64,000 nt of DNA from an uncultured Caldisericota bacterium. GTDB lineage: Bacteria; Caldisericota; Caldisericia; UBA6126. The notes below the pieces were generated by a model. That model was not told the origin of the DNA, searched no databases, and worked only from the letters and a program-made list of their open reading frames with translations. Of this stretch, positions 1 through 64,000 are shown one piece after another. Position numbers and translations under genes: made by a program. The stretch covers positions 4,434-68,433 of the forward strand of contig CAYRBR010000002.1 of assembly GCA_964422555.1 (NCBI GenBank), in the 5' to 3' direction. Numbering within the stretch: position 1 is the stretch's first letter; each line of letters begins with the position of its first letter.

Positions 1-409
1 TTTTGTTTACTACTTTGTGTTAGTTCCATTTGGAGTTGAATATTTACAGACTATCGCTTTCATCCTTACAATTGCAGTTTTCGTACAATTAGTAGAAATA
101 TACTTAAAAAAGATGATTCCAAATCTTTATAAAGTAATGGGGATATATCTTCCCTTGATTACTACAAACTGTATGATTTTAGGAGTAACAATTCTAAACA
201 TTCAAAATTCTTATAGTTTGATTGAAACAATTGTTTTTTCTTTTGGCTCATCTCTAGGTTTCACACTGGCAATGATATTAATGACCTCAATAAGAAATCG
301 TATGAAGGATTCAAACATTCCTGATTTCTTTAAAGGAGCTCCAGCTGTTTTCATCGCTGCCTCTTTTATTGCTATTGCTTTTATGGGATTGCAAGGATTA
401 GGTGGGTGA
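1..409 (+). CDS. rnfA: Rnf electron-transport complex subunit A (RnfA/NqrE family), C-terminal part; N-terminus lies upstream of the window
   Basis: Open frame from the window edge to the stop at 407-409. Polytopic hydrophobic sequence with a typical RnfA/NqrDE-family C-terminus (…AFMGLQGLGG). Immediately followed by rnfB, as in the rnfCDGEAB order. Confidence 0.75.
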   Translation, partial: FVYYFVLVPFGVEYLQTIAFILTIAVFVQLVEIYLKKMIPNLYKVMGIYLPLITTNCMILGVTILNIQNSYSLIETIVFSFGSSLGFTLAMILMTSIRNRMKDSNIPDFFKGAPAVFIAASFIAIAFMGLQGLGG

Positions 410-410
410 T

Positions 411-1235
411 ATGTCTTTACAAATTATTATATATTCTAGTCTAATACTACTTGGTCTTGGTCTTTTATTCGGCTGGATGCTGGGTGTTTTCTCTAACGTT
501 TTTTATGTAAAAGAAAATCCTCTTATTGAAAAGATTAAAGATGCGCTTCCACAAGCTAATTGCGGAGCCTGTGGCTATTCAGGTTGTGCTTCTTTTGCGG
601 AAGCAGTAGCAAGTGGGAAAGCACCAATTAATGGTTGTGTAGCCGGTGGACAAGAGACAATTGATAGCATCGCTACCATAATGGGCATTTCTGCTTCGAA
701 TAATGCAAAACGCTACGTAGCAGTTGTACTCTGCAAAGGTGGAAAAGATGAATCAATAAAAAATGCCACAGCCATGGGAGCAAGTAGTTGTAGAATGGCG
801 CATGAGCTAAGATTATATGACAGAGTTTGTCGTTTTGGTTGTTTAGGACACGGTGATTGCGAAGATGCATGTCCATTTGGAGCTATTTCAATGGGAAAGA
901 ATGGTTTACCAAAAATTGACACAACCATTTGTACAGGTTGTGGTATCTGTGTTGATACATGCCCTAGAAACATCATTAAATTGTTTCACGATACGAAACG
1001 TGTCCTTGCTCTGTGTAGTAACAATGAAAAGGGTTCATTTGTGCGCAAAGCATGTAAAGTCGGATGTATATCTTGTGGTCTTTGTATAAAAAAATGTCCT
1101 CAAAAGGCAATTGTTTTTAAAGACAATTTACCTGTTATAGATATTGAAAAATGCAATCTTTGTGGTATTTGTGTTACTGTGTGTCCAGTTAATGCATTAT
1201 CTTTGAGAAAAGCACTTACGGAGAAAGATGAGTAA
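411..1235 (+). CDS. rnfB: Rnf complex subunit B: N-terminal membrane anchor plus polyferredoxin domain with several 4Fe-4S Cys motifs
   Basis: ATG at 411 preceded by AGGTGGG; a GTG at 402 is an alternative start. N-terminal TM helix. Cys clusters CGACGYSGC and repeated CxxCxxCxxxCP motifs (CTGCGICVDTCP, CISCGLCIKKCP, CNLCGICVTVCP). Confidence 0.85.
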   Translation: MSLQIIIYSSLILLGLGLLFGWMLGVFSNVFYVKENPLIEKIKDALPQANCGACGYSGCASFAEAVASGKAPINGCVAGGQETIDSIATIMGISASNNAKRYVAVVLCKGGKDESIKNATAMGASSCRMAHELRLYDRVCRFGCLGHGDCEDACPFGAISMGKNGLPKIDTTICTGCGICVDTCPRNIIKLFHDTKRVLALCSNNEKGSFVRKACKVGCISCGLCIKKCPQKAIVFKDNLPVIDIEKCNLCGICVTVCPVNALSLRKALTEKDE

Positions 1236-3564
1236 AAATCATAAACAAACAACTGTTAGTATTGGTCTATTTTTTGTGTTCTTATTTGGTTCCGTTTTTT
1301 CATACCTTCATTTAGCTTACAGTGCAGAACTTAATTACCTTTCTTTACGTAATGAAAGTGGTTACAACTATACTCTGGGACAATGTTCTATACGGCTGAA
1401 AGATCCTCCAAATGGAAGTTATATCTTAAAAAAAGAAGGGGACGAACAAGACACAATACTAAGTTGTATTTTATCCACTCCTAAAACAAACATGATACTT
1501 TTATCTTCTTCATTTAAACCAAATGAAGAAAAAATATATCGAATAAAAGAAACAAAACAAGGTGATTTTAACTCTATTCCTATCAGTACTTCACCCGGGA
1601 CTCTTTATCACTTCGTTAACTATGATAAAGCACATATAATTTCATGTGAACCAAACAACAAGATTGATGTTTTAAATAACGAAAGTAAAGTTCTGGAATC
1701 TTTCACGCTTGAAAAAGGAAAAGATAACGTTTTCCATTCTCCCACTCCAACGAATATTGTTATCAAATCAGAAAAACCAATTTATGTTTTTGAAAGCTCA
1801 CTTTCCTCTGATCCGTTATCACAAAAAGAATCCGGTGACAGCGATACTACAACTCTTTATGGAACACACCTTTTCTTCTACAATCCAGGTCATATTTGGG
1901 TATCGGCATATTATCCTAACACAAAGGTTAAAATACTTGATCAAAACCAGATCCCTGTCCATAATTTTACTATTAATCCTGAAAATGGATTGTTTTTGAA
2001 TGATTTAGAAATTGGATCATACTCTCTTGTCTCGTCCTCTCCCATAACACTCCAGACTGGTTTTCTAGACAATGAAAATTATTCTTATATTTTTGGTGAA
2101 ATTAACAATGTGAATGGTTTTTCTTTTGGAGATCTTCTTTTCTATTCACCCTATAAAGATGTTAAGATAAACCTAGAATATAATGATTTAAAAAAAACTG
2201 TTTCGCTTTCTGAACCTGGCTCTAGTTCAATTGTATCAACAATTGATAGCTTTAGTCCATCGAAACCTGAATATGTATATTTCTCAGCATCCTCTGACTT
2301 ACCCTTTTATGTACTTTCTTTCTCTTCGGGTAATAATTTCGGAGGTGAGTTTTCTCCTGGTTCACATGGATCTTTCTATGATGTAGATTTTACAATGATA
2401 TCATCTAGGGTGGCAAAGGAGTTTTCTAAAGATCAGAAAAATTTATTAGAAATTTATGCAAATGAACCGTTTACATCAATCAACTTAAATACCGATTCTA
2501 CAGAAAATAATCAAACGATATCCTTAAGCAAATTTTCATTTTACGATTATCTATCAGCAGAACCACTTTCAAAAATTAGTGTTTCTTCTGATACTTTAAT
2601 CTCTTGCCTTCAATTGCACAACTATACATCGAAGGGATTGTTTTACTACGTTCCCCCTATTTCTACGACCATTTCTTATAGTTTTCATGAAACACCTTCT
2701 TCTAATGGGGGTTTATTCACAAATAACGACAAAACACCGAATTCTTTATCTTTGTTGATGGATCATTCAAGGTGGATTACATTTTTTCAACAAATACTAA
2801 ATCCCTCTTTACTACCCTTTACCGTTTTTTTTGGTGGTTTTTTACTTTTATTTCTCTTTCTGCTTCTATGGATTTCTTTCAAAAAAATTACCATTGAAAA
2901 AAACAATCCTGTAGAAAAAGAAGGTCAGTCTGCAAACAAAAATAATAGTTTTGTCCCTGACAGTAGTGATTCCGCTGTACTATCTGTTAAAAAAACTAAT
3001 TCTATTACCACTGCTCCTTCTGTTACACAGTCCCAAAAAACGAGCCAATCTACAGATAGTTTCAAAAAGCAAACAAATTCCTTGGAAGATTCTGCTACAG
3101 AAAGAAAGGAACACGCTGAAAAAAAGAAAATTCACATTGCTCCAGAACATACTCCTGTTTGGATGAAAAATAGCAAAGAAACTCCTGTTTCCGAAGAAGA
3201 TCATGATGCATCTGAATCTACTTCTAATGAAAAGAAATCTACAACCATTGAATCTTCTCATCAGGGTAATAACATTCGTAAATCCCTACGTATTCATACC
3301 CCCTCTCTTGACAAAAGTTCTGATTTAACAAACTTACCTACTTTAAATACAGACCAAGATGCTATATTTTCAAGCATTAAAAACCTGAAGAAAAAAAAGA
3401 AGAAAGACAGCATTAAGCCTATAAAAGCAAATGAACCACATGATGTAAACGTTAGTAAAGTCGCTAAGGGTAATGATCTTTCCTCATCCGAAAATAGCAA
3501 ACAGACTGAAAAAACAAGAATAAAAGATGCCTACAGGGATTCATATACATTTGATGAAAAATAA
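1228..3564 (+). CDS. Large hypothetical type-I membrane protein: signal/anchor, ~500-aa S/T/N-rich ectodomain, one TM helix, ~230-aa K/S/T-rich low-complexity cytoplasmic tail
   Basis: 2.3-kb ORF whose ATG overlaps the rnfB stop (GATGAGTAA). N-terminal hydrophobic stretch IGLFFVFLFGSVFSYL. Internal TM FTVFFGGFLLLFLFLLLWISF. Tail contains a KKKKKKK run. No recognisable family by eye. Confidence 0.6.
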   Translation: MSKNHKQTTVSIGLFFVFLFGSVFSYLHLAYSAELNYLSLRNESGYNYTLGQCSIRLKDPPNGSYILKKEGDEQDTILSCILSTPKTNMILLSSSFKPNEEKIYRIKETKQGDFNSIPISTSPGTLYHFVNYDKAHIISCEPNNKIDVLNNESKVLESFTLEKGKDNVFHSPTPTNIVIKSEKPIYVFESSLSSDPLSQKESGDSDTTTLYGTHLFFYNPGHIWVSAYYPNTKVKILDQNQIPVHNFTINPENGLFLNDLEIGSYSLVSSSPITLQTGFLDNENYSYIFGEINNVNGFSFGDLLFYSPYKDVKINLEYNDLKKTVSLSEPGSSSIVSTIDSFSPSKPEYVYFSASSDLPFYVLSFSSGNNFGGEFSPGSHGSFYDVDFTMISSRVAKEFSKDQKNLLEIYANEPFTSINLNTDSTENNQTISLSKFSFYDYLSAEPLSKISVSSDTLISCLQLHNYTSKGLFYYVPPISTTISYSFHETPSSNGGLFTNNDKTPNSLSLLMDHSRWITFFQQILNPSLLPFTVFFGGFLLLFLFLLLWISFKKITIEKNNPVEKEGQSANKNNSFVPDSSDSAVLSVKKTNSITTAPSVTQSQKTSQSTDSFKKQTNSLEDSATERKEHAEKKKIHIAPEHTPVWMKNSKETPVSEEDHDASESTSNEKKSTTIESSHQGNNIRKSLRIHTPSLDKSSDLTNLPTLNTDQDAIFSSIKNLKKKKKKDSIKPIKANEPHDVNVSKVAKGNDLSSSENSKQTEKTRIKDAYRDSYTFDEK

Positions 3565-3609
3565 GTAAAACAAGTTTATTCTTCATTTGATGCCAACTTA
3601 GTAAGCAAG

Positions 3610-4002
3610 GTGTATTCTTGTGATCAAAAAAGTAAAAGCCCTAACTTTAGTAACCCTCTTTATCAATCCCTCATTGTCCTTGATCCTGGATCAGCAAATC
3701 GGCTTTATATTGAAGGTTTCCTAAATAAGTTTAAAAAAGCTTTTATTGCTTCTTCTTCCTCTAAAAAACTAGCTCCCGAGATTAGCTCACATTTAGTACC
3801 TGTAAAACTAAACATGAACGATAAAGCCAAAGCCATTACTATGAAAGATTCCTGCAATACATTTGAAGAAGCTGGCCTTGCGTTTATTGTGTGTAAAAAG
3901 AAACACTGTAAGTACTATATTTCTTCCTATCAACTACCAAAGAAGATAATGGGTATTGAAATTCTTTCAGTTCATGAAATTGTAAAGTCACTTGAAAAAT
4001 GA
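3610..4002 (+). CDS. Small hypothetical protein (130 aa, GTG start; start uncertain)
   Basis: ORF between the large membrane protein gene and apbE. Its end overlaps the apbE start by 11 nt. No recognisable motifs. Confidence 0.3.
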   Translation: MYSCDQKSKSPNFSNPLYQSLIVLDPGSANRLYIEGFLNKFKKAFIASSSSKKLAPEISSHLVPVKLNMNDKAKAITMKDSCNTFEEAGLAFIVCKKKHCKYYISSYQLPKKIMGIEILSVHEIVKSLEK

Positions 4003-4999
4003 TATGAAAAAAAAGGATTCCTTTTTTTCTTCCGTAATTTTTCTTTTAGTTTTGTCCTTTTTTTTTCTATCATGCAGAAATACTCCCTTAAATCAAAAAA
4101 TTAAATGGCACTCTAAAACTCTTTTTTATATGGATACTTTTCTTACAATTCAGATACCTTCGGAGTCTGATTCTGATACCCTTCTTCTGTCAGTTCAAAC
4201 AATACTAGATGACATAGATAAGAAATTAAACGCATATTCCATTGGTTCTGATGTATATAGAATCAATCAAAATGCTGGGTACACACCGATTACCGTAAGT
4301 GACGAAACTATTTTTGTTCTTAAGAAATGTATTGATTTTTCGGACGATAGTAAGGGTTTATTCGACATTACATTCCTTCCAATACAGGATTTGTATGGTT
4401 TCTCTGACAAAGAGTATCGTATACCCTCTGAATTAATCCTTACTGAGACATTGAAGCTTGTTGATTATAAAAATATTATTATTAATGAAGAACATTCAAC
4501 CGTACTCCTTGCAGAAAAGCAGATGAGAATAAATCTCTCTGGCATAATTAAAGGCTATTCGCTTGATAAAATTACAGATTTTCTTCAATCATCATCTGTA
4601 GAGTATTATAAGATTGACTTTGGAGGAAACTTAGCTTTATCCTTACCTGATTCAATCCCTGTAGGGATTGAAAGCCATGAAAATAGTATCCAGAACACTA
4701 TCATGATGAAGCAGGGCTTTATATCTACCTCATCCGGTTCTCATCAGTCATTCATAAAAGGTGAACAGCTTTACACACATATAGTTAATCCAACCACAGG
4801 CTCTGCTAAACCTTGTGTCTTATCTGCTACCGTTAAAACTTGGAGTGGCATGGAATCTGATTTTCTTTCAACCTACTTTTTTTTAGCAGGTTCCAACCCT
4901 AGTCCCTTAATCATAAAAAAATACCTTCCTCAAGCCTCTGTTTATATCTATGATCTTGATGGCCATTTCAGTACTTATGCAGAAAATTACAATCCGTAA
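3992..4999 (+). CDS. apbE: FAD:protein FMN transferase (ApbE family) lipoprotein
   Basis: Signal peptide with a Cys (FFFLSC). ApbE-like motifs: YSIGSDVYRINQNAG (S-x-S-x-x-S-R-l-N), GIIKGYSLDKI, IDFGGNLAL, ISTSSGSHQSF, HIVNPTTGSAKP. Canonical position after rnf genes. Confidence 0.75.
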   Translation: MKNDMKKKDSFFSSVIFLLVLSFFFLSCRNTPLNQKIKWHSKTLFYMDTFLTIQIPSESDSDTLLLSVQTILDDIDKKLNAYSIGSDVYRINQNAGYTPITVSDETIFVLKKCIDFSDDSKGLFDITFLPIQDLYGFSDKEYRIPSELILTETLKLVDYKNIIINEEHSTVLLAEKQMRINLSGIIKGYSLDKITDFLQSSSVEYYKIDFGGNLALSLPDSIPVGIESHENSIQNTIMMKQGFISTSSGSHQSFIKGEQLYTHIVNPTTGSAKPCVLSATVKTWSGMESDFLSTYFFLAGSNPSPLIIKKYLPQASVYIYDLDGHFSTYAENYNP

Positions 5000-5486
5000 C
5001 TTAACAACTTTTTCATTGTTACTAACCATCGGTATCATTCTTCACTTTGTGGAGTTTTATATTTCCATTCCGATTGGTGGGTTTGTTTTGAAGCCAGGTG
5101 TTTCGAACATTGTTATCCTTATTTGTCTATATTATTTTGGAATCAAAGAAACAATTTTACTTGCAGTTTCAAGAATTCTCTTATCTGCTCTTTTCGAACC
5201 ATCCATTAATAGTATGACTATCGCGATAAGTTTTGGGGGAGTTGTTTTAAGTCTTACCGCAATTATTCTGCTTTTTTGTTATAGTCGTTTTAATATCAAA
5301 ATTATTAGTGTTATTGGAGCTATTCTGCACAATATCGGTCAACTTATTGTCGTACTATTTTTTATTCCTTGCAATTATTTATTATACTATTTACCATTAA
5401 TAGTTGTTTCTGGTTTTTTTGGAGGCTATATTACTGGCTGGATAGCAGAAGTGTCTTTGCAAAAGATAGATTCTATTAATACTTAG
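4950..5486 (+). CDS. Small polytopic membrane protein (5-6 TM; Gx-transporter/ECF-S-like fold suspected)
   Basis: Hydrophobic 178-aa ORF overlapping the apbE 3' end. Alternative ATGs at 4959 and 4977 reduce the overlap. No enzymatic motifs. Confidence 0.5.
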   Translation: MILMAISVLMQKITIRNLTTFSLLLTIGIILHFVEFYISIPIGGFVLKPGVSNIVILICLYYFGIKETILLAVSRILLSALFEPSINSMTIAISFGGVVLSLTAIILLFCYSRFNIKIISVIGAILHNIGQLIVVLFFIPCNYLLYYLPLIVVSGFFGGYITGWIAEVSLQKIDSINT

Positions 5487-5507
5487 CAAGATGAAATGGA
5501 GTAGAGT

Positions 5508-6545
5508 ATGAATTTTGGTCATTTTGGAAAAGATATTGCAATCGATCTTGGAACCGCTAACACACTTGTTTATATTGCTGGACAAGGGATAATGCTCAGA
5601 GAGCCTTCTATAGTTGCAGTACGTCGTGAAAATGGGGAAATTATTGCAATTGGTAACGAAGCAAAACGTATGGCGGGTCGTGTTCCAGAGGCAATACAGA
5701 TAATTCGTCCCTTGAAAGATGGGGTAATTGCAAATTTTGAGGTAACTCAAAAACTTATAGAATACTTAATACAAAAAGTAGGAGCAAGAAAAGGTTTTTT
5801 TGGGTTTATTAAGCCTCGATTAGTTATCGGAATCCCCTCTGGTATCACTGAAGTTGAAATGCGAGCAGTAGTTGAAGCAGGATATCAAGCAGGAGCTCGT
5901 TATGTTGGTTTAGTTCAAGAACCTATGGCAGCTTCTTTTGGAGCAAACCTTCCTGTAAGTGAACCTACAGGCAATATGATTGTTGACATTGGTGGAGGCA
6001 CATGCGAGGTAGCCGTTGTTTCATTAAATGGAATCGTCGCTAAAAATTCAATACGAATTGCCGGTGATGAAATGAATGAGGCAATTCTTCAATACCTTAA
6101 AAGACAGTACAACCTGCTTGTTGGAATTTATACTGCTGAAGAAATAAAAATTGAAATTGGAACTGCATATCCTAGTGATCAGGTAACAACAGCCGAAATT
6201 AAAGGAAGAGATCTCATTACGGGTCTTCCTCGAACTGTAACAATAACCTCAGAAGAGACGCGTATCGCATTAAATGACGTCTTGATTAGTATTATGGAAG
6301 CAGTTAAAGCAACTCTTGAAAATACACCTCCAGACCTTGGAGCTGATATTATTGACAGAGGTATATTTCTTGCAGGTGGAGGTTCCTTAATTCGTGGAAT
6401 GGCCAGATATATTTCAGAAGGTACTGGCATTCTAGTATCAAATGCTGAAAACCCTGTTCTTTGTGTAGCGCTAGGTGCAGGTAAAATAGTTGAAAACCTT
6501 GAAAAACTTATGCCACTTTTATTGAAGGTGAAGTATTATAAATAA
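5508..6545 (+). CDS. mreB: Rod-shape determining actin homolog MreB
   Basis: N-terminal DIAIDLGTANTLVY phosphate-1 motif, DIGGGTCEVAV, and a GGGSLIRG C-terminal motif. About 345 aa. Confidence 0.9.
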   Translation: MNFGHFGKDIAIDLGTANTLVYIAGQGIMLREPSIVAVRRENGEIIAIGNEAKRMAGRVPEAIQIIRPLKDGVIANFEVTQKLIEYLIQKVGARKGFFGFIKPRLVIGIPSGITEVEMRAVVEAGYQAGARYVGLVQEPMAASFGANLPVSEPTGNMIVDIGGGTCEVAVVSLNGIVAKNSIRIAGDEMNEAILQYLKRQYNLLVGIYTAEEIKIEIGTAYPSDQVTTAEIKGRDLITGLPRTVTITSEETRIALNDVLISIMEAVKATLENTPPDLGADIIDRGIFLAGGGSLIRGMARYISEGTGILVSNAENPVLCVALGAGKIVENLEKLMPLLLKVKYYK

Positions 6546-7367
6546 ATGTCTATAAAAAAAAGAGGCTTTTTGTGGCTTGTTATCTCCCTAGTCTTCTTTT
6601 TAGCTATTTCTTTTTATTGGAGCTTTAGTGATTCATCTTTTTCAATTGCATCCCAAGGATTTGTTAGAAATACTATAAGCCCCGTAGGAAAAATGTTCTC
6701 GTCATTTGGTTCTTCGATACATAATTTGCTTGCAAATCTACAATCCTACCCAAGTTTAGTCGAAAACAACCAAAGACTTTTGATTGAGAATGAATCATTA
6801 AAGAATGAAATTAAGATACGTGACCAAATTCAGTTTGACAATGAAAGATTTTCAATGTTACTAGGAATAGTGCAGGATAATCCTAACACATATATCCCTG
6901 CATCTATCATTTATCGAACCCCAGACTCTACTATGAATTTTATAATCAACAGGGGTTCAAATTCGAATGTTAAAGATGGATTGGCTGTGGTTTCCCCAGT
7001 TTACAAGAACAGTTCACTATCACATTTCCAACTCCTTGGTAAAACGATAGATGTTTCAAAACTCGACTCTCCAGTTTTATCACTCTATGATGAAAACTCA
7101 AATGTCAGTATCCGTAATCTCCGCAATAATGTAAATGGAACTGTATCCTTCAATTCAAAAAACAACACTCTGTATGTAAAATTCTACAAAAAAGAAGATT
7201 ATCAGCTCAATGATATTTTAGTTGTTAGTTCTTTTTCTTCATTGCCAAATGATTTACTGGTGGGATCTATTGTAGAAATTCAGCCGACTGAATCAATACA
7301 TTACCTAGCGATCGTTAAACCTGTCAAAGATTTTTCAAAGATTACAGAGGTTCTTGTTATTCAATGA
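6546..7367 (+). CDS. mreC: Rod-shape determining protein MreC
   Basis: Starts 1 nt after the mreB stop. N-terminal TM, coiled-coil segment, then beta-rich C-terminal domain. Position between mreB and mreD. Confidence 0.7.
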   Translation: MSIKKRGFLWLVISLVFFLAISFYWSFSDSSFSIASQGFVRNTISPVGKMFSSFGSSIHNLLANLQSYPSLVENNQRLLIENESLKNEIKIRDQIQFDNERFSMLLGIVQDNPNTYIPASIIYRTPDSTMNFIINRGSNSNVKDGLAVVSPVYKNSSLSHFQLLGKTIDVSKLDSPVLSLYDENSNVSIRNLRNNVNGTVSFNSKNNTLYVKFYKKEDYQLNDILVVSSFSSLPNDLLVGSIVEIQPTESIHYLAIVKPVKDFSKITEVLVIQ

Positions 7368-7840
7368 TCTACATAATTATTGTATTCCTTCAAGTTTTCA
7401 TTGTATGCCTTGATTTGTTTTTTTTTCCAAGTTTACTTCATTCCAGAACACCAATCGGCTTATCTTTGCTTTTTGCTATTTCCATGGTTTACCTGTTTCA
7501 AACCAAAGGTTTGTTTAGTATTCTCCCCGGATTACTCCTAAAACTCAGTTTTCTACCTACAACAATCGTAGTACCCACACTTATAGCATATTCACTATTT
7601 ATATTGCTATCTTTTCTTTTCAAAAACAATCAACAATCCCATGCAAACTCTTTGTTTATTCTTTTCTCTTATGTGGTGATTCTTAGTATTTTTATTTTTC
7701 AGTTTTTCTTTTCTTGCCCTAACCCTTTTTACACATTTATTCTAAATCTACTTTTATATACTTTTGTTATTCTTCCTTTGTTCTATATTTTTTCCAAAAA
7801 ATTGTTTTCGATCGCTCTCAGAAAAAAGCCTATTCTATGA
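7364..7840 (+). CDS. mreD: Rod-shape determining protein MreD (polytopic membrane)
   Basis: ATGA overlap with mreC. Very hydrophobic 158-aa protein. Operon position between mreC and mrdA. Confidence 0.6.
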   Translation: MIYIIIVFLQVFIVCLDLFFFPSLLHSRTPIGLSLLFAISMVYLFQTKGLFSILPGLLLKLSFLPTTIVVPTLIAYSLFILLSFLFKNNQQSHANSLFILFSYVVILSIFIFQFFFSCPNPFYTFILNLLLYTFVILPLFYIFSKKLFSIALRKKPIL

Positions 7841-9627
7841 ATCATATCCCTTTAGTAAAAAAGAATATCGACATTCATCCTGTTAAGATCGTTCTTTTTA
7901 TTTTAATCATTTCAGCATGTTCCGTATTCCTTATAACAAAACTCCTTATCTTGCAAGGATTCGAACAAGAGAAATATGCTCATTTAGCAACTAATAATTA
8001 CAACCGGTACAGTCTTCAAGAAGCTCCAAGGGGTACCATATATGATCGTAATGGTATTGTTTTAGCAGAGGATGTTCCCACTTTTCATCTTTATGCAGTT
8101 CCCAGCGAAATACCACAACCAAAATACTCCTCAAAATTAATACATGACTTAATAGGTATAAACCAAGAAACAGTCATTCAAAAAATTACTGAAAATTATT
8201 CTTTTGCCGAGATCTTGCTAAAAGAAAACCTATCCTACGAAGAAAGAATTCGTCTGGAAGAAAACGAATACAAGTTAAAGGGTTTCTTCATAAAAGAAGG
8301 GTATAAGAGGTTTTACCCTAAAAATTCTTGTCTGTGCCATGTTATAGGATACACGGGAGTTATTTCACAAGATGATCTGGCTAGAAAGAAATATTCCGCA
8401 TATCAGCCAAATGAGAGGATAGGCATTTCAGGTATAGAAAGATACTACGAAATGTTACTTCATGGCACACCTGGACTTAAGAAGCAAACAATTGACGTAT
8501 ACGGTCATGTCGTGGATGAAATAACTGAAAAAGAAGTTATAAAAGGGAAAGATATCTACCTAACCATTGATTCCAGACTTCAGGAAAAAGCAGAAGAAAT
8601 CATACAGGATCATCGGGGATGCCTTGTTCTTATGAATTGCAATAATGGTGAAATCATAACTTGCGCATCAAATCCTACTTTTGATCCAAATTACTTCTCT
8701 GGACCCAGACCTATTGAAACTTGGAACTTATGGGTGGAGAATAGAGCTTTTTTCAACATTGCAACCATGGGACAATATCCACCTGGTTCAACATTCAAGC
8801 CCATTGTCGCTTTATTTGGATTAGTAAGTGGTTATCTTACAGATTCCGAATATATTACGTGTACTGGTTCTTTGAAAATCCCCGGACAAGAAGATAAATA
8901 CAGATGCTGGGTATATCCTTCTTCACATGGACCCTTACAATTAAAGAGAGCAATACAGGTATCTTGTGATGTTTATTTTTACCTTGCTGCCGAAAGATAT
9001 CCTATTGAATCTTTCATATCATTTCTAAAAGATTTTGGAGGCATATCAAAAGCTACGGGAATTGATTTACCGTCTGAAGAAAGTGGCTTTCTTGGTAGTC
9101 CGGAATGGAAAGAAAAATTTAAGGGACAATCCTGGTTTAAGGGTGATTCTATGAATTTAGGAATTGGGCAAGGTTTCTTATCTGTTACACCTATTCAGAT
9201 GACAAAATTATATGCTAAAATTGGGAACAAAGGGAAACATATTCAACCTCACCTCCTACTTGTTGAAAACTCTGAATCAAATTCAACTGATTCGTTAGAT
9301 AATTATGCAGATCACAATATTTCACATTACGACTACGATACTATTTTAGAAGGTATGCACATGACTACTCTGTATCCTGGTACTGCATCCGGACTATATA
9401 CTAACTCAGTAGAGATCGCTGCAAAAACCGGCACTGCATTGGTTCAGGGACAAGGTAGAGATATCCAGCATCTTTGGCTTGGTTCAATATTCCCCTATGA
9501 AGATCCTCAGTATAGTTGTTTCCTTCTGTTCGAAAATTCGCAATATCAATTAGCAAGTAATTTAACTCCATTTTTAAAAAATTTTATTGTATACTTTTAT
9601 CAGCTTGATGCATCGGAGGTGAATTAA
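7837..9627 (+). CDS. mrdA: Penicillin-binding protein 2 (elongasome transpeptidase)
   Basis: ATGA overlap with mreD. N-terminal TM. Motifs S-x-x-K (GSTFKP), S-x-D (SCDVYFY, as in PBP2) and KTG (KTGTA). Confidence 0.85.
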   Translation: MNHIPLVKKNIDIHPVKIVLFILIISACSVFLITKLLILQGFEQEKYAHLATNNYNRYSLQEAPRGTIYDRNGIVLAEDVPTFHLYAVPSEIPQPKYSSKLIHDLIGINQETVIQKITENYSFAEILLKENLSYEERIRLEENEYKLKGFFIKEGYKRFYPKNSCLCHVIGYTGVISQDDLARKKYSAYQPNERIGISGIERYYEMLLHGTPGLKKQTIDVYGHVVDEITEKEVIKGKDIYLTIDSRLQEKAEEIIQDHRGCLVLMNCNNGEIITCASNPTFDPNYFSGPRPIETWNLWVENRAFFNIATMGQYPPGSTFKPIVALFGLVSGYLTDSEYITCTGSLKIPGQEDKYRCWVYPSSHGPLQLKRAIQVSCDVYFYLAAERYPIESFISFLKDFGGISKATGIDLPSEESGFLGSPEWKEKFKGQSWFKGDSMNLGIGQGFLSVTPIQMTKLYAKIGNKGKHIQPHLLLVENSESNSTDSLDNYADHNISHYDYDTILEGMHMTTLYPGTASGLYTNSVEIAAKTGTALVQGQGRDIQHLWLGSIFPYEDPQYSCFLLFENSQYQLASNLTPFLKNFIVYFYQLDASEVN

Positions 9628-9628
9628 A

Positions 9629-10327
9629 TTGCCCTCAAAAAGAACACCCGATACTGTAGTCAATTTTAAAGGAGTCTCCAACGGGATTCTTATGTCATTA
9701 GAGCTTGACGATTATGAATTTGATAAAGTTGTCAGGAAAGCAGTTTCAATATATAAAAAGAAGCGAAGCTTTTTTGGACAAAATGTTGATTTGTTCGCCA
9801 CTGGTTTTACCAGAGACCTTACTGTTGACGAAGTTGGCATGACTAGGAAAATGTTTGACTATTTGGCTCACAAAGAAGTTCTACCCTACAAAGATACTCT
9901 GCCACAAAATCCCCAATCCTCTTCGAATGAATCTATTATTCAGACTGACAAACTTTCACCCTTTGAAGATATTGAAACGAATGAAAACAGTAATGAATTT
10001 TTAGTAATTGGTAAGGATGTTCGAGCTGGCATAGTAGTCCATTCCCCCGGGAATATAATTGTCTTTGGAAATATTAATTTTGGCGCAAAGGTGATTGCAG
10101 GTAAATCTCTTTATGTTTATGGTTCAATAAAAGGGGATGTAACGTTTGCATCTAGTAAAACTTGCAATCAGGCAATACTAACCTGTTTAAAAATGCAAGC
10201 AATAAGTATCCATACGAAAAAGGAGTTAATTAAAAATCCCATTCAAACCTTAGAGACTGAATCCTTTCCCCTGTATATTTTATACAATAATGGTAACACA
10301 AGCATTGTTACAATGAATGATGGATAA
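9629..10327 (+). CDS. minC: Septum site-determining protein MinC
   Basis: TTG start 6 nt after GGAGGTG. C-terminal beta-helix region GIVVHSPGNIIVFGNINFGAKVIAGKSLYVYGSIKGDV typical of the MinC C-domain. Followed by minD. Confidence 0.7.
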   Translation: MPSKRTPDTVVNFKGVSNGILMSLELDDYEFDKVVRKAVSIYKKKRSFFGQNVDLFATGFTRDLTVDEVGMTRKMFDYLAHKEVLPYKDTLPQNPQSSSNESIIQTDKLSPFEDIETNENSNEFLVIGKDVRAGIVVHSPGNIIVFGNINFGAKVIAGKSLYVYGSIKGDVTFASSKTCNQAILTCLKMQAISIHTKKELIKNPIQTLETESFPLYILYNNGNTSIVTMNDG

Positions 10328-11117
10328 CAAAGGTCAGATCATTGTTTTTACATCCGGTAAAGGTGGGGTTGGTAAATCAACTTTAGTTGCAAACATTGGT
10401 ACTGCAATCGCTCTTCAAAAAAAGAGAGTTGTTGTGATTGATATGGATATTGGCCTAAGAAACCTTGATATGATTCTTGGACTAGAACGTAAAGTTAGAA
10501 CAAACATCGTTGATGTAACCAAAGGCTTCAGTTCTGTTGACGATGCACTCATTTTTGACAAACGGACAAACAACTACCTATCTTTGATAGCAGCTTCCCA
10601 AAGTGACATGAAAAAGGATATTAATTTATTTAAATTCCATGGTGTTCTTACCTATCTTGAAAAGCGTTTTGATTTTATTTTAATTGATTCTCCCGCAGGA
10701 ATTGAAGAAGGTTTCAGCAAGTCTATTTACTATGCAAAAAAAGCGTTTGTTGTTGTTAACCCTGAGATTTCTTCTATTCGTGACGCGGATAGGGTTTTAG
10801 CATTGCTTGAGAGTCATCGAATCAAAAAGGATATTTTTCTGATCATTAATCGATATAATCATAAACTCAGTAAACGAAGCTACTATATTTCTTCTGACGA
10901 TATCGTTGCTCTTCTCCATGTCCCCTGTGTTGGCATTGTATCAGAAGATGAACGCATCCTCAGGCAGAATAATTCAGGCAGCCCATTTGTATACCAAAGC
11001 AACCTTCCTATTGCTACAGAAATAAAAAAAATATCCCGGATGATTATTGGGAAATCCCCGCAGAAATCTAAATTGAATGTTTCTAAATCTTTGTGGAATA
11101 AAATGAAGAACAGTTAA
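10317..11117 (+). CDS. minD: Septum site-determining ATPase MinD
   Basis: Deviant Walker A SGKGGVGKST. ParA/MinD-fold 266-aa protein with a C-terminal amphipathic tail. Confidence 0.9.
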   Translation: MMDNKGQIIVFTSGKGGVGKSTLVANIGTAIALQKKRVVVIDMDIGLRNLDMILGLERKVRTNIVDVTKGFSSVDDALIFDKRTNNYLSLIAASQSDMKKDINLFKFHGVLTYLEKRFDFILIDSPAGIEEGFSKSIYYAKKAFVVVNPEISSIRDADRVLALLESHRIKKDIFLIINRYNHKLSKRSYYISSDDIVALLHVPCVGIVSEDERILRQNNSGSPFVYQSNLPIATEIKKISRMIIGKSPQKSKLNVSKSLWNKMKNS

Positions 11118-11129
11118 TAGGAGTTTAAC

Positions 11130-11363
11130 ATGAGTTCAAAAGCCTCTAATCGACTAAAAATAATTCTTAATGAAGATAGAAAAATTCTATCTAAACAAAG
11201 TGAAAAAGATCTTAGAAAAAAGATTGCCACTGTAATGAGTGAATATTTTGCAATAGACAAACGAAAAATACGTATCAATGTGATAAAAACCAATCATCAG
11301 GCCGAATACAAATTAACGGCTGACATGCCCATTAAAAAAAGTGAGTTAGAAAAAGACCAATGA
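11130..11363 (+). CDS. minE: Cell division topological specificity factor MinE
   Basis: 77-aa protein following minD. Preceded by AGGAG. Confidence 0.75.
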   Translation: MSSKASNRLKIILNEDRKILSKQSEKDLRKKIATVMSEYFAIDKRKIRINVIKTNHQAEYKLTADMPIKKSELEKDQ

Positions 11364-12532
11364 GGATCATTCATGTTGGAAGCCTCTTTATTGGTCTTCA
11401 GAACCTTGGGAAGTCAACTGATAATAGCTACATGTTTTCGCAAGTTCAAGACTATTTTGACTACCTGTCATTTATTGCTGAATATGTAGATAAGAACTCT
11501 ATCGATGTGGTTTTATTCTCTGGTAATTTATTCTTTTCTTCACACCCAAGCCCTTTCTTACAATGGAAATTAGGGAATGTGTTGGAAAAAATGCACAAAA
11601 GTGATATAAAAATTTTTATACTCCAGAACCAATATGATCAATCAGACTCATACTCTTCCAGTAGTGAAATATGTAGTTATTCTATGCTAGATAAATACGC
11701 TAGATTTGTTAACAAACCTAGCGTTCATCCAATCAAAAGAAAAAAGGATTCTATTCAAATTGCCTTTTTACCCTTTAAAAGAAGTCCCTTCTCAACAGAC
11801 TCTAAAAACCTTGGTAGTAACAAAACGAAAGAGTTTGAAAAGGAGCTTAAAATACTCTCTTCACAAATTGACTCGGATATACCATCCTTTCTTATGACAC
11901 AAGCTTTAATCGACAATGTTAAACAATACTACCTGTTTAATTCTCTGCCAGAAATCTCTTCATCAATATCTGATTCTCTCCCGTTTCACTATATCTCTCT
12001 TTCGAATTTTCCATTTTCAAAGATAATTCCTGTTCATCGTCGAAACAACCAAACTGTGTTTTATTCTTATCCTGGTACATTGGGTGAAATCGAATTTGAA
12101 GATTCTTTAATTGATCGCGGTTTTATTTTGTATGACACAAAAAACAACAATTCTCCTGTTTTCGTACCTAATGCAGCAAAACGTCACACTGCTCTTATTC
12201 GGGTTCATGGACAAAACGAAGAAGAGGTATGGGAAAAACTAAATGAAGAATTTCTTTTAAACGATTACAGAGACTATATTACCACAATTGTCGTTCAAGC
12301 TCCCTTAAGAATAAATCCAAACGTAATTCGTGATAAGTATTCTGAGCATTGTTACTACATACAAAGAATCGTATCGCAAAAAGAGATTGTTAAATGTGAA
12401 GAAACGTATAACCAAATTGGCTTTTCAGATTTTTTAAGATCCTATTTAACCTTACAAGATATTCAAGACAAGGACTTTTTAGAAGATGTTTATAAACAAG
12501 GCAACCAGTATTACGAGAAGACAAAACTGTGA
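11360..12532 (+). CDS. sbcD: SbcD/Mre11-like protein with degenerate phosphoesterase motifs (predicted non-catalytic)
   Basis: ATGA overlap with the minE stop. The N-terminus MRIIHVGSLFIG parallels SbcD MR-I-HTSD-HLG but lacks the D and H metal ligands. GD becomes GN in motif II (VVLFSGNLFF). GNHD becomes QNQYD. Confidence 0.55.
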   Translation: MRIIHVGSLFIGLQNLGKSTDNSYMFSQVQDYFDYLSFIAEYVDKNSIDVVLFSGNLFFSSHPSPFLQWKLGNVLEKMHKSDIKIFILQNQYDQSDSYSSSSEICSYSMLDKYARFVNKPSVHPIKRKKDSIQIAFLPFKRSPFSTDSKNLGSNKTKEFEKELKILSSQIDSDIPSFLMTQALIDNVKQYYLFNSLPEISSSISDSLPFHYISLSNFPFSKIIPVHRRNNQTVFYSYPGTLGEIEFEDSLIDRGFILYDTKNNNSPVFVPNAAKRHTALIRVHGQNEEEVWEKLNEEFLLNDYRDYITTIVVQAPLRINPNVIRDKYSEHCYYIQRIVSQKEIVKCEETYNQIGFSDFLRSYLTLQDIQDKDFLEDVYKQGNQYYEKTKL

Positions 12533-15510
12533 TGATTACACCAAATTTCATTGAAATCAATAATTTCCTCTCGTATGTAGGTACACATAAATTATCCTTC
12601 CAAGAAAATTCTTACTATCTAGTCTCTGGTAAAAATGGAGCTGGCAAAAGTGCTTTAGCTGATACAATGATTTTTTCTTTGTTTGGTATTCTTCGTTCAG
12701 AATATTCTCCCTTCAATAATCAAATTCTTTCTTTTGGAGCTGAATCAGGCTATATCCAGTTTGATTTCTTTTTAAATGACACTTTGTGGAGAATTCGACG
12801 TGATTTTTCTACTGATTCAACAAATAATCACATTCAGTTTAAAAAACGCCAAAATACATACTGGAAGAACTATACTCTTTCTGAAGATTCCTTGACTCAA
12901 CAGCAAATCTTAGATACTTTAAAAATAACTCCTCAACAGTTTTTCATGACTTTTTTTAAGACAAACAGTTATCCCTCTTTCTATGAGTTTCTTTCACTTA
13001 ATAATGTTGATAAGTATACTGCTGTATCGCGATTTCTTAATGTACCCTCTTTTGATTTGATTCAAAAATTTGTAGAGAAAGATCTCCAAGAATACGCAAT
13101 AAGGAAAGAATATCTTTCTACTTTTATAAACCAGAATAAATCGAAAATAAAAGAAAAAAAGCAACTTGAAAAAATCCTTCATGAGAGTAAAGATAAGTTG
13201 GCTAAAACGAAAGAACAGATACTACATTTAAAGCAAGATATCGATCAACAAGATTTACTCTGTAAAGAAATTGAAAATGGCCTTCAAAATAAAAAAATAT
13301 TGATGGAACGAATTCAGTATCTACGAAACAACCAGAATGAAAAGCGAACTGAAAGACAACTTCTTTCTGAAAAATTAAATGAATTGCAAAATGCAATTAA
13401 AATCCAGCATGAAATTGAAAATGGGTATAAACAGTTATCTGACTTGATCGTTTTAAACAAAAAATACAATGAAAATTTTGAACAGAGAGAAAGAATTCAA
13501 CATCAAATTGATGAAATTCAAACTATTCTAGATGATCAAGAAATCGCATTAAAGAAAAAGGCAAATGATCTAAAACAAGCTGAAGATGAATACTCTGAAA
13601 AGAAAAAATATCTTCCTGATTTAAATTTAAAAATGCAAGCAATCCAATCCAAGTTGAAAGAAATGGAAAAAGTTCGCTATCAAGTTCAAAAACTTGAAAA
13701 AGAAAAAGAATCCATTCAAAAGGAAATTGATGTCCTTAATGAAAAAATTGGGATGTTGAAAAAAGAAAGGATCATCATACGAGAAAAGAAAGAAAAAATC
13801 TATAAAGAAGTAGTCTCTTTCGAACAAATTATTCAAAAAGATCAAAGTACGAAAAAGAAATTACAAATCCTAAAAGAGAATAAAGAGAAGGTTAAATTAT
13901 TACAAGACCAAATTGATTTAGAAGAAAAAAAGAAGAACATTTTATCTCAACAAAATGAACGTTTCGAGTCCATGATAGAAACGCTAAACGAGAAGATCAG
14001 TATTTTCCACATAACGGATGAATTTGAAAATCGATGTCCAGCTTGCGGTACTCCACTTACAAAAGAAAAAGAATCTGAAATACTCTTGAACTACAAGCGT
14101 GATTTAGAGATGAAAAAATCTACATTAAATAGAAACCTGAATACGCTCCAAAAAATGGAAAACAAGATAGTCTCACTGAACAGTGATAAAAATGTTCTTT
14201 CTTCGGATTTTCATCTTGAGGAAGATTTACAACAACAATATTTGCAAATACAAGAATGTAAAGCCTCTATAAGAACTAAAACCGAGAATCACTACCGAAC
14301 AAAACTTCAGGAATCGAAAATTGAAGAAGAGCTTAACAAAACTACTTACTCGATAAACAATCTAAAAAGTCGTTTGAAAACAGCTGATCAGCAATTCATA
14401 AATTTAACACTTGTCCTTTCTAACCAAACTGTATTGGAAAACAATTTAGGAGATCTTCACAAACAAATTTCAGAAGCTTTAGAGGTAGACCAAAAATTAC
14501 CCAGTATTCTAAAACAATTAATTGAAACAAAGCGGAAAATTGAAACAAAAAACTATTCTCAAGACAATTGGAAAAAACTAAATGAACTTAAAAAAAGAAT
14601 CCTCTCTATTCCTTACAGTGTAGCTGAACACAATCAAATTAAGAATAAAATTAATCAACTTAAATATTTCGAAACCGAAAAAAGAGTAATGGATGAGAAA
14701 TTAATTGAAAAAGACAGTGTTTTGAACCAATTATCCTCTGTCGATAAAAAACTTGGTTCTCTTCAATCTGAGATTGATAAAAATATTGATTCAATAAAAG
14801 GTATACCCTACCAACAAAAGGATCTCTATGCTGAACAAGATAAGAAAAAATGTTTAGTTTCAAATAGAGAGCAATCTGAACTCGAAGAAAAAGATTTGGA
14901 AATAGAGATTTCGAAGTTTGAACAAAATATGGAAGACATTCACCGACTACAAATAAAATATGGTGAAGCACTTGAAGAATTTAATACATACCTTAAAAAA
15001 GAAAAAAGTGTTACAATATGCAGAGAACTCTTAAGAGAAACCGCTATAGGAGTTTTTATCGTTTCCCGTATTATACCCTCTCTTGAATTTTATGTTAACG
15101 GTATTTTATCTTCTCTCACAGACAACGATATACAGGCATCCGTTTCTTTGACGAAAAGTAAAAATAATAATCAACAACTTACAGTAAAGATTATTGAGAG
15201 CGGTCATTCAATCTCATATGAATACCTAAGTACCGCAGAAAAGTTTAAAGTTAACATTGCATTTCGGCTTGCCTTTTCTAAACTACTCTCAGATCATCCT
15301 GAAAACAATAGGGTGTTTTTATGTATTGATGACGATTTTGGTTCATTAGATTTAAATAGTAAAAATCAAATAATTCTCTCTTTGTTAAAGTTAAAGAAAT
15401 CCATCAATACACTTTTATTGATAACACATTCAAACGTGTTCCAGAATTGCTTTGACTACAGAATTCGTATTCAGAAAACCAGAAATACTTCATCTTTTTC
15501 ATATTATTAA
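12532..15510 (+). CDS. sbcC: SbcC/Rad50-like SMC-family ATPase with central zinc hook
   Basis: TGATG overlap with the sbcD stop. Walker A GKNGAGKS and long coiled-coil arms. CPACG hook near the midpoint (14044-14058). C-terminal signature-like LSTAEK, Walker-B-like FLCIDDD, D-loop SLD, H-loop LLITHS. Confidence 0.75.
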   Translation: MITPNFIEINNFLSYVGTHKLSFQENSYYLVSGKNGAGKSALADTMIFSLFGILRSEYSPFNNQILSFGAESGYIQFDFFLNDTLWRIRRDFSTDSTNNHIQFKKRQNTYWKNYTLSEDSLTQQQILDTLKITPQQFFMTFFKTNSYPSFYEFLSLNNVDKYTAVSRFLNVPSFDLIQKFVEKDLQEYAIRKEYLSTFINQNKSKIKEKKQLEKILHESKDKLAKTKEQILHLKQDIDQQDLLCKEIENGLQNKKILMERIQYLRNNQNEKRTERQLLSEKLNELQNAIKIQHEIENGYKQLSDLIVLNKKYNENFEQRERIQHQIDEIQTILDDQEIALKKKANDLKQAEDEYSEKKKYLPDLNLKMQAIQSKLKEMEKVRYQVQKLEKEKESIQKEIDVLNEKIGMLKKERIIIREKKEKIYKEVVSFEQIIQKDQSTKKKLQILKENKEKVKLLQDQIDLEEKKKNILSQQNERFESMIETLNEKISIFHITDEFENRCPACGTPLTKEKESEILLNYKRDLEMKKSTLNRNLNTLQKMENKIVSLNSDKNVLSSDFHLEEDLQQQYLQIQECKASIRTKTENHYRTKLQESKIEEELNKTTYSINNLKSRLKTADQQFINLTLVLSNQTVLENNLGDLHKQISEALEVDQKLPSILKQLIETKRKIETKNYSQDNWKKLNELKKRILSIPYSVAEHNQIKNKINQLKYFETEKRVMDEKLIEKDSVLNQLSSVDKKLGSLQSEIDKNIDSIKGIPYQQKDLYAEQDKKKCLVSNREQSELEEKDLEIEISKFEQNMEDIHRLQIKYGEALEEFNTYLKKEKSVTICRELLRETAIGVFIVSRIIPSLEFYVNGILSSLTDNDIQASVSLTKSKNNNQQLTVKIIESGHSISYEYLSTAEKFKVNIAFRLAFSKLLSDHPENNRVFLCIDDDFGSLDLNSKNQIILSLLKLKKSINTLLLITHSNVFQNCFDYRIRIQKTRNTSSFSYY

Positions 15511-15579
15511 ATTGACAAATTTAGTTTGTTCTTTTTAATGATCAACGTATTTTTATGGTTTTGAAAGCGGGGATCTATC

Positions 15580-15777
15580 TTGAAACAAATAGAAAAGATT
15601 ATCATCGATGAGAAACGTTGTAAACATTGTAGCATTTGTGTTCATATCTGCCCAAAGGAAGTCTTGGAAGAAGATTCAACTGGCACAATATTTGTCGAAA
15701 ATTTAGCAGCTTGTATCGGCTGCATGTCTTGCCAGGATCATTGTCCAGATTTAGCAATTGAGGTGATTACATCATGA
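15580..15777 (+). CDS. 2-oxoacid:ferredoxin oxidoreductase delta subunit (2x[4Fe-4S] ferredoxin)
   Basis: 65 aa with CKHCSICVHICP and CIGCMSCQDHCP. ATGA-coupled to the alpha subunit. Confidence 0.7.
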   Translation: MKQIEKIIIDEKRCKHCSICVHICPKEVLEEDSTGTIFVENLAACIGCMSCQDHCPDLAIEVITS

Positions 15778-16898
15778 GTTACCGAAGAGAAATCTTACAA
15801 GGCGCACAAGCGTGTGTAAGGGGAGCAATAAAATCTGGTATAGGTTTTTTTGCTGGATATCCTATAACACCCTCTACTGAGGTTGCAGAACTTTTTTCAA
15901 CTGAACTAGCGAAAGAGCAAAAGATTTTCATCCAAATGGAAGATGAAATTGCTAGCATAACTGCTGTCATTGGCGCATCTTTGGCTGGAAAAAAAGCAAT
16001 GACTGCAACATCTGGTCCTGGTTTTTCTTTAATGCAAGAAGGATTGGGATATGCCTGCATGGCAGAAGTACCCTTAGTTCTTATAAATGTGCAACGGGGA
16101 GGACCCTCCACCGGTTTACCTACTCGGGTTGCACAAGGTGATGTCATGCAATCCAAATGGGGAACCCACGGTGATCACCCTATGATTGTGCTCTGTCCCT
16201 CTTCTGTACAAGAACTCTACGAGATGACAATTGAAGCATTTAATCTTTCAGAGCAATATCGTAACCCTGTTATTATATTGACCACCGAAACTATCGCTCA
16301 TATGCGAGAAAAAGTCGAAATTGATTTATCGGTAGAACCAAAGATCTACAATCGACTCACTCCAAGACTAAAAATTGGTGAAAAATATCTTCCCTATGGT
16401 AAATTTGCTGACGACGTACCCATTATGGGAAATATCGGCGACGGTCTTGGCACAAGTATTACCGGTTTGGTTCATATGGAAAATGGCTTTCAAAGCGCAA
16501 ATTACGAAGTAGCAGATCGATTGATTCGTAGAATTAATCGAAAGATTGAAAAACATACTAAAGATATCTTTTCCATGGAAATCATTAACCCAAACGCCAA
16601 AAAAATGTTCATTTCATATGGAGTTGCAAGCCGAACCATTAACTCTTTGATTCATTCAGATCATGATGATATTGGTTTAATTCGTGTTAAAACTCTATTT
16701 CCAATTGACCCCGAACAAATTCGAAAAGCAACCGAGCATGCATCTCAAATCTTTGTTACTGAATTAAATCTTGGTCAGTATTACCAGGAGATCCAGAAAA
16801 TTCTTCCTAATCGTAATGTTCATTTAATTGAGAAAATTGGCGGAGAACTAATCCCTCCAAAAGAAATGTTAAGAAGAATTGAGGAATACAATGATTAA
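15774..16898 (+). CDS. 2-oxoacid:ferredoxin oxidoreductase alpha subunit (KorA/VorA/PorA family)
   Basis: 374 aa with typical alpha-subunit N-domain GYPITPSTEV and GPGFSLMQEGLGYA. Sits in a delta-alpha-beta-gamma cluster. Confidence 0.85.
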   Translation: MSYRREILQGAQACVRGAIKSGIGFFAGYPITPSTEVAELFSTELAKEQKIFIQMEDEIASITAVIGASLAGKKAMTATSGPGFSLMQEGLGYACMAEVPLVLINVQRGGPSTGLPTRVAQGDVMQSKWGTHGDHPMIVLCPSSVQELYEMTIEAFNLSEQYRNPVIILTTETIAHMREKVEIDLSVEPKIYNRLTPRLKIGEKYLPYGKFADDVPIMGNIGDGLGTSITGLVHMENGFQSANYEVADRLIRRINRKIEKHTKDIFSMEIINPNAKKMFISYGVASRTINSLIHSDHDDIGLIRVKTLFPIDPEQIRKATEHASQIFVTELNLGQYYQEIQKILPNRNVHLIEKIGGELIPPKEMLRRIEEYND

Positions 16899-17706
16899 AG
16901 GTGAAAAGTTTTATCATCCAGATAGATTGCCCACTATATGGTGCCCTGGTTGTGGTAATGGTATAGTATTACACGGTGCTATGGAAGTTTTAGATGATTT
17001 AAATTGCACAAAAAAAGATGTAATTTGTGTATCTGGTATTGGGTGTTCCTCGAGATCTGCAACATACACCCAATTTGATGAAGTTCATACACTGCACGGT
17101 CGTGCAATTCCCTTTGCTACTGCAATAAAACTTTGCCAGCCAGATAAGAAAGTCATTGTATTCACTGGTGATGGTGATTCAGCAGCAATAGGTGGGAACC
17201 ATCTAATCCATGCTGCTAGAAGAAACATTGATATTACTGTTATAGTATTTAACAATAGTATATATGGTATGACTGGCGGACAAGTATCACCGTTAACAGA
17301 ACCATTCAAGAAAGGAACTACTGCTCGTTTTGGTAACTACGAAAACCAATTTGATTTAGTTCAACTATTATTAGGAGCTGGGGGAACCTATATTGCAAGA
17401 ACAGGAACCTACTACTATAAGATGATGAAAAAGTATATGAAAAAAGCCTTTTTAAGAAAAGGTTTTTCCTTTATAGAAGTTATATCTCAATGCCCTGTCT
17501 ACTACGGTCGACTTAACAAGATGGCAAAACCCTATGATATGCTAACCAACCAAAAGGATATTCTTGTTTCAAAAGATAAGTATGAAACATTATCCTCTGA
17601 CGATAAATTTGGGAAATTACCCATTGGTGAATTTATTGAAGATAATTCTCAACCATCCTATTTAGAAAAAAGAGAGCAACTTTTAAAGAAGGTGAGAGAA
17701 ACATGA
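16891..17706 (+). CDS. 2-oxoacid:ferredoxin oxidoreductase beta subunit (TPP-binding)
   Basis: WCPGCGNG Cys motif and TPP-binding GDGDSAAIGGNH. ATG at 16891 follows GAGGA; the ORF track start at 16879 overlaps the alpha stop. Confidence 0.85.
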   Translation: MIKGEKFYHPDRLPTIWCPGCGNGIVLHGAMEVLDDLNCTKKDVICVSGIGCSSRSATYTQFDEVHTLHGRAIPFATAIKLCQPDKKVIVFTGDGDSAAIGGNHLIHAARRNIDITVIVFNNSIYGMTGGQVSPLTEPFKKGTTARFGNYENQFDLVQLLLGAGGTYIARTGTYYYKMMKKYMKKAFLRKGFSFIEVISQCPVYYGRLNKMAKPYDMLTNQKDILVSKDKYETLSSDDKFGKLPIGEFIEDNSQPSYLEKREQLLKKVRET

Positions 17707-18233
17707 GAGTAGAATTACGCTTTTCTGGTTCAGGTGGTCAAGGTTTAATTACCGCTACTCGTATTATTGCTAGAGCTGCATTAAGAGAAGGTAAAAATGC
17801 AATGCAATCTCAATCTTATGGAGCTGAGGCAAGAGGTGGTGCTACTAAAAGTGAAGTAATCATAAGCACTCGAGAAATATACTATCCTGAAATCGAAGTA
17901 CCTGATGTATTACTTTTAATGACAAAAGAAGCCTACCAAAAATATGGCACTACCATCAAAGAAGGTGGTATTCGTATTTTAGATAGTTTTTTCATACCTG
18001 ATTATGAAAGAATCTCTAAAGCTCGAACATACACAGAACCTTTTACTTCAATTTGTGAGGAAGAATTTAAAACACAGATCATGGCCAACATGATAATAAC
18101 AGGATATTTGATTGGTATCACTAAAGTTGTCTCTCTTGACTCATTTAATCAGGCCATTGGTGACTTTTTCTCAGATGATAAACTTACAAACAATATAAAA
18201 GCAGCAAAATTTGGCTACAATCTAGCAATCTAA
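17703..18233 (+). CDS. 2-oxoacid:ferredoxin oxidoreductase gamma subunit
   Basis: ATGA overlap with the beta stop. 176-aa gamma-family sequence GSGGQGLITATRI. Confidence 0.8.
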   Translation: MRVELRFSGSGGQGLITATRIIARAALREGKNAMQSQSYGAEARGGATKSEVIISTREIYYPEIEVPDVLLLMTKEAYQKYGTTIKEGGIRILDSFFIPDYERISKARTYTEPFTSICEEEFKTQIMANMIITGYLIGITKVVSLDSFNQAIGDFFSDDKLTNNIKAAKFGYNLAI

Positions 18234-18247
18234 TCATTCATTAAGAA

Positions 18248-19477
18248 CTATTCCAGGTCGTGTTCCCCAAGAGAACACGACCTTTTTTTATTTAAAAATA
18301 CGGCAACTAATTTACCAAAGAATCGAATCAAAACATTGTCTAGTTCTTTATGAGCTTTTTTCAACTCTTTTCGTATTTTAATACTTTGAGGACATAATTT
18401 TTCACATCTTCCGCAATCAGTGCATAAATCTACTCCAGATTTTCTTCCCCCCATGAGACCTAGTAACTTTCCTAAATAACTCAACTGTGCTGCTTTGCCA
18501 CCAAAAAAAGATTTATTATTGTAGTCACTAAAGATTCCTGGTATGTCCACGCCATATGGACAAGGCATACAATAACCACAACCCGTACATGGCACTTTCA
18601 TTAATCGATTGAAAATTACTTTTACGTCATTAATAATGTTAATTTCCTCTTCGGACATACTACCAGGTTTTGTAGTGTCAGCAACGTGAATATTCTCTTC
18701 TATATGAACTTGTACATTCATACCGCTTAACACAATTCCTACTTCTTTTTGATTCCAAATCCAGCGTAATGCCCAATGAGAAGGTGACCTGTTTTCCTTA
18801 TATTCATTGAATTTATGGATTGCCTCCATTGGTATTTTAGATGCTAAATTCCCTCCACGAAGGGGTTCCATTACTACTACACCGATATTTTTCTTATAAG
18901 CGTTGTATAAGCCAGCCACTCCAGCCTGATTATATTCATCTAAATAATTGTATTGGATTTGACAAAAATCCCAGGGAAAATCATTCAATATTTTTTGAAA
19001 TTCATCAGGCCTTCCATGAAATGAAAAACCGATAAAACGGATCTTTTTGTTGCGTTTCATTTCATTAACAAAAGAGATAATCCCGAATTCTTTTAATCTC
19101 TCCCATGTTTTAAAACTATCAAGCATATGCATTAAGTAGTAATCTATATAATCGGTTCCTAGTCTTTTTAGCTGAGTAAAAAAGAATTTTTTTATCTGTT
19201 CTGGTCTTTGTAACAAAAACGTAGGTAGCTTATCGGCTATATAAACTTTCTTCCGTATTTGATTTCTTGCAATAAACTTACCTAAAATTATCTCGCTTTT
19301 CCCTGCATGGTATGGATAAGCGGTATCAAAATAATTAACACCATTCTCGTAAGCATAAAGCAATTGGTCATAGGTTTTTTTCTCATCAATGCGAGTATTC
19401 TTTGTTGGAAATCTCATACATCCGTACCCTAAAACTGATACAAAATCCCCGCCTTTGACTAATTGTTTATATCTCAT
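18248..19477 (-). CDS. Aldo/keto reductase fused to a C-terminal 2x[4Fe-4S] ferredoxin-like domain
   Basis: AKR N-domain (GYGCMRF, FDTAYPYHAGKSE). C-terminal CTGCGYCMPCP and CTDCGRCEKLCP. Confidence 0.8.
   Translation of the reverse strand: MRYKQLVKGGDFVSVLGYGCMRFPTKNTRIDEKKTYDQLLYAYENGVNYFDTAYPYHAGKSEIILGKFIARNQIRKKVYIADKLPTFLLQRPEQIKKFFFTQLKRLGTDYIDYYLMHMLDSFKTWERLKEFGIISFVNEMKRNKKIRFIGFSFHGRPDEFQKILNDFPWDFCQIQYNYLDEYNQAGVAGLYNAYKKNIGVVVMEPLRGGNLASKIPMEAIHKFNEYKENRSPSHWALRWIWNQKEVGIVLSGMNVQVHIEENIHVADTTKPGSMSEEEINIINDVKVIFNRLMKVPCTGCGYCMPCPYGVDIPGIFSDYNNKSFFGGKAAQLSYLGKLLGLMGGRKSGVDLCTDCGRCEKLCPQSIKIRKELKKAHKELDNVLIRFFGKLVAVFLNKKRSCSLGEHDLE
18256..18289. terminator. Rho-independent terminator between convergent genes (10-bp GC-rich stem GGTCGTGTTC/GAACACGACC, 7-nt loop, T7 run)
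   Basis: Perfect inverted repeat 18256-18282 followed by TTTTTTT. Lies 23 nt after the gamma-subunit stop and overlaps the last codons of the minus-strand AKR gene. Confidence 0.55.
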
Positions 19478-19913
19478 ACCACTCTCCTTTTTTTAACTTT
19501 AACAATGTATTCTCCATGGCTTTCAAAGCTTCCGTAGGAGTTTCTATATTCTGAACCGATTTCTCGATAGGACAATTCCCGTTTTTTTCTCTATTTCGAA
19601 TAGTGGGTACAACACTTTTATAGCAAACATCTATGTTGTTGCGTTTTGCATACTCTAAAGCAATCACGCTTATCACAGGTGTATAGATTTTTTTTGCATG
19701 TAAAATAATGGATAAAACAACAGCTCCTTTTCCAACAATCTTATCCGCAATAATTAAGTCATTGTACCTACTTTCATAAAAGCGATAGTAATTTAATAGA
19801 GGTGTGATACCACGCTCTGTAGACTTATACACTAATAGATCGTGATAAAAAATGTAACAGGTAATCAATGGATTGGTTTTAAAAAGACCCCAATAGTCAG
19901 CGTTAGTTTTCAT
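19467..19913 (-). CDS. Small conserved hypothetical protein (148 aa; possibly DUF1893/TM1506-like)
   Basis: ORF overlapping both neighbours by 11 nt. Family assignment is from memory only and is tentative. Confidence 0.4.
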   Translation of the reverse strand: MKTNADYWGLFKTNPLITCYIFYHDLLVYKSTERGITPLLNYYRFYESRYNDLIIADKIVGKGAVVLSIILHAKKIYTPVISVIALEYAKRNNIDVCYKSVVPTIRNREKNGNCPIEKSVQNIETPTEALKAMENTLLKLKKGEWYEI

Positions 19914-20415
19914 CTTTTATGATCTTCTTCAATTGTTGGACCAGATAAGGAATCAAGAGTATCTGAATAACAACACCAGGCAAACCCGTTGTGATATAGG
20001 ACCAAGTACCAAATTGCATTGGTAGCGATATTGAAAAAATATGAATGGAACAAACCATTAAAAGAAAAGAAGCTAATCTTCCACAGACCATTGCTATAAT
20101 CAAAGCAAGGTATATGTTGATTTTCAGTTTATAGCCAAGATATCCTGCAACGAAACCGTATGTAATCAGCTCAAAGAACATGAAAAAAGCAAGGGGCATA
20201 GATGGCATACCAATTAAAAAACCAATAACTACGGACAGGGAACCTATCAAAACACCGTAAAATGAGCCTAACAAAATTGCTCCAACTAGAACGGGGATGT
20301 GCATTGGTAAAAAAACTTTTCCCATTGTAGAACCCCCAATAATGTGAAACATATAGGGAATAAGAACACCTGCAGCAACAAACATAGCGGTATAGGTTAT
20401 CTTTTTTATCTTCAT
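19903..20415 (-). CDS. ECF-transporter S-component-like polytopic membrane protein
   Basis: 170 aa with 5-6 TM. N-terminal pattern TAMFVAAGVLIPYMFHIIGG…LPMHIPVLVGAILLG resembles ECF substrate-capture components. Confidence 0.5.
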   Translation of the reverse strand: MKIKKITYTAMFVAAGVLIPYMFHIIGGSTMGKVFLPMHIPVLVGAILLGSFYGVLIGSLSVVIGFLIGMPSMPLAFFMFFELITYGFVAGYLGYKLKINIYLALIIAMVCGRLASFLLMVCSIHIFSISLPMQFGTWSYITTGLPGVVIQILLIPYLVQQLKKIIKDEN

Positions 20416-20526
20416 ACATATCCTTGTTAAAATAAAATCGGAAAAAGTATAACATAGAATAAAAGACTAACTATTGAAACAGATTTCAAATCCCTTGACT
20501 GTTAATGATACATTACGGACATAGAT

Positions 20527-20937
20527 TCAGAATTCTTCAATCTTGGGTCTTTTACGAAGGCTCTTCGTTTGGGAATGTTGACGCTTCATTTCTAACCGTT
20601 TTATCTTGGAATGGTAGGTAGGTTTTGTAGATATTCTTTCTTTCTCATCTATTAATGCCTTGTTTACCATCTCATTCAATCTGCTTATTGCTCTTTTTCG
20701 ATTCTCTAGTTGACTTCTAGTTTCTTGGTTTGTAGCCTGTAATATTGATGTATTGTAGTAAGTACTAATCCTTTTCTTTTGTTCTTCTGAGAAAACAATA
20801 GAAGAGTATATTCTCCATATAACCAACACTTTTGTGTTCGTTTTGTTAACATTTTGTCCACCTGGACCAGATGATCTCGCAAATTTTATTTCAATCTCGT
20901 TTAAGGGAATATTCTCAATCATAGTAATCTTTAACAT
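20527..20937 (-). CDS. arfB: Alternative ribosome-rescue factor ArfB (class-I release-factor-like peptidyl-tRNA hydrolase)
   Basis: GGQ motif in SSGPGGQNVNKTNTKV. Basic C-terminal tail (KRQHSQTKSLRKRPK). About 136 aa. Confidence 0.75.
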   Translation of the reverse strand: MLKITMIENIPLNEIEIKFARSSGPGGQNVNKTNTKVLVIWRIYSSIVFSEEQKKRISTYYNTSILQATNQETRSQLENRKRAISRLNEMVNKALIDEKERISTKPTYHSKIKRLEMKRQHSQTKSLRKRPKIEEF

Positions 20938-20953
20938 ATAATATTCAATTCAT

Positions 20954-20986
20954 CAAAAAAAAGGGCTCTTAAAAAGAGCCCTTTTC
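20954..20986 (-). terminator. Rho-independent terminator downstream of the ATPase gene (stem AGGGCTCTT/AAGAGCCCT, then a U run on the minus strand)
   Basis: Inverted repeat 20962-20983. Flanked by an A8 run on the plus strand, which is U8 after the hairpin on the minus strand. Confidence 0.55.
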
Positions 20987-21010
20987 ATTCACACCATAAA
21001 GAAGGTTTTT

Positions 21011-22363
21011 TTACATCTCATCTACCATTTGGTCAAAAGTGAGTAACTTCACGGTTTTGCGATTCTTAACAACTTTTTCAAAATCAGCTGTAAATCCTTT
21101 TAAGCTAACAAAATAGTAGTACTTCTGACGTAATTTTGTTTTGAAAGGTACAAGTTGAGTTTGTTCAACAAAAGAACGGTAATCTGTCTTGTTGATGATA
21201 TGGTCATTCACATTAATGTCCACAAATAAAGCTCTTCTGTAGTCGGTACTCAAGATATCAATACTATGTGCATCATAATCCCACCAGGGTGATGTTAAAA
21301 CAGGTTCAAATGGATCTTCCATTTTAGACATCCATTGTCGAACAATCTCTGTAACAACGTGATCAATGAAGGAATAGTAATCTTCCTTAACATGCTCAAC
21401 AATGAACTCAGGATGCAATGTATATAGTGCTTCTGGATCATAATAAACATAGCGAAACCAAAAATAGAGGAATATATCTTGAATCATGTATCGACTTTTT
21501 CTTGTTACTTTAGGATTTGTGCTATTTCCGGGGACAACTCTTCTAATTAGCTTCATTTCGCGTAATCGATCAACAAAAGAGGTTAGATTATGTGTTTGCA
21601 AATTAAGCTTATGGGATAAATCCCCAATTTTTAACTCATGGTATGCTAATACTTGTAAAATTGAATAATACGTTGACGGTTCATGAAATTCATACCGTAA
21701 AATTGAACAAGGATCATAAAATGGTAGTCTTTCATTTGATATGAAATTCTTCTCGATGTTGTCAAATAAATCTAATTTTGGATCTAACCACTCCATGAAT
21801 CTTGATACACCACCCGTGATACCATATAACTCAATTGCTCTTTGAGAAGTTAAATCTGGATAATAGTTTTTAAATTCTTTAAAATTCAAAGGTTTCAGTT
21901 CAATTGAAGTAAATCTTTCTTTTGAAAACGTTGAAAATCTGAAATTAACAAAATTAGCTTGTGGAAAAGATGACGATACAAATACGGTAAAGGGGCCATC
22001 AACAGCGTTTTTCTCAATATGACTTAGAATGTCTTGTGTTATTTTGTAGAGGTAGGGAAAATCATCCCACACAATAGTTAAATTCTCTTTGCGTGCCAGT
22101 TGATAAACGTTTTTAACAAAGTCTTTCCACTCAATTTCTGATTCAAAATCTGGATATTGCCTTCGAACAACACGAATAAATCGACTAATCTGGATAGGAG
22201 AATGTTGCGATAAACACTTAAAGTAAAAACCTTTTTTGTCTTTTAAAAAGTGTCTAATAAGGTACGTTTTACCACATCCAGATTTACCGTAAAGCAAAAC
22301 CATACGATAATTTTTAGCTTGAAAAATTTTCTCTAGATACTCAAACTCATTTTTGTGAATCAT
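21011..22363 (-). CDS. AAA+ ATP-binding protein (archaeal-type ATPase domain plus C-terminal DUF234-like wHTH)
   Basis: Walker A LLYGKSGCGKTYL, Walker-B-like IVWDDFP. 450 aa. Architecture typical of the ATPase/DUF234 family that is expanded in Thermotogae and Archaea. Confidence 0.7.
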   Translation of the reverse strand: MIHKNEFEYLEKIFQAKNYRMVLLYGKSGCGKTYLIRHFLKDKKGFYFKCLSQHSPIQISRFIRVVRRQYPDFESEIEWKDFVKNVYQLARKENLTIVWDDFPYLYKITQDILSHIEKNAVDGPFTVFVSSSFPQANFVNFRFSTFSKERFTSIELKPLNFKEFKNYYPDLTSQRAIELYGITGGVSRFMEWLDPKLDLFDNIEKNFISNERLPFYDPCSILRYEFHEPSTYYSILQVLAYHELKIGDLSHKLNLQTHNLTSFVDRLREMKLIRRVVPGNSTNPKVTRKSRYMIQDIFLYFWFRYVYYDPEALYTLHPEFIVEHVKEDYYSFIDHVVTEIVRQWMSKMEDPFEPVLTSPWWDYDAHSIDILSTDYRRALFVDINVNDHIINKTDYRSFVEQTQLVPFKTKLRQKYYYFVSLKGFTADFEKVVKNRKTVKLLTFDQMVDEM

Positions 22364-22534
22364 AATAATGCCTCATCTATCTTTTTGAGATTTTTATTAT
22401 CATATATATTGTAATTACTTAATCAGAAAATCCTAAGCAAATATAAGAAAAAAATAAACCAAATGAAGGGTAACTTTGTATTTAATGAAACGGGGATTTA
22501 ACGTTAGCCTGCCTTAAATCCCCGTTTCATAGGG

Positions 22535-24223
22535 TTATAGGGAAATATTCTTATGTATTGTAAAAATCTCTAATTCGTAACCTTTTTCTCCAGACACGAG
22601 AAATAAAAATTCATTATCTTTATTAGAAACATAAAAAACTAGGGTAGTAGAATTCTCTTGTGTGTCTGAAAGCAATCCGTAAAATTCGGGTTCATTGTTA
22701 CTATTTAGCTCATACACAAGCCAATCAATCTGATTGTTGTTTTGAACTCGTAAAAGAAAATGGGATTCGGAAGAGTATAACAACGAGACTGGAGCTGTAG
22801 GTAGGGAATAATTGGATGGCAAAAGAATATTCTCTCTTACATCGCCGGTAGCAAGATCTACAATTGTTAGATTAATTTGCGTATCATCTTGATCGTGCAC
22901 ACGAATTTGATATAAATCATTCCAAAAAGTCTTAATCTGTGAAAACTCTAAATTCCTATTCCAATGTATCTTCCCAGTATTTAAATCTAGACATATCAAA
23001 CTTGTATCAGATGTTTCCACATAAAGTTCATTTGGTTTAGACTCAAATATGGAATATCTACATTGAACTCCATATTTTTTTTCAAATGGTCCAAGAATGG
23101 AATTAATCTCTTTTTCCCACATGATCTTTCCGGTTTCTTTATTAAATGCCACAATCGAGTATCTGGTATCCATCCTACCAGTATTAATAATCATAGTAGG
23201 AGTTTCAAAAAAGGTAGATTGGAAGTGAACTTCAACCTGACTATCATAACGATATTCAGCAAGTACCTTTCCAGTTACTGGATGAATTCGATAAGCTAAG
23301 GGCTCACCTTCATCAGATGAAGGTATTAGCAAAGATTGGTCGTCCAAAATGATAAAATTCCGATAAAAGTCAGATACATATATGTCATCGCCAGGTTTCA
23401 ATATTGAAGATAAAGACCATAACTGAACACCACTCTGTGGATCAACACCAATCAGATTTTCATCTTTTGTAAACAAAACAACCGATGGAGAAAATCCAAG
23501 GAACGTTTCATTCTGATTAGCTAACTTTCTTTCCCATAAAGAAGTTCCAGTCTTTGCATCATACCCAAACACATATCCCTCTCTTTTAGTTTGATTAAAC
23601 TCCATCCTTGCAACGATATCATTATTGACAGGAAAATAATAATCTAAACCAACCGAAGAAAGTGGTTTCGCCCACAATTCTTTCGCATTTTCCTTAACTA
23701 AACAAAACACTGCTTCTTGATCTTTGCATAGAAAGTATTCTGAAGAAGATCCGATAAACTCTTTGTTAATCAGAAAAGAACTGCTTTCAAGCACGCTCTT
23801 ATCTTCAAGATCAATCTTTGTAAATCCTGCCTTCCCGGAATTTACAAAGATTCTATCACTAGTCCAGGTTGAATTATATTGCGAAGGTGGGCCCATTATG
23901 GCAGGATAAGAGAACAGTCTACTACGCTTTAAAACATCCTTACTATTAACAACAAGTTCTTCCTCGTTCCAATCATTCGCCTGATCGGAAGATTTTGAAT
24001 TGTCAGTCTTGCCTAAGTCACTTCCAGAATTATCTGTACCTTCTATACCAGAATTGCTACTATTCTCCTGCTTATCATTAGAAATAGATTCGTTTTGGGG
24101 AGTTTTATCAGGATTTGTGTCCTGTTTGCAAGCCAAGAATGAACAAGAAAAGAAAAACACAAGCATGAGGATAGCAATTATTCTCATAACGATAGGAAGA
24201 AAACCACTCTTCGGATTATTCAT
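22535..24223 (-). CDS. PQQ-like beta-propeller repeat lipoprotein
   Basis: Signal peptide with Cys (FFFSCSFLAC). Repeated D/N-x-x-TGK-x-x-W motifs: AKTGTSLWER, PQSGVQLWSL, KETGKIMWEK, LNTGKIHWNR, LATGDV. Confidence 0.7.
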   Translation of the reverse strand: MNNPKSGFLPIVMRIIAILMLVFFFSCSFLACKQDTNPDKTPQNESISNDKQENSSNSGIEGTDNSGSDLGKTDNSKSSDQANDWNEEELVVNSKDVLKRSRLFSYPAIMGPPSQYNSTWTSDRIFVNSGKAGFTKIDLEDKSVLESSSFLINKEFIGSSSEYFLCKDQEAVFCLVKENAKELWAKPLSSVGLDYYFPVNNDIVARMEFNQTKREGYVFGYDAKTGTSLWERKLANQNETFLGFSPSVVLFTKDENLIGVDPQSGVQLWSLSSILKPGDDIYVSDFYRNFIILDDQSLLIPSSDEGEPLAYRIHPVTGKVLAEYRYDSQVEVHFQSTFFETPTMIINTGRMDTRYSIVAFNKETGKIMWEKEINSILGPFEKKYGVQCRYSIFESKPNELYVETSDTSLICLDLNTGKIHWNRNLEFSQIKTFWNDLYQIRVHDQDDTQINLTIVDLATGDVRENILLPSNYSLPTAPVSLLYSSESHFLLRVQNNNQIDWLVYELNSNNEPEFYGLLSDTQENSTTLVFYVSNKDNEFLFLVSGEKGYELEIFTIHKNISL

Positions 24224-24236
24224 TAACGTTTCCTTA

Positions 24237-24746
24237 TTAACTTTCGGTAGTAGGTGGTGTAAATGTTCGACTACTTAACTCTCTATCGAGCATAAGTAAA
24301 CCACGCCCATCATTTTGAACCAATTCTAATTCTTGTACAACTTTTCCAACGTTATCTTCTTCTTCAACCTGTTCATCCACAAACCAATTAAGCATCGTTC
24401 TGCTAGCATAGTCTTTTTCTTCTTCAGCAACAGCAACCAGATCGTTAATACAAGCAGTAATGTGTTTTTCATGCTCTAGTGAAGCCTTAAATGCATCAAG
24501 AGGGGAATCCCATGACATTTTAGGTTCTTGGATTGCCATGAGTTTCACTCTCCCACCTCTCTCACAAATATGGTTAAAAAATTTGCTAGCATGGAATAAT
24601 TCCTCTTGTGCTTGAACATTCATCCAAGAAGCAAAACCAGCTAATCCGATTGACTCAAAATAAGCTCTAATTGATTGATATAGATAAGCTGAAAAAACTT
24701 CTTCATTTATTTGTTTGTTAAAAGAATCTTCAATTTTTTTATTCAT
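24237..24746 (-). CDS. Ferritin-like iron-storage protein
   Basis: 169 aa. Ferritin di-iron ligand pattern (EEVFSAYLYQSIRAY…QAQEELFHASKFFNHI…EHEKHIT). Confidence 0.8.
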   Translation of the reverse strand: MNKKIEDSFNKQINEEVFSAYLYQSIRAYFESIGLAGFASWMNVQAQEELFHASKFFNHICERGGRVKLMAIQEPKMSWDSPLDAFKASLEHEKHITACINDLVAVAEEEKDYASRTMLNWFVDEQVEEEDNVGKVVQELELVQNDGRGLLMLDRELSSRTFTPPTTES

Positions 24747-24771
24747 ACAGTCCTCCGATAATAGTTAAAGA

Positions 24772-25155
24772 TTAGAGTTTTGTTTCCCACAAACCATGAA
24801 TGTTACAAAAAGCAATAACAGATCCACCATTTTTAGGTTTACAAAAGACAGCTTCGGCAACTTTTTGGTCTTTAACTTCTTTTCTAACTACATATCCATC
24901 AGTACTTCTAAACTCAATCCATTCAATATGGTGTTTCTCTTCCATAGGATGGGGTACTTCCCCAATTTTAACCACCATTTCGTTTTCTTTGAGAACAATT
25001 ACAGGCTTATGCTTTTCGTTTCCGGTATCTTCAGTTTTAGATGTATACTCCTTCATTGGTTTACCACAACATACAAGCTCTCCTGGACCCCCACGAAGAG
25101 TTTCAACGACATTTCCGCAAATCTCGCATTCATAAATGTAACCTTTTTTGGCCAT
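24772..25155 (-). CDS. dfx: Desulfoferrodoxin (2Fe superoxide reductase)
   Basis: N-terminal desulforedoxin CEICGN…CCGKPM. SOR domain His/Cys ligands (HKPV…HPMEEKHHIEW…CNIHGLWE). ATG at 25155 follows GGAGG; the upstream extension in the ORF track is unlikely. Confidence 0.85.
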   Translation of the reverse strand: MAKKGYIYECEICGNVVETLRGGPGELVCCGKPMKEYTSKTEDTGNEKHKPVIVLKENEMVVKIGEVPHPMEEKHHIEWIEFRSTDGYVVRKEVKDQKVAEAVFCKPKNGGSVIAFCNIHGLWETKL

Positions 25156-25168
25156 CAACAACCTCCAT

Positions 25169-25594
25169 TCAAGTATTTTGTAAGGAATCAACAAACACAT
25201 TTGCTCTTTGAAGTACATATCGATCGTTTCCGTGTTTTAGATAAGATAGAGCTTTTTCCCCCGGAAGCCATTTTGATTGATCGTGTTCTTGGAAAAGAAA
25301 CTGAATTTTCTTTTCATTTGTTTTTGCTAGAAAAAAAACAACCTCTTTAACGCAGTCATTGTAGGGAGAATAAAAAACAGTTTCTCTAAAACCAGGGACA
25401 AACATAAGAGAACGAAGACCTACTTCTTCATAAATCTCGCGTCTTGCTGTATCATATTCAGATTCATTCTTTTCGACATGACCTTTAACTAAACCCCAAT
25501 ATTGAGAATGATTCTTGTATCTCACAACAAGAAACAAAATCTGTTTTTTCTCTAATCGATAAATAATACTTCCACAAGATTTTTCAAATCTCAT
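25169..25594 (-). CDS. NUDIX hydrolase
   Basis: Nudix box GHVEKNESEYDTARREIYEEVGL (Gx5Ex7REUxEExGU). Start at 25594 (MRFEKSCGSIIY) is preferred over the longer ORF. Confidence 0.75.
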   Translation of the reverse strand: MRFEKSCGSIIYRLEKKQILFLVVRYKNHSQYWGLVKGHVEKNESEYDTARREIYEEVGLRSLMFVPGFRETVFYSPYNDCVKEVVFFLAKTNEKKIQFLFQEHDQSKWLPGEKALSYLKHGNDRYVLQRANVFVDSLQNT

Positions 25595-25645
25595 AATTAT
25601 ATTGTATATTGAAAATGACTGAAAATAAACCAATGGAGGTTTAAG

Positions 25646-28600
25646 GTGAAATTTTATAATCAAATTGCATTATTCTGCTTAACAGTTTTACTTCTTTTTC
25701 AACCCGCACAGATTTGTTTTGCCATTTCTCCATCTTCTAAGACTTCTTCTGTGCCATTCGTATGCTATAATTTTTCAGATGAATGGGAACAAATTGCAAG
25801 GAGTTCAAAATATTATCGAGTGATATGTAAGTTAACACAACAATCTCTTATTCAGGCAATTAATGCAAGCAATAATACATTATCTTGTCAAGATAAATCT
25901 TCAACAATACTCTCTTCTTTACACCAAGAACACATGAATTTTCTTCATTCTATACATCCTTCCATCTCGTATACAATTTTAGGTGAATGGACTAAAACAT
26001 ATAATGGTTTTGCACTTTTCTTAAGAGGTTATTCCATTCCTACATTAACAAAAAATCAATATATAGAAAAAATATATTTGGATAAGGATGAGTACTTTCC
26101 TGTTCGAGATATCGCAATAGAGACAATACAAAGAAATGAAATCAACGATTTTGAGGTTGAGGAATACTCGCTGCCTATCCTTCCAAATAAAAACACTCGT
26201 ATTGGTATTGTTGATACAGGTATCGATTATAACCATGACGATTTCTATCCAAAAGGTTATAAAGGAGAACAAACAAAAGTACAAGGAGGGTGGGACTGTT
26301 ACCACCTTTACGAAGAAGAAAAAGAAAAGGAAGGCTTCCGACCAGGTGATCCTGACCCTATGGATGATAATTATCGTACTGGTGGACATGGCACTCATGT
26401 AGCAGGAATTGCAGCGGGAAATAATCCTTCTCGGTCTAATTTACAAGGAATATGCCCAGATGCCACTTTATTTGCTTATAAAGTCTTTCCATCAAATGTA
26501 AGTGGAGGAGCTCCATCATACACAATCATAAGTGCTGCAGAATATGCGACACAAGATCAGTGCTCTGTGATTAATTTATCTCTCGGACATGAGGGAGAAA
26601 TTCCATCTATTGAAGAAAACAGTCCGTACTATGACTCTCTTCGCAATGCGCGGAGAGCAGGAGTAATGGTAATTGCATCAGCTGGTAATGATGGAAGTCG
26701 AACTGAATTCAATCCGTGGCCTTTGCATGCTCCTGGAGTTTTTGATTCAATTCTACAAGTTGGAGCTACCGACGATCGCGTAATTCAGCCCTTTCGGATC
26801 TGCAATCCCGTATCTCGAAAAGTTTACTTTGGACAATCATCTCGTTTCGCTCCCCCTTTTGATTTTACTTTTAATGGCAAAGAGATAGTATATTGTGGCT
26901 TTGGTTCCGAAAATGAATGCAGTAAAATTGATCTTAAGGATAAAATTGCACTAATAAAAAGAGGACCTAAAGATAATGGTATTTCATTCCACGATAAAAA
27001 CCTAAATGCAAAATATGCAGGGGCTTCTGGATGTATTATATTTAACTACAATTCAAGCAGTTTTAGCCCCAACTTATTTCCAGAGGACGAAGAGAATCCT
27101 TATTCAGAGAACTTTATTCCTTGTATGATGATTAGTTTAGAGTTAGAAACTGAACTACAACCAGTTGTGGATGGATTGGGGTATATTGAGTTTTTAGATA
27201 AACAGTCTTCCGTTGCTAGTTATACTTCTGCTGGTCCATGCTACTCAGCAGACAATGGGTTTTTTAAACCAGATTTATGTGCCCCAGGTACTTCCATTTA
27301 TAGTTCAGTCCCAAATTTTAAAAAGAAATCACTAAGTAGTTGGTCAAAAAAACAGGGAACATCAATGTCAACCCCTGTAATTACTGGATGTGCAGCGTTG
27401 TTACGAAGCAGGTATCCCTCTTTTCCTATAGAGGCAATTGAATCCCTGTTAATGAATACAGCTGATTTGATCAAAAATCCTCTTAATAACAATTATGTTT
27501 CGTTTCACTATCAGGGTGCAGGTGAAGTAAATCTGAAGAATGCCATGGAAACTCCTGTTTATGCTACTCCAAAATCATTCATAATTGCAGAAGAAAAAAG
27601 AGATGAACCTATAACTATTACCTTGCATAATTTCTCTAAAGAACCTATATCGATCAACATTAGTACCGAAATTGTTTCGAATAAAAAATACGCAAATGCC
27701 TTAGTGGGTGTTTTTGATAAACCATTTGTCACTATCAATCCTGAGTCAGATGAAACCATTCAATGTTGGTTATATCAAAATAATGAAATCCAGGAAGACT
27801 TTTTGGAGGGAGTTGTTTGGTTCGAAGTAATTGGCAACTCTTTCCAAGCAGATAAATTATTGCACATTCCATTTATTTACAGGACAAAGACCTTATTGAA
27901 AATTAACAACCCAATTTATGACGTGCAATACTCACTTTCATCTTTAGACATGAATAAAGAAAACTTTGGTTTTATTGGATTTTCTCTAGCGAGTGGATCT
28001 ATTTATCGAGATGTTTTTTTTGATAAAGAAACGAATGAGATCATACGAAAAAAAGACAAAGTAAGAAATCTTGCAGAACAAGTATATGTTAATATCTACG
28101 ATCAGAACGACAACAAAATTGACTCTCTTTTTATTGGTGATAACATTCCCATCGGGAATTACCAGATACTTTGGAATGGACTCGATTTATATCACAAACA
28201 ATTCCTCCCAAACGGTCAATACTACTTTCAAGTTTCGATTCCCTTACATTATCGTTATTACTCTGTCGTACAAAACGAGGATGAATCAGAACAAATTACA
28301 TATACAAAATCAGAAGATCAATTTCTCAAAAGCGAAAAAGTAAGTTTTGAGATAATAAACTCTACGTTACCTCCATTTCCTGAATTTTGCCTTTGCAGCC
28401 CTCAAAAAGTTAAAAACAGTAGCGTATTTGTTATCGAATTTTTATTAAAGAAACCCTTTGAGGGAAGTAGTGATGTAACCGTCACATTAGACCCCCTACT
28501 TGAAGTAATCGAATTGAATCCCTCCCCTTCCTCTGAAATTGCTTATCAAAAAGAAACTAATTCTATTCGGATGAAAACTAATATCCATATATCCCAAAAA

Positions 28601-28933
28601 AACAGTCGTTATTCTTTTGGTCAAATTTATGTTAAAAACACATTACTAGAAACTGAAAACTATCTACCCTCTTTTATGATAGAGGGTACCTTATCCTACA
28701 AGTATCCATTGAAAGATGTTATGCATAGAATATATACACCAAACATCACCACTTTACATTTTTCTCTCGGTGATTTTAATCATAATGATCATATTGATTC
28801 TGAAGACTATCGTCTAATACAGGGACAGTTTGGTAACACCGACTCAGATGAATCTTGGAACCCCGAGTATGATATTTTTCAAGATGGGACTATCGATGTG
28901 AAAGATTTATGGTATATGGTTAAACAACAATAA
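25646..28933 (+). CDS. Secreted subtilisin-family (S8) serine peptidase with inserted PA domain, Ig-like/FlgD-like region and C-terminal dockerin-like module
   Basis: GTG start 6 nt after GGAGG, plus a signal peptide. Catalytic triad contexts IGIVDTGIDYNHDDF, HGTHVAGIAAG, GTSMSTPVITGCAALL. PA-like insert (ALIKRGPKDNG…GASGCIIFN). C-terminus carries DFNHNDHIDSED and DIFQDGTIDVKD Ca-loop pairs. Confidence 0.85.
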   Translation: MKFYNQIALFCLTVLLLFQPAQICFAISPSSKTSSVPFVCYNFSDEWEQIARSSKYYRVICKLTQQSLIQAINASNNTLSCQDKSSTILSSLHQEHMNFLHSIHPSISYTILGEWTKTYNGFALFLRGYSIPTLTKNQYIEKIYLDKDEYFPVRDIAIETIQRNEINDFEVEEYSLPILPNKNTRIGIVDTGIDYNHDDFYPKGYKGEQTKVQGGWDCYHLYEEEKEKEGFRPGDPDPMDDNYRTGGHGTHVAGIAAGNNPSRSNLQGICPDATLFAYKVFPSNVSGGAPSYTIISAAEYATQDQCSVINLSLGHEGEIPSIEENSPYYDSLRNARRAGVMVIASAGNDGSRTEFNPWPLHAPGVFDSILQVGATDDRVIQPFRICNPVSRKVYFGQSSRFAPPFDFTFNGKEIVYCGFGSENECSKIDLKDKIALIKRGPKDNGISFHDKNLNAKYAGASGCIIFNYNSSSFSPNLFPEDEENPYSENFIPCMMISLELETELQPVVDGLGYIEFLDKQSSVASYTSAGPCYSADNGFFKPDLCAPGTSIYSSVPNFKKKSLSSWSKKQGTSMSTPVITGCAALLRSRYPSFPIEAIESLLMNTADLIKNPLNNNYVSFHYQGAGEVNLKNAMETPVYATPKSFIIAEEKRDEPITITLHNFSKEPISINISTEIVSNKKYANALVGVFDKPFVTINPESDETIQCWLYQNNEIQEDFLEGVVWFEVIGNSFQADKLLHIPFIYRTKTLLKINNPIYDVQYSLSSLDMNKENFGFIGFSLASGSIYRDVFFDKETNEIIRKKDKVRNLAEQVYVNIYDQNDNKIDSLFIGDNIPIGNYQILWNGLDLYHKQFLPNGQYYFQVSIPLHYRYYSVVQNEDESEQITYTKSEDQFLKSEKVSFEIINSTLPPFPEFCLCSPQKVKNSSVFVIEFLLKKPFEGSSDVTVTLDPLLEVIELNPSPSSEIAYQKETNSIRMKTNIHISQKNSRYSFGQIYVKNTLLETENYLPSFMIEGTLSYKYPLKDVMHRIYTPNITTLHFSLGDFNHNDHIDSEDYRLIQGQFGNTDSDESWNPEYDIFQDGTIDVKDLWYMVKQQ

Positions 28934-28955
28934 ATAGACGAATAATGATGCAGTT

Positions 28956-29708
28956 TTATTTTTTGATATTACTTAGCTCAGGAGATTGATAAACTAGCAA
29001 CCTGTCAATTTCAGATCGTTTTAATAATCGATACTCACCTGGGTTAAGATTCCCCAGAGATATATTACCAATGGCTGTCCTTTTCAACGACAAGACAGGA
29101 TGCTGCATATAGAAAAACATATTTCGAATTTGTCTATTTTTTCCCTCTTCCAAAATTACTTTATACAGTGAGGATTCTCGATTCTTTGAAAGCAATTTGA
29201 TAAAAGACGGTTTGGCTCGGTAACCATCCATAAAAATACCTTTTCGTAACCGTTTAATTACATCCATACTCGGAATACCCTTTACTCGTACTAAGTATGT
29301 TTTAGATACATGATGCCTGGGATCGGTTATTCTTTGAGAAAAATCACCATCATTCGTCAAAAGAATAGCTCCTTCAGACAAATAGTCGAGTCTTCCGACT
29401 GGAAATACGGGAAAATGAGGAGGAATGAAATCCATTACCGTTTTTCTCTTTTGTGGATCACTTCTGGTAGTAACTACACGCAAAGGTTTATTAAGTAAAA
29501 CATAGTACCTGTTAGTAATTGGATGAATCTCTTTTTCATGGAAAAAAACTTTATCAGTAGATGGATCAATTAATGTCTCAGGTTTGCATATCATGTCAGA
29601 ATTAACAAAGATATAACCGTTTCGAATAAACTCTTCACATTGTCTTCTCGAGCCAATATTACATGAGTTAACAAATGTGTGTAACTTAATCCTCTGTTTT
29701 TGTTGCAT
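28956..29708 (-). CDS. Pseudouridine synthase, RsuA/RluB family (S4 domain plus catalytic domain)
   Basis: N-terminal S4-like region. Catalytic Asp context PVGRLDYLSEGAILLTNDGDFSQRITDPRHHVSKTY. Confidence 0.8.
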   Translation of the reverse strand: MQQKQRIKLHTFVNSCNIGSRRQCEEFIRNGYIFVNSDMICKPETLIDPSTDKVFFHEKEIHPITNRYYVLLNKPLRVVTTRSDPQKRKTVMDFIPPHFPVFPVGRLDYLSEGAILLTNDGDFSQRITDPRHHVSKTYLVRVKGIPSMDVIKRLRKGIFMDGYRAKPSFIKLLSKNRESSLYKVILEEGKNRQIRNMFFYMQHPVLSLKRTAIGNISLGNLNPGEYRLLKRSEIDRLLVYQSPELSNIKK

Positions 29709-29748
29709 AAATCATCCTATATGTCTTCTGTAGAGCAAAAAACTTCCA

Positions 29749-31458
29749 CTAAGTATGTTCAACTTGAACTGTTTCAGTACCCGATAATTTCATTCTAATT
29801 ATATGATTAAATTTAGGAATTGCTCTTTTATCGTGAGTGATTGCAATAATAGTGCTTTTTGAAAAATAGTCAAAAATGGTATTAAATATATCTTCTTCTA
29901 TTTCGTCATCTATAGATGAGGTAAACTCATCAAGTAACAGAATCTCTGGCTTCCTAACCATTGCACGAGCCAGTGTTAATCGTTGAATCTGGCCTTGAGA
30001 TAATCGGAATTTCCTTGGATTAAGTACTGTGTAAATACCATTGGGTAGACACTCTACAAATGTGAGTAAATGCATCTTCTCCAACACACTTTTCACCCTT
30101 GCAACTGAAATTTTATGATCTCCCATTGCAATATTATCTAGTACCGTATCGACAAATAAATGGCTATCCTTTGATACATAACCAAAGTGCCTAAAATACT
30201 CTTCATCTGGAATAGAAGAAATGGGTACCGAACCCACTAAAATTTCCCCCTCTGATACTTTATAATAACGCATCAATAAATGGAATACTGTTGATTTACC
30301 AATACCACTTGGACCCACAATACATGTTTTCTCGCCATACTTAATGTCCAAGGTTAAATTATTGAAAATTGGTGGAAAATCTGGATAGTGAAAAGTCACA
30401 TTGTTAAAATGTATGTCGAAGTTTAAAAGTTCAAAATCTTTCGTTGATTGCACTTCTGCATGATCTTTCATTATTGAATCAGTACCGGTGATGGAATTTA
30501 ATTCTAGATTGCCAGTATCCAGAATTCTTTGCAACCTTTCAATATAGGGATGAATATTAGAATAATGTGTAATACTACAAAAAATATCTTGCATTTGTTT
30601 TGAACACTGCTGTAGATAAGTATGATAAGAAACCAATTCACCAATTGTAATCCCTGGATAATCTAAACATATCATGATCCCCCCAATAATGACGGGGAAC
30701 AATGTCATATATAAACCCATACTCGAGATACTACCACTGGATAAGGCAGAATTCATAGCAGAAACACCTCTTTTAAGAAGATATTTCCGAACAAAAGCAT
30801 GGAATTTACGTACAATATTTTCAGTTACTTGGAAAAAATGAATATCGTGGATGCCGGTAGTCGTGTCAAGAAATTTTTCATTTAAGTGCCGTAATTCTCG
30901 ATTTGCTTCTTTTGCTTTGGATTCTAAATCGTGATTGTTCAGTAAAATAAAATAGACACTGGCTGGTATCGCAGCTAATGACAGTAAAGCCAATTCCCAG
31001 TTCCACAAAAATAAAAAGATAAGGACAGATAGAACACTGATAAAGTTAACAAAAAAACTAATAAAATACTCTCTGAAATAATCCTGCAGAACTTGAACTT
31101 CAAAACTATAGTGGGTTAATAAATCACTTGGGGTGTGATTTTTGTAAAACACATACTGCTTACAAACAATGCTTTCAAACAATCGTATTCTAAATGACTT
31201 AAAAACAGACGTGGAATACTTGTAATGCAACTCAACCTGGATATTAAAAACATAGTACCCGACAACATAGTTGATAGTTAAAAAAACTGATATTACCAAA
31301 AAACCTACTAGGTCTTTTTGGGGAAGAATTTGGTCGATTGATAATCCCAGCAAATATGGTCCAACGATTGTAGTAGCGATATAGGCCAATGTAAACAATA
31401 TTGTAGGAGTAATATATCTTTTGGCAGATTTGAAATCAGGCTTTAGTAGTCTATACAA
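29749..31458 (-). CDS. ABC exporter, fused transmembrane and ATP-binding domains
   Basis: Six-TM N-domain. Walker A GPSGIGKST, signature LSQGQIQRL, Walker B ILLLDEFTSSID. Confidence 0.8.
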   Translation of the reverse strand: MYRLLKPDFKSAKRYITPTILFTLAYIATTIVGPYLLGLSIDQILPQKDLVGFLVISVFLTINYVVGYYVFNIQVELHYKYSTSVFKSFRIRLFESIVCKQYVFYKNHTPSDLLTHYSFEVQVLQDYFREYFISFFVNFISVLSVLIFLFLWNWELALLSLAAIPASVYFILLNNHDLESKAKEANRELRHLNEKFLDTTTGIHDIHFFQVTENIVRKFHAFVRKYLLKRGVSAMNSALSSGSISSMGLYMTLFPVIIGGIMICLDYPGITIGELVSYHTYLQQCSKQMQDIFCSITHYSNIHPYIERLQRILDTGNLELNSITGTDSIMKDHAEVQSTKDFELLNFDIHFNNVTFHYPDFPPIFNNLTLDIKYGEKTCIVGPSGIGKSTVFHLLMRYYKVSEGEILVGSVPISSIPDEEYFRHFGYVSKDSHLFVDTVLDNIAMGDHKISVARVKSVLEKMHLLTFVECLPNGIYTVLNPRKFRLSQGQIQRLTLARAMVRKPEILLLDEFTSSIDDEIEEDIFNTIFDYFSKSTIIAITHDKRAIPKFNHIIRMKLSGTETVQVEHT

Positions 31459-31521
31459 ATCTGAAATAGAGTAAAAGAATAAACTATGCTTTGAGCTTAT
31501 AGTACTCCTCCTAAAAAAGAA

Positions 31522-32151
31522 TCAATAAGAACGTTTACTCAATATTTCCTTAATTTTCATTAATCGTATTGTTGTTGAACGCTCATTTTCTTCAAGCTTC
31601 GACGTAATATCTTTGATTGTTTTTTCCAATTCTGGAATCAGAACATATTCTAATGCATTTACTCGTCTTTTTGTGAGTTCCACTATTCTAGCAACTTCGT
31701 AGATTGAAAACTCCAATTCAGCCAGTTTCAATAAATCATCCAATATCAAATCAAACTCTTTAAGTACAATATCAAAGGCTGGATTCAAACCATAATTAGT
31801 ATACACGGGTTTCACAGGATGTGTATGACTTATATGGAATTCTGGAAGAGTTATATTCATTATGTTCTTTTGAGACATAGTTAGGTCAAATTCGGCAGGA
31901 TAGTCAGAAACAATATTTCTCATTTCTTCATCTGTTACAGTTGTTCTTAAAAATAAAAAGCGTTCAAGAATCTGAGGAAGTTTGTTGCCAACCTTTTTTT
32001 CCTGCTTCTCAAATTCTTTGGCCAATTCAACTAATTCTCGGGCAAGAGCTTCTAGCTTTTCCTTAAGTAATTTGTGTCCTCTAACTGCGGTTTTATGTCT
32101 CTTTCTAGTTTCCAGAAGCTTCATCCGAGTGGGGCTTACACGTTGAGACAC
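31522..32151 (-). CDS. ntpD: V-type ATPase subunit D
   Basis: N-terminus RVSPTRMKLLETRKRHKTAVRGHKLLKEK matches the subunit-D consensus. GTG start overlaps the subunit B stop. Confidence 0.8.
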   Translation of the reverse strand: MSQRVSPTRMKLLETRKRHKTAVRGHKLLKEKLEALARELVELAKEFEKQEKKVGNKLPQILERFLFLRTTVTDEEMRNIVSDYPAEFDLTMSQKNIMNITLPEFHISHTHPVKPVYTNYGLNPAFDIVLKEFDLILDDLLKLAELEFSIYEVARIVELTKRRVNALEYVLIPELEKTIKDITSKLEENERSTTIRLMKIKEILSKRSY

Positions 32152-33530
32152 TATTGACCGCCCTTTTTATAGTACTTTTCAATAAATTCATCTCGAACTC
32201 GAGTCATTTCAGTTTCAGGGAGAATTCGAAGTAAATCCCATCCTAAATCCAGTGTTTCAATAATTGTTCTATCTTCTCGATTGTGCTGTTTGACATACCG
32301 GTTTTCAAACTCTTCTGAAAACTTAATATACAGTTGATCGATTTCACTTAAAGCTGATTCACCAAGAATTACAGCTAGCTCCTGGACTTCTCTTCCGTGA
32401 GCATATGCAGCAAATAGTTGGTTCATTAAATTGGCATGATCTTCTCTTGTTTTTTGATCTCCAATTCCTTTATCTTTCAATCTAGATAAAGAAGGCAAAA
32501 CATCTATTGCTGGGTAATATCCTTTCGCATACAATGAACGTGATACGAAGATTTGTCCTTCTGTAATGTAACCAGTTAAATCGGGTATTGGGTGAGTTTT
32601 GTCATCATCTGGCATCGATAAAATTGGCATCATAGTAATAGAACCATTTTTGTTCTTAATTCGACCACATCGCTCATAGATTGTCGCCAAATCTGTATAC
32701 ATATAACCAGGATAACCTCGCCTACCAGGGATTTCTTTTCTTGCAGCAGATACTTCTCTCAAAGCTTCACAATAGTTTGTCATATCCGTTAAAATAACTA
32801 GTACATGAATACCAAGGTCAAAAGCAAGATATTCAGCAGTCGTTAGCGCAAACTTTGGAACAGCAAGTCGTTCAATAACAGGATCATTGGCTAAATTGAT
32901 AAACATAACAGATCGATCAATTGCCCCACTTTCACGTAATGAAGCAACAAACTCGTTAGATTCATCAAATGTAACACCCATTGCTCCAAATACAACAGCA
33001 AATTGATCGCTCTTTTTAAGAACTTTTGCTTGTCTGGCAATTTGCAGCGCTAACTCATTATGTGGCAGGCCAGATCCAGAAAATATAGGTAATTTCTGTC
33101 CTCGTACAAGGGTATTTAGTCCATCAATTCCAGATATTCCAGTTTGAATAAACTCGGAAGGATAATCTCGAGCATAAGGATTGATAGGCTCACCAATTGT
33201 ACTTCTCGTTACTTCAGCAATAATATCTCCACCGTTATCAATTGGTTTTCCTAGTCCATTAAAAACTCGTCCAATAATGTCGGGGGATAAATTTATCTCA
33301 CTAGGTTTTCCACGAAATCGAATTCGAGTGTTTTCTATGTTTAAATTCTCAGTTCCCTCAAACATTTGGACAAGAGCTTTATGTTCTTCAGCTTTTAAAA
33401 CTTCACCGTGTCGCAAACTACCGTCAGGTAGATATATTTCTACCAGTTCACCATAGCTGCATCCATCTATACCGTCCACAATAACAATTGGTCCGGCTAC
33501 ATCAGAAAGGGATTTGTACTCCTTAATCAT
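32151..33530 (-). CDS. ntpB: V-type ATPase subunit B
   Basis: 459-aa non-catalytic nucleotide-binding subunit in A/B-family order. Overlaps the A-subunit stop by 8 nt. Confidence 0.85.
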
Positions 33531-35307
33531 TCGATTCCTCCTGTTTCGTAGTAAGAGAATCTAATGCTTCTTGAATATTTGATGATAAATCACAAGTATC
33601 AACCTTTTCTTCTGGAATATATTTTACACGACTTATAGAAGATCGGATTGGAAGCTTCATTATATCTACAACCTTCAATGTTTTATTCTTCCGTATACGT
33701 TGCAATGCCTCTTTATAAAGCAGAATTATGTTCTGGATCATATAAAACTGCTTCAATCCACTGGTATAAGTATCGATATCATCAAAAGCATTTTGATGCA
33801 GGAAGTCTTCTCGAATCGATTTCGCAATTTCCATGACCAATTTTTCTGCTTCAGAAAGAGCGTCAGTTCCTACTAATCGAACAATTTCATTTAGCTCATT
33901 TTCTTTTTGTAGAATATTCATTGCCTGAATTCTATATTCTGGCCACAACTCATTTACATTCTTTTTAAAATAAGCATCCGTTAATCCGGAATATAGAGAA
34001 TAGCTATTTAACCAATTAATTGCAGGAAAATGTCTTGCGTAAGCTAAAGAGGCTTCTAGGGACCAAAAAACTTTGACAACCCTAAGAGTAGCCTGTACTA
34101 CAGGTTCGGATAAGTCGCCTCCGGGAGGAGATACAGCTCCAATCACGGACAAACTTCCCTCTTCACCACATAGAGTTTTCACTTTACCGGATCGTTCGTA
34201 AAAACCTGCTACTCGTGATGATAAATAAGCTGGATAACCTTCTTCTCCTGGCATTTCTTCTAATCTTCCTGATATTTCTCGCATTGCTTCTGCCCACCTG
34301 GAGGTAGAATCAGCCATTATCGCGACATTATACCCCATATCCCTAAAATACTCAGCAATTGTAATTCCACTGTAAACTGATGCTTCTCTGGCAGCAACGG
34401 GCATATTCGATGTATTAGCAATTAGAATAGTTCTTTCCATCAAAGAACGCCCAGTTTTGGGGTCCTTTAAATGAGGGAACTCCATAAGGACGTCTGTCAT
34501 TTCATTTCCACGTTCACCACAGCCTATATATACAATCATATCAGCTGAAGCCCATTTTGCTAATTGATGCTGAATTACGGTTTTACCTGAACCAAAAGGT
34601 CCTGGTACACAAGCCGTACCACCCTCTGCCACAGGATAAAACATATCAATAACTCGTTGTCCTGTAATTAAAGGTTGAGTTGGCACAATTCTGTTTGCAA
34701 AAGGTCTTTTTGTACGTACTGGCCAAACTTGAATCATTGTAATCTCTTGCTTATTACCCCTATCATCTTGAAGCACAGCAATAGGTTCTAGGCCATTAAA
34801 TTCGCCCTCTTCTATGGAAACAATTTTACCCCCCATAGTAGGTGGTATTAAAATATAATGTTTAATGGTTTCCGTTTCCTGAACCCAACCTATTTTCTGA
34901 CCTTCTTGTATCTCATCGCCTTCTTTTTTCAAGGGATGAAAATGCCACTTTTTCTTTTTATCCAATGGCTCTACATCGATACCTCGGGCAATAAAATCAC
35001 CATGCTCATTATAAATTTCATTTAAAGGTCTTTGAATTCCATCGTATATCGCTCCAATGATCCCTGGTCCTAATGTTACAGACAATGGGTAACCAGAAGG
35101 AACTACAGGTTCTCCAGGTCTTAGTCCGGTAGTTTCTTCGTAACACTGGATATAAACTTGATTTTTATGAAGCTCAATAATCTCTCCAAAGAGTTTTCCA
35201 TTGCCAATACGTACTACTTCCATCATATGTGCTTGAGGCATATTATCTGCAACAATTAACGGACCAGAAATACTAACAATTCTACCTTGTTGAGTATCTT
35301 TATTCAT
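33523..35307 (-). CDS. ntpA: V-type ATPase catalytic subunit A
   Basis: Walker [10 protein letters not shown] and a typical A-subunit N-terminus. ATG at 35307 follows AAGGAG; the ORF track extends to 35343. Confidence 0.85.
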
Positions 35308-35647
35308 TGTTATCTCCTTCAGTTTTAACAATATCAATCCCAACAGCCCTTCTTATCATGTTAGATAACTTTCGAACTGCGATATCTCTAGAGCCAGTAT
35401 TCGTTGGTATTGATATAACAATGGCATGATTTTCCTGAATCAATAGCTCGTTTTCAGGGGATATCTCTGGGATAAAAGTTTCCGTTACAATAAAAAAGCG
35501 ATATTTTTTTTCATGAATTTCTTTATCGAGTACTTTGTTAAACTCTTTCCTATCGTTTACTGGAATTGTGTGAAACGAAAATGCAGAAAATATTCTAATA
35601 ATATCCCTTTCGCCTATAACACAACCTTTAATCCTATCTGATTGCAT
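35300..35647 (-). CDS. V-type ATPase subunit F
   Basis: 115-aa protein (IKGCVIGERDIIRIFSAF) between the C and A subunit genes. Confidence 0.6.
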   Translation of the reverse strand: MQSDRIKGCVIGERDIIRIFSAFSFHTIPVNDRKEFNKVLDKEIHEKKYRFFIVTETFIPEISPENELLIQENHAIVISIPTNTGSRDIAVRKLSNMIRRAVGIDIVKTEGDNNE

Positions 35648-36578
35648 GAATAATTATCTCCTTCAAATTAGTACATGGAAGTTGATATCTTGTACAAACG
35701 TATAGCTTCTTTATCATCTCGATCTCTAGGATAAATCGTCCAAAATAGGAAACAACGTAATCTAAACTTGAACTTTCCCACGATGGCTTTCGAATCAGTT
35801 TCCAAAATAATTCCCACCAGTACGTTTCAAAACGATACATAAATGTAAAATCGATGGATTTAACAGGTTTTTCTTTTTCGATATAGGGAATCCAAAGACT
35901 TGAGACAATATCTAGTTCCAACGATTGAAAATTACTTTCAAAGAGACTATTCAGAGAATGCTGAGAGATAGATCCACCAGGATAATAAACGTCTTTTTCT
36001 TCAGGATCCTGTTGCATTCTATTTCTGATTAGCTCAAAAATATTAAATCGATCAATAACATAGGATGCCAAGAGTAATGTATATTCGGTACCATTTTTAG
36101 CTAATGTGTAAAAATTTTTCAAGCGCTTTGAAAAATCTTCATTTTCAAGAAATGGAAAAATTTCTTCTTGGGAAAATACTACAGAATGAAGTCTTTCAAG
36201 AAACAAACGAATATAACTCTCGGGCAGCATCATTTTTGTTTGATCCATTTCGCTAAAGTAAAAAGCCCAGAGATCGTTCTCAAATTTTTTTGCATCAAGA
36301 GTGTATTTAATTGTGTCGTATCGAGTATTTTTTAAGTTCCTAAATATATCTTCTAGAGTTAAACTCTGGTATAAACTCTTAATTGATTCTGCTGAAAGAA
36401 AAATCTCTTCTCGTGCTTTCAGAAAAGCGGAACAATATCCATACTCATAATCCTGAACTACTTTTTTAAGGTTTACAGTTTCATTCATCGAATAATTTTT
36501 TCCCAATGGTATTTTTGTTTTCATCAAGAAAGTCTTGTATTGTTTCTTGAAGAGGATAAATATATTTGACTCTTCCAT
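35634..36578 (-). CDS. ntpC: V-type ATPase subunit C (d-type); start uncertain
   Basis: About 300 aa, positioned between the E and F genes. An alternative ATG at 36488 would overlap the E stop by only 8 nt instead of 98. Confidence 0.6.
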   Translation of the reverse strand: MEESNIFILFKKQYKTFLMKTKIPLGKNYSMNETVNLKKVVQDYEYGYCSAFLKAREEIFLSAESIKSLYQSLTLEDIFRNLKNTRYDTIKYTLDAKKFENDLWAFYFSEMDQTKMMLPESYIRLFLERLHSVVFSQEEIFPFLENEDFSKRLKNFYTLAKNGTEYTLLLASYVIDRFNIFELIRNRMQQDPEEKDVYYPGGSISQHSLNSLFESNFQSLELDIVSSLWIPYIEKEKPVKSIDFTFMYRFETYWWELFWKLIRKPSWESSSLDYVVSYFGRFILEIEMIKKLYVCTRYQLPCTNLKEIIIHAIR

Positions 36579-37047
36579 CTATGCAAGCAATACCAGGTTC
36601 AATTAGGGAATCCACGCCCTTAAATGAATAGTTCGTTTCAAACTCAGCATTCTTTTCTGATTCAAATACATCTAAGAGTTCAGAACTACAGTACAAGTCA
36701 CCTTTACCAGGTAAAACCTGATTCATTTTTTGTAGATATGCGGAAGGATTTTCTTTAATATCTTTAATATAAACTGCAAGCAATTTCTTCTGTACACGTA
36801 GAATTAAATCATGTCTCATGTGGAGAATTTGCTTTTTATAATCTGAATCTGCCTGAAATTTCATTCGATTCGTACGTCCGTGAAAATCATTCTCAAGGTG
36901 ATCTTTTTGTGTTTTATCTCTCTGTAAAAGGTCACTCATAAAAGCGCTTAGCTCTTCATCAATACTCTTTTTAGTTTTATCGATTAAATTTTTTGCTTCT
37001 GTTTTTGCTTCAGAAGTAACAACTTCTTTTAGTTTCTGTATATTCAT
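36481..37047 (-). CDS. ntpE: V-type ATPase subunit E
   Basis: 188-aa charged coiled-coil protein in canonical position after subunit K. Confidence 0.65.
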   Translation of the reverse strand: MNIQKLKEVVTSEAKTEAKNLIDKTKKSIDEELSAFMSDLLQRDKTQKDHLENDFHGRTNRMKFQADSDYKKQILHMRHDLILRVQKKLLAVYIKDIKENPSAYLQKMNQVLPGKGDLYCSSELLDVFESEKNAEFETNYSFKGVDSLIEPGIACIDGRVKYIYPLQETIQDFLDENKNTIGKKLFDE

Positions 37048-37048
37048 C

Positions 37049-37561
37049 TTAAAATATGGACGAACCTTGAATAAAAGTCAACAACAAGAATCCGCCAACA
37101 AATGCTAAAAGTGAGTATGTTTCAACAAGAGCAGGGAATAATAGTGCACTACCAGATTTTTCAGGTTGTTTAACAGTTAGATTTATTGCTGCAGCAGAGC
37201 TCTTACCCTGATATATCGCAGAAGAATAAAGAACAACACCAATCAGGATGAAAGCAATGCATAATGCTAAACCAGCCTGAACGGTCAAAGTTGCGCCAGT
37301 ACTTAAACCCATTTGCTGCATGCCTAAGAAACAAAGTACAAATCCATACAAACCTTGAGTAGCAGGCAGAGCCATAAGAACAAACAAGCGTCCAAACAAA
37401 TCTGGTTTTTCCGATAATGCTCCTGCAGCCTGGTTTCCGGATATATAAAGAGCTTTCGCTGAGCCCATGCCGCTGAGCATCAGACACACAAAAAGACCAA
37501 CTACATTCCAACCTTGACCAGAACTGAAAAAGTACTTCATTAAAACATCTGCAAATGTCAT
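37049..37561 (-). CDS. ntpK: V-type ATPase proteolipid subunit K (c-ring)
   Basis: Four-TM duplicated proteolipid with conserved Glu in LVETYSLLAFV. G/A-rich helices. Confidence 0.8.
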   Translation of the reverse strand: MTFADVLMKYFFSSGQGWNVVGLFVCLMLSGMGSAKALYISGNQAAGALSEKPDLFGRLFVLMALPATQGLYGFVLCFLGMQQMGLSTGATLTVQAGLALCIAFILIGVVLYSSAIYQGKSSAAAINLTVKQPEKSGSALLFPALVETYSLLAFVGGFLLLTFIQGSSIF

Positions 37562-39579
37562 TATTTTGCCTCCTTGATAATAAAGACATGCCTATATCGA
37601 TGGGTATAAGCACAATACTCACTACCCCCATCTTCATAAAATCGACTAAACATCTCATAAAAGAGAAGTCTAACTGGGTGTACAAAAGATCCAATAATGT
37701 TTAAAAGAAAGTTGAAAATATTTAAAAACACGATCATTACAATCGTAAAAACAATTCCCACGACAGGAATACTGTTAAACATACTTGCAATCAAATTAAA
37801 AGACATTGCCATAGAGGAAGTTGCAACCATTAAAGCGGCTAAACGTAAGTAAGAAAGAATATCGCCAAGAAGTGTGGCAGCTCCGTAGGAGCTTTTTATA
37901 CCGTACATATTTAAAAAGCCTTTAATGATTCCTTTAAATATGTTTTTCCCCCCCTGCAAGAAACCTCCAATAAAAATCATAATTAATGCAAAGATGCAAA
38001 TCCATTGTGCTAAAGATACAAGAAGCTGTGGATAATATCCTGGAACAAGAAATTGACCTGCAAGAATGACAGCACACGGAATGAATAAAATCCATGATAA
38101 ATTATTAAACACTGCTTCAGTATAGCTTTTTTCTTTCAGTCTTTGGAAAAAAGACATTGCAATAGCTACACATTGTAAAACAGCTCCTAAGTATATTACA
38201 ACAACCATTAATGCTATGAAATTCTGGGATGGATTCATAACTCCCACCATACTTTTTAGAGTGATGAAAAAGGAATTACTAGGCAAATACGAAGTAGTAA
38301 AAAGATCCCCAGCCCATGATTCAGTTAATGCCCCAAAAATGAAAGCAAATAAACCGGCCCAGAAGAATATTTGAAAAAAATGAACTGTTCCGATATCATG
38401 TTTGTGCTTTTTCATAGAGTATGCACAGATTGCCATCAAGGACAACCCATAGATTCCATCAGCAAAAGCAATCCCGAAAAGAACAATAAAAACAAAACCA
38501 ATTAAAGCAGTTGGATCAATAACTCCATATCTAGGTATTCCATACATGCGTACTAAAAACTCAAAGGGTTTAACCCAGGAATTATTAACAAGCTTTACTG
38601 GAGAATTAGTCGGATTTTTTTCAACATCAACATATACATTTGGATAAGAGTCCTCAATAATTTTTAGAATCTCATCTGATTTTGATGCAGGGATGAAGCC
38701 TTCAATATAAACAACTTGCTTTGTTTCAGCAAAGTGTTGAACTCCGTTTGCTCGATCCAATTGATTTAAAAGAAAATCTTTCCAAAGGTGCACAGATGTT
38801 GTACTGTTTGCATAATTCTGTAAAACTGAATCCCAATTAATAATTTGTTCTGAGTAGACCCTGATTTGTTCCTCGAGATTTTCAATAATTTCTTTTGGTT
38901 TACCCTCAAGGTTTTTAAAATTATGCTCCTTAAATCCTGCTCTTTTTAGATATTTTTGAATTTCTTGATGATCGCTTGAAGCATACAAGACAACAAAACT
39001 GATTATTTCTTTCTTTTGTTTTGCTGAAGAATAGATAGGGTATATCACCGAGTGTTCTGTAAGAAATTTAAATTGTTCAATGTCTTGAAGAGTTTTTCCT
39101 TCAGCTTTAAGAAATTTAACAGTTACTCTAGTAATGTTCGGAATATCACTAAAATTGAAACTAAATTTTGCAAAGGGGGTTAATTCAGTTATTAACGAAG
39201 AGTATAGATCAATTTGCTGTTGTGCTTCTTTCTTCCTTTCGGATAGAGAAGAAACTTCTTGATATACATCGTCAAATTGATTTTCATCCCTTATTTTTTC
39301 AATCTCGTGTTCAGTAAAAAGAGGTTTCTTTGGAATAAAATTATCTATGAATGCTTTTTTCTCTGGTTGTATATCCTGGAACACATTAAGAAGATAATTT
39401 GCTTTTTTCAAATTCTCCTTTACCTCTGAGAGTTCGACAGAGGAAGGAACAACTTCTTTGCCAAAGGAAGATACATTTTTTAAATGGACTACCCCATTCT
39501 CAAAAAGGATATCCCTAAAAATTGATACTTCCTTTTTGGGAACAACAAAACGGAATAAATGAAGTTTATCAATAGCCAT
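37561..39579 (-). CDS. ntpI: V-type ATPase subunit I (a-subunit, membrane stator)
   Basis: 672 aa with a hydrophilic N-domain followed by about 7 TM helices. Position after the small G/H subunit. Confidence 0.8.
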   Translation of the reverse strand: MAIDKLHLFRFVVPKKEVSIFRDILFENGVVHLKNVSSFGKEVVPSSVELSEVKENLKKANYLLNVFQDIQPEKKAFIDNFIPKKPLFTEHEIEKIRDENQFDDVYQEVSSLSERKKEAQQQIDLYSSLITELTPFAKFSFNFSDIPNITRVTVKFLKAEGKTLQDIEQFKFLTEHSVIYPIYSSAKQKKEIISFVVLYASSDHQEIQKYLKRAGFKEHNFKNLEGKPKEIIENLEEQIRVYSEQIINWDSVLQNYANSTTSVHLWKDFLLNQLDRANGVQHFAETKQVVYIEGFIPASKSDEILKIIEDSYPNVYVDVEKNPTNSPVKLVNNSWVKPFEFLVRMYGIPRYGVIDPTALIGFVFIVLFGIAFADGIYGLSLMAICAYSMKKHKHDIGTVHFFQIFFWAGLFAFIFGALTESWAGDLFTTSYLPSNSFFITLKSMVGVMNPSQNFIALMVVVIYLGAVLQCVAIAMSFFQRLKEKSYTEAVFNNLSWILFIPCAVILAGQFLVPGYYPQLLVSLAQWICIFALIMIFIGGFLQGGKNIFKGIIKGFLNMYGIKSSYGAATLLGDILSYLRLAALMVATSSMAMSFNLIASMFNSIPVVGIVFTIVMIVFLNIFNFLLNIIGSFVHPVRLLFYEMFSRFYEDGGSEYCAYTHRYRHVFIIKEAK

Positions 39580-39584
39580 ATTAG

Positions 39585-39896
39585 TTACTTATTAAGATAT
39601 AACCGAAACAAATCAATAATTGAATCAATCTGTTCTTCATATCTTTTGTTTGATCGGTTTAATAGTACAGAAAATTTTTGCTTGTATTCCTGTGTCAGTT
39701 CTCTTTTTAATGTATCAATTTGGTTGTTGAACTTCTTTTCTATGACTTCTATGTCCTGTTTTTGTTTACGTAGCCGCTCTACTTTCTCTTGTTCAAAACT
39801 TTCAACAATGGCTTTACATTCTTTTCTTGCATCTGAAACTAGCTCTTCAGATTCTTTTTCAAGTCTAGCTATAGTGTCAAAAACTTCTGAGTTCAC
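39585..39896 (-). CDS. V-type ATPase small peripheral-stalk subunit (G/H type)
   Basis: 103-aa charged helical protein and first gene of the ntp operon. Order G/H-I-K-E-C-F-A-B-D matches Enterococcus hirae ntp. Confidence 0.6.
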   Translation of the reverse strand: MNSEVFDTIARLEKESEELVSDARKECKAIVESFEQEKVERLRKQKQDIEVIEKKFNNQIDTLKRELTQEYKQKFSVLLNRSNKRYEEQIDSIIDLFRLYLNK

Positions 39897-39933
39897 AGTA
39901 TATTACCTTTCTATTAAAAAATACCCATCAATT

Positions 39934-41391
39934 TTAACGTGAAGATGTAACAACTTCAACCTTTCCATTTTCCTCTATCCCCTGAACTACTGCTCCATCC
40001 TTTTTCATTTGAACAAGTAAATCAACTACATTTTGAGTAATAATCTCGCCAGGGCAGACAAATGGAATACCAGGAGGATAAGGGGCAATAATTCTCTTTG
40101 AAATATGTCCATCAGCATGTTCGAATGGGATTAACTTAAAATCCATATTAAAAGCTTCAGCAGGAGTGAACACCTGATAGGGTATTCTAGGGATACGAAT
40201 AAACTGTTTCATGTTTGTTTTCCCTTTATTTTCCATAAACCATCGCATTGCATCTACTAAAATGTCGATATCTTCTTTCGTAGTTCCCCCGGTAATAAGC
40301 GAAAGAATATTGTTTAAAGCCGAAAGTTCAATCTCAATATTAAACTTACTATTAAGCATATGCTCCACTTCAAAACCAGAATGAAACATGGGATTTGTTA
40401 AAATACCCAGTTTTGTTGAATCCCATTCAATAATGCCAGATTTTCCAATAATATTCTCTGAAATGAATCGTAGACCATTAATTTTTCTCAATTCTTCTCT
40501 TGCATAAGTTGCGGTTTCAAGTGCTTTGGTCCATATATCTACTCCATGATGAGACATCATTTTTCTGCAAGCATCTATCGACATCATAAGTAAATAGTTT
40601 GGTGAAGAAGACTGAAGCATTGCCAGTATAGAAGACAGTCTATCAATATCTATTCTGTTACCGTTGACGTGAAGAAGAGCAGTCTGGGTTAAAGCTGGTA
40701 GAGATTTATGTGTCGACTGTGTGATCATATCAGCACCACGTTGAATAGATGAGGTAGGTAAATCGGGATGGAAGGGGAAGTGGGCACCATGCGCTTCATC
40801 AACCAAAACAATCAAGTCATTTTCGTGGGCAATTCTAATAAGCTCCATCATATTTTGTGCCATACCGTAATAGTTGGGTGAAGTCAGAAGAACAGCTTTT
40901 GCATCAGGATTCTCATCAATAGCATCCTGTAAAGTTTGAGGTAAAACCCCTGCCATAATCTGGTACTCAGGAATCATCTCAGGTTGAATCCAAATAGGAG
41001 TAATATTGCCTATTGTGATCCCACCAATGGCACATCGATGGGAATTTCTTTGAACAATCAATTTTTCACCTGGTTTAACAGCTGTCAGGATCATAGACAT
41101 AACTCCCACTGTGCTACCATTAACTAGAAAAAAAGTTTGTTCAGCACCAAATGCTGATGCAGCCAATTCTTGGGAAGCCTTTAAAACACCTTCCGCTTTA
41201 TGTAAATAATCGACTCCCTCAACCTCTGTTAAGTCATATAAGAAGAAATTGTTTTTAACAACTTCTTCTAAACTCTCTGGAATTATTCTAGCTCTGGCAT
41301 GCCCAGGCATGTGGAATGCAGTTCTATTTTTGTTAACATATTTTTGTACAGCATCAATAAAAGGTGTCTCGAATTGAGAATACTTTTTCAT
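39934..41391 (-). CDS. PLP-dependent Orn/Lys/Arg decarboxylase family protein
   Basis: PLP-lysine context ITQSTHKSLPALTQTA. About 485 aa, fold-type I decarboxylase. Confidence 0.8.
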   Translation of the reverse strand: MKKYSQFETPFIDAVQKYVNKNRTAFHMPGHARARIIPESLEEVVKNNFFLYDLTEVEGVDYLHKAEGVLKASQELAASAFGAEQTFFLVNGSTVGVMSMILTAVKPGEKLIVQRNSHRCAIGGITIGNITPIWIQPEMIPEYQIMAGVLPQTLQDAIDENPDAKAVLLTSPNYYGMAQNMMELIRIAHENDLIVLVDEAHGAHFPFHPDLPTSSIQRGADMITQSTHKSLPALTQTALLHVNGNRIDIDRLSSILAMLQSSSPNYLLMMSIDACRKMMSHHGVDIWTKALETATYAREELRKINGLRFISENIIGKSGIIEWDSTKLGILTNPMFHSGFEVEHMLNSKFNIEIELSALNNILSLITGGTTKEDIDILVDAMRWFMENKGKTNMKQFIRIPRIPYQVFTPAEAFNMDFKLIPFEHADGHISKRIIAPYPPGIPFVCPGEIITQNVVDLLVQMKKDGAVVQGIEENGKVEVVTSSR

Positions 41392-42800
41392 TCACTAAGT
41401 ACCTCCATTAAAATTTTATTTAGAATTTTGGGATTCCCTTTTCCCTTCGTTTTTTTCATACATTGCCCCATAAACAAACCAAAAAGCTTTTTGTTGCCAG
41501 CCTTATATCTTTCAACCTCTTTTTCATTTTCACGCAATACCTCTATTACTGTTTCTTTTAATGCGTTTTCATCTGTTACTTGTAGAAGTCCTTTTTCTTG
41601 AACTATAACAGAAGGATTCTTTTTTGTTTCAATGACTTCCTCAAATACAGTTTTCGCAATTGTTCCAGAAATTGTACCTTTTTTTATCAATGATAAAAGA
41701 TCAGTTAACTGGGAAGGTTGAATTCCTACTTCATTTATAGAGCAATTCTTTTTATTCATACATTTCATAATTTCAGAGGATATCCAATTAGCAATGAGTT
41801 TTGCATCCTCAAAATGAGAAAGGCATTCATCAAAATATTGCAGTGTTTCAGGATTTTCAGTCATCAATGAAATATCGTACTCCGATAGATTGTAATTATC
41901 TTTTAAACGTTTACATGCTTGATGAGGTAATTCGGGCATTTGGGATACTGTATTTGTAATCATTTCTTCTGTTACAAACAAAGAGTGTAAATCTGGTTCT
42001 GGAAAATATCGATAATCAGACTTAGAGTCTTTTATTCGCATGGTTACAGTTTCACCCTTCGATTCATCCCAGGTTCTTGTTTCAGAAAAAATATTCTCAT
42101 GCTTGTTTAGACAATCATCTTGGCGTTCAATTTCATATTTAATCGCTCGAACAACAGCTCGAAATGAATTTAAATTCTTAACTTCAACCTTTTGACCTAA
42201 AGATCCATCGGGATTGTCTAAAGAAACATTCACGTCACACCGAAGCGCTCCTTCTTCCATTTTTCCAGTAGATATTCCAAGGTACATAACAAGTTGCTGC
42301 AGTTTTTCAAGGAATAAACCAGCATCTTCTGGTTTTTTTATACAAGGAGCAGTTACTACCTCTAAAAGTGGAACTCCACAGCGATTGTAGTTTATTAGGG
42401 TTTTCTTTGATTCATTCTCATGAATCATCTTAGCCGAATCTTCCTCCACGTGAACTCTTTCTATTTGAACACTAGACTCGCCCACAACCAAGTAACCATT
42501 TGATATTAGTGGAATTGTATCTTGTGTTATCTGGTATCCTTTTGGCATATCAGGATAAAAGTAATTTTTTCTTGAAAAATCTGATATCAAATTCACAGTC
42601 CCATTCAGAGTTTTACCTAAGAGGATTCCCATTTCTACAGCCTTTTTATTTGGAACTGGTAGTGCTCCTGGATAACCCATACAAACAGGGCATACGTTTG
42701 TGTTTGGTAAATCTCCAAAACTAGCTTTACAGCGACAAAACATCTTCGTTTCAGTTAATAATTGTAGGTGTATTTCAAGACCTATAGTGGGTTGTCGCAT
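41388..42800 (-). CDS. gatB: Asp/Glu-tRNA amidotransferase subunit B
   Basis: N-terminus IGLEIHLQLLTETKMFCRC. 470 aa. ATGA overlap with the next gene. Confidence 0.9.
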   Translation of the reverse strand: MRQPTIGLEIHLQLLTETKMFCRCKASFGDLPNTNVCPVCMGYPGALPVPNKKAVEMGILLGKTLNGTVNLISDFSRKNYFYPDMPKGYQITQDTIPLISNGYLVVGESSVQIERVHVEEDSAKMIHENESKKTLINYNRCGVPLLEVVTAPCIKKPEDAGLFLEKLQQLVMYLGISTGKMEEGALRCDVNVSLDNPDGSLGQKVEVKNLNSFRAVVRAIKYEIERQDDCLNKHENIFSETRTWDESKGETVTMRIKDSKSDYRYFPEPDLHSLFVTEEMITNTVSQMPELPHQACKRLKDNYNLSEYDISLMTENPETLQYFDECLSHFEDAKLIANWISSEIMKCMNKKNCSINEVGIQPSQLTDLLSLIKKGTISGTIAKTVFEEVIETKKNPSVIVQEKGLLQVTDENALKETVIEVLRENEKEVERYKAGNKKLFGLFMGQCMKKTKGKGNPKILNKILMEVLSE

Positions 42801-44209
42801 TTCAATTCCTCCTGTAAATCGATTGCTACTTTTCGAAGTGTTTTTTCAGAAAAGCGAGGACCCATAATTTGCATCCCAACGGAAAAACCATCATTCGTAG
42901 TACCGGTTGGTATAGATATTGCTGGCATACCGGCTATAGCTGCAGGTATTGTCAAGTAATCTGAGTAGTACATTTCTAGAGGATCTTTCTTTTCTCCAAA
43001 TTTAAATGGCAGATGCAACGAAGTAGGTAAAACTAAAAACTGACATTTTGTGAAAATGGCTTCCAATTCTTTTGCAATAATTTCTTTAGCATATAATGCT
43101 TGTTTATAATAATTTCCCTCAAATTCTTTCGAGAGAATAAAAGTACCCAAAAGTATTCTGCGTTTCACTTCCATTCCAAATCCTTCACTTCTTGTTTTAG
43201 TAAAAGACTCATTGGATGTTTTTCCATTTATCTGTAATCCATATTTTATACCGTCAAAACGAGCCAAATTAGAAGATGCTTCGGAATCAGCTATTATGTG
43301 ATAAGCAGCCATTGAACAATCAAGGGTTTTCAAGTTAAAATCTGTTTTTGTATATTTCTCTTCTAGGATTCGTATCACTTTCTCATAGGTTTTTTTTACG
43401 GTTGGATCCATATCCAATTTTTCAATACAAGTAGCTGTGGCGAAAGAGTTAATTTTTCCTTCACGAGGTATTGTGTCCCACTCTTCCAGAGACGATGTGG
43501 AATCACTTGAATCATGACCTGAAATGACTTGTAACATCGTGAAAGCATCTTCTACATTTGATGCTATAGGTCCTATTTGGTCTAAAGTAGAGCAAAAGCT
43601 AATCATCCCGAACCGCGATACAAACCCATAAGTAGGTCTAATCCCTACTACACCACAAAAACTTGCTGGTTGTCGAATAGACCCACCCGTGTCAGTACCA
43701 AGAGAAACTGGAGAAAATCCCATTCTTACGCACGCGGCTGAACCACCAGAAGAACCCCCAGGAGCATATTCATGGTTAATTGGATTAAGAGTGGGATAAA
43801 ATGCTGAGGTTTCAGTTGAAGATCCCATTGCAAATTCATCCATGTTTGCTTTCCCAATAATAATCCCTCCAGCCTGCTGAATTCTCTTTACAACAGTAGC
43901 ATCATACGGAGAGATATAGTTTTTTAGAATTTTGGAAGCAGCTGTTGTGGGCAACGACTTAACATTAATGTTATCTTTAATGACTACGGGTACGCCTAGT
44001 AAAGGTTTTCGCTGAAGTTCTTCAGAACTAAGATGGTCTGGAAACGTATTAATAAATTCTTCAAGGTTGTCAATTTTTTTGTTAATAAAAGCATGGATCA
44101 TGGGTTCATTTAAAGCAATGTTACTGATTAATTTGTTCATTAACTCCACATAATCCTTTTTTCCGTTGAGAAGACTATTCTGAATTTCTTGAATAGAAAT
44201 CATGCTCAT
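42782..44209 (-). CDS. gatA: Glu-tRNA(Gln) amidotransferase subunit A (amidase signature family)
   Basis: Amidase signature GGSSGGSAACV and Ser-cisSer-Lys context. 475 aa. Confidence 0.9.
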   Translation of the reverse strand: MSMISIQEIQNSLLNGKKDYVELMNKLISNIALNEPMIHAFINKKIDNLEEFINTFPDHLSSEELQRKPLLGVPVVIKDNINVKSLPTTAASKILKNYISPYDATVVKRIQQAGGIIIGKANMDEFAMGSSTETSAFYPTLNPINHEYAPGGSSGGSAACVRMGFSPVSLGTDTGGSIRQPASFCGVVGIRPTYGFVSRFGMISFCSTLDQIGPIASNVEDAFTMLQVISGHDSSDSTSSLEEWDTIPREGKINSFATATCIEKLDMDPTVKKTYEKVIRILEEKYTKTDFNLKTLDCSMAAYHIIADSEASSNLARFDGIKYGLQINGKTSNESFTKTRSEGFGMEVKRRILLGTFILSKEFEGNYYKQALYAKEIIAKELEAIFTKCQFLVLPTSLHLPFKFGEKKDPLEMYYSDYLTIPAAIAGMPAISIPTGTTNDGFSVGMQIMGPRFSEKTLRKVAIDLQEELKCDNPL

Positions 44210-44508
44210 TTTTTTACCCCCTGATAATTTATAACAGGTGATAATACAAATTTCCCCTCTTTTAATGGAACATTGTTTTCCATCTCTTCAACATTTTTAA
44301 ATATTGTAGCTTTATCTTCTTGTAGAAAAGTTTCGTGTCTAGTAAAATCTGCTTTGGCAACAGTCAAGTTTCTTATCTGATCGAATAAATCAGCAATCGA
44401 GTTTAGCTGATTCAGTAATTCGTCTTTCTCCTCTAAGCTTAAGCTAATAGCTGCTTTCTCACAAAGCAATACCAGAGACTCTTTATCAATTTTCACCTTA
44501 TTCCCCAC
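44206..44508 (-). CDS. gatC: Glu-tRNA(Gln) amidotransferase subunit C
   Basis: 100-aa protein immediately upstream of gatA with overlapping stops and starts. Confidence 0.7.
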   Translation of the reverse strand: MGNKVKIDKESLVLLCEKAAISLSLEEKDELLNQLNSIADLFDQIRNLTVAKADFTRHETFLQEDKATIFKNVEEMENNVPLKEGKFVLSPVINYQGVKK

Positions 44509-45697
44509 AGAGCATCACCGCATCTCTAGCAATCATAATTTCTTCATCTGTAAAAATAATATAAACCTTCACCTTTGAATCGTCTGTTGATATTTCCCTA
44601 GAAACCCTTGCATGGGGAAAGTTTCTATCATCATCAAGCTCAATGCCAAGGAATTCCATATTCTTCATACTAGTTTCTCTTACTTCTTCTGTATTTTCTC
44701 CTACTCCTCCGCAGAACACAACAGCATCAAGCCCATTCATCTCTGCAGCATAAGCACCAACAAATCTTTTTACCTGATAGGAAAGTATATCCAGCGATAA
44801 AAGACATCGTTCATGATTTTCTTTTGCTTTCTGGGTAACATCTCGAAGGTCTGAAGAAATACCAGAAACTCCCAAAAAACCAGATTCTTTATTCATTACT
44901 TTATCCACTTCTTCAACAGAAAGAGAAAAATTCTTTTGCAAGTACAAAGGAATTGCAGGATCAATATCCCCACATCTTGTTCCCATTTCAACACCCGAAA
45001 GAGGAGTGAAACCCATGCTTGTATCGAATGATTTACCTTTGTTAACCGCACAAATTGAGCTCCCGTTTCCCAAATGACAAGTAACAATTCTCAATTCTTC
45101 AAGGGGTTTCTTTATCCATTTGGCACATTCTTGCGAAACATATCTGTGTGAAGTACCGTGAAAACCATATTTTCGTATTCTTCCCGTCTCATAATACTTA
45201 TACGGTAAAGGGTAAATATAGTTCTGAGAAGGGATTGTCTGGTGAAACGCGGTGTCAAAAACTGCAACTTGAGGTGTTCCTGGCATTAATTTTTCACAAG
45301 CTTTTATCCCTTCAAGATTCGCTGGATTATGTAATGGGGCTAAGGGAATACACAATTCAATCTCATCCATTACTTCTTTGGTAATTATCACTGAATCATC
45401 GAATTTTTCTCCACCATGAACAACTCGATGCCCCACCACATCAATTTCTTCAACATTCTGAATAACACCATGGTTTATATCTGATAAATGTTTAAACAGA
45501 AGATCTAATCCATCAGTATGCGTCGGTATTGGGGGAGACTTTTTTATTGCATCCCCTTTGTGATTTTTATATTTGAAACCACCTTCATCCATTCCTATTC
45601 TTTCAACGATTCCACTGGCCAAAACTTCTTCTTTTGCCATTTCGTAAAATTTGTACTTAATAGATGAACTACCACAGTTTAATACCAATACCTTCAT
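44498..45697 (-). CDS. ackA: Acetate kinase
   Basis: N-terminus MKVLVLNCGSSSIKYKFY. ASKHA-fold motifs VGHRVVHGG, GFHGTSH. 399 aa. Confidence 0.85.
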   Translation of the reverse strand: MKVLVLNCGSSSIKYKFYEMAKEEVLASGIVERIGMDEGGFKYKNHKGDAIKKSPPIPTHTDGLDLLFKHLSDINHGVIQNVEEIDVVGHRVVHGGEKFDDSVIITKEVMDEIELCIPLAPLHNPANLEGIKACEKLMPGTPQVAVFDTAFHQTIPSQNYIYPLPYKYYETGRIRKYGFHGTSHRYVSQECAKWIKKPLEELRIVTCHLGNGSSICAVNKGKSFDTSMGFTPLSGVEMGTRCGDIDPAIPLYLQKNFSLSVEEVDKVMNKESGFLGVSGISSDLRDVTQKAKENHERCLLSLDILSYQVKRFVGAYAAEMNGLDAVVFCGGVGENTEEVRETSMKNMEFLGIELDDDRNFPHARVSREISTDDSKVKVYIIFTDEEIMIARDAVMLCGE

Positions 45698-45803
45698 TGA
45701 GTCCTCCGTATAAAAAATATAATCACAAATTTAGTTTACATGATAATTTTCTTTTTTTTTGTCTTTTTTCGTTACTCTTTCGTTACAGTTTGCAAAACAC
45801 ACT

Positions 45804-45831
45804 TTGTAAAAGCCTAATAGTAGAGTATAAT
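45804..45831 (+). promoter_or_regulatory. Putative sigma-70-type promoter for bcp (TTGTAA, 16-nt spacer, TATAAT)
   Basis: TTGTAA at 45804-45809 and a perfect TATAAT at 45826-45831. About 35 nt upstream of the bcp ATG, whose RBS is AGGAGG at 45856-45861. Confidence 0.4.
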
Positions 45832-45866
45832 AGTACCATAACATCATGCTAGCAAAGGAGGAAATT

Positions 45867-46373
45867 ATGTCGAAGAAAATACCTACCATTCATATTGGAA
45901 AAAGCGCACCCGAGTTCTCTTTGATGAATCAAGAACACAAAACAGTTTCATTATCTGATTTCCAGGGCAAATGGGTTGTTTTATTTTTTTACCCTAAGAA
46001 TAATACTCCCTCATGTACCAGATTAATCAAATACCTATCAACCAACCAAGATCATTTTGAAAATAAAAATGCTGTTATAGTTGGAATTAGTCGAAATACA
46101 CCAAAAAGCCATAGTAATTTCATCCAAAAGAACAATTTTACTTGCATGTTATTAAGTGATCCAAATCGTGAAGCAATATTAAAATATCAAGCATGGGGAA
46201 AGAAAAGACTTTTAGACCAAACCCACGTTGGAGTGAAAAGAACAACTTACATTATCGATCCCAAGGGAATAGTCAGATACAAATATACAAATATTCGAAT
46301 CGCAAGTCACGCAGAAGAGATTCTAACTGAGATTGAGAAATTACAGTCACTCCCAGGAGAACATATTTCTTGA
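45867..46373 (+). CDS. bcp: Thiol peroxidase / peroxiredoxin Bcp (AhpC-TSA family)
   Basis: Peroxidatic Cys motif FFYPKNNTPSCT. ATG at 45867 lies 5 nt after AGGAGG. Confidence 0.8.
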   Translation: MSKKIPTIHIGKSAPEFSLMNQEHKTVSLSDFQGKWVVLFFYPKNNTPSCTRLIKYLSTNQDHFENKNAVIVGISRNTPKSHSNFIQKNNFTCMLLSDPNREAILKYQAWGKKRLLDQTHVGVKRTTYIIDPKGIVRYKYTNIRIASHAEEILTEIEKLQSLPGEHIS

Positions 46374-46846
46374 CTATTAAATCGAAAACTCAGTTAGGTT
46401 TTATGCCTTCCTTTTTCCATGAAACACAGGATTCCCTTTTCACTGATAAGCAACTAAGTTATCCATTTCATTTTTTCTTTATCATCGTAAGCATCAAATC
46501 TCGAAAAGACAGATTTTTATTGCATTCTATCAACGATTTACGAAAGGATTTTAAAAAAGCATATCCATCTTTAGAGCAACATATCCATTTCTTTTGTATG
46601 AGCAGTGACACACCTGAAACTCTTAGAAAGAAAAAATATCCAGAAATATCGTTTTTTGAAATCCTTTCAAATTCTGACAATCGATTTTTTCAAAATCTAT
46701 CTGCTCTTCGGGAATTTAACAAATTTAACATCAAAGCATCAGAACCAATCCGGTATTCCTATCTATTTGATTCTCAAAGAAAGATCCTTTCCCGTTGGGA
46801 TCCAGGATTTCTCCCTTCTCCCTTAGACTTATTCGAAAATCTGTAA
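46370..46846 (+). CDS. Peroxiredoxin-fold paralog lacking the peroxidatic cysteine (predicted non-peroxidase)
   Basis: TTG start overlaps the bcp stop; an alternative ATG lies about 33 nt downstream. Colinear similarity to Bcp with TPSCT replaced by KSRKD (FFFIIVSIKSRKDRF). RTTYIIDPKG aligns with RYSYLFDSQR. Confidence 0.5.
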   Translation: MTIKSKTQLGFMPSFFHETQDSLFTDKQLSYPFHFFFIIVSIKSRKDRFLLHSINDLRKDFKKAYPSLEQHIHFFCMSSDTPETLRKKKYPEISFFEILSNSDNRFFQNLSALREFNKFNIKASEPIRYSYLFDSQRKILSRWDPGFLPSPLDLFENL

Positions 46847-46942
46847 TTTCATACAATTTCTTTCCAATCACTTTTGGAGGTTTTCTCAATTTTTTTATTC
46901 AATCGCTAAATTATTGGGAAAAATAAATAAGAGGAGTGAACT

Positions 46943-47542
46943 ATGTTTAAGAAAAAAAAGCAACACAACGATAAACAAAGTACAGATGGCTACTACATAG
47001 AGAACATAAATAATGATTATGCAGAATTAGCAATTGAGCTGAAAGATACTATTGAAGCCAACAATTCGCTTGTGCAGGAAATGAATCATATTCGTTTTAG
47101 TGCAAGAAGAGATAGAGAAAATGAAAAATGTTCACTGATTGCAAAAATATCGTCGCATTTACTCCAGGTTCAGGATAATCTTGAAAGAATTTATAAAGCT
47201 TCCGAAAACAGTAGCAATATCGAGTCCATTCACAAAGGTATAGAAATGGTTATAAAAGAACTGGATAAATCAATTATCGAAATGAATCTAAGTAAAATTG
47301 ATTGTATAGGAAAACCTTTTAATCCCTTGAATCAGGAAATAGGAGGAATGACCTCATTGCATGATTTTGAAGATGATGTTGTTGTTGACGTTCTTCGATC
47401 AGGCTATGAATTCGATGGAAAAGTAATTCGACCCTCTCTTGTTGTTGTAAACAAAAAACCTTTGCAAAAAAATGACAAGGATGGGAATAATAGTACTACA
47501 GAAAAAGAAACTCTACAGGAGGATAATATATGTCAAAAATAA
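46943..47542 (+). CDS. grpE: Nucleotide exchange factor GrpE
   Basis: RBS AAGAGGAG. Coiled-coil N-region followed by a C-terminal beta-domain. Overlaps the dnaK start. Confidence 0.8.
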
Positions 47543-49383
47543 TCGGAATTGATTTAGGTACTTCTAATTCTGCAGCTGCAGTAATGATAGGAGGAAAACC
47601 AACTATCATCCCAGCCGCTGAAGGTACTAGCGTTGGAGGAAAAACGACTCCATCGTATGTTTGTTTTACTAAAGATGGACAAATGCTAGTTGGTGAACCC
47701 GCCAGAAGGCAGGCAGCATTAAATCCAGACGGCACAATCTCTAGTGTTAAAAGATTAATGGGGACGAAAGAAAAAGTTCATGTATTCGACAAAGAATACA
47801 CTCCTCAACAAATATCTGCTTTCATTTTACAAAAGATAAAGAAAGACGCTGAAGCTTACCTCGGAGAAGCAATCAGCAAAGCTGTAATTACAGTTCCAGC
47901 ATATTTCAACGATGATCAACGTCAAGCTACGAAAGATGCCGGTTCAATCGCGGGGTTAGAAGTAGTGAGACTTGTTAATGAACCAACTGCAGCTGCCTTT
48001 GCCTATGGATTAGAAAAATCTGATGAAAATATGAAAATTATGGTTGTGGATCTTGGTGGCGGAACACTCGATGTAACAATTATGGATTACGGTAGTGGTG
48101 TATTTGAAGTTTCCTCTACCTCTGGAGATACCCATCTCGGCGGAACCGACATGGACAAAGCTCTCTTTGATTTTGTATGTGGTGAGTTTAAAAAAGACTC
48201 CGGAATTGACCTTTCAAATGACAGATCCATTCACTATAGACTTTATGAAGCTGTTGAAAAGGCAAAAATTGAGTTATCTACTACACTTGAAACTGAAATT
48301 AATCTCCCATTTATCACAGTTGATTCCAATAATACACCTCAACATTTAAACATCAAGATAACACGTTCAAAACTTGAACAGCTTGTCAAACCTATTGTAG
48401 ATAAGATTAATACTCCAATGGAACAATCTCTTAACGATGCAGGACTGAATCCCACCAAAATTGATAAAATAATTTTAGTTGGTGGTCCAACCCGTATGCC
48501 TATAGTTCAAAAAGCGATTGAAGATTTTATGGGAAAGAAAATTGAACGAGGTATTGATCCAATGGAATGTGTTTCCATGGGCGCTGCGATCCAAGGTGGT
48601 ATCATCACAGGAGATGTAAAAAATGTTGTTTTAGTTGACGTTACACCTCTTTCGTTAGGTATTGAAACGTTGGGTGGTATCTGTACAAAAATGATTGATC
48701 GTAACTCACCGGTACCAACTTCGAAATCCCAGATCTTCTCCACAGCTGCTGATAATCAAAATAGCGTTGAAGTACATGTGTTACAGGGTGAACGAAGTAT
48801 GGCTTCCGATAATGTTTCTTTGGGTAAATTTATTTTGGACGGCATAGCTCCAGCTCCAAGAGGTGTTCCTCAGGTAGAAGTTACATTTGCTATTGACGCA
48901 AATGGTATACTGACTGTTACTGCTAAAGATAAAGCAACAAACAAAGAACAGCATATTACTATTACAAATGCAAACAAACTTTCAGATGAAGAAATTGAAA
49001 AAATGAAAAAGCAAGCTGATGAATTTGCAGAACAAGATAAAAAACGAGCTGAAGATATTGAAATCAGAAATAGAGCCGACTCACTAGTATACTCTGCCAG
49101 AAAAAGTCTCAAAGATCTAGAAGACAAAGCTGACAAAAATGATTTAGAAGAAGCAAATAAAAAGATCGACGATCTTGAAAAAGCTTTAAAAGATAACATG
49201 AATGGAGAAGAACTAAATAAACTTATGGACGAAGTTTCCCAAGCAATTAGTAAAGTGGGTGAAAAAATCTATCAGCAGGAACAAACTGCTAATGAAGCAT
49301 CCACCGAAGAATCTTCTAACAACACTTCAGATTCCAACGACTCAGGTAATGATTCTACCGAAGGTCAAGCTAAAGAAGTCTAA
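47530..49383 (+). CDS. dnaK: Hsp70 chaperone DnaK
   Basis: [32 protein letters not shown]. 617 aa. Confidence 0.95.
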
Positions 49384-49406
49384 TCTAGAATTGAAGGTAA
49401 AGAGCA

Positions 49407-50528
49407 TTGGCTAAAAAAGATTTTTATAATGTTTTAGGGGTGGAGCGTGATGCCACCCCTGAACAAATTAAGGCTGCTTATAGAAAATTGGTCATGAAGT
49501 TTCATCCAGATGTCAACAAAGACTCTGATGCAACACAAAAAATGACTGAGATAAATGAAGCATATGATACTCTGAGTGATCCTAAAAAAAAACAGATGTA
49601 CGATATGTACGGAGAGGCCGGAGTAAACAATCAACAAGGTTTCGGCGGAGAAGGTTTTGGAAGAAATTCCAATATAAATATGAACGACTTCTTTCGTCAA
49701 TCTGGTTTTGGAGGAGGAACAGGAAGTATTTTCGATGATATTTTTAGTGCTTTCTCAGGCTCTTCAAGACAACAGAGTCGTACAAAACCAATGGGGCGTC
49801 CTGGATCTGATATACCCTTTAAAACAAGTTTAACCTACAAAGAAGTTTTACATGGGAAGAAACTTAAAATTGAACTAGATCGATTTGTACCCTGCGAAGA
49901 ATGTGGTGCAAGTGGAGCCAAGAAAGGGACTCATCCCGAAACCTGTTCCACTTGCAAAGGTTCTGGGTATGTTCAGCAACAGCAGCAGAGTTTTTTTGGT
50001 GTTGTGAACACGGTATCAGAATGTCCCACATGCGGGGGTACTGGTAAAGTAATTAAGGAAAAATGTGAAAAATGTAATGGTTTTGGTCGAATACGAAAAA
50101 AATCTACTATCGAATTGTCTATTCCCCCAAATATTCCTGAAGGAACAAAAATAAGGTATAGTAATTATGGTAATGCAGGGATTAATGGTGGAGCTATTGG
50201 TGATTTGATTGTAACAGTTCATTACAAGCACGATAAAAGGTTTAAGAAAGACGGAATAAACCTAATCTATGAACACAGCATCCCTTTTACGAAAGGAATA
50301 CTAGGAACCTCTTTTTCTGCCCCAACTATAGACAGCGCTGAAACTATTAAAGTTTTACCCGGAACTCAATCTGGGAAAGAAGTGGTTCTCAAAGGAAAAG
50401 GTTTGCCTAACAATCGAAGGCGGAAGGGCGATATTATCGTACGCATTTTAGTGGACATTCCGCCGATCAGTAAACTTTCAAAAAACCAGAAAAAGTATAT
50501 TCAAGAAATTGACAAAGATTTATCCTAG
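49407..50528 (+). CDS. dnaJ: Hsp40 co-chaperone DnaJ
   Basis: J-domain with HPD (KFHPDVNK). G/F-rich linker. Four CxxCxGxG zinc-finger repeats. Confidence 0.9.
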   Translation: MAKKDFYNVLGVERDATPEQIKAAYRKLVMKFHPDVNKDSDATQKMTEINEAYDTLSDPKKKQMYDMYGEAGVNNQQGFGGEGFGRNSNINMNDFFRQSGFGGGTGSIFDDIFSAFSGSSRQQSRTKPMGRPGSDIPFKTSLTYKEVLHGKKLKIELDRFVPCEECGASGAKKGTHPETCSTCKGSGYVQQQQQSFFGVVNTVSECPTCGGTGKVIKEKCEKCNGFGRIRKKSTIELSIPPNIPEGTKIRYSNYGNAGINGGAIGDLIVTVHYKHDKRFKKDGINLIYEHSIPFTKGILGTSFSAPTIDSAETIKVLPGTQSGKEVVLKGKGLPNNRRRKGDIIVRILVDIPPISKLSKNQKKYIQEIDKDLS

Positions 50529-50543
50529 CTAAAATAGAGTATC

Positions 50544-51386
50544 CTAGTTCATGATTTTTTCGGGATACTCTATTTTAAAATCATCCGAAATCGTTTTTAA
50601 CATGAACTGAATCATAAATCGATTGTCCATTTCGATACCAGAAATAAACATCCTACCTGCCAATACTTGATTTGTATTTGGTTGTGTGTATATGTACAGA
50701 TCTATATTCTGTATACCGTCTTCCCACTTACCTTTATAGATATGGACTACTTTGGAGCCGTAGCTTGCAACCAATGAAGGATCAATCTCATCGAGAAAAA
50801 CGATATCTCCATTGTCATTTAGATACATTTCTTCTTCTAATGAAAACTCTAGATTTTTTTCTTTTGGTATATAATGATTCATCACAGAAATTACTTTCCA
50901 TGGTTGAAGCCCGGTTTCAGGTAAATAGTCAACCTCTTTATAAAAAGAAGACTCAATTTCTTTACAGTACAGCTTCTCCTCGTAAAAAATCACTTCCAAA
51001 TACTCTTCAAGGTTCCCATCAAGATCATTCCAAATCTGTTTTAGATAGTAGTTACTATCAATGTCGGTTTGATACAATCCAAAAGTTTTCTTAGTTTTAA
51101 GGGTATAGGGATATTGTTCTCTTTTTAAATAACGAAAAGAATAGGGTTCAACAGGTTTTTCAAGTTCCTCCATTAAAGAATTTAGTAATTCTTTAGCTTT
51201 AAATGAAAGAATGGTAATCCCGTCGGTTGTTTTATTAGGAAAAAGGTCAATTGATTCAAATTCAACTCTTTCAATATCTTTTTGAACAGGTTTTACTTCA
51301 TTCTTTTCTTTATACTCAGACCAAAAAAAGTAACCCATCGCCAGCACAAGGATAACAATCAAAAAAACAGTCAAACGCTTTGACAT
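50544..51386 (-). CDS. Hypothetical membrane-anchored protein (N-terminal TM plus ~250-aa extracytoplasmic domain)
   Basis: Single N-terminal hydrophobic helix LTVFLIVILVLAMGYFFW. No recognisable motifs. Starts 3 nt after the upstream gene. Confidence 0.5.
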   Translation of the reverse strand: MSKRLTVFLIVILVLAMGYFFWSEYKEKNEVKPVQKDIERVEFESIDLFPNKTTDGITILSFKAKELLNSLMEELEKPVEPYSFRYLKREQYPYTLKTKKTFGLYQTDIDSNYYLKQIWNDLDGNLEEYLEVIFYEEKLYCKEIESSFYKEVDYLPETGLQPWKVISVMNHYIPKEKNLEFSLEEEMYLNDNGDIVFLDEIDPSLVASYGSKVVHIYKGKWEDGIQNIDLYIYTQPNTNQVLAGRMFISGIEMDNRFMIQFMLKTISDDFKIEYPEKIMN

Positions 51387-51389
51387 AGT

Positions 51390-52682
51390 TTACCTTTCTA
51401 CTTTAGTATCTATAGAAAATGAGATTGGTTTGTTAACAGAAGAAATTTGGAAAATCTGAACCAACTCTGATTGATTGGATCTTCTTTCAGATACAATTCC
51501 AGCTACTAGAATTTCATCATTAGAAACAAACAAAAGAGCTTCCATGTCTGTTTTTTCTTTCCATCGAAGATGAACCAAATTTACGGTTTCAATAAGATTA
51601 ATATAGTCTGCATATGAAACAAGTTTGCACTCTCCGATATGATCAATTTCCTTAATAATCCAGGGTTCAATCCTTCCAACAAGGTTGTTCAATACTCTTT
51701 GAGGAGGTTGAATCATCTCAATTGTTGCTGAATTTTCATCAACTCTTATCCAACCAGTTCCAGGTGAGCCATGGTAATATATAGTACCATCTAGAAAATA
51801 GATGTCCCTTTGTTCATTGGTGAATCCTTTCTCATCATCTTGAACGAACTTGTAATGTACATCGTTTTGGGAATTTCTCTCATATAGAGTATATACAGTC
51901 GAAACCTTCGAATCATTTTGAATAGAAATGGTTGTATACCGAAAAGAATACGATGTAAATTTACTATATTTATTAAGGATATCATCAATATAGAGTAAAT
52001 AAAGATCTTTTTCGTTGATTATATCTTTGAGAACGATAGAAGAATATCCCGTTTGATTTGTAGGCTTATCCATTGTTAAGAAGTCCATTAATTCTCTACA
52101 ATTCTTTATCTTACACAATTTCCACCGAGTATCATCTTTCAGAAATACTAGGTCTAAGCTTGCTATAACTTCGTTTGATAAAAGCTGATAAATAGGTAAC
52201 TTTACTATCGCTTCATTTTTGGTCAGTTTTGATACAAAAACAGGAATTCTATTTTCAAAATATAGATCTTTGTTTTGACATAATTGTTTCAAGCTATTGT
52301 TGCTGCTATCTTCTGAAAGCATACAGTCTCCATACTCAACAATATCAGAAATACATTTTTCTATGTACAGATTCAAAGCATCATCATTCGTTTTGTTAAA
52401 ATAATCATGCATCTCTATTTTTTCAGACAGAAATACCAAATCCGATGTTTCATATGCAATTGACTTTGCGCACGCTCTAACATCGCAGTATTCCATGAAA
52501 GAGTTCAGATTTCCATTTAAAAGACTTTTATTTATTTTTAACAGTACGGGATAAGGGGAAGTAAAAAACAAAAAAATGCCATAACTAACCAATACAATCC
52601 CAACCACTATACAACTCAAAACCAAACATCTTTTACTTTTGATACTCATAAACTTCTCTAATAACTTTTGTTTTTCATACAT
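51390..52682 (-). CDS. Hypothetical membrane-anchored protein (430 aa)
   Basis: N-terminal signal-anchor CLVLSCIVVGIVLVSYGIFLFF. No recognisable catalytic motifs. Co-directional with and adjacent to the 280-aa gene. Confidence 0.5.
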   Translation of the reverse strand: MYEKQKLLEKFMSIKSKRCLVLSCIVVGIVLVSYGIFLFFTSPYPVLLKINKSLLNGNLNSFMEYCDVRACAKSIAYETSDLVFLSEKIEMHDYFNKTNDDALNLYIEKCISDIVEYGDCMLSEDSSNNSLKQLCQNKDLYFENRIPVFVSKLTKNEAIVKLPIYQLLSNEVIASLDLVFLKDDTRWKLCKIKNCRELMDFLTMDKPTNQTGYSSIVLKDIINEKDLYLLYIDDILNKYSKFTSYSFRYTTISIQNDSKVSTVYTLYERNSQNDVHYKFVQDDEKGFTNEQRDIYFLDGTIYYHGSPGTGWIRVDENSATIEMIQPPQRVLNNLVGRIEPWIIKEIDHIGECKLVSYADYINLIETVNLVHLRWKEKTDMEALLFVSNDEILVAGIVSERRSNQSELVQIFQISSVNKPISFSIDTKVER

Positions 52683-52700
52683 TATAAGTAAAATTTTAAC

Positions 52701-53174
52701 ATGAATCTATATTTTGGTTATAGCGAAGAAATGAATCCAATCTTTATGAATCATCTTGCCGAATCGGCAGTTTTTTTTGGTGTTGGGAAGCTCAAAGATT
52801 ATCGGTTTGTAATCAATAAAATGGGAAAAGCTACAGTTGAATACTCTCCTCAATCTTACACGTATGGTATTGTTTGGAACATATCAGAAGAAGATTTTTT
52901 TCATATAGAAAAATTTAGACAAACATCTTCTTCCATCGATCAATGTGTAGTCAAAACACCCATCACGATTCTTCGTAACCCACAGAATGAAAGACTATCG
53001 TATAGGGTTAAACATAACAGAATAAGCTCTGATGTAGATTGTTCTTTATTCAAGGATTCAGTCCATACAATCGGAAACGCTTCAGAAGATTACATACGTG
53101 ATATCACTTTTTCTTTGAGTCAATTTGGAATACCTCAAGAGTATCTACAAGAGATTCGTTTTTGGTCTTTATAA
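52701..53174 (+). CDS. Gamma-glutamyl cyclotransferase-like (GGCT/AIG2 fold) protein
   Basis: N-terminal LYFGYSEEMN resembles the GGCT hhYFAYGSNh motif. 157 aa with an acidic residue in WNISEEDFFHIEKF. Confidence 0.5.
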   Translation: MNLYFGYSEEMNPIFMNHLAESAVFFGVGKLKDYRFVINKMGKATVEYSPQSYTYGIVWNISEEDFFHIEKFRQTSSSIDQCVVKTPITILRNPQNERLSYRVKHNRISSDVDCSLFKDSVHTIGNASEDYIRDITFSLSQFGIPQEYLQEIRFWSL

Positions 53175-53196
53175 ATTTATTTTTTTAGGAGGTTTT

Positions 53197-54027
53197 ATGA
53201 AACCAGCAATTAGAAAATGGGTAAATTTTTTCGTTTTTATTCTCACATTACTTGTTAATTGGGCTGCTTCTAGTTCATTCTTTAACAATACGAGTATGTC
53301 TGAAGCTGCAGCACGCTACGAAGTCTGGATAATACCATCTGGATTTACGTTTGGAATATGGTCAATCATCTATTTGTTTCTTATATGCTTTGTGTTTTTC
53401 CAACTAAATACTCGTAATAGTAAATCAAACCATATAACTTTAATCGGTAATTATTTTATTTACAGCTGCATTCTCAATGCTCTTTGGCTTATAACCTACC
53501 AATATAATCTTATATGGCTTTCACTGATTATAATGATCGCTCTATTAATGGTTTTGGTTAGGATTTATACAAATATTCGTAAGGATCATAAGTTTACTAG
53601 TCAAGAAAACTGGTTTATTAAATTTCCGTTTTCTCTTTATACAACCTGGATTACATTAGCTACTATATTAAACATTTCTTCTTTTCTGCAACAAATGATC
53701 GTTGAATACAATTGGAGTTTTATTAACATATTTCCAACTCAAGTGTGGAGTTTAATTGTAATCACTGTGGCACTTTTTCTTGCACTCATGTTTCTATGGT
53801 ATAAAAAAGATCCCGTATCCTCACTTGTTTTCATCTGGGCACTCATTGGTATTTCTCATAAAAATTATGTTTGGGCAAATGCCAAAACAACTATAAATGG
53901 TGTAACTGTTTTAGGTATTAATCATCTGCTAATTGTAGTCTATTCATTAGCAGGTATTGCAATTATAGTTTCTGCTCTTGCTAAATACTGGATTGTAAAC
54001 AAGGAAAAAAGAAAAAATCTATACTAA
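53197..54027 (+). CDS. Trp-rich polytopic membrane protein, TspO/MBR-like (tentative)
   Basis: ATG at 53197 lies 4 nt after AGGAGG; the ORF track start at 53125 overlaps the previous gene. Motif PSGFTFGIWSIIYLFL resembles the TspO P-x-W-x-F-x-x-VW-x-x-LY. Many Trp and about 7 TM helices. Confidence 0.4.
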   Translation: MKPAIRKWVNFFVFILTLLVNWAASSSFFNNTSMSEAAARYEVWIIPSGFTFGIWSIIYLFLICFVFFQLNTRNSKSNHITLIGNYFIYSCILNALWLITYQYNLIWLSLIIMIALLMVLVRIYTNIRKDHKFTSQENWFIKFPFSLYTTWITLATILNISSFLQQMIVEYNWSFINIFPTQVWSLIVITVALFLALMFLWYKKDPVSSLVFIWALIGISHKNYVWANAKTTINGVTVLGINHLLIVVYSLAGIAIIVSALAKYWIVNKEKRKNLY

Positions 54028-54037
54028 AAAGCAAATC

Positions 54038-54081
54038 AAAAAAAAAGGGGGGGCTGAATATTCAGCCCCCCCTTTTTTTTT
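54038..54081. terminator. Bidirectional Rho-independent terminator (A9, then the perfect palindrome G7CTGAATATTCAGC7, then T10)
   Basis: Perfect 26-nt GC-rich palindrome flanked by complementary A and T runs. Sits exactly between the convergent TspO-like (+) and PFOR (-) genes. Confidence 0.85.
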
Positions 54082-54094
54082 GATTTTTATCTAA

Positions 54095-57000
54095 TTAAAC
54101 AACAGATCCCTCAGCCATTTTTCTGTAGGTTTCATATCGTTCTTTAGCATCTTCTTCAGCTTTATCAAATAAATCTTGTGCAATTTCAGGAAAAGATTTT
54201 TCTAGAGAAGTATATCGTACTTCACTCTTAATAAATTCCTGGAAAGAAGCGGTAGGTTCTTTCGAATCAAGAATAAATGGATTCTTTCCTTCTTCCTTTA
54301 ACGTTGGATTAAATCGATAAAGATGCCAGTAACCAGCTTCAACAGCACGTTTTTCTTGTTCCTGGGACTTACCCATTCCAAGCTTCAACCCGTGGTTGAT
54401 ACATGGCGAATACGCAATAATTAAAGATGGACCTGGATAAGCTTCTGCTTCAGACATCGCTTTCATAAGTTGATTCTTGTTTGCCCCCATAGCAACTTGG
54501 GCTACATATACATAGCCATAGGACATCAACATTCTTCCCAAATCTTTTTTCTTAGTTCTTTTACCAGCCGCAGCAAATTTAGCTACAGCAGCTTCAGGAG
54601 TAGACTTGGACGACTGTCCACCTGTATTAGAGTATACTTCAGTATCAAACACCAGTATGTTTATATCTCTACCAGATGCCAAAACATGGTCTAGGCCACC
54701 ATAACCAATATCATAGGACCATCCGTCTCCACCCCAAGACCATACAGAACGTTTTACAAGATAGTCTTTGCGTTGAGAAATCTGATCCATAATCTCTCCA
54801 ACTCTTCCTTGGAAAGATGAACCTAACAACTTAAGAATTTCCATCGAATAAAGCTTCGATTCTTTTGCTATCTCTTTATTCTGAATCCAATTCTCAAATA
54901 CACTCTTCATTTCAGGATCAATGTCAAGAGTTATTAACTCTTCCATTAATACTTTTAAACGGTTTCGTATTTGATCTACTGCAAGTAACATACCGAAACC
55001 ATACTCAGCATTATCTTCAAACAAAGAATTAGCCCAAGCAGGTCCTTTTCCATTTGCATTTTTACAGAATGGGATAGAAGGAGCACTAGCTCCCCAAATT
55101 GAAGAACAACCTGTTGCGTTTGCAATTAACATTCTATCGCCAAACAGCTGGGTTGCCAACTTAGCATAGGGTGTTTCACCACAACCAGCACAAGCTCCAG
55201 AAAACTCAAACAACGGTTTTACAAATTGAGAACCTTTGACAGTATGAATATTTACTTCATCAAGTTTTTCAGAAACAGATTCTACAGCCCAATTAAAGTT
55301 CTCTTGTTCGCTTAATTGTGTGTCAAGTGGTTTCATTGTAAGAGCTTTATCTTTCGCAGGACAGATATCTGCACAGTTTCCACAGCCGGTACAGTCAAGA
55401 GGGTCAATTTGGATAACAAACTGATATTTATCCAAGCCTTTTCCTTTACCAGGAATAGTTCTAAAACCATCAGGCGATTGACTTGATTCTTTTTCATCTA
55501 ACAAGAAAGGTCTGATTGCAGCATGTGGACAAACAAATGCACACTGATTACATTGGATACAGTTTTCTGGAATCCAATGTGGAACATTAATTGCTATTCC
55601 TCTTTTTTCATATGCACTTGTGCCTGATGGAAATTCACCGTTTTCTCTAGTCGTGAAAGCACTTACAGGTAGGTTATCTCCTTTTTGGAGATTCATTGGT
55701 TCAAGTATGTTTTTAATGAAAGCAGGAACATCGTCATTGTTAGATGATTTTTCATCGTCAACAGATAGTGAAGACCATTCAGAAGGGATTTCAATCTGTT
55801 TTATATCTTCTATTCCTTTGTCAACAGCAGCATAATTCATATTTACAATCTTCTCTCCTTTTTTCCCATAAGTATCTTTAATGGCTTTTTTAAGGAGTTC
55901 GATCGCCTTTTCTAATGGTAACACACCAGATAATTTGAAGAATACAGCCTGCATTATCATGTTGATTCTGTTGCCTAATCCAATTTCTTCGGCAATTTTC
56001 GTTGCATTAATTGTGTAAAATTTAATGTTGTTCTTGGCTAAATGACATTTCACTGAAGAAGGCAACATATCACTCAGTTCAGATTCATCCCATTTACAAT
56101 TTAATACAAATATACCTTCTTTTTTTAATCCTTCTAAAACATCATAGTGACCAATATAGGATTGATTGTGACATGCAATATAATCTGCTTCGTGAATAAG
56201 ATAAGTTGATTTAATAGGTTTATCACCAAAACGTAAATGAGATACCGTTACTCCACCTGATTTTTTTGAATCATATGCAAAGTAACCCTGAGCATACATG
56301 TCAGTATTATCACCTATAATTTTAATTGCATTCTTATTAGCACCAACTGTTCCATCAGAACCCAATCCCCAGAATTTACAACGGATTGTACCTTTTGGAG
56401 CAGTTACAATACGTTCAGTTTCGACCAAGGAGGTATTTGTTACATCATCGTCAATACCAATCGTAAATTGGTTCTTCGGAGTATCTAGCTTAAGATTATC
56501 AAATACAGCCTTAATTTGGGAGGGAGTTGTATCTTTAGAACCCAACCCATATCTACCACCAACAATAATTGGTGCATGTTCATTGCGATAGAATACGTTT
56601 CTTATATCCAGATATAGTGGTTCCCCATTTGATCCAGCTTCCTTTGTCCGGTCAAGAACAGCAATTTTCTTAACTGTTTTAGGAAGGGCAGACAAAAAAT
56701 GTTTTGCACTAAAAGGTCTATAAAGACGAACTTTGATAAGTCCCACTTTTTCCCCTTTAGATAGCAAATAATCAACTGTTTCTTCCATTGTTTCAGTCGC
56801 TGATCCCATTGCTATAATAACTCTTTCAGCATCAGGATCACCGTAATAGTCAAACAAATGGTACGAACGTCCTGTAATCTTTGATACTTTTTCCATATTC
56901 TTTTCCACAATTTCGGGTAAAGCATCATAGAATAAATTAGCAGATTCTTTAGCTTGGAAATATATATCAGGATTTTGTGCAGTACCCATAATTTTCGGAT

Positions 57001-57634
57001 GATCTGGGTTTAATGCGTTGTCACGGAATTTTTTTACAGCATCAAAATCAAACATTGATCTTAATTCATCGTCGGAATAGATTTCAATCTTTTGGATTTC
57101 ATGCGAGGATCGGAATCCATCAAAAAAATGAACAAATGGTAATCTACCTTGAACACTGGATAGATGAGCAACAGCTGCTAGATCCATAACTTCCTGGATT
57201 CCACCTGAAGCTAACAAAGCAAAACCAGTTTGTCTTGTAGCCATTACATCAGAATGATCTCCAAAAATTGAAAGTGCATGAGCAGCAACAGCTCTAGCTG
57301 AAACATGGAATACGCCTGGTAGTAGTTCTCCAGCAATTTTATACATATTAGGTATCATTAACAACAAACCTTGTGATGCAGTAAAGGTAGATGTTAAAGC
57401 ACCTGCTGCTAAAGAGCCGTGTACTGCACCAGAAGCTCCAGCTTCTGATTGCATTTCAACAACATCAACAGTTTGTCCAAACAGATTCTTTCTTCCATTG
57501 GCAGCCCAAGAATCCATATGTTCTGCCATCGGGGAAGAAGGAGTAATTGGAAAAATAGACGCAACATCAGTAAATGCATATGCAACATGAGCGGCAGCAG
57601 TATTGCCGTCCATGGATTTCATTTTTCTTGCCAT
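54095..57634 (-). CDS. por: Pyruvate:ferredoxin (flavodoxin) oxidoreductase, single-chain PFOR
   Basis: 1179 aa. N-terminus MDGNTAAAHVAYAFTDVASIFPITPSS. Ferredoxin-like CIQCNQCAFVCP and CTGCGNCADICP. TPP domain GGDGWSYDIGYGGLDH. Confidence 0.95.
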   Translation of the reverse strand: MARKMKSMDGNTAAAHVAYAFTDVASIFPITPSSPMAEHMDSWAANGRKNLFGQTVDVVEMQSEAGASGAVHGSLAAGALTSTFTASQGLLLMIPNMYKIAGELLPGVFHVSARAVAAHALSIFGDHSDVMATRQTGFALLASGGIQEVMDLAAVAHLSSVQGRLPFVHFFDGFRSSHEIQKIEIYSDDELRSMFDFDAVKKFRDNALNPDHPKIMGTAQNPDIYFQAKESANLFYDALPEIVEKNMEKVSKITGRSYHLFDYYGDPDAERVIIAMGSATETMEETVDYLLSKGEKVGLIKVRLYRPFSAKHFLSALPKTVKKIAVLDRTKEAGSNGEPLYLDIRNVFYRNEHAPIIVGGRYGLGSKDTTPSQIKAVFDNLKLDTPKNQFTIGIDDDVTNTSLVETERIVTAPKGTIRCKFWGLGSDGTVGANKNAIKIIGDNTDMYAQGYFAYDSKKSGGVTVSHLRFGDKPIKSTYLIHEADYIACHNQSYIGHYDVLEGLKKEGIFVLNCKWDESELSDMLPSSVKCHLAKNNIKFYTINATKIAEEIGLGNRINMIMQAVFFKLSGVLPLEKAIELLKKAIKDTYGKKGEKIVNMNYAAVDKGIEDIKQIEIPSEWSSLSVDDEKSSNNDDVPAFIKNILEPMNLQKGDNLPVSAFTTRENGEFPSGTSAYEKRGIAINVPHWIPENCIQCNQCAFVCPHAAIRPFLLDEKESSQSPDGFRTIPGKGKGLDKYQFVIQIDPLDCTGCGNCADICPAKDKALTMKPLDTQLSEQENFNWAVESVSEKLDEVNIHTVKGSQFVKPLFEFSGACAGCGETPYAKLATQLFGDRMLIANATGCSSIWGASAPSIPFCKNANGKGPAWANSLFEDNAEYGFGMLLAVDQIRNRLKVLMEELITLDIDPEMKSVFENWIQNKEIAKESKLYSMEILKLLGSSFQGRVGEIMDQISQRKDYLVKRSVWSWGGDGWSYDIGYGGLDHVLASGRDINILVFDTEVYSNTGGQSSKSTPEAAVAKFAAAGKRTKKKDLGRMLMSYGYVYVAQVAMGANKNQLMKAMSEAEAYPGPSLIIAYSPCINHGLKLGMGKSQEQEKRAVEAGYWHLYRFNPTLKEEGKNPFILDSKEPTASFQEFIKSEVRYTSLEKSFPEIAQDLFDKAEEDAKERYETYRKMAEGSVV

Positions 57635-57721
57635 GACTTACCCCACTTTACATAAAGAGATTTTCAAGCTTTACTATACAATGAAACAAGGAATACACAA
57701 CCAGAAAAAACAACAGAAAAG

Positions 57722-60700
57722 TTACTTTGACTTCGGCAATCGTATGATAAATGTAGTACCTTTTCCTACTGTTGATTCCACATTAATTGTCCCATTAAAC
57801 AGATCAACAATCTCTTTACATATTGCAAGACCCAAACCCGTACTTCCCGATCTTCTATTGACTACCCCTGATGTTTGAGAGAAAACTCTAAACAGTTTTG
57901 GGATTTCCTTTTTTTCAATCCCTTTTCCCGTATCAATAACTCTAAATTCAATCCATTGCTTCTCTTTCTCCTGAGCCTTTATCGTAACACTTCCTTCGTC
58001 AGTATACTTTATTGCATTGTCAATCAAATTACCAAATACTTCATATAACTTATCACTATCAATACTAATCGCAGGATCTTTTAAAGGAATTGAAATTTCT
58101 AATTGGAGATTCTTTTTTGAGGCCACAGGAGTATAGGCATCCTTAATCTCCGTAAAGAAATCTTCAAGATTTACTGCTTCATAACTGAGCTCAACTTTTT
58201 TTGCTTGCAATTTCTGATAATCTAGTACGTCATTGATAATTCTTGATAGTCGATTTATATTATTTTTGCTAATATTTAGAACATTTCTTTGTTCCTTTGT
58301 AACGTCCCCCATGTCCAATATACTAGTAGCTTCTTTAATGACAGTTAAAGGTGTTCTCATTTCATGAGAAACAGTGTTAATAAATTCATTTTTTGCGCGA
58401 TCCATATCTTTAAATATTGAGATATCATAATCTGATCCTCTAAATCCAACGACTGTACCATTAAATAAAATTGGAACACCATTGGATGATACTGAGAGAA
58501 CTTCGCCTTCTTTAGTATTCAATTCGGTAAGTACATTTTCGAATGGAGCTCGTTGGGCCATTTGCTGTTCTAACAGATTCCGAATTTTTTCTTTTTCTGA
58601 ATTGGTATGCAGATCATACCAATTCACTTGATGCAATATTTCATCAGGTCGATATCCTAATAGGTCTTTTATATACGGGCTTATATAGGTTACTAACCCA
58701 GATTTATCAATTTCCCAGATGATTGTTTTTGATTGTTCAGCAACTTGCTCAAGTCTTTTTTTGTTCTGCTTTTCTTCTTCTTCAAGTAAAATTCTTTCCA
58801 GAACTAAGGAAGATTTAAAGGCAAACGAATCGAGAGTATGTAAGTTCTCTAAATCCTTCTTACCGGTTGTCAGAATAAATAGATTTCCAAAATGTCCTTT
58901 ATTGCCGGATAAACCAATCGTATAGGTTGTTTTAACATTGGTCAGTTTTTTTAAGACTTGAATAATACTTTTAGAAAAGATTCCAATTGTTTCCAGTATC
59001 AGCTTATTAGGAATCGCTATCACAGTTCTACTTTGAAGTATCGATTTGTTATCTTCTTTTATCCTAATTCTTTCTCTGCTCAATCTGGTGAAAAAGTATT
59101 GCATAAGTTTCTCGTTTAAAGACGACATACTGGTTGAGTAATTTTTGGATATCAAGGTGTCTTGCTCAGGATTTGTTTGCATAAGAAATACGATACTATT
59201 AGGAATTTTCTCACTTAAGGTTTTTGTAATATATGGGTAAAGCTCGTCTAATGAACTTTTTGTTAACAATTCTTGATGTTTAATAACCAGCCATTCAAGC
59301 TCTTCTTTTTGAAGTTCTGCATTCATTTCAGCTACTTTTCGTTGAGATATGTCAATAATTGTTCCAGTCATTCGGATCGGTTTTCCGTCCTTATTATGGG
59401 CAGTAAATTTACCCCTTTTAGTAACCCAAACCCAGCTACCATCTTTCTTTTGGTATCTTACATCTTCTACGTAATACGGCTTTAATCCAAGCAAAAGCTT
59501 CTGGTAGGCTCTTCGACCGTTCTCTAAATCATCTGGATGAGTAATAGTACTCCACTCTGATATCTTTTTTCTGTTTAATTCTTCAATGGAATATCCCAGA
59601 ATTGATGCAAAACGATGATCAAACAGTAATTTGCCCTCAATTAAATCCCAATCCCAGGAACCAATATTGGATGCATCCAAAGCCAATTCTAGTTTTTCTT
59701 CAGATAATCTAAGACTATCTTCAGCCTTGAGCCTTTTCTGATGGTTAAATATTGATTGCAGAGTATTGTAAAACAAATGACTAACTCGATCTGATAAAGA
59801 GTGAACATAAAACATCGTAGAAGAAGGGAGTTTATATTCAGGATCAGTAACAATAAAGAACCCAATCAATCTTTCATTGTGGGTAATTGGCATCGTAATA
59901 CTAGACAGCATGGTTTTCCAATCTTCTAAAAGTTTATGCTTTCTCAATACATGATGTTTAGTTTGTGCTTTTAAATCAATACCCCAAGATTTTTTCTGCC
60001 ACACCTCAGCTGACAAAGTAAAACTACCTTTTTCATCCTCTTTATGTTCATTAATCCCATGAGAAACCGATTTAAAAACAAGATTCTCATTTTCATCAAT
60101 GTACCCGATCGCTCCATACTTACTTCGAGTATAGTCTAATATAACTTCCAATAGAGCATCAAAGACTGTGGTTTCAGAATTTTCAGCGAATACATTAGCA
60201 AGCGTATTCCTAACTTCGAGATCAAGTGTCATTTCTTTACGTTGCGTTATATTCATAATGGTACCAGTCATACGTACAGGATTACCATTGGAATCTCTTT
60301 CAGTAATTTGTCCCCTATCACTAATCCAAATCCACTTATCATCTTTGTGTTTCACTCGATACTCACATTGAAAAAAGTGTGTTTGCCCTTCCACATGTTG
60401 CCGCGTTTTCATACGACAAAGATTAACATCTTCTGGGTGAAAACGACTTCTCCAAAAATCCATTTTGGAATAGAATCCACTATTGTGTATTTCATCTTCA
60501 GTAAATCCAAAGATACTCATCCACCTTGAGTTTACATGTAACTGATCTGTATCCATGTACCAGTCCCAAGAACCAGATCTAGATCCGTCAAGAGCATACT
60601 CTAGTTGCTTTTTTGTAAATTCTAAATCCTTCTGATATCTGCGTATCTGCGTGAAATTTTCAGCTAGAGACATACAGTACATTGTTCCATCATTTGATGT

Positions 60701-62674
60701 TTTTATAAAGGTTACAAACCATTTTATAGTGAGTATTTTACCATCTTTTGTATAACACTTATTTTCAAAATGATATGATTTTCGTGTTTTCTTTAGGTTT
60801 TGTATCCTCTTATGAGCCTCATCAATGTCATCGGGGTAGTAAAGAACATCTAAAAAACTCTTCCCGATCATTTCCTTGAAAGTCCACCCAAATATATTTT
60901 CGGCAGAATGATTCCATTGCTCAATTTCGCTAACACCATCTTTATATTTCCAGTACATCATCCCCAAAGGAGACAACTGCAAACTCTCAGCCAGATTTTC
61001 CTGAACAGATTTAACTTTCTCAACTTCTCCTACTTGTTTCTTGCTCTCAACCACACGCCAAACACTGTCCATTAAGAGCTTCAAGTGAAGTTCATCTGTT
61101 GTATTGTAATCCTTCTTTTTATTAGCAACACCTACGGTAGCCACAATCTCACCATTAGAAAAAACAGGTATAGCAAGATACTTCTCAATGCTCACGTGAC
61201 CAGAAGGCGTTCCTTTTTTTCTTAAATTTGGTAGTGAAAAATCATTGTCAATAATGGTCTTTCTTAAGCGAACAACGTCACCCCATAAACCTGTTTTGTG
61301 CAGGCTTACATTCGTTTCCTGTTTGGAAACTTCACAATCAGCAATAACCTCTTTTGACCAGTTATTCAGGATAAATGTCTTTTTTTCTATATCAAAGATA
61401 TAGATGTACCCATACTTACTTTCGGTAACACTCATTGCTTCGTTTAAAGCATATCTCAAAAACGATTGTATGCTTTCAGTCTGGTATTGTAAAACACGAA
61501 TAATTGCTTTCATACGAATCTCGGTAGAATGAATCATTTCCTCTGCACTTTTTTGCTGCGATATATCTTCTACTACGGTGGTAAAGAATCCTTTTTTTGT
61601 AGAAAAAGCATGTACTTTGTACCATCTGCCAAAACTCTCTGAATACTGCTCAAACGTAATCTCACTACCCGTTAAAGCAACCTTTCCATATTCTTTGACC
61701 CACTTAAATGTATCTTTTAGGATTGAAGGTATAATTTGGGTAATTCTCTTCCCAATCACCTGATCAGAATTTAGTCCAGTTTGCTTTTCGAATGCACTAT
61801 TCACTTCAACGAACTCATAATCAACCGGTGCACCGTTACTATCAACAATTATCTTGTGGACAGCAATTCCATTTAGTATTCCATTTAGTATCTTCTTATA
61901 CTTATTGTGACTTGCAACAAGTTCCTGTTGAGTTTCGTGTTGCTTTGTTATATCCTCTATTTCACCCCAAATCCCATAAACACTTTCTGCTAAAAGTATC
62001 CGTGCTTTTTTAACTCTAGAAACTCGTTGGTTTCTGCGTTGAATAAATGTCTTCTGATGATCTGATTTTATAATTTCTAGGTCAACATCGCGTATTTGTT
62101 CCGCTTCATCTTCAGAGATAAAGTCAAAGTCATTCTGACCTAATATATCGTCTAATGAAAAACCATAGTGATCTAAAAATGCTTTGTTTACAAATATGTA
62201 TTGAAAATGCTCATTTTTGACAAATATTAGATTATCAGAGAAATTAAAGATATTAAAATATTGATAATCATTTAATGATCCTGCGAAAACCAGCTCTTCA
62301 TAACTTAGCAATACTCTATCAATATGTTGTTTATTACTAATAAAATGTTCAGGGAAAAAGAAGCATCCTTTAAAAATCAGATCGGCTCTTTGAAAGTCAA
62401 TCAGAATATACTGTTTTTTTGTACCATTCAGTTCTATTGATTCAATCTGATGAAAAAAGATATGCCTTGGTTGTTTTGTGTGCATAGAATCGATCTGTTC
62501 TATAAAATCCGTAGGCAGGTTAGTACGACAAGAATCTGTAGAAAAAAGCTCTTTTCCGGATTCATTATGAACTACTTTAAAACAGAATGAATGAAAACTA
62601 TATTTACTAACAAACTTTTGCAATTGAAGCTTCAGCAAACCTTCATCAAGCAAGTGCTCAGATTTTATTGGCAT
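57722..62674 (-). CDS. Cytoplasmic multi-PAS/GAF sensor histidine kinase (1650 aa, no receiver domain)
   Basis: No TM segments evident. Repeated PAS/PAC-like blocks and GAF-like segments. HisKA H-box HEMRTPLTVI, and HATPase_c N/G boxes (DNAIKYT, DTGKGI, GSTGLGLAICKEIV). Confidence 0.9.
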   Translation of the reverse strand: MPIKSEHLLDEGLLKLQLQKFVSKYSFHSFCFKVVHNESGKELFSTDSCRTNLPTDFIEQIDSMHTKQPRHIFFHQIESIELNGTKKQYILIDFQRADLIFKGCFFFPEHFISNKQHIDRVLLSYEELVFAGSLNDYQYFNIFNFSDNLIFVKNEHFQYIFVNKAFLDHYGFSLDDILGQNDFDFISEDEAEQIRDVDLEIIKSDHQKTFIQRRNQRVSRVKKARILLAESVYGIWGEIEDITKQHETQQELVASHNKYKKILNGILNGIAVHKIIVDSNGAPVDYEFVEVNSAFEKQTGLNSDQVIGKRITQIIPSILKDTFKWVKEYGKVALTGSEITFEQYSESFGRWYKVHAFSTKKGFFTTVVEDISQQKSAEEMIHSTEIRMKAIIRVLQYQTESIQSFLRYALNEAMSVTESKYGYIYIFDIEKKTFILNNWSKEVIADCEVSKQETNVSLHKTGLWGDVVRLRKTIIDNDFSLPNLRKKGTPSGHVSIEKYLAIPVFSNGEIVATVGVANKKKDYNTTDELHLKLLMDSVWRVVESKKQVGEVEKVKSVQENLAESLQLSPLGMMYWKYKDGVSEIEQWNHSAENIFGWTFKEMIGKSFLDVLYYPDDIDEAHKRIQNLKKTRKSYHFENKCYTKDGKILTIKWFVTFIKTSNDGTMYCMSLAENFTQIRRYQKDLEFTKKQLEYALDGSRSGSWDWYMDTDQLHVNSRWMSIFGFTEDEIHNSGFYSKMDFWRSRFHPEDVNLCRMKTRQHVEGQTHFFQCEYRVKHKDDKWIWISDRGQITERDSNGNPVRMTGTIMNITQRKEMTLDLEVRNTLANVFAENSETTVFDALLEVILDYTRSKYGAIGYIDENENLVFKSVSHGINEHKEDEKGSFTLSAEVWQKKSWGIDLKAQTKHHVLRKHKLLEDWKTMLSSITMPITHNERLIGFFIVTDPEYKLPSSTMFYVHSLSDRVSHLFYNTLQSIFNHQKRLKAEDSLRLSEEKLELALDASNIGSWDWDLIEGKLLFDHRFASILGYSIEELNRKKISEWSTITHPDDLENGRRAYQKLLLGLKPYYVEDVRYQKKDGSWVWVTKRGKFTAHNKDGKPIRMTGTIIDISQRKVAEMNAELQKEELEWLVIKHQELLTKSSLDELYPYITKTLSEKIPNSIVFLMQTNPEQDTLISKNYSTSMSSLNEKLMQYFFTRLSRERIRIKEDNKSILQSRTVIAIPNKLILETIGIFSKSIIQVLKKLTNVKTTYTIGLSGNKGHFGNLFILTTGKKDLENLHTLDSFAFKSSLVLERILLEEEEKQNKKRLEQVAEQSKTIIWEIDKSGLVTYISPYIKDLLGYRPDEILHQVNWYDLHTNSEKEKIRNLLEQQMAQRAPFENVLTELNTKEGEVLSVSSNGVPILFNGTVVGFRGSDYDISIFKDMDRAKNEFINTVSHEMRTPLTVIKEATSILDMGDVTKEQRNVLNISKNNINRLSRIINDVLDYQKLQAKKVELSYEAVNLEDFFTEIKDAYTPVASKKNLQLEISIPLKDPAISIDSDKLYEVFGNLIDNAIKYTDEGSVTIKAQEKEKQWIEFRVIDTGKGIEKKEIPKLFRVFSQTSGVVNRRSGSTGLGLAICKEIVDLFNGTINVESTVGKGTTFIIRLPKSK

Positions 62675-62833
62675 GGATCATCCTTGTTTAATTGCTTCTA
62701 TGATCATATCCATAGTAATTGAATGAATTAGATTAGTCAATTGATAATTCGAGTTTCAGTTTCACATGCTAGAATCTTTTAAACAGATGATAGTTTTTCC
62801 TAATATTAGATTATAATTAATTGGAAGCAACCG

Positions 62834-63451
62834 TTGGAGGACAATATGATTAATACAAACATTGTTTTGATTGATGCAGTGATTCTTTGTCTGATCTTCT
62901 ATTTGTGTCTTGGATTGTATGCCATAACACTAGCTCTTTTCATTAAACTAAAGAAGAAACCTTTTATCACAAATCAAAGAGCCGTTAATGGCATATTTAT
63001 AACCATACTTTCAACTGCTGGATATTTCCTTTTTTTCCAGAATTCTTCAGTTAGCATTCTTATCATATACCTTCTGTTTGTTGTTGATTTGTATCTTTTA
63101 TTAGTATTTATTCCATCTGAATTCAGAATAATCTGTCTAGCAACTTCCCCCAAGAATGACTTAGTTCGAAGTCTGATGAATCTCAATATCCCTTTTGAGA
63201 ATAAGAACGAGAAATTTCTTCTGATCAATAACGACAATTCAATTGTTTTCAAAAAAACACCATTCTCTACCTTCCGGGTAATTTTAGAAAAAGGCAAAGA
63301 TCACAAAATCATACAAAGACTGGAGAAGGAGTACCGTGATGTTTTAGAACATCGAGCAAAGGTTTTCAGTGTTTCCAGCTCCAACCAGATTCTTATTATT
63401 GGCATTGTTTTCTTGATACTGTCTATCTTACCTCTTTACATTCTAATGTAA
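62834..63451 (+). CDS. Hypothetical membrane protein (205 aa)
   Basis: Three predicted TM helices and a soluble C-terminal segment. No recognisable motifs. Confidence 0.45.
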   Translation: MEDNMINTNIVLIDAVILCLIFYLCLGLYAITLALFIKLKKKPFITNQRAVNGIFITILSTAGYFLFFQNSSVSILIIYLLFVVDLYLLLVFIPSEFRIICLATSPKNDLVRSLMNLNIPFENKNEKFLLINNDNSIVFKKTPFSTFRVILEKGKDHKIIQRLEKEYRDVLEHRAKVFSVSSSNQILIIGIVFLILSILPLYILM

Positions 63452-63563
63452 CATTCGATATATGTTACTATTTTGTCACCATTATTTCCATTTCATCTAT
63501 AAAATAATAGTGTGTGTGCAGACATTATTAATGTCTGTGGGGTGTTTATATATATGTTCTTCG

Positions 63564-63597
63564 AAACCAGGATTCTAATAATCCTGGTTTTTTTTAT
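63564..63597 (+). terminator. Rho-independent terminator (stem AACCAGGATT/AATCCTGGTT, 5-nt loop, T9 run)
   Basis: Perfect 10-bp inverted repeat 63565-63589 followed by TTTTTTTTT. About 110 nt downstream of the membrane protein gene. Confidence 0.6.
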
Positions 63598-63644
63598 AAA
63601 AGTGATGTTTCCTTTCGTTCTTTCTGACAATAAATGAGGTGAAA

Positions 63645-64000
63645 ATGAAGCGAATTGTTTTTACAGGTGGTGGTACAGCTGGACATGTCTTTCCAAACCT
63701 TGCTTTAATTGAGGCACTCCCCCCAGATAAATGGAGTATTCACTATTTAGGAATTTGTTCTGGCGTCGAACACAAGCTGATTGAAGAATGGAATATGAAA
63801 CATAAACATAACATAGTATTCCACAGCATTGAAGGAGGTAAGTTCAGAAGAGATTTAAGCCTGAAAAATGTGTCTGATATTTTTAAAATTAGCAGAGGAT
63901 ACAAGTCGAGTTTGCATATACTTGAAAATATTCAACCCCATATTGTGTTTTCAAAAGGGGGCTATGTCTCGGTACCTCCTTCTTATGCAGCTCATAAGTA
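63645..64000 (+). CDS. murG: MurG-type glycosyltransferase (UDP-GlcNAc:lipid I GlcNAc transferase), N-terminal part; continues beyond the window
   Basis: RBS GAGGTG 4 nt before the ATG. N-terminus MKRIVFTGGGTAGHVFPNLALIEAL matches the MurG G-loop signature. Confidence 0.7.
   Translation, partial: MKRIVFTGGGTAGHVFPNLALIEALPPDKWSIHYLGICSGVEHKLIEEWNMKHKHNIVFHSIEGGKFRRDLSLKNVSDIFKISRGYKSSLHILENIQPHIVFSKGGYVSVPPSYAAHK

Follow-up and report, generated by a model that had tools for sequence, protein, structure and literature searches.

Overlapping genes for an ECF S-component-like membrane protein, a DUF1893 protein, and an iron-sulfur aldo/keto reductase in an uncultured Caldisericota bacterium

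In a stretch of 64,000 nucleotides from an uncultured Caldisericota bacterium (contig CAYRBR010000002.1; hereafter the window), we found three overlapping minus-strand genes. They encode an ECF S-component-like membrane protein of 170 aa (gene 1; positions 19903..20415), a DUF1893/TM1506-family protein of 148 aa with a deaminase-like fold (gene 2; 19467..19913), and an aldo/keto reductase (AKR) of 409 aa with a C-terminal Fe-S domain (AKR-FeS; gene 3; 18248..19477). We propose, with a probability of about 0.45, that the trio is one translationally coupled operon specifying a membrane-associated redox module, in which DUF1893 would be the hub between the S-component-type protein and the AKR-FeS. 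Our best reading of this module is that it captures or transports a small ligand and couples this step to a reduction driven by Fe-S clusters. The trio, at times as fused proteins, recurs across many anaerobic bacteria, and a neighborhood of TM1506, an AKR, and a "5TM protein" was described by Iyer, Zhang, Rogozin & Aravind in 2011 (NAR 39:9473; PMC3239186). Thus, the window module is a new member, from the phylum Caldisericota, of an already described and functionally unsolved neighborhood, and for the window alone the gain is modest, namely, the correct annotation of a previously noticed operon in a new phylum.

Gene layout and boundaries

The first-pass annotation had reported 11-nt overlaps at both junctions, and the open reading frame (ORF) coordinates and the sequence agree with this: genes 1 and 2 share ATGAAAACTAA (19903..19913, minus strand), and genes 2 and 3 share ATGAGATATAA (19467..19477, minus strand). 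The start codons of all three genes are credible. The ATG of gene 3 has an AGGAG ribosome-binding site 7 nt upstream (19484-19488, minus strand), and its product begins with the canonical AKR start MRYKQL..G..VS.LGYG; the ATG of gene 1 has AAGGA upstream, and its Pfam match begins at residue 4; the N-terminal length of the DUF1893 protein agrees with that of its homologs. Overlaps of 11 nt also occur at junctions 3992/4002 and 10317/10327 of the window, as judged by longest-ORF start calls. An 11-nt overlap as such is thus ordinary for this genome, and what counts is the conservation of overlap across species. In other loci, the ECF-S-to-DUF1893 junction overlaps by 8 nt (14 loci) or 11 nt (7 loci), and the DUF1893-to-AKR junction overlaps by 4 nt (11 loci).

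Upstream of gene 1 lies a leader of 111 nt (20416..20526, minus strand). By eye only, we noted in it a candidate extended -10 element (TGtTATACT; 20446-20454, minus strand), a possible promoter; a simple promoter scan of the minus strand of this leader found no two-hexamer promoter. The 3' boundary of the module is a plus-strand intrinsic terminator (18255..18290; 11-bp stem plus T-run; folding dG of -17.3 kcal/mol, z = -4.3) of the convergent 2-oxoacid:ferredoxin oxidoreductase operon; this terminator lies within the final ~12 codons of gene 3. The AKR is not conserved in its C-terminal tail, the column of C401 being gapped in 36 of 40 aligned sequences.

Family assignments of the three proteins

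The first-pass annotation had called the products of genes 1 and 3 an ECF-S-like protein and an Fe-S-fused AKR and had tentatively guessed DUF1893/TM1506 for the 148-aa protein; profile matches bear out all three assignments, and a predicted fold further supports that of gene 1. Gene 1 matched Pfam ECF_trnsprt (PF12822) with 53.3 bits against a GA of 30.7 (E = 4e-14) over profile positions 1-168 of 169, and ECF-ribofla_trS was a secondary match (31.2 bits). When its AF2 model (pLDDT of 90.3, pTM of 0.87) was compared with the PDB using Foldseek, the top 16 matches were all S-components (ThiT, RibU, PanT, and FolT) with query TM-scores of 0.49-0.69 and probabilities of 0.93-1.0, and the next matches were at <0.3; the best chains of ThiT, TmRibU, PanT, and FolT reached TM-scores of 0.63-0.69. 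Judging from this model, the gene 1 product is predicted to have the six-helix S-component fold. Its first transmembrane helix (TM1) carries a small-xxx-small motif (AxxxA), in which A10 is Ala, Gly, or Ser in 50 of 53 homologs and, at A14, 41 of the 53 have Ala and 6 have Ser. In group II S-components, a TM1 motif of the AxxxA type serves for docking on EcfT, as known from the ThiT literature. Besides, P37-M38-H39 (inside a near-invariant LPMHIP at 36-41), Y86, and G112 are invariant, and E82, R113, and Q151 are kept in 52/53.

Gene 1 resembles the group II S-components ThiT, RibU, FolT, and PanT in its Pfam family, in its length (about 170-190 aa), in the full-length fold match and the AxxxA-type TM1 motif, and in lying apart from any EcfAA'T genes, although its identity to solved S-components is only 15-19%. 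Unlike the named group II proteins, it has no riboswitch, is coupled or fused to DUF1893, and falls into no substrate-defined NCBIfam subfamily (the best was the folT family, with 25.2 bits against a cutoff of 60). To our knowledge, such coupling or fusion to DUF1893 has not been described for characterized S-components.

Gene 2 matched Pfam TM1506 (PF08973) with 108 bits against a GA of 27 (E = 3e-31). As a single sequence it matched PDB entries 1vk9 and 9e9a at E of ~1e-8, and the DUF1893 family profile matched 1vk9 at E = 5e-32. Both TM1506 (1VK9) and 9E9A ("DUF1893 domain-containing protein") belong to the same Pfam family as gene 2. However, of the conserved gene 2 motifs DKxxGK, NR, and CPxE, NR is replaced by GK in TM1506, and the CPxE segment is missing from 9E9A. 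We know of no assigned function for either structure. Two residues, D57 and G61, were invariant among 100 DUF1893 sequences, and D57 aligns with chain residue D68 of 1vk9, that is, native Asp56 of TM1506, which is ADP-ribosylated; TM1506 was crystallized with an unidentified ligand (PMC3239186). The gene 2 product has no signal peptide. Exported lipoprotein forms of DUF1893 exist among the family members, and its ligand should therefore be reachable outside the cytoplasm, like a transported substrate.

Gene 3 matched Aldo_ket_red (PF00248; 143 bits, E = 1e-41) and, each above GA, Fer4_9 (38.5 bits), Fer4_8 (34.3 bits), and Fer4_17 (30.2 bits). Its AKR (TIM-barrel) domain spans aa 16-270 (18668..19432, minus strand) with an intact catalytic tetrad, and its Fe-S domain spans aa 297-366 (18380..18589, minus strand) with the motifs C297-x2-C300-x2-C303-x2-C306-P, in which x2 precedes the fourth Cys, and C352-x2-C355-x2-C358-x3-C362-P. 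In an alignment of the window AKR with 39 AKRs from DUF1893-anchored loci (n = 40), all 8 cluster Cys were invariant (40/40), as were D51, Y56, and K83 of the tetrad, and H117 was found in 37. The C-terminal domain is thus predicted to be a 2x[4Fe-4S] ferredoxin-type domain. The AKR11/AKR13-type enzymes (IolS, 1PYF; AKR13B2, 8HNQ; and Thermotoga maritima 5DAN) share the TIM barrel and the Asp-Tyr-Lys-His tetrad with gene 3, whereas gene 3 has an extra C-terminal ~110 aa with the 8 invariant Cys; among the solved AKR chains found by sequence match, none aligns to this part. At the NAD(P)H site, the window has GFSFHG versus the canonical GVSN and SGMNV versus PGAKR/PGTGK. With the Asn of "GVSN" and the Lys/Arg of "IPGxK/R" replaced, the cofactor mode of the window AKR is uncertain; the NADPH-dependent AKR13B2 is also without the Asn.

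The AKR-FeS family comprises >8000 clusters, mostly independent of the trio, and the window AKR is only ~33% identical to most DUF1893-linked AKRs and belongs to a different clade from most of them. Two of its close homologs (P0003 and P0054) were examined for context; both stand alone, with neither ECF-S nor DUF1893 found beside them. The AKR is hence a poor anchor for the synteny of the module. In the searchable literature, we found no biochemical study of AKR-FeS and nothing relevant on COG1453 or 9E9A.

Synteny, fusions, and compartments across species

Synteny was surveyed in 80 DUF1893-anchored loci from different species, gathered with a 12-sequence alignment. An ECF-S-like gene lies directly upstream on the same strand in 43 of them, 13 as a fused ECF-S::DUF1893, and a same-strand AKR-FeS gene lies nearby in 36. 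All three components occur together in 23 loci with ECF-S adjacent or fused and in 3 more with ECF-S nearby. The order of the window (E-D-A, for ECF-S, DUF1893, and AKR) was seen in 13/80 loci and A-E-D in about 10/80; the nearest relative of the whole module, that of Clostridiaceae M8S5 (L004; CP118523), also has the E-D-A order, with an AKR identity of 67%. Recurrence of the trio in other genomes had been set beforehand as a test of the first-pass proposal, and the trio is syntenic in many of the 80 loci. We rejected chance adjacency on the basis of the 43/80 loci with an ECF-S-like gene directly upstream. The AKR is absent nearby in 12 of the 13 ECF-S::DUF1893 fusions, and neither partner is present in 24/80 loci, implying that the system can do without the AKR. 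Among DUF1893 sequences at large, ECF-S fusions occur independently of the other fusion types, in five 50%-identity clusters. No common partner was found in the DUF1893-only loci, whose neighbors are 5-FTHF cyclo-ligase, TetR, and unrelated genes.

Other fusions connect DUF1893 with redox proteins. In Porphyromonadaceae (L053/L075), it is fused to a Tat-signal AKR-FeS, and in Kiritimatiellia (L055/L035) to a Fer4_5 membrane polyferredoxin (NapH-like), as seen by Pfam or in the full sequence; a further locus (L028) has the same pre-domain sequence as these polyferredoxin fusions. A Rikenellaceae operon (L076) encodes, in order, a polyferredoxin, a Tat-AKR-FeS, DUF1893, an ECF-S-like protein, and a TonB-dependent receptor. 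Among the AKRs of the surveyed loci, a Tat signal was found only in the 4 from Bacteroidota. The predicted compartment of DUF1893 varies by lineage, being cytoplasmic in the ECF-S fusion and periplasmic in the Tat-AKR fusion. Since the periplasm is not expected to contain NAD(P)H, it is plausible that the Fe-S clusters are the point of electron entry for the Tat-exported AKR of Bacteroidota.

By neighbor clustering, EcfA/A'/T genes were beside the module in none of the 80 loci, where the sole ABC-type neighbor family was a DrrA-like ABC ATPase (8 loci). Likewise, the 64-kb window contains no ABC ATPase ORF with Walker A and LSGGQ in the normal ABC arrangement. Since the genes of group II S-components usually lie far from the shared ECF module, missing EcfAA'T neighbors are expected. 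Rfam gave no riboswitch in the whole window at the gathering score, in the gene 1 leader at E<=10, or ahead of the module in 32 related loci. The FMN riboswitch of L042 was rejected as belonging to the module, since its target is a separate, RibU-like gene encoded on the opposite strand. Elsewhere, a lysine riboswitch lies ~3 kb off on the opposite strand (L014), and a T-box lies just downstream of the DUF1893 gene (L041).

The neighborhood of Iyer et al. shares with ours TM1506/DUF1893, an AKR with a C-terminal Cys-rich module, a small multi-TM protein, predicted operons, and a link to a TonB-type receptor in Bacteroidetes, here seen in L076 (PMC3239186). Compared with that description, the Cys module here has two CxxCxxC(x2-3)CP motifs and matches 4Fe-4S dicluster profiles, and both profile and fold identify the membrane protein as an ECF S-component. 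Caldisericota is missing from the host list of that paper, and we know of no Tat-exported AKR, polyferredoxin::DUF1893, or lipoprotein DUF1893 in it.

Proposed function and alternative explanations

In the cytoplasmic version of the module, of the Caldisericia/Firmicutes type, the S-component-like protein would take a small organic ligand and move it through the membrane. DUF1893, as a small-ligand binder of the deaminase fold, would dock at the cytoplasmic end of the S-component and receive or present the ligand, on which the AKR-FeS would then reduce a carbonyl (or similar) group. The electrons would come from reduced ferredoxin, at least partly via the two [4Fe-4S] clusters; this organism has abundant ferredoxin, and a 2-oxoacid:ferredoxin oxidoreductase operon is directly convergent. 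Several observations weigh against this reading. Substrate clues are missing from the surveyed leaders and neighbors, EcfA/A'/T genes were found neither beside the 80 loci nor in the window, the AKR is optional and its family mostly independent of the trio, and the window AKR is distant from most DUF1893-linked AKRs; the lineage-dependent compartment of DUF1893 is also not accounted for by this model. The first-pass annotation had suggested uptake followed by reduction of a vitamin-like or carbonyl compound, for which no riboswitch, and no kinase or biosynthetic neighbor among related loci, names the substrate. Its analogy with pyridoxal reductases was set aside for want of supporting gene context. 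Its idea of an Fe-S-wired reductase gains indirect support from the Tat-exported Bacteroidota versions and the polyferredoxin partners, but the electron bifurcation attached to that idea was dropped, as none of the partners has a flavin-binding domain.

A bolder generalization, which we regard as rather doubtful, is that DUF1893-linked AKR-FeS proteins are ferredoxin- or polyferredoxin-driven carbonyl reductases which, with DUF1893 as adaptor and a solitary, ECF-independent S-component, constitute an unrecognized system of redox-coupled micronutrient acquisition or salvage on either side of the membrane. Such a system would be cytoplasmic in Caldisericia/Firmicutes and Tat-exported and fed by TonB-dependent receptors in Bacteroidota. 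Since publication of the TM1506 structure in 2008, DUF1893 has had a known structure but no function, and Fe-S AKRs make up thousands of sequence clusters in anaerobes. If DUF1893 indeed bridges the two partners and the AKR is fed by its clusters, AKR chemistry would extend past NAD(P)H, and S-component-mediated uptake would gain a redox-coupled variant, with gut Bacteroidota and Clostridia included.

Iyer et al. (2011) proposed a regulatory model, in which NAD or ADP-ribose would be the ligand of DUF1893. The latter would act as a redox sensor or regulatory ADP-ribosyltransferase and gate a 5-6-TM channel, with the AKR-FeS setting or sensing the redox state. The ADP-ribosylated Asp56 and the crystal ligand of TM1506 agree with this (PMC3239186), and Asp56 corresponds to the only acidic residue that is invariant throughout the family, D57 in the window. 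Besides, DUF1893 is fused to ADP-ribosylglycohydrolase (P0145), GNAT (P0253), and 4'-phosphopantetheinyl transferase (P0248), all of which use ADP-containing ligands. However, NAD is not expected in exported compartments, and DUF1893 occurs there as a lipoprotein and, in Porphyromonadaceae, behind a Tat-signal AKR-FeS. The ADP-ribosylated TM1506, moreover, reportedly came from expression in a heterologous host. With the link of Bacteroidota DUF1893 to TonB-dependent receptors (L076; PMC3239186) also against it, we consider the regulatory model rather unlikely.

It is less probable still that the ECF-S-like protein does not transport and is instead a membrane anchor or cofactor (e.g., flavin- or quinone-like) subunit of a redox complex with DUF1893 and the Fe-S proteins. 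An ECF energizing module is found neither beside the 80 loci nor in the window, and shared EcfAA'T modules are said to be rare in Bacteroidota; there, the Rikenellaceae operon combines an ECF-S-like protein with the NapH-like polyferredoxin, and the secondary Pfam match of gene 1 is to a riboflavin S-component family. These points are offset by the normal absence of EcfAA'T neighbors in group II S-components, by the conserved TM1 AxxxA and the full-length fold match to transport S-components, and by the lack of an evident redox-cofactor motif in gene 1. Finally, the AKR-FeS might be a general detoxifier of carbonyls or electrophiles that shares the operon only loosely with ECF-S and DUF1893 and has no substrate in common with them, as could be suspected from close AKR homologs standing alone beside TetR/MerR-type regulators or flavodoxin-like genes (L001 and L002), from the recurrence of MerR and flavodoxin genes in a few loci, and from the distinct clade of the window AKR. 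This appears very unlikely in view of the AKR-FeS::DUF1893 fusion, the 4-nt DUF1893-to-AKR overlap kept in 11 species, and the same-strand AKR-FeS near DUF1893 in 36/80 loci.

The three genes and their products

The first-pass annotation had described three minus-strand genes overlapping by 11 nt at each junction, and both the ORF list and the junction sequences agree with this. Gene 1 (19903..20415) encodes a 170-aa membrane protein resembling ECF transporter S-components (ECF-S), gene 2 (19467..19913) a 148-aa DUF1893/TM1506 protein, and gene 3 (18248..19477) a 409-aa aldo/keto reductase with a C-terminal 4Fe-4S domain (AKR-FeS). Each start overlaps the preceding stop (ATGAAAACTAA between genes 1 and 2, and ATGAGATATAA between genes 2 and 3). 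The start codons of all three genes are credible; AGGAG lies 7 nt upstream of the AKR gene, whose product has a canonical AKR N terminus, AAGGA precedes the ECF-S gene, whose Pfam match begins at residue 4, and the DUF1893 protein has the same N-terminal length as its homologs. An 11-nt overlap is nothing special in this genome, because two further junctions in the longest-ORF list of the window share it. Overlap at both module junctions is conserved across species (ECF-S to DUF1893, 8 nt in 14 loci and 11 nt in 7; DUF1893 to AKR, 4 nt in 11). None of the three window proteins carries a signal peptide.

Profile, fold, and TM1 motif identify the membrane partner of DUF1893 as an ECF S-component, in line with its earlier description as ECF-S-like. 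Gene 1 matched Pfam ECF_trnsprt with 53 bits (GA 30.7) and the riboflavin S-component family more weakly, and no substrate-defined NCBIfam subfamily reached its cutoff. For the AlphaFold2 model (53 homologs; pLDDT, 90.3; pTM, 0.87), the 16 best PDB matches were ECF S-components only, with TM-scores of 0.63-0.69 for the best chain each of ThiT, RibU, PanT, and FolT and below 0.3 for later matches. In TM1, the small-xxx-small motif (A10, A14) is conserved. Across 53 sequences, P37-M38-H39, Y86, and G112 never vary, and each of the other LPMHIP residues, E82, R113, and Q151 is shared by 50 or more. Two Zixibacteria loci (L086 and L087, ~4380-7440) encode homologs with 43-45% identity after a UbiE-like methyltransferase gene and convergent with birA-like and nadC-like genes; DUF1893 is absent there, which shows that the tie between the S-component subfamily and DUF1893 is not strict.

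Gene 2, for which a DUF1893/TM1506 assignment had been suspected, is a clear member of that family (Pfam, 108 bits) with sequence homology to PDB 1VK9 and 9E9A. Its D57, the only invariant acidic residue of the family, aligns with TM1506 Asp56, which was reported to be ADP-ribosylated (PMC3239186). Gene 3 likewise proved to be an AKR with an Fe-S domain. The AKR domain scored 143 bits with an intact tetrad (Asp51-Tyr56-Lys83-His117). The Cys-rich C-terminal module matches profiles of 4Fe-4S ferredoxins with two clusters and contains two Cys motifs (C297/300/303/306 and C352/355/358/362), whose eight cysteines occur without exception in 40/40 aligned sequences, namely the window AKR and 39 AKRs of DUF1893-anchored loci. 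The window AKR shares 67% identity with its counterpart in Clostridiaceae M8S5, where the gene order is the same, and only ~33% with most other DUF1893-linked AKRs.

Linkage across species

Using DUF1893 (1640 clusters at 50% identity) as the synteny anchor, we retrieved 80 loci from different species and counted partners by profile searches of six-frame ORFs; contig ends shortened the flanks in 13 of the 80. An ECF-S-like gene lay immediately upstream on the same strand in 43 loci, including 13 with single-ORF ECF-S::DUF1893 fusions, and nearby without being adjacent in 3 others. AKR-FeS was found nearby on the same strand in 36/80. Both partners occurred in 23 loci with ECF-S adjacent or fused and in 3 with it nearby, and neither in 24. 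The survey and the fusions indicate that the three genes are syntenic in other genomes. The association of the trio is not obligatory; a nearby AKR was missing in 12 of the 13 ECF-S::DUF1893 fusions, the AKR-FeS family is very large (>8000 clusters at E<1e-20), and its close homologs from Vallitalea and Epulonipiscium occur without the two partner genes.

The DUF1893 fusions are independent evidence for the linkage. Five ECF-S::DUF1893 fusion clusters were present among the top 150 family representatives, and two Porphyromonadaceae encode a Tat-signal AKR-FeS::DUF1893 protein. Besides, three Kiritimatiellia (L055, 4567-6372; L035, 4561-6351; L028) have a Fer4_5-type (NapH-like) membrane polyferredoxin of ~600 aa with a C-terminal DUF1893, directly downstream of an AKR-FeS gene. 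A Rikenellaceae operon (L076) comprises genes for a polyferredoxin, Tat-AKR-FeS, DUF1893, an ECF-S-like protein (26 bits, below GA), and a TonB-dependent receptor.

The module is already known as a gene neighborhood, since Iyer et al. described TM1506 with an AKR and a 5TM protein, and reported TM1506 fusion to TonB-like receptors in Bacteroidetes (PMC3239186). Caldisericota is not among the phyla given for TM1506-like proteins in that 2011 paper (PMC3239186). The window module is thus a Caldisericota representative of a known conserved module, on which the searchable literature yielded no experimental follow-up. The best matches of all three window proteins are in Clostridia, which suggests that the operon may have moved horizontally as a unit.

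No riboswitch accompanied the module in any locus examined. In L042 (2755-3627, minus strand), a gene for a RibU-like membrane protein is under the control of an FMN riboswitch (114 bits); it lies ~1.8 kb from an ECF-S::DUF1893 fusion gene and is divergent to it. Riboflavin uptake thus has its own gene at this locus, which argues weakly against riboflavin as the module substrate.

Compartments and possible mechanism

In all four Bacteroidota loci (L053, 4519-6324; L075, 4420-6255; L076, 3057-4454; L065, ~4610-5983), the start of AKR-FeS carries a twin-arginine motif (SRRDFFRK, TRRDFLK, or NRREFLK) and, after it, a hydrophobic segment and a lipobox-like Cys; no such start was found on AKR-FeS of other lineages. 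In Porphyromonadaceae, this ORF runs on into DUF1893. These Bacteroidota Fe-S AKRs are predicted to be periplasmic. The periplasm is not expected to contain NAD(P)H, and electron entry through the Fe-S clusters is therefore plausible in these lineages; the neighboring NapH-like polyferredoxin may feed the clusters. By the positive-inside rule, the ECF-S C terminus, where DUF1893 is fused, should be cytoplasmic, whereas the Porphyromonadaceae fusion partner is predicted to be periplasmic. A ligand on both membrane sides, e.g., a transported molecule, would reconcile the two compartments. Some stand-alone DUF1893 proteins (P0211, P0212, P0250, P0266, and P0270) have lipoprotein or signal N termini (e.g., ...LAGC, ...LGGC, and ...VAGC), which makes export of some family members probable.

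We tentatively favor, with a probability of about 0.45, DUF1893 as a physical hub between the S-component-type membrane protein and the Fe-S AKR. The membrane protein would capture or transport a small ligand, DUF1893 would receive or present it, and AKR-FeS would reduce it with electrons entering through its clusters; in the Caldisericia version, all parts would be cytoplasmic or membrane-bound, with reduced ferredoxin at hand. The first-pass proposal of uptake followed by reduction of a vitamin-like or carbonyl compound is partly supported, in its family identities and synteny, whereas we infer transport and its direction, the substrate, the complex, and the electron route.

The main rival is the proposal of Iyer et al. 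that TM1506 binds NAD or ADP-ribose and controls transport, either by sensing the redox state or as a regulatory ADP-ribosyltransferase (PMC3239186). The invariant Asp of DUF1893 and its fusion to ADP-ribosylglycohydrolase speak for such a regulator, but the exported forms weaken the case, and we regard it as rather unlikely. Together with fusions to GNAT and 4'-phosphopantetheinyl transferase, the glycohydrolase fusion is also compatible with an ADP-containing ligand for DUF1893; tandem DUF1893 proteins occur as well (P0145, P0253, P0248, P0129, and P0146 cover these forms). A role of the S-component-like protein as an anchor or cofactor holder seems less probable still; no EcfAA'T genes lay beside the module in any locus examined. 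That the AKR is a detoxifying enzyme loosely linked to the module appears the most doubtful reading. The window alone adds little beyond correct annotation; the family-wide pattern of fusions and compartments opens the function of the module to experiment.

Genomic surroundings in the window

Convergent with the module is a four-subunit operon for a 2-oxoacid:ferredoxin oxidoreductase of the KorDABG type (15580-18233, plus strand; 65-aa dicluster ferredoxin, POR_N, TPP_enzyme_C, and POR gamma), which could supply reduced ferredoxin locally. A strong intrinsic terminator of this operon (18255-18290, plus strand; 11-bp stem, T-run; dG, -17.3 kcal/mol; z, -4.3) lies within the final ~12 AKR codons, and its hairpin essentially encodes the nonconserved C-terminal AKR tail KKRSCSLGEHDLE. 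No known RNA element was found ahead of the module. Upstream are genes for an ArfB-like RF-1 domain protein, an ATPase_2/DUF234 protein, a BamB-like propeller, ferritin, desulfoferrodoxin, and a NUDIX protein, and the gene order is shared with a near-identical relative (L084). The MreB and V-ATPase B proteins encoded in the window belong to clusters at >=90% identity that bear the name Caldisericia bacterium.

Judged from Pfam family counts, the window also holds a second POR-type set. An Rnf/Nqr membrane subunit gene lies at the window start (17-409); in the neighboring plus-strand genes and a minus-strand region (~29749-39579), the family counts also show an ApbE-family gene, genes of a V/A-type ATPase (32151-35343 for subunits A and B), and two Hsp70/MreB-type genes. 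By these family counts, this gene set fits a ferredoxin-based anaerobic energy metabolism.

What the first reader, a model, noticed from the sequence alone, without database searches (positions are those of the whole stretch)
25646..28933. 1095-aa subtilase with a PA domain and a C-terminal dockerin-like double calcium-loop module
The catalytic D/H/S contexts are canonical. The C-terminal ~55 residues carry two 12-residue EF-hand-like loops, DFNHNDHIDSED and DIFQDGTIDVKD (around 28770-28930), the hallmark of type-I dockerins. They are preceded by Ig-like/FlgD-like beta-sandwich sequence (NGQYYFQVS). A dockerin implies attachment to a cohesin-bearing scaffold or to the cell surface, which is unusual for a protease outside cellulosome producers.
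Basis: partly seen in the sequence, partly recalled or inferred. Interest (0 to 1): 0.5.

Follow-up and report, generated by a model that had tools for sequence, protein, structure and literature searches.

The report
Secreted subtilase with cohesin–dockerin tail
This gene encodes a large secreted subtilisin-type protease from an uncultured Caldisericia bacterium whose tail carries both halves of a calcium-dependent protein "plug and socket" (a cohesin next to a dockerin), an arrangement already known from other non-cellulosomal enzymes, so it is a well-supported but fairly ordinary find.

Summary
ORF 25646-28933 (+) encodes 1095 aa, with a GGAGG ribosome-binding site 6 nt before the GTG start and a signal-peptide-like N-terminus. 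It has a Peptidase_S8 domain with an inserted PA domain. D190/H248/N348/S573 are invariant in 64 homologues. The two 12-residue loops sit exactly where stated.

On its own the tail scores just under Pfam's Dockerin_1 cut-off (22.4 vs 22.9 bits). Profiles built only from relatives recognise it at E 1e-13 and 3e-10. The family profile hits solved dockerins at E 2e-18. It is a real dockerin, although loop 2 has F at the third (ligand) position.

The closest solved relative is Bacillus Vpr, followed by the streptococcal C5a peptidases. I favour extracellular proteolysis with cohesin-dockerin self- or paralogue assembly, as in R. bromii Amy4; this is inferred. No partner lies in the window. Dockerin-bearing proteases are not unusual. 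New member of a known kind; interest about 0.3.

The parts
25635..25639 (+). Shine-Dalgarno-like GGAGG, 6 nt upstream of the GTG start
   Evidence: read directly from the sequence
25646..28933 (+). complete coding sequence, 1095 aa plus stop; monocistronic, divergent from a NUDIX gene and convergent with a pseudouridine synthase gene
   Evidence: the same neighbours flank orthologue P0002
25646..25723 (+). signal-peptide-like N-terminus (residues 1-26, MKFYNQIALFCLTVLLLFQPAQICFA); the cleavage site is inferred
   Evidence: sequence features; AF2 helix 2-17 followed by a low-confidence stretch 18-43; M1 nearly invariant in the family. No signal-peptide predictor was available
25778..26086 (+). 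I9-like propeptide (about residues 45-147), followed by a low-confidence linker 148-181 where autoprocessing is expected
   Evidence: AF2 beta-alpha-beta secondary structure and pLDDT; Inhibitor_I9 passes its cut-off at the same position in homologues P0050, P0051 and P0047; no Pfam hit in the query itself
26189..27496 (+). Peptidase_S8 catalytic domain (residues 182-617); D190 (26213-26215), H248 (26387-26389), oxyanion N348 (26687-26689), S573 (27362-27364)
   Evidence: Pfam E 5e-54; the four residues are invariant in 64 sequences; Bacillus Vpr 8jmw_A E 8e-45
26900..27142 (+). PA (protease-associated) domain inserted in the catalytic domain (residues 419-499)
   Evidence: Pfam PA E 4e-10, 40.1 bits against cut-off 23.9
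27563..27940 (+). Fn3-like beta-sandwich (fn3_5-type, about residues 640-765)
   Evidence: Pfam fn3_5 weak in the query (15.4 bits) and 27.0 bits in P0066; clade-excluded family HMM 85.8 bits; AF2 all-beta with pLDDT about 90; alignment to C5a peptidases runs through this region
27953..28330 (+). FlgD_ig-like beta-sandwich (about residues 770-895), contains NGQYYFQVS
   Evidence: Pfam FlgD_ig 810-864 E 8e-5; above cut-off in P0001; clade-excluded family HMM 64 bits
28358..28753 (+). cohesin-fold module (about residues 905-1036), diverged and about 14 residues shorter than in relatives
28766..28921 (+). dockerin module (residues 1041-1092): two loop-helix repeats
   Evidence: Pfam Dockerin_1 22.4 bits isolated; clade-excluded family HMMs 45.9 and 35 bits; family profile against solved dockerins E 1.7e-18
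28772..28807 (+). calcium loop 1, DFNHNDHIDSED; positions 1, 3, 5, 9 and 12 carry the D/N consensus
28871..28906 (+). calcium loop 2, DIFQDGTIDVKD; position 3 is F (N or D in 62 of 69 family members, F only in the query and its six closest relatives)

Best explanation
The gene encodes a secreted, Vpr/C5a-peptidase-like subtilase zymogen of a Caldisericia bacterium. Its order is signal peptide, I9-like propeptide, S8 catalytic domain with a PA insert, Fn3-like domain, FlgD_ig domain, cohesin, dockerin. After export and autocatalytic removal of the propeptide it degrades extracellular protein (inferred from the family). The cohesin and dockerin are joined by only a few residues and form one C-terminal cassette. 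I take this cassette to be a calcium-dependent protein-protein assembly device. The favoured mode is that the dockerin of one molecule plugs into the cohesin of another copy, or of a paralogue or another cohesin-bearing envelope protein. That would concentrate the protease in multimers near the cell, as shown experimentally for Ruminococcus bromii Amy4. Shown: the gene, the domains, the catalytic residues, family conservation and synteny. Inferred: secretion, propeptide processing, calcium binding and the binding partner. My probabilities are at least 0.9 for the architecture and about 0.45 for assembly with itself or a paralogue.
Against: There is no binding data. In the query clade both modules are the most diverged of the family. 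The cohesin carries a deletion of about 14 residues and scores only 8.5 bits against a profile of its relatives. Dockerin loop 2 has F where a calcium ligand (N/D) is expected, so the pair may be weakened or repurposed. A mirror-tree test found no excess cohesin-dockerin co-variation: partial r is 0.25, the same as the controls. The high pTM of the two-module model may mean the modules pack rigidly against each other in cis rather than binding in trans. Coordinates and PAE were not available to check. The rest of the genome could not be searched for other cohesins.
Confidence: 0.5

Rival explanations
1. The dockerin attaches the protease to a separate cohesin-bearing scaffold or cell-envelope protein encoded elsewhere in the genome. 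The in-cis cohesin then serves to recruit further dockerin proteins, as in an adaptor scaffoldin.
For: In Caldisericum sp. AR60 the gene directly downstream of the family member P0059 encodes a 1062-aa beta-propeller protein. It has a segment matching this family's cohesin HMM (E 2e-6), followed by Glucodextran_B and Cu_amine_oxidN1 domains. Family members P0071 and P0074 keep the cohesin (57-71 bits) but replace the dockerin with Glucodextran_B plus Cu_amine_oxidN1. P0074 sits in a cluster of five genes that share that C-terminal cassette, so they are possible anchored receptors. Cloacimonadota are proposed to dock S8 peptidases onto a scaffoldin (PMC8542988).
Against: Nothing of the kind lies in the 64 kb window or around the syntenic orthologue. 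The Pfam Cohesin model did not hit the AR60 neighbour at E <= 0.1. The candidate receptors are from distant relatives (24-28% identity). A profile search with the cohesin-dockerin alignment retrieved mainly fragments of this same family.
Confidence: 0.28
2. The cohesin-dockerin pair is a fixed intramolecular structural unit, or a decaying remnant, in this clade. It acts as a calcium-stabilised stalk with no specific external partner.
For: The junction between the modules is very short and conserved (median 3 residues). pTM is 0.81 for the two-module model. The query clade has a truncated, strongly diverged cohesin and has lost a loop-2 ligand. There is no co-variation signal.
Against: Both modules are retained at full length in all seven members of the clade. 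Positions 1 and 12 of both loops are invariant across the family, and the dockerin is 52% identical within the clade. That argues for continued selection. F at position 3 is fixed in 7 of 7 clade members rather than being random decay. The fold is predicted with pLDDT above 90.
Confidence: 0.2
3. The two D-rich loops are a chance or generic EF-hand-like calcium site of a subtilase, not a dockerin.
For: Pfam Dockerin_1 is just below its gathering score (22.4 vs 22.9 bits). The isolated 68-aa tail (residues 1028-1095) also gives weak EF-hand_6 and EF-hand_7 matches.
Against: Clade-excluded profiles score 45.9 and 35 bits. The alignment to 68 family members is gapless, and 34 of 48 aligned members hit Dockerin_1 at E <= 1e-3. 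The family profile prefers solved dockerins (E 1.7e-18) over EF-hand proteins (E 2e-5 at best).
Confidence: 0.02

Closest known systems
Bacillus Vpr (minor extracellular serine protease; PDB 8jmw)
   Same: Best sequence match among solved structures (E 8e-45 over residues 111-654; Foldseek TM 0.70 normalised to Vpr). It shares the signal peptide, propeptide, S8 domain with PA insert and C-terminal beta-sandwich domains. JGI annotators call many family members 'Vpr'. Vpr is extracellular and self-assembles into active fibrils (PMC10657474).
   Different: Vpr is about 800 aa and has no cohesin or dockerin. Its fibrils are held together by its two 'assembly domains', not by a cohesin-dockerin plug. 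Identity is only about 18% in the structural alignment.
Streptococcal C5a peptidases ScpA/ScpB and cell-envelope proteinases (SpyCEP, lactocepin type)
   Same: Top whole-model fold matches (Foldseek E 2e-40 to 5e-33). Sequence matches extend through the Fn3-like domain (residues 246-760, E 2e-27). S8 + PA + Fn3 layout.
   Different: Those enzymes are anchored by LPXTG/sortase. NCBIfam scores are far below their cut-offs (SGO_0316 family 101 against 1400). No LPXTG motif is present here; the tail is cohesin-dockerin.
Ruminococcus bromii Amy4 (GH13 amylase carrying both a cohesin and a dockerin)
   Same: It is an extracellular hydrolase with a cohesin and a C-terminal dockerin in one polypeptide. 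The cohesin binds its own dockerin, giving multimers (PMC4611034). It is the best functional analogy for the cassette.
   Different: The catalytic domain is unrelated (amylase). The modules in Amy4 are not immediately adjacent. R. bromii has additional scaffoldins (Sca2-4), whereas none is visible here.
Archaeoglobus fulgidus non-cellulosomal cohesin (PDB 2xdh) and other non-cellulosomal cohesin-dockerin proteins
   Different: Sequence identity is 12-15%. My recollection, not checked here, is that the A. fulgidus protein has no protease domain.
Clostridium thermocellum S8 protease with a double dockerin (PDB 8x39/8x3a) and the Cloacimonadota dockerin-S8 peptidase
   Same: These are S8 peptidases bearing dockerins. 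8x39_A matches the family profile at E 1.5e-8. The proposed role is anchoring the protease on cell-bound cohesins (PMC12484212, PMC8542988).
   Different: Those proteins carry two dockerins or a single dockerin and no cohesin. They belong to organisms with recognisable scaffoldins.

Membership tests
Subtilase, MEROPS/Pfam S8 (PF00082) | Profile match above the curated cut-off | tested here: met
   183.9 bits against cut-off 21.8, E 5e-54, residues 182-617
Subtilase, MEROPS/Pfam S8 (PF00082) | Catalytic Asp-His-Ser in that order, plus the oxyanion Asn | tested here: met
   D190, H248, S573 and N348 are invariant in 64 aligned sequences; the motifs are read
Subtilase, MEROPS/Pfam S8 (PF00082) | Proteolytic activity | not testable with these tools
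   needs an enzyme assay
PA-domain subtilases (Vpr / C5a peptidase / pyrolysin-like) | PA domain inserted between the catalytic His and Ser | tested here: met
   PA 40.1 bits against cut-off 23.9 at residues 419-499, inside the S8 domain 182-617
PA-domain subtilases (Vpr / C5a peptidase / pyrolysin-like) | Fn3-like domain(s) after the catalytic domain | tested here: inconclusive
   fn3_5 scores 15.4 bits against cut-off 27.6 in the query. The family-level and structural matches are good
LPXTG-anchored cell-envelope proteinase (NCBIfam NF040553) | Curated whole-protein score and an LPXTG sorting signal | tested here: not met
   101 bits against cut-off 1400. The C-terminus is a dockerin, with no LPXTG motif
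Dockerin (Pfam PF00404) | Profile match above the gathering score | tested here: inconclusive
   16.4 bits in the full protein and 22.4 bits for the isolated 68 aa, against cut-off 22.9. 34 of 48 aligned family members match at E <= 1e-3
Dockerin (Pfam PF00404) | Homology to bona fide dockerins shown independently of the query | tested here: met
   An HMM built from distant members with Pfam-recognised dockerins scores the query at 35 bits, E 3e-10. An HMM from all non-clade members scores it at 45.9 bits. The family profile matches 2y3n_B at E 1.7e-18
Dockerin (Pfam PF00404) | Duplicated segment of about 22 residues: a 12-residue loop with D/N at positions 1, 3, 5, 9 and D at 12, followed by a helix | tested here: inconclusive
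   Loop 1 is fully canonical. Loop 2 has F at position 3. AF2 helices 1052-1059 and 1085-1094 follow each loop
Dockerin (Pfam PF00404) | Calcium-dependent binding to a cohesin | not testable with these tools
   needs ITC, ELISA or native PAGE with and without EDTA
Type I dockerin specifically | Groups with type I dockerins and binds type I cohesins | not tested
   No phylogeny was made. The best solved sequence match (2y3n_B) is from an entry titled a type II cohesin-dockerin complex, so the label is unsupported
Cohesin (Pfam PF00963) | Profile match above the gathering score | tested here: not met
   No Cohesin hit in the query at E <= 1 or at E <= 1e-3 on the 216-aa segment. The positionally equivalent module passes in P0040 (31.9 bits), P0066, P0050, P0051, P0069 and P0047
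Cohesin (Pfam PF00963) | Nine-stranded jelly-roll beta-sandwich of the cohesin fold | tested here: met
Cohesin (Pfam PF00963) | Sequence homology chain to recognised cohesins | tested here: inconclusive
   hhalign of the query clade against mid-distance members gives 95% probability, E 2e-8, but over the first 60 columns only. Mid against far members gives 97%, E 8e-11, over the full length. The clade-excluded HMM gives 8.5 bits
Cellulosome / scaffoldin system | Multi-cohesin scaffoldin and dockerin-bearing glycoside hydrolases in the genome | tested here: inconclusive
   None is present in the 64 kb window or in the loci of relatives. The rest of the genome is not available

The most novel reading that the evidence does not exclude
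Across Caldisericia, a Vpr-like subtilase has acquired a rigid, directly fused cohesin-dockerin cassette that drives head-to-tail self-polymerisation. The result would be proteolytically active extracellular chains or a proteolytic coat. That would be a second, independently evolved route to the 'protease fibril' state recently found for Bacillus Vpr. In this clade the remodelled pair (loop-2 N-to-F change, shortened cohesin) would represent a re-tuned specificity.
Probability: 0.18. Interest if true: 0.55.

Novelty: new member of a known kind. Interest (0 to 1): 0.3.

Why it matters
If the cassette works as proposed, it is a compact, scaffold-free way of concentrating an extracellular protease. 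Such a device would be relevant to how peptide-fermenting anaerobes of a barely cultivated phylum feed. It may also be useful as a minimal self-assembling tag, since the A. fulgidus pair is already used in designer cellulosomes (PMC6394049, listed). As it stands, the finding mainly adds a conserved Caldisericia family to the known, widespread class of non-cellulosomal cohesin-dockerin proteins. It also corrects the idea that a dockerin on a protease is exceptional.

Tried and rejected
1. A search for other cohesin, dockerin or S8 ORFs in all six frames of the window with family HMMs found none. The same scan of the 14-23 kb loci fetched around five relatives, P0002 (two contigs), P0031, P0059, P0015 and P0010, found only the AR60 neighbour.

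2. A mirror-tree partial correlation of cohesin and dockerin distances gave 0.25, no higher than the control domain pairs. It is uninformative.

3. The search for related loci on genome contigs with the 48-sequence cohesin-dockerin alignment failed because no stretch was conserved enough. An exact 44-mer of the window is absent from genome contigs. The source genome was therefore not identified and no genome-wide partner search was possible.

4. The search for homologous proteins with the cohesin-dockerin profile returned only 23 proteins, mostly fragments of this family or small stand-alone cohesin-dockerin proteins. It oddly did not return the known family members, so I did not draw counts from it.

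5. The look-up of the C. exile protein P0064 found nothing on record.

6. The promoter and terminator scan gave no more sites than shuffled sequence for promoters. A TTTTCA-18-TATATT site at 25581-25610 is noted only as compatible.

7. Rfam and tRNA scans of the window were empty.

8. Model coordinates and PAE are not exposed. I could not check whether the dockerin sits on the canonical face of the cohesin in the AF2 models.

9. Peer et al. 2009 (PMC3035643) is not held. Statements about that review rest on its citation in PMC8542988 and on my memory.
Full report
**Observation**

The ORF at 25646-28933 (+) is real and encodes 1095 aa from a GTG start. A GGAGG lies at 25635-25639, 6 nt upstream of the start. 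The N-terminus (MKFYNQIALFCLTVLLLFQPAQICFA) looks like a signal peptide. This is read from the sequence and from an AF2 helix at 2-17 followed by a disordered stretch; no signal-peptide predictor was available.

Pfam gives these matches:
- Peptidase_S8 at 182-617 (E 5e-54).
- PA at 419-499 (E 4e-10), inserted in the catalytic domain.
- A weak fn3_5 match at 654-743.
- Dockerin_1 at 1041-1089.

The two loops lie at residues 1043-1054 (nt 28772-28807) and 1076-1087 (nt 28871-28906). In a 64-sequence alignment D190, H248, N348 and S573 are invariant. So are the aspartates at positions 1 and 12 of both loops. The loop motif occurs nowhere else in the six-frame translation of the window.

**Is it a dockerin?**

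Taken alone, the tail is borderline. It scores 22.4 bits (E 1.4e-4) against Pfam's gathering score of 22.9, and 16.4 bits within the full protein. Homology is nevertheless secure:
- The C-terminal 57 residues align without gaps to 68 relatives.
- An HMM built from all relatives outside the query's own clade scores the query at 45.9 bits (E 1e-13).
- An HMM built only from the most distant members, most of which carry Pfam-recognised dockerins, still gives 35 bits (E 3e-10).
- 34 of 48 aligned members match Dockerin_1 at E <= 1e-3.
- The family profile hits solved dockerins at E 1.7e-18, against 2e-5 at best for EF-hand proteins.

Loop 1 has the full D/N ligand set. Loop 2 has phenylalanine at position 3, a feature fixed in the query and its six closest relatives and absent from the other 62. 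'Type I' is not established, because the Pfam name covers all dockerins.

Between the FlgD-like domain and the dockerin lies a module of about 135 residues (about 905-1036). In relatives this module passes Pfam's Cohesin cut-off at the equivalent position: P0040 31.9 bits, then P0066, P0050, P0051, P0069 and P0047. The family profile matches solved cohesins (3l8q_A E 5.5e-6; the A. fulgidus cohesin 2xdh E 3.6e-4).

The caveat is that in the query's clade this module is strongly diverged:
- It carries a deletion of about 14 residues.
- It scores only 8.5 bits against a profile of the other members.
- Profile-profile comparison links it to them at 95% probability over the first 60 columns only, while the mid-distance and distant subfamilies link over the full length (97%, E 8e-11).

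I therefore call it a cohesin-fold module that is homologous by position and structure. I do not call it a Pfam-grade cohesin.

**Family and context**

The nearest database protein is only 49% identical. The best hits that carry a source name are from Caldisericia MAGs, and the family reaches Caldisericum exile AZM16c01 (P0064). The locus of orthologue P0002 is syntenic with the window. Upstream are a PQQ-like propeller, ferritin, desulfoferrodoxin and NUDIX; downstream are a pseudouridine synthase and a V-type ATPase. This is a stable chromosomal gene among housekeeping genes, not an island.

Among the 120 best S8 homologues, 72 carry both cohesin and dockerin, 44 carry neither and only 4 carry one. 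The two modules abut, with a median gap of 3 residues. They therefore behave as one cassette.

An exhaustive profile search shows the same contiguous cassette at the C-termini of unrelated proteins. These include solute-binding proteins, a clostripain-type peptidase and PKD proteins. Small stand-alone cohesin-dockerin proteins also exist. One relative has two tandem paralogues that both carry the cassette.

**Closest known proteins**

By sequence, the closest solved protein is Bacillus Vpr (8jmw, E 8e-45). C5a peptidases, SpyCEP and other cell-envelope proteinases follow. The full-length AF2 model (pLDDT 83.9, pTM 0.79) gives the same picture, with plant subtilases added.

Low-confidence segments 18-43 and 148-181 bracket an I9-like propeptide. 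Inhibitor_I9 passes its cut-off in relatives. Vpr forms enzymatically active extracellular fibrils (PMC10657474).

Dockerin-bearing S8 peptidases are described in C. thermocellum (PDB 8x39/8x3a; PMC12484212) and in Cloacimonadota (PMC8542988). R. bromii Amy4 carries both a cohesin and a dockerin; its cohesin binds its own dockerin, giving multimers (PMC4611034).

**Mechanism**

The best-supported reading is a secreted, self-processing subtilase for extracellular protein degradation. Its C-terminal cohesin-dockerin cassette mediates calcium-dependent assembly. I favour binding to other copies or to paralogues, because no other partner is visible in the window or near the orthologue. This step is inferred, not shown.

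The main rival is docking on a separate cohesin-bearing envelope protein, and there are leads for it in distant relatives:
- In Caldisericum sp. AR60 the next gene encodes a beta-propeller protein with a cohesin-like segment (E 2e-6 to the family HMM), followed by Glucodextran_B and Cu_amine_oxidN1 domains.
- Family members P0071 and P0074 keep the cohesin but swap the dockerin for Glucodextran_B plus Cu_amine_oxidN1. P0074 lies within a cluster of five genes sharing that tail.

A second rival is that in this clade the remodelled pair is a rigid intramolecular unit or a remnant.

**Verdict**

The protein is a new member of a known kind, the non-cellulosomal cohesin-dockerin enzymes. It belongs to a family conserved in Caldisericia that I did not find described in the searchable literature. 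Interest is modest (0.3). It would rise if the cassette proved to drive self-polymerisation of the protease.

Noticed in passing
L004:13001-16189 (+) (Caldisericum sp. AR60, GCA_047785965.1), directly downstream of family member P0059: A 1062-aa NHL/SBBP beta-propeller protein. Residues 729-834 match this family's cohesin HMM (E 2e-6). Glucodextran_B (846-921) and Cu_amine_oxidN1 (954-1057) follow. It is a candidate anchored cohesin receptor for the neighbouring dockerin protease. Pfam Cohesin itself did not hit.
   Followed up: partly
L007:782-16302 (JGI 3300035659, contig Ga0373628_0005630); also L008: Five consecutive secreted-protein genes all end in a Glucodextran_B + Cu_amine_oxidN1 cassette. 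One is the subtilase P0074, which keeps the family cohesin (57 bits) but has this cassette in place of the dockerin. This points to swapping of the C-terminal module and a possible envelope-anchoring role for Cu_amine_oxidN1. Large Cu_amine_oxidN1 proteins also neighbour the protease in L005 and L006.
   Followed up: partly
L003:6712-13222 (+) (JGI 3300045051): Two tandem paralogues of the subtilase (P0043 1080 aa and P0031 1073 aa), each with its own cohesin and dockerin. Heteromeric cohesin-dockerin pairing between paralogues is therefore possible in some genomes. The window has only one copy.
   Followed up: partly
window 28871-28906 and 28358-28753: There are clade-specific changes in both partner modules. 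The query and its six closest relatives have F instead of N/D at ligand position 3 of dockerin loop 2. The same clade has a deletion of about 14 residues and strong divergence in the cohesin. Whether this reflects re-tuned specificity or decay is unresolved.
   Followed up: partly
window 57725-62677 (-): A 1651-aa sensor histidine kinase with many PAS/PAS_3/PAS_9 repeats, GAF domains, HisKA and HATPase_c. It is unusually long.
   Followed up: no
window 54098-57637 (-) and 12496-15507 (+): A single-polypeptide pyruvate:ferredoxin oxidoreductase (1180-aa stop-to-stop frame) and a Rad50/SbcC-like ATPase with a zinc-hook match (1004-aa stop-to-stop frame). These are ordinary housekeeping genes. 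The orthologous region of L001 also carries an SMC_N/AAA_23 ATPase gene.
   Followed up: no
window 22538-25663 (-): An oxidative-stress-type gene run lies upstream of the protease: a PQQ_2 beta-propeller protein, ferritin, desulfoferrodoxin and a NUDIX hydrolase. The same order is conserved next to the orthologue P0002, and partly next to P0015 and P0010.
   Followed up: partly
window, whole: No tRNA genes and no Rfam family at gathering threshold in 64 kb. The best protein match of the subtilase in 5.8 billion sequences is only 49% identical, and an exact 44-mer is absent from the GTDB species genomes. The source is therefore a lineage of Caldisericia not represented in those collections.
   Followed up: partly
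P0136, P0137, P0140: Small (233-260 aa) secreted proteins consisting only of a signal peptide, a cohesin, a linker (Pro-rich in P0136 and P0137) and a dockerin. They are minimal stand-alone versions of the cassette and could act as self-polymerising or adaptor units.
   Followed up: no
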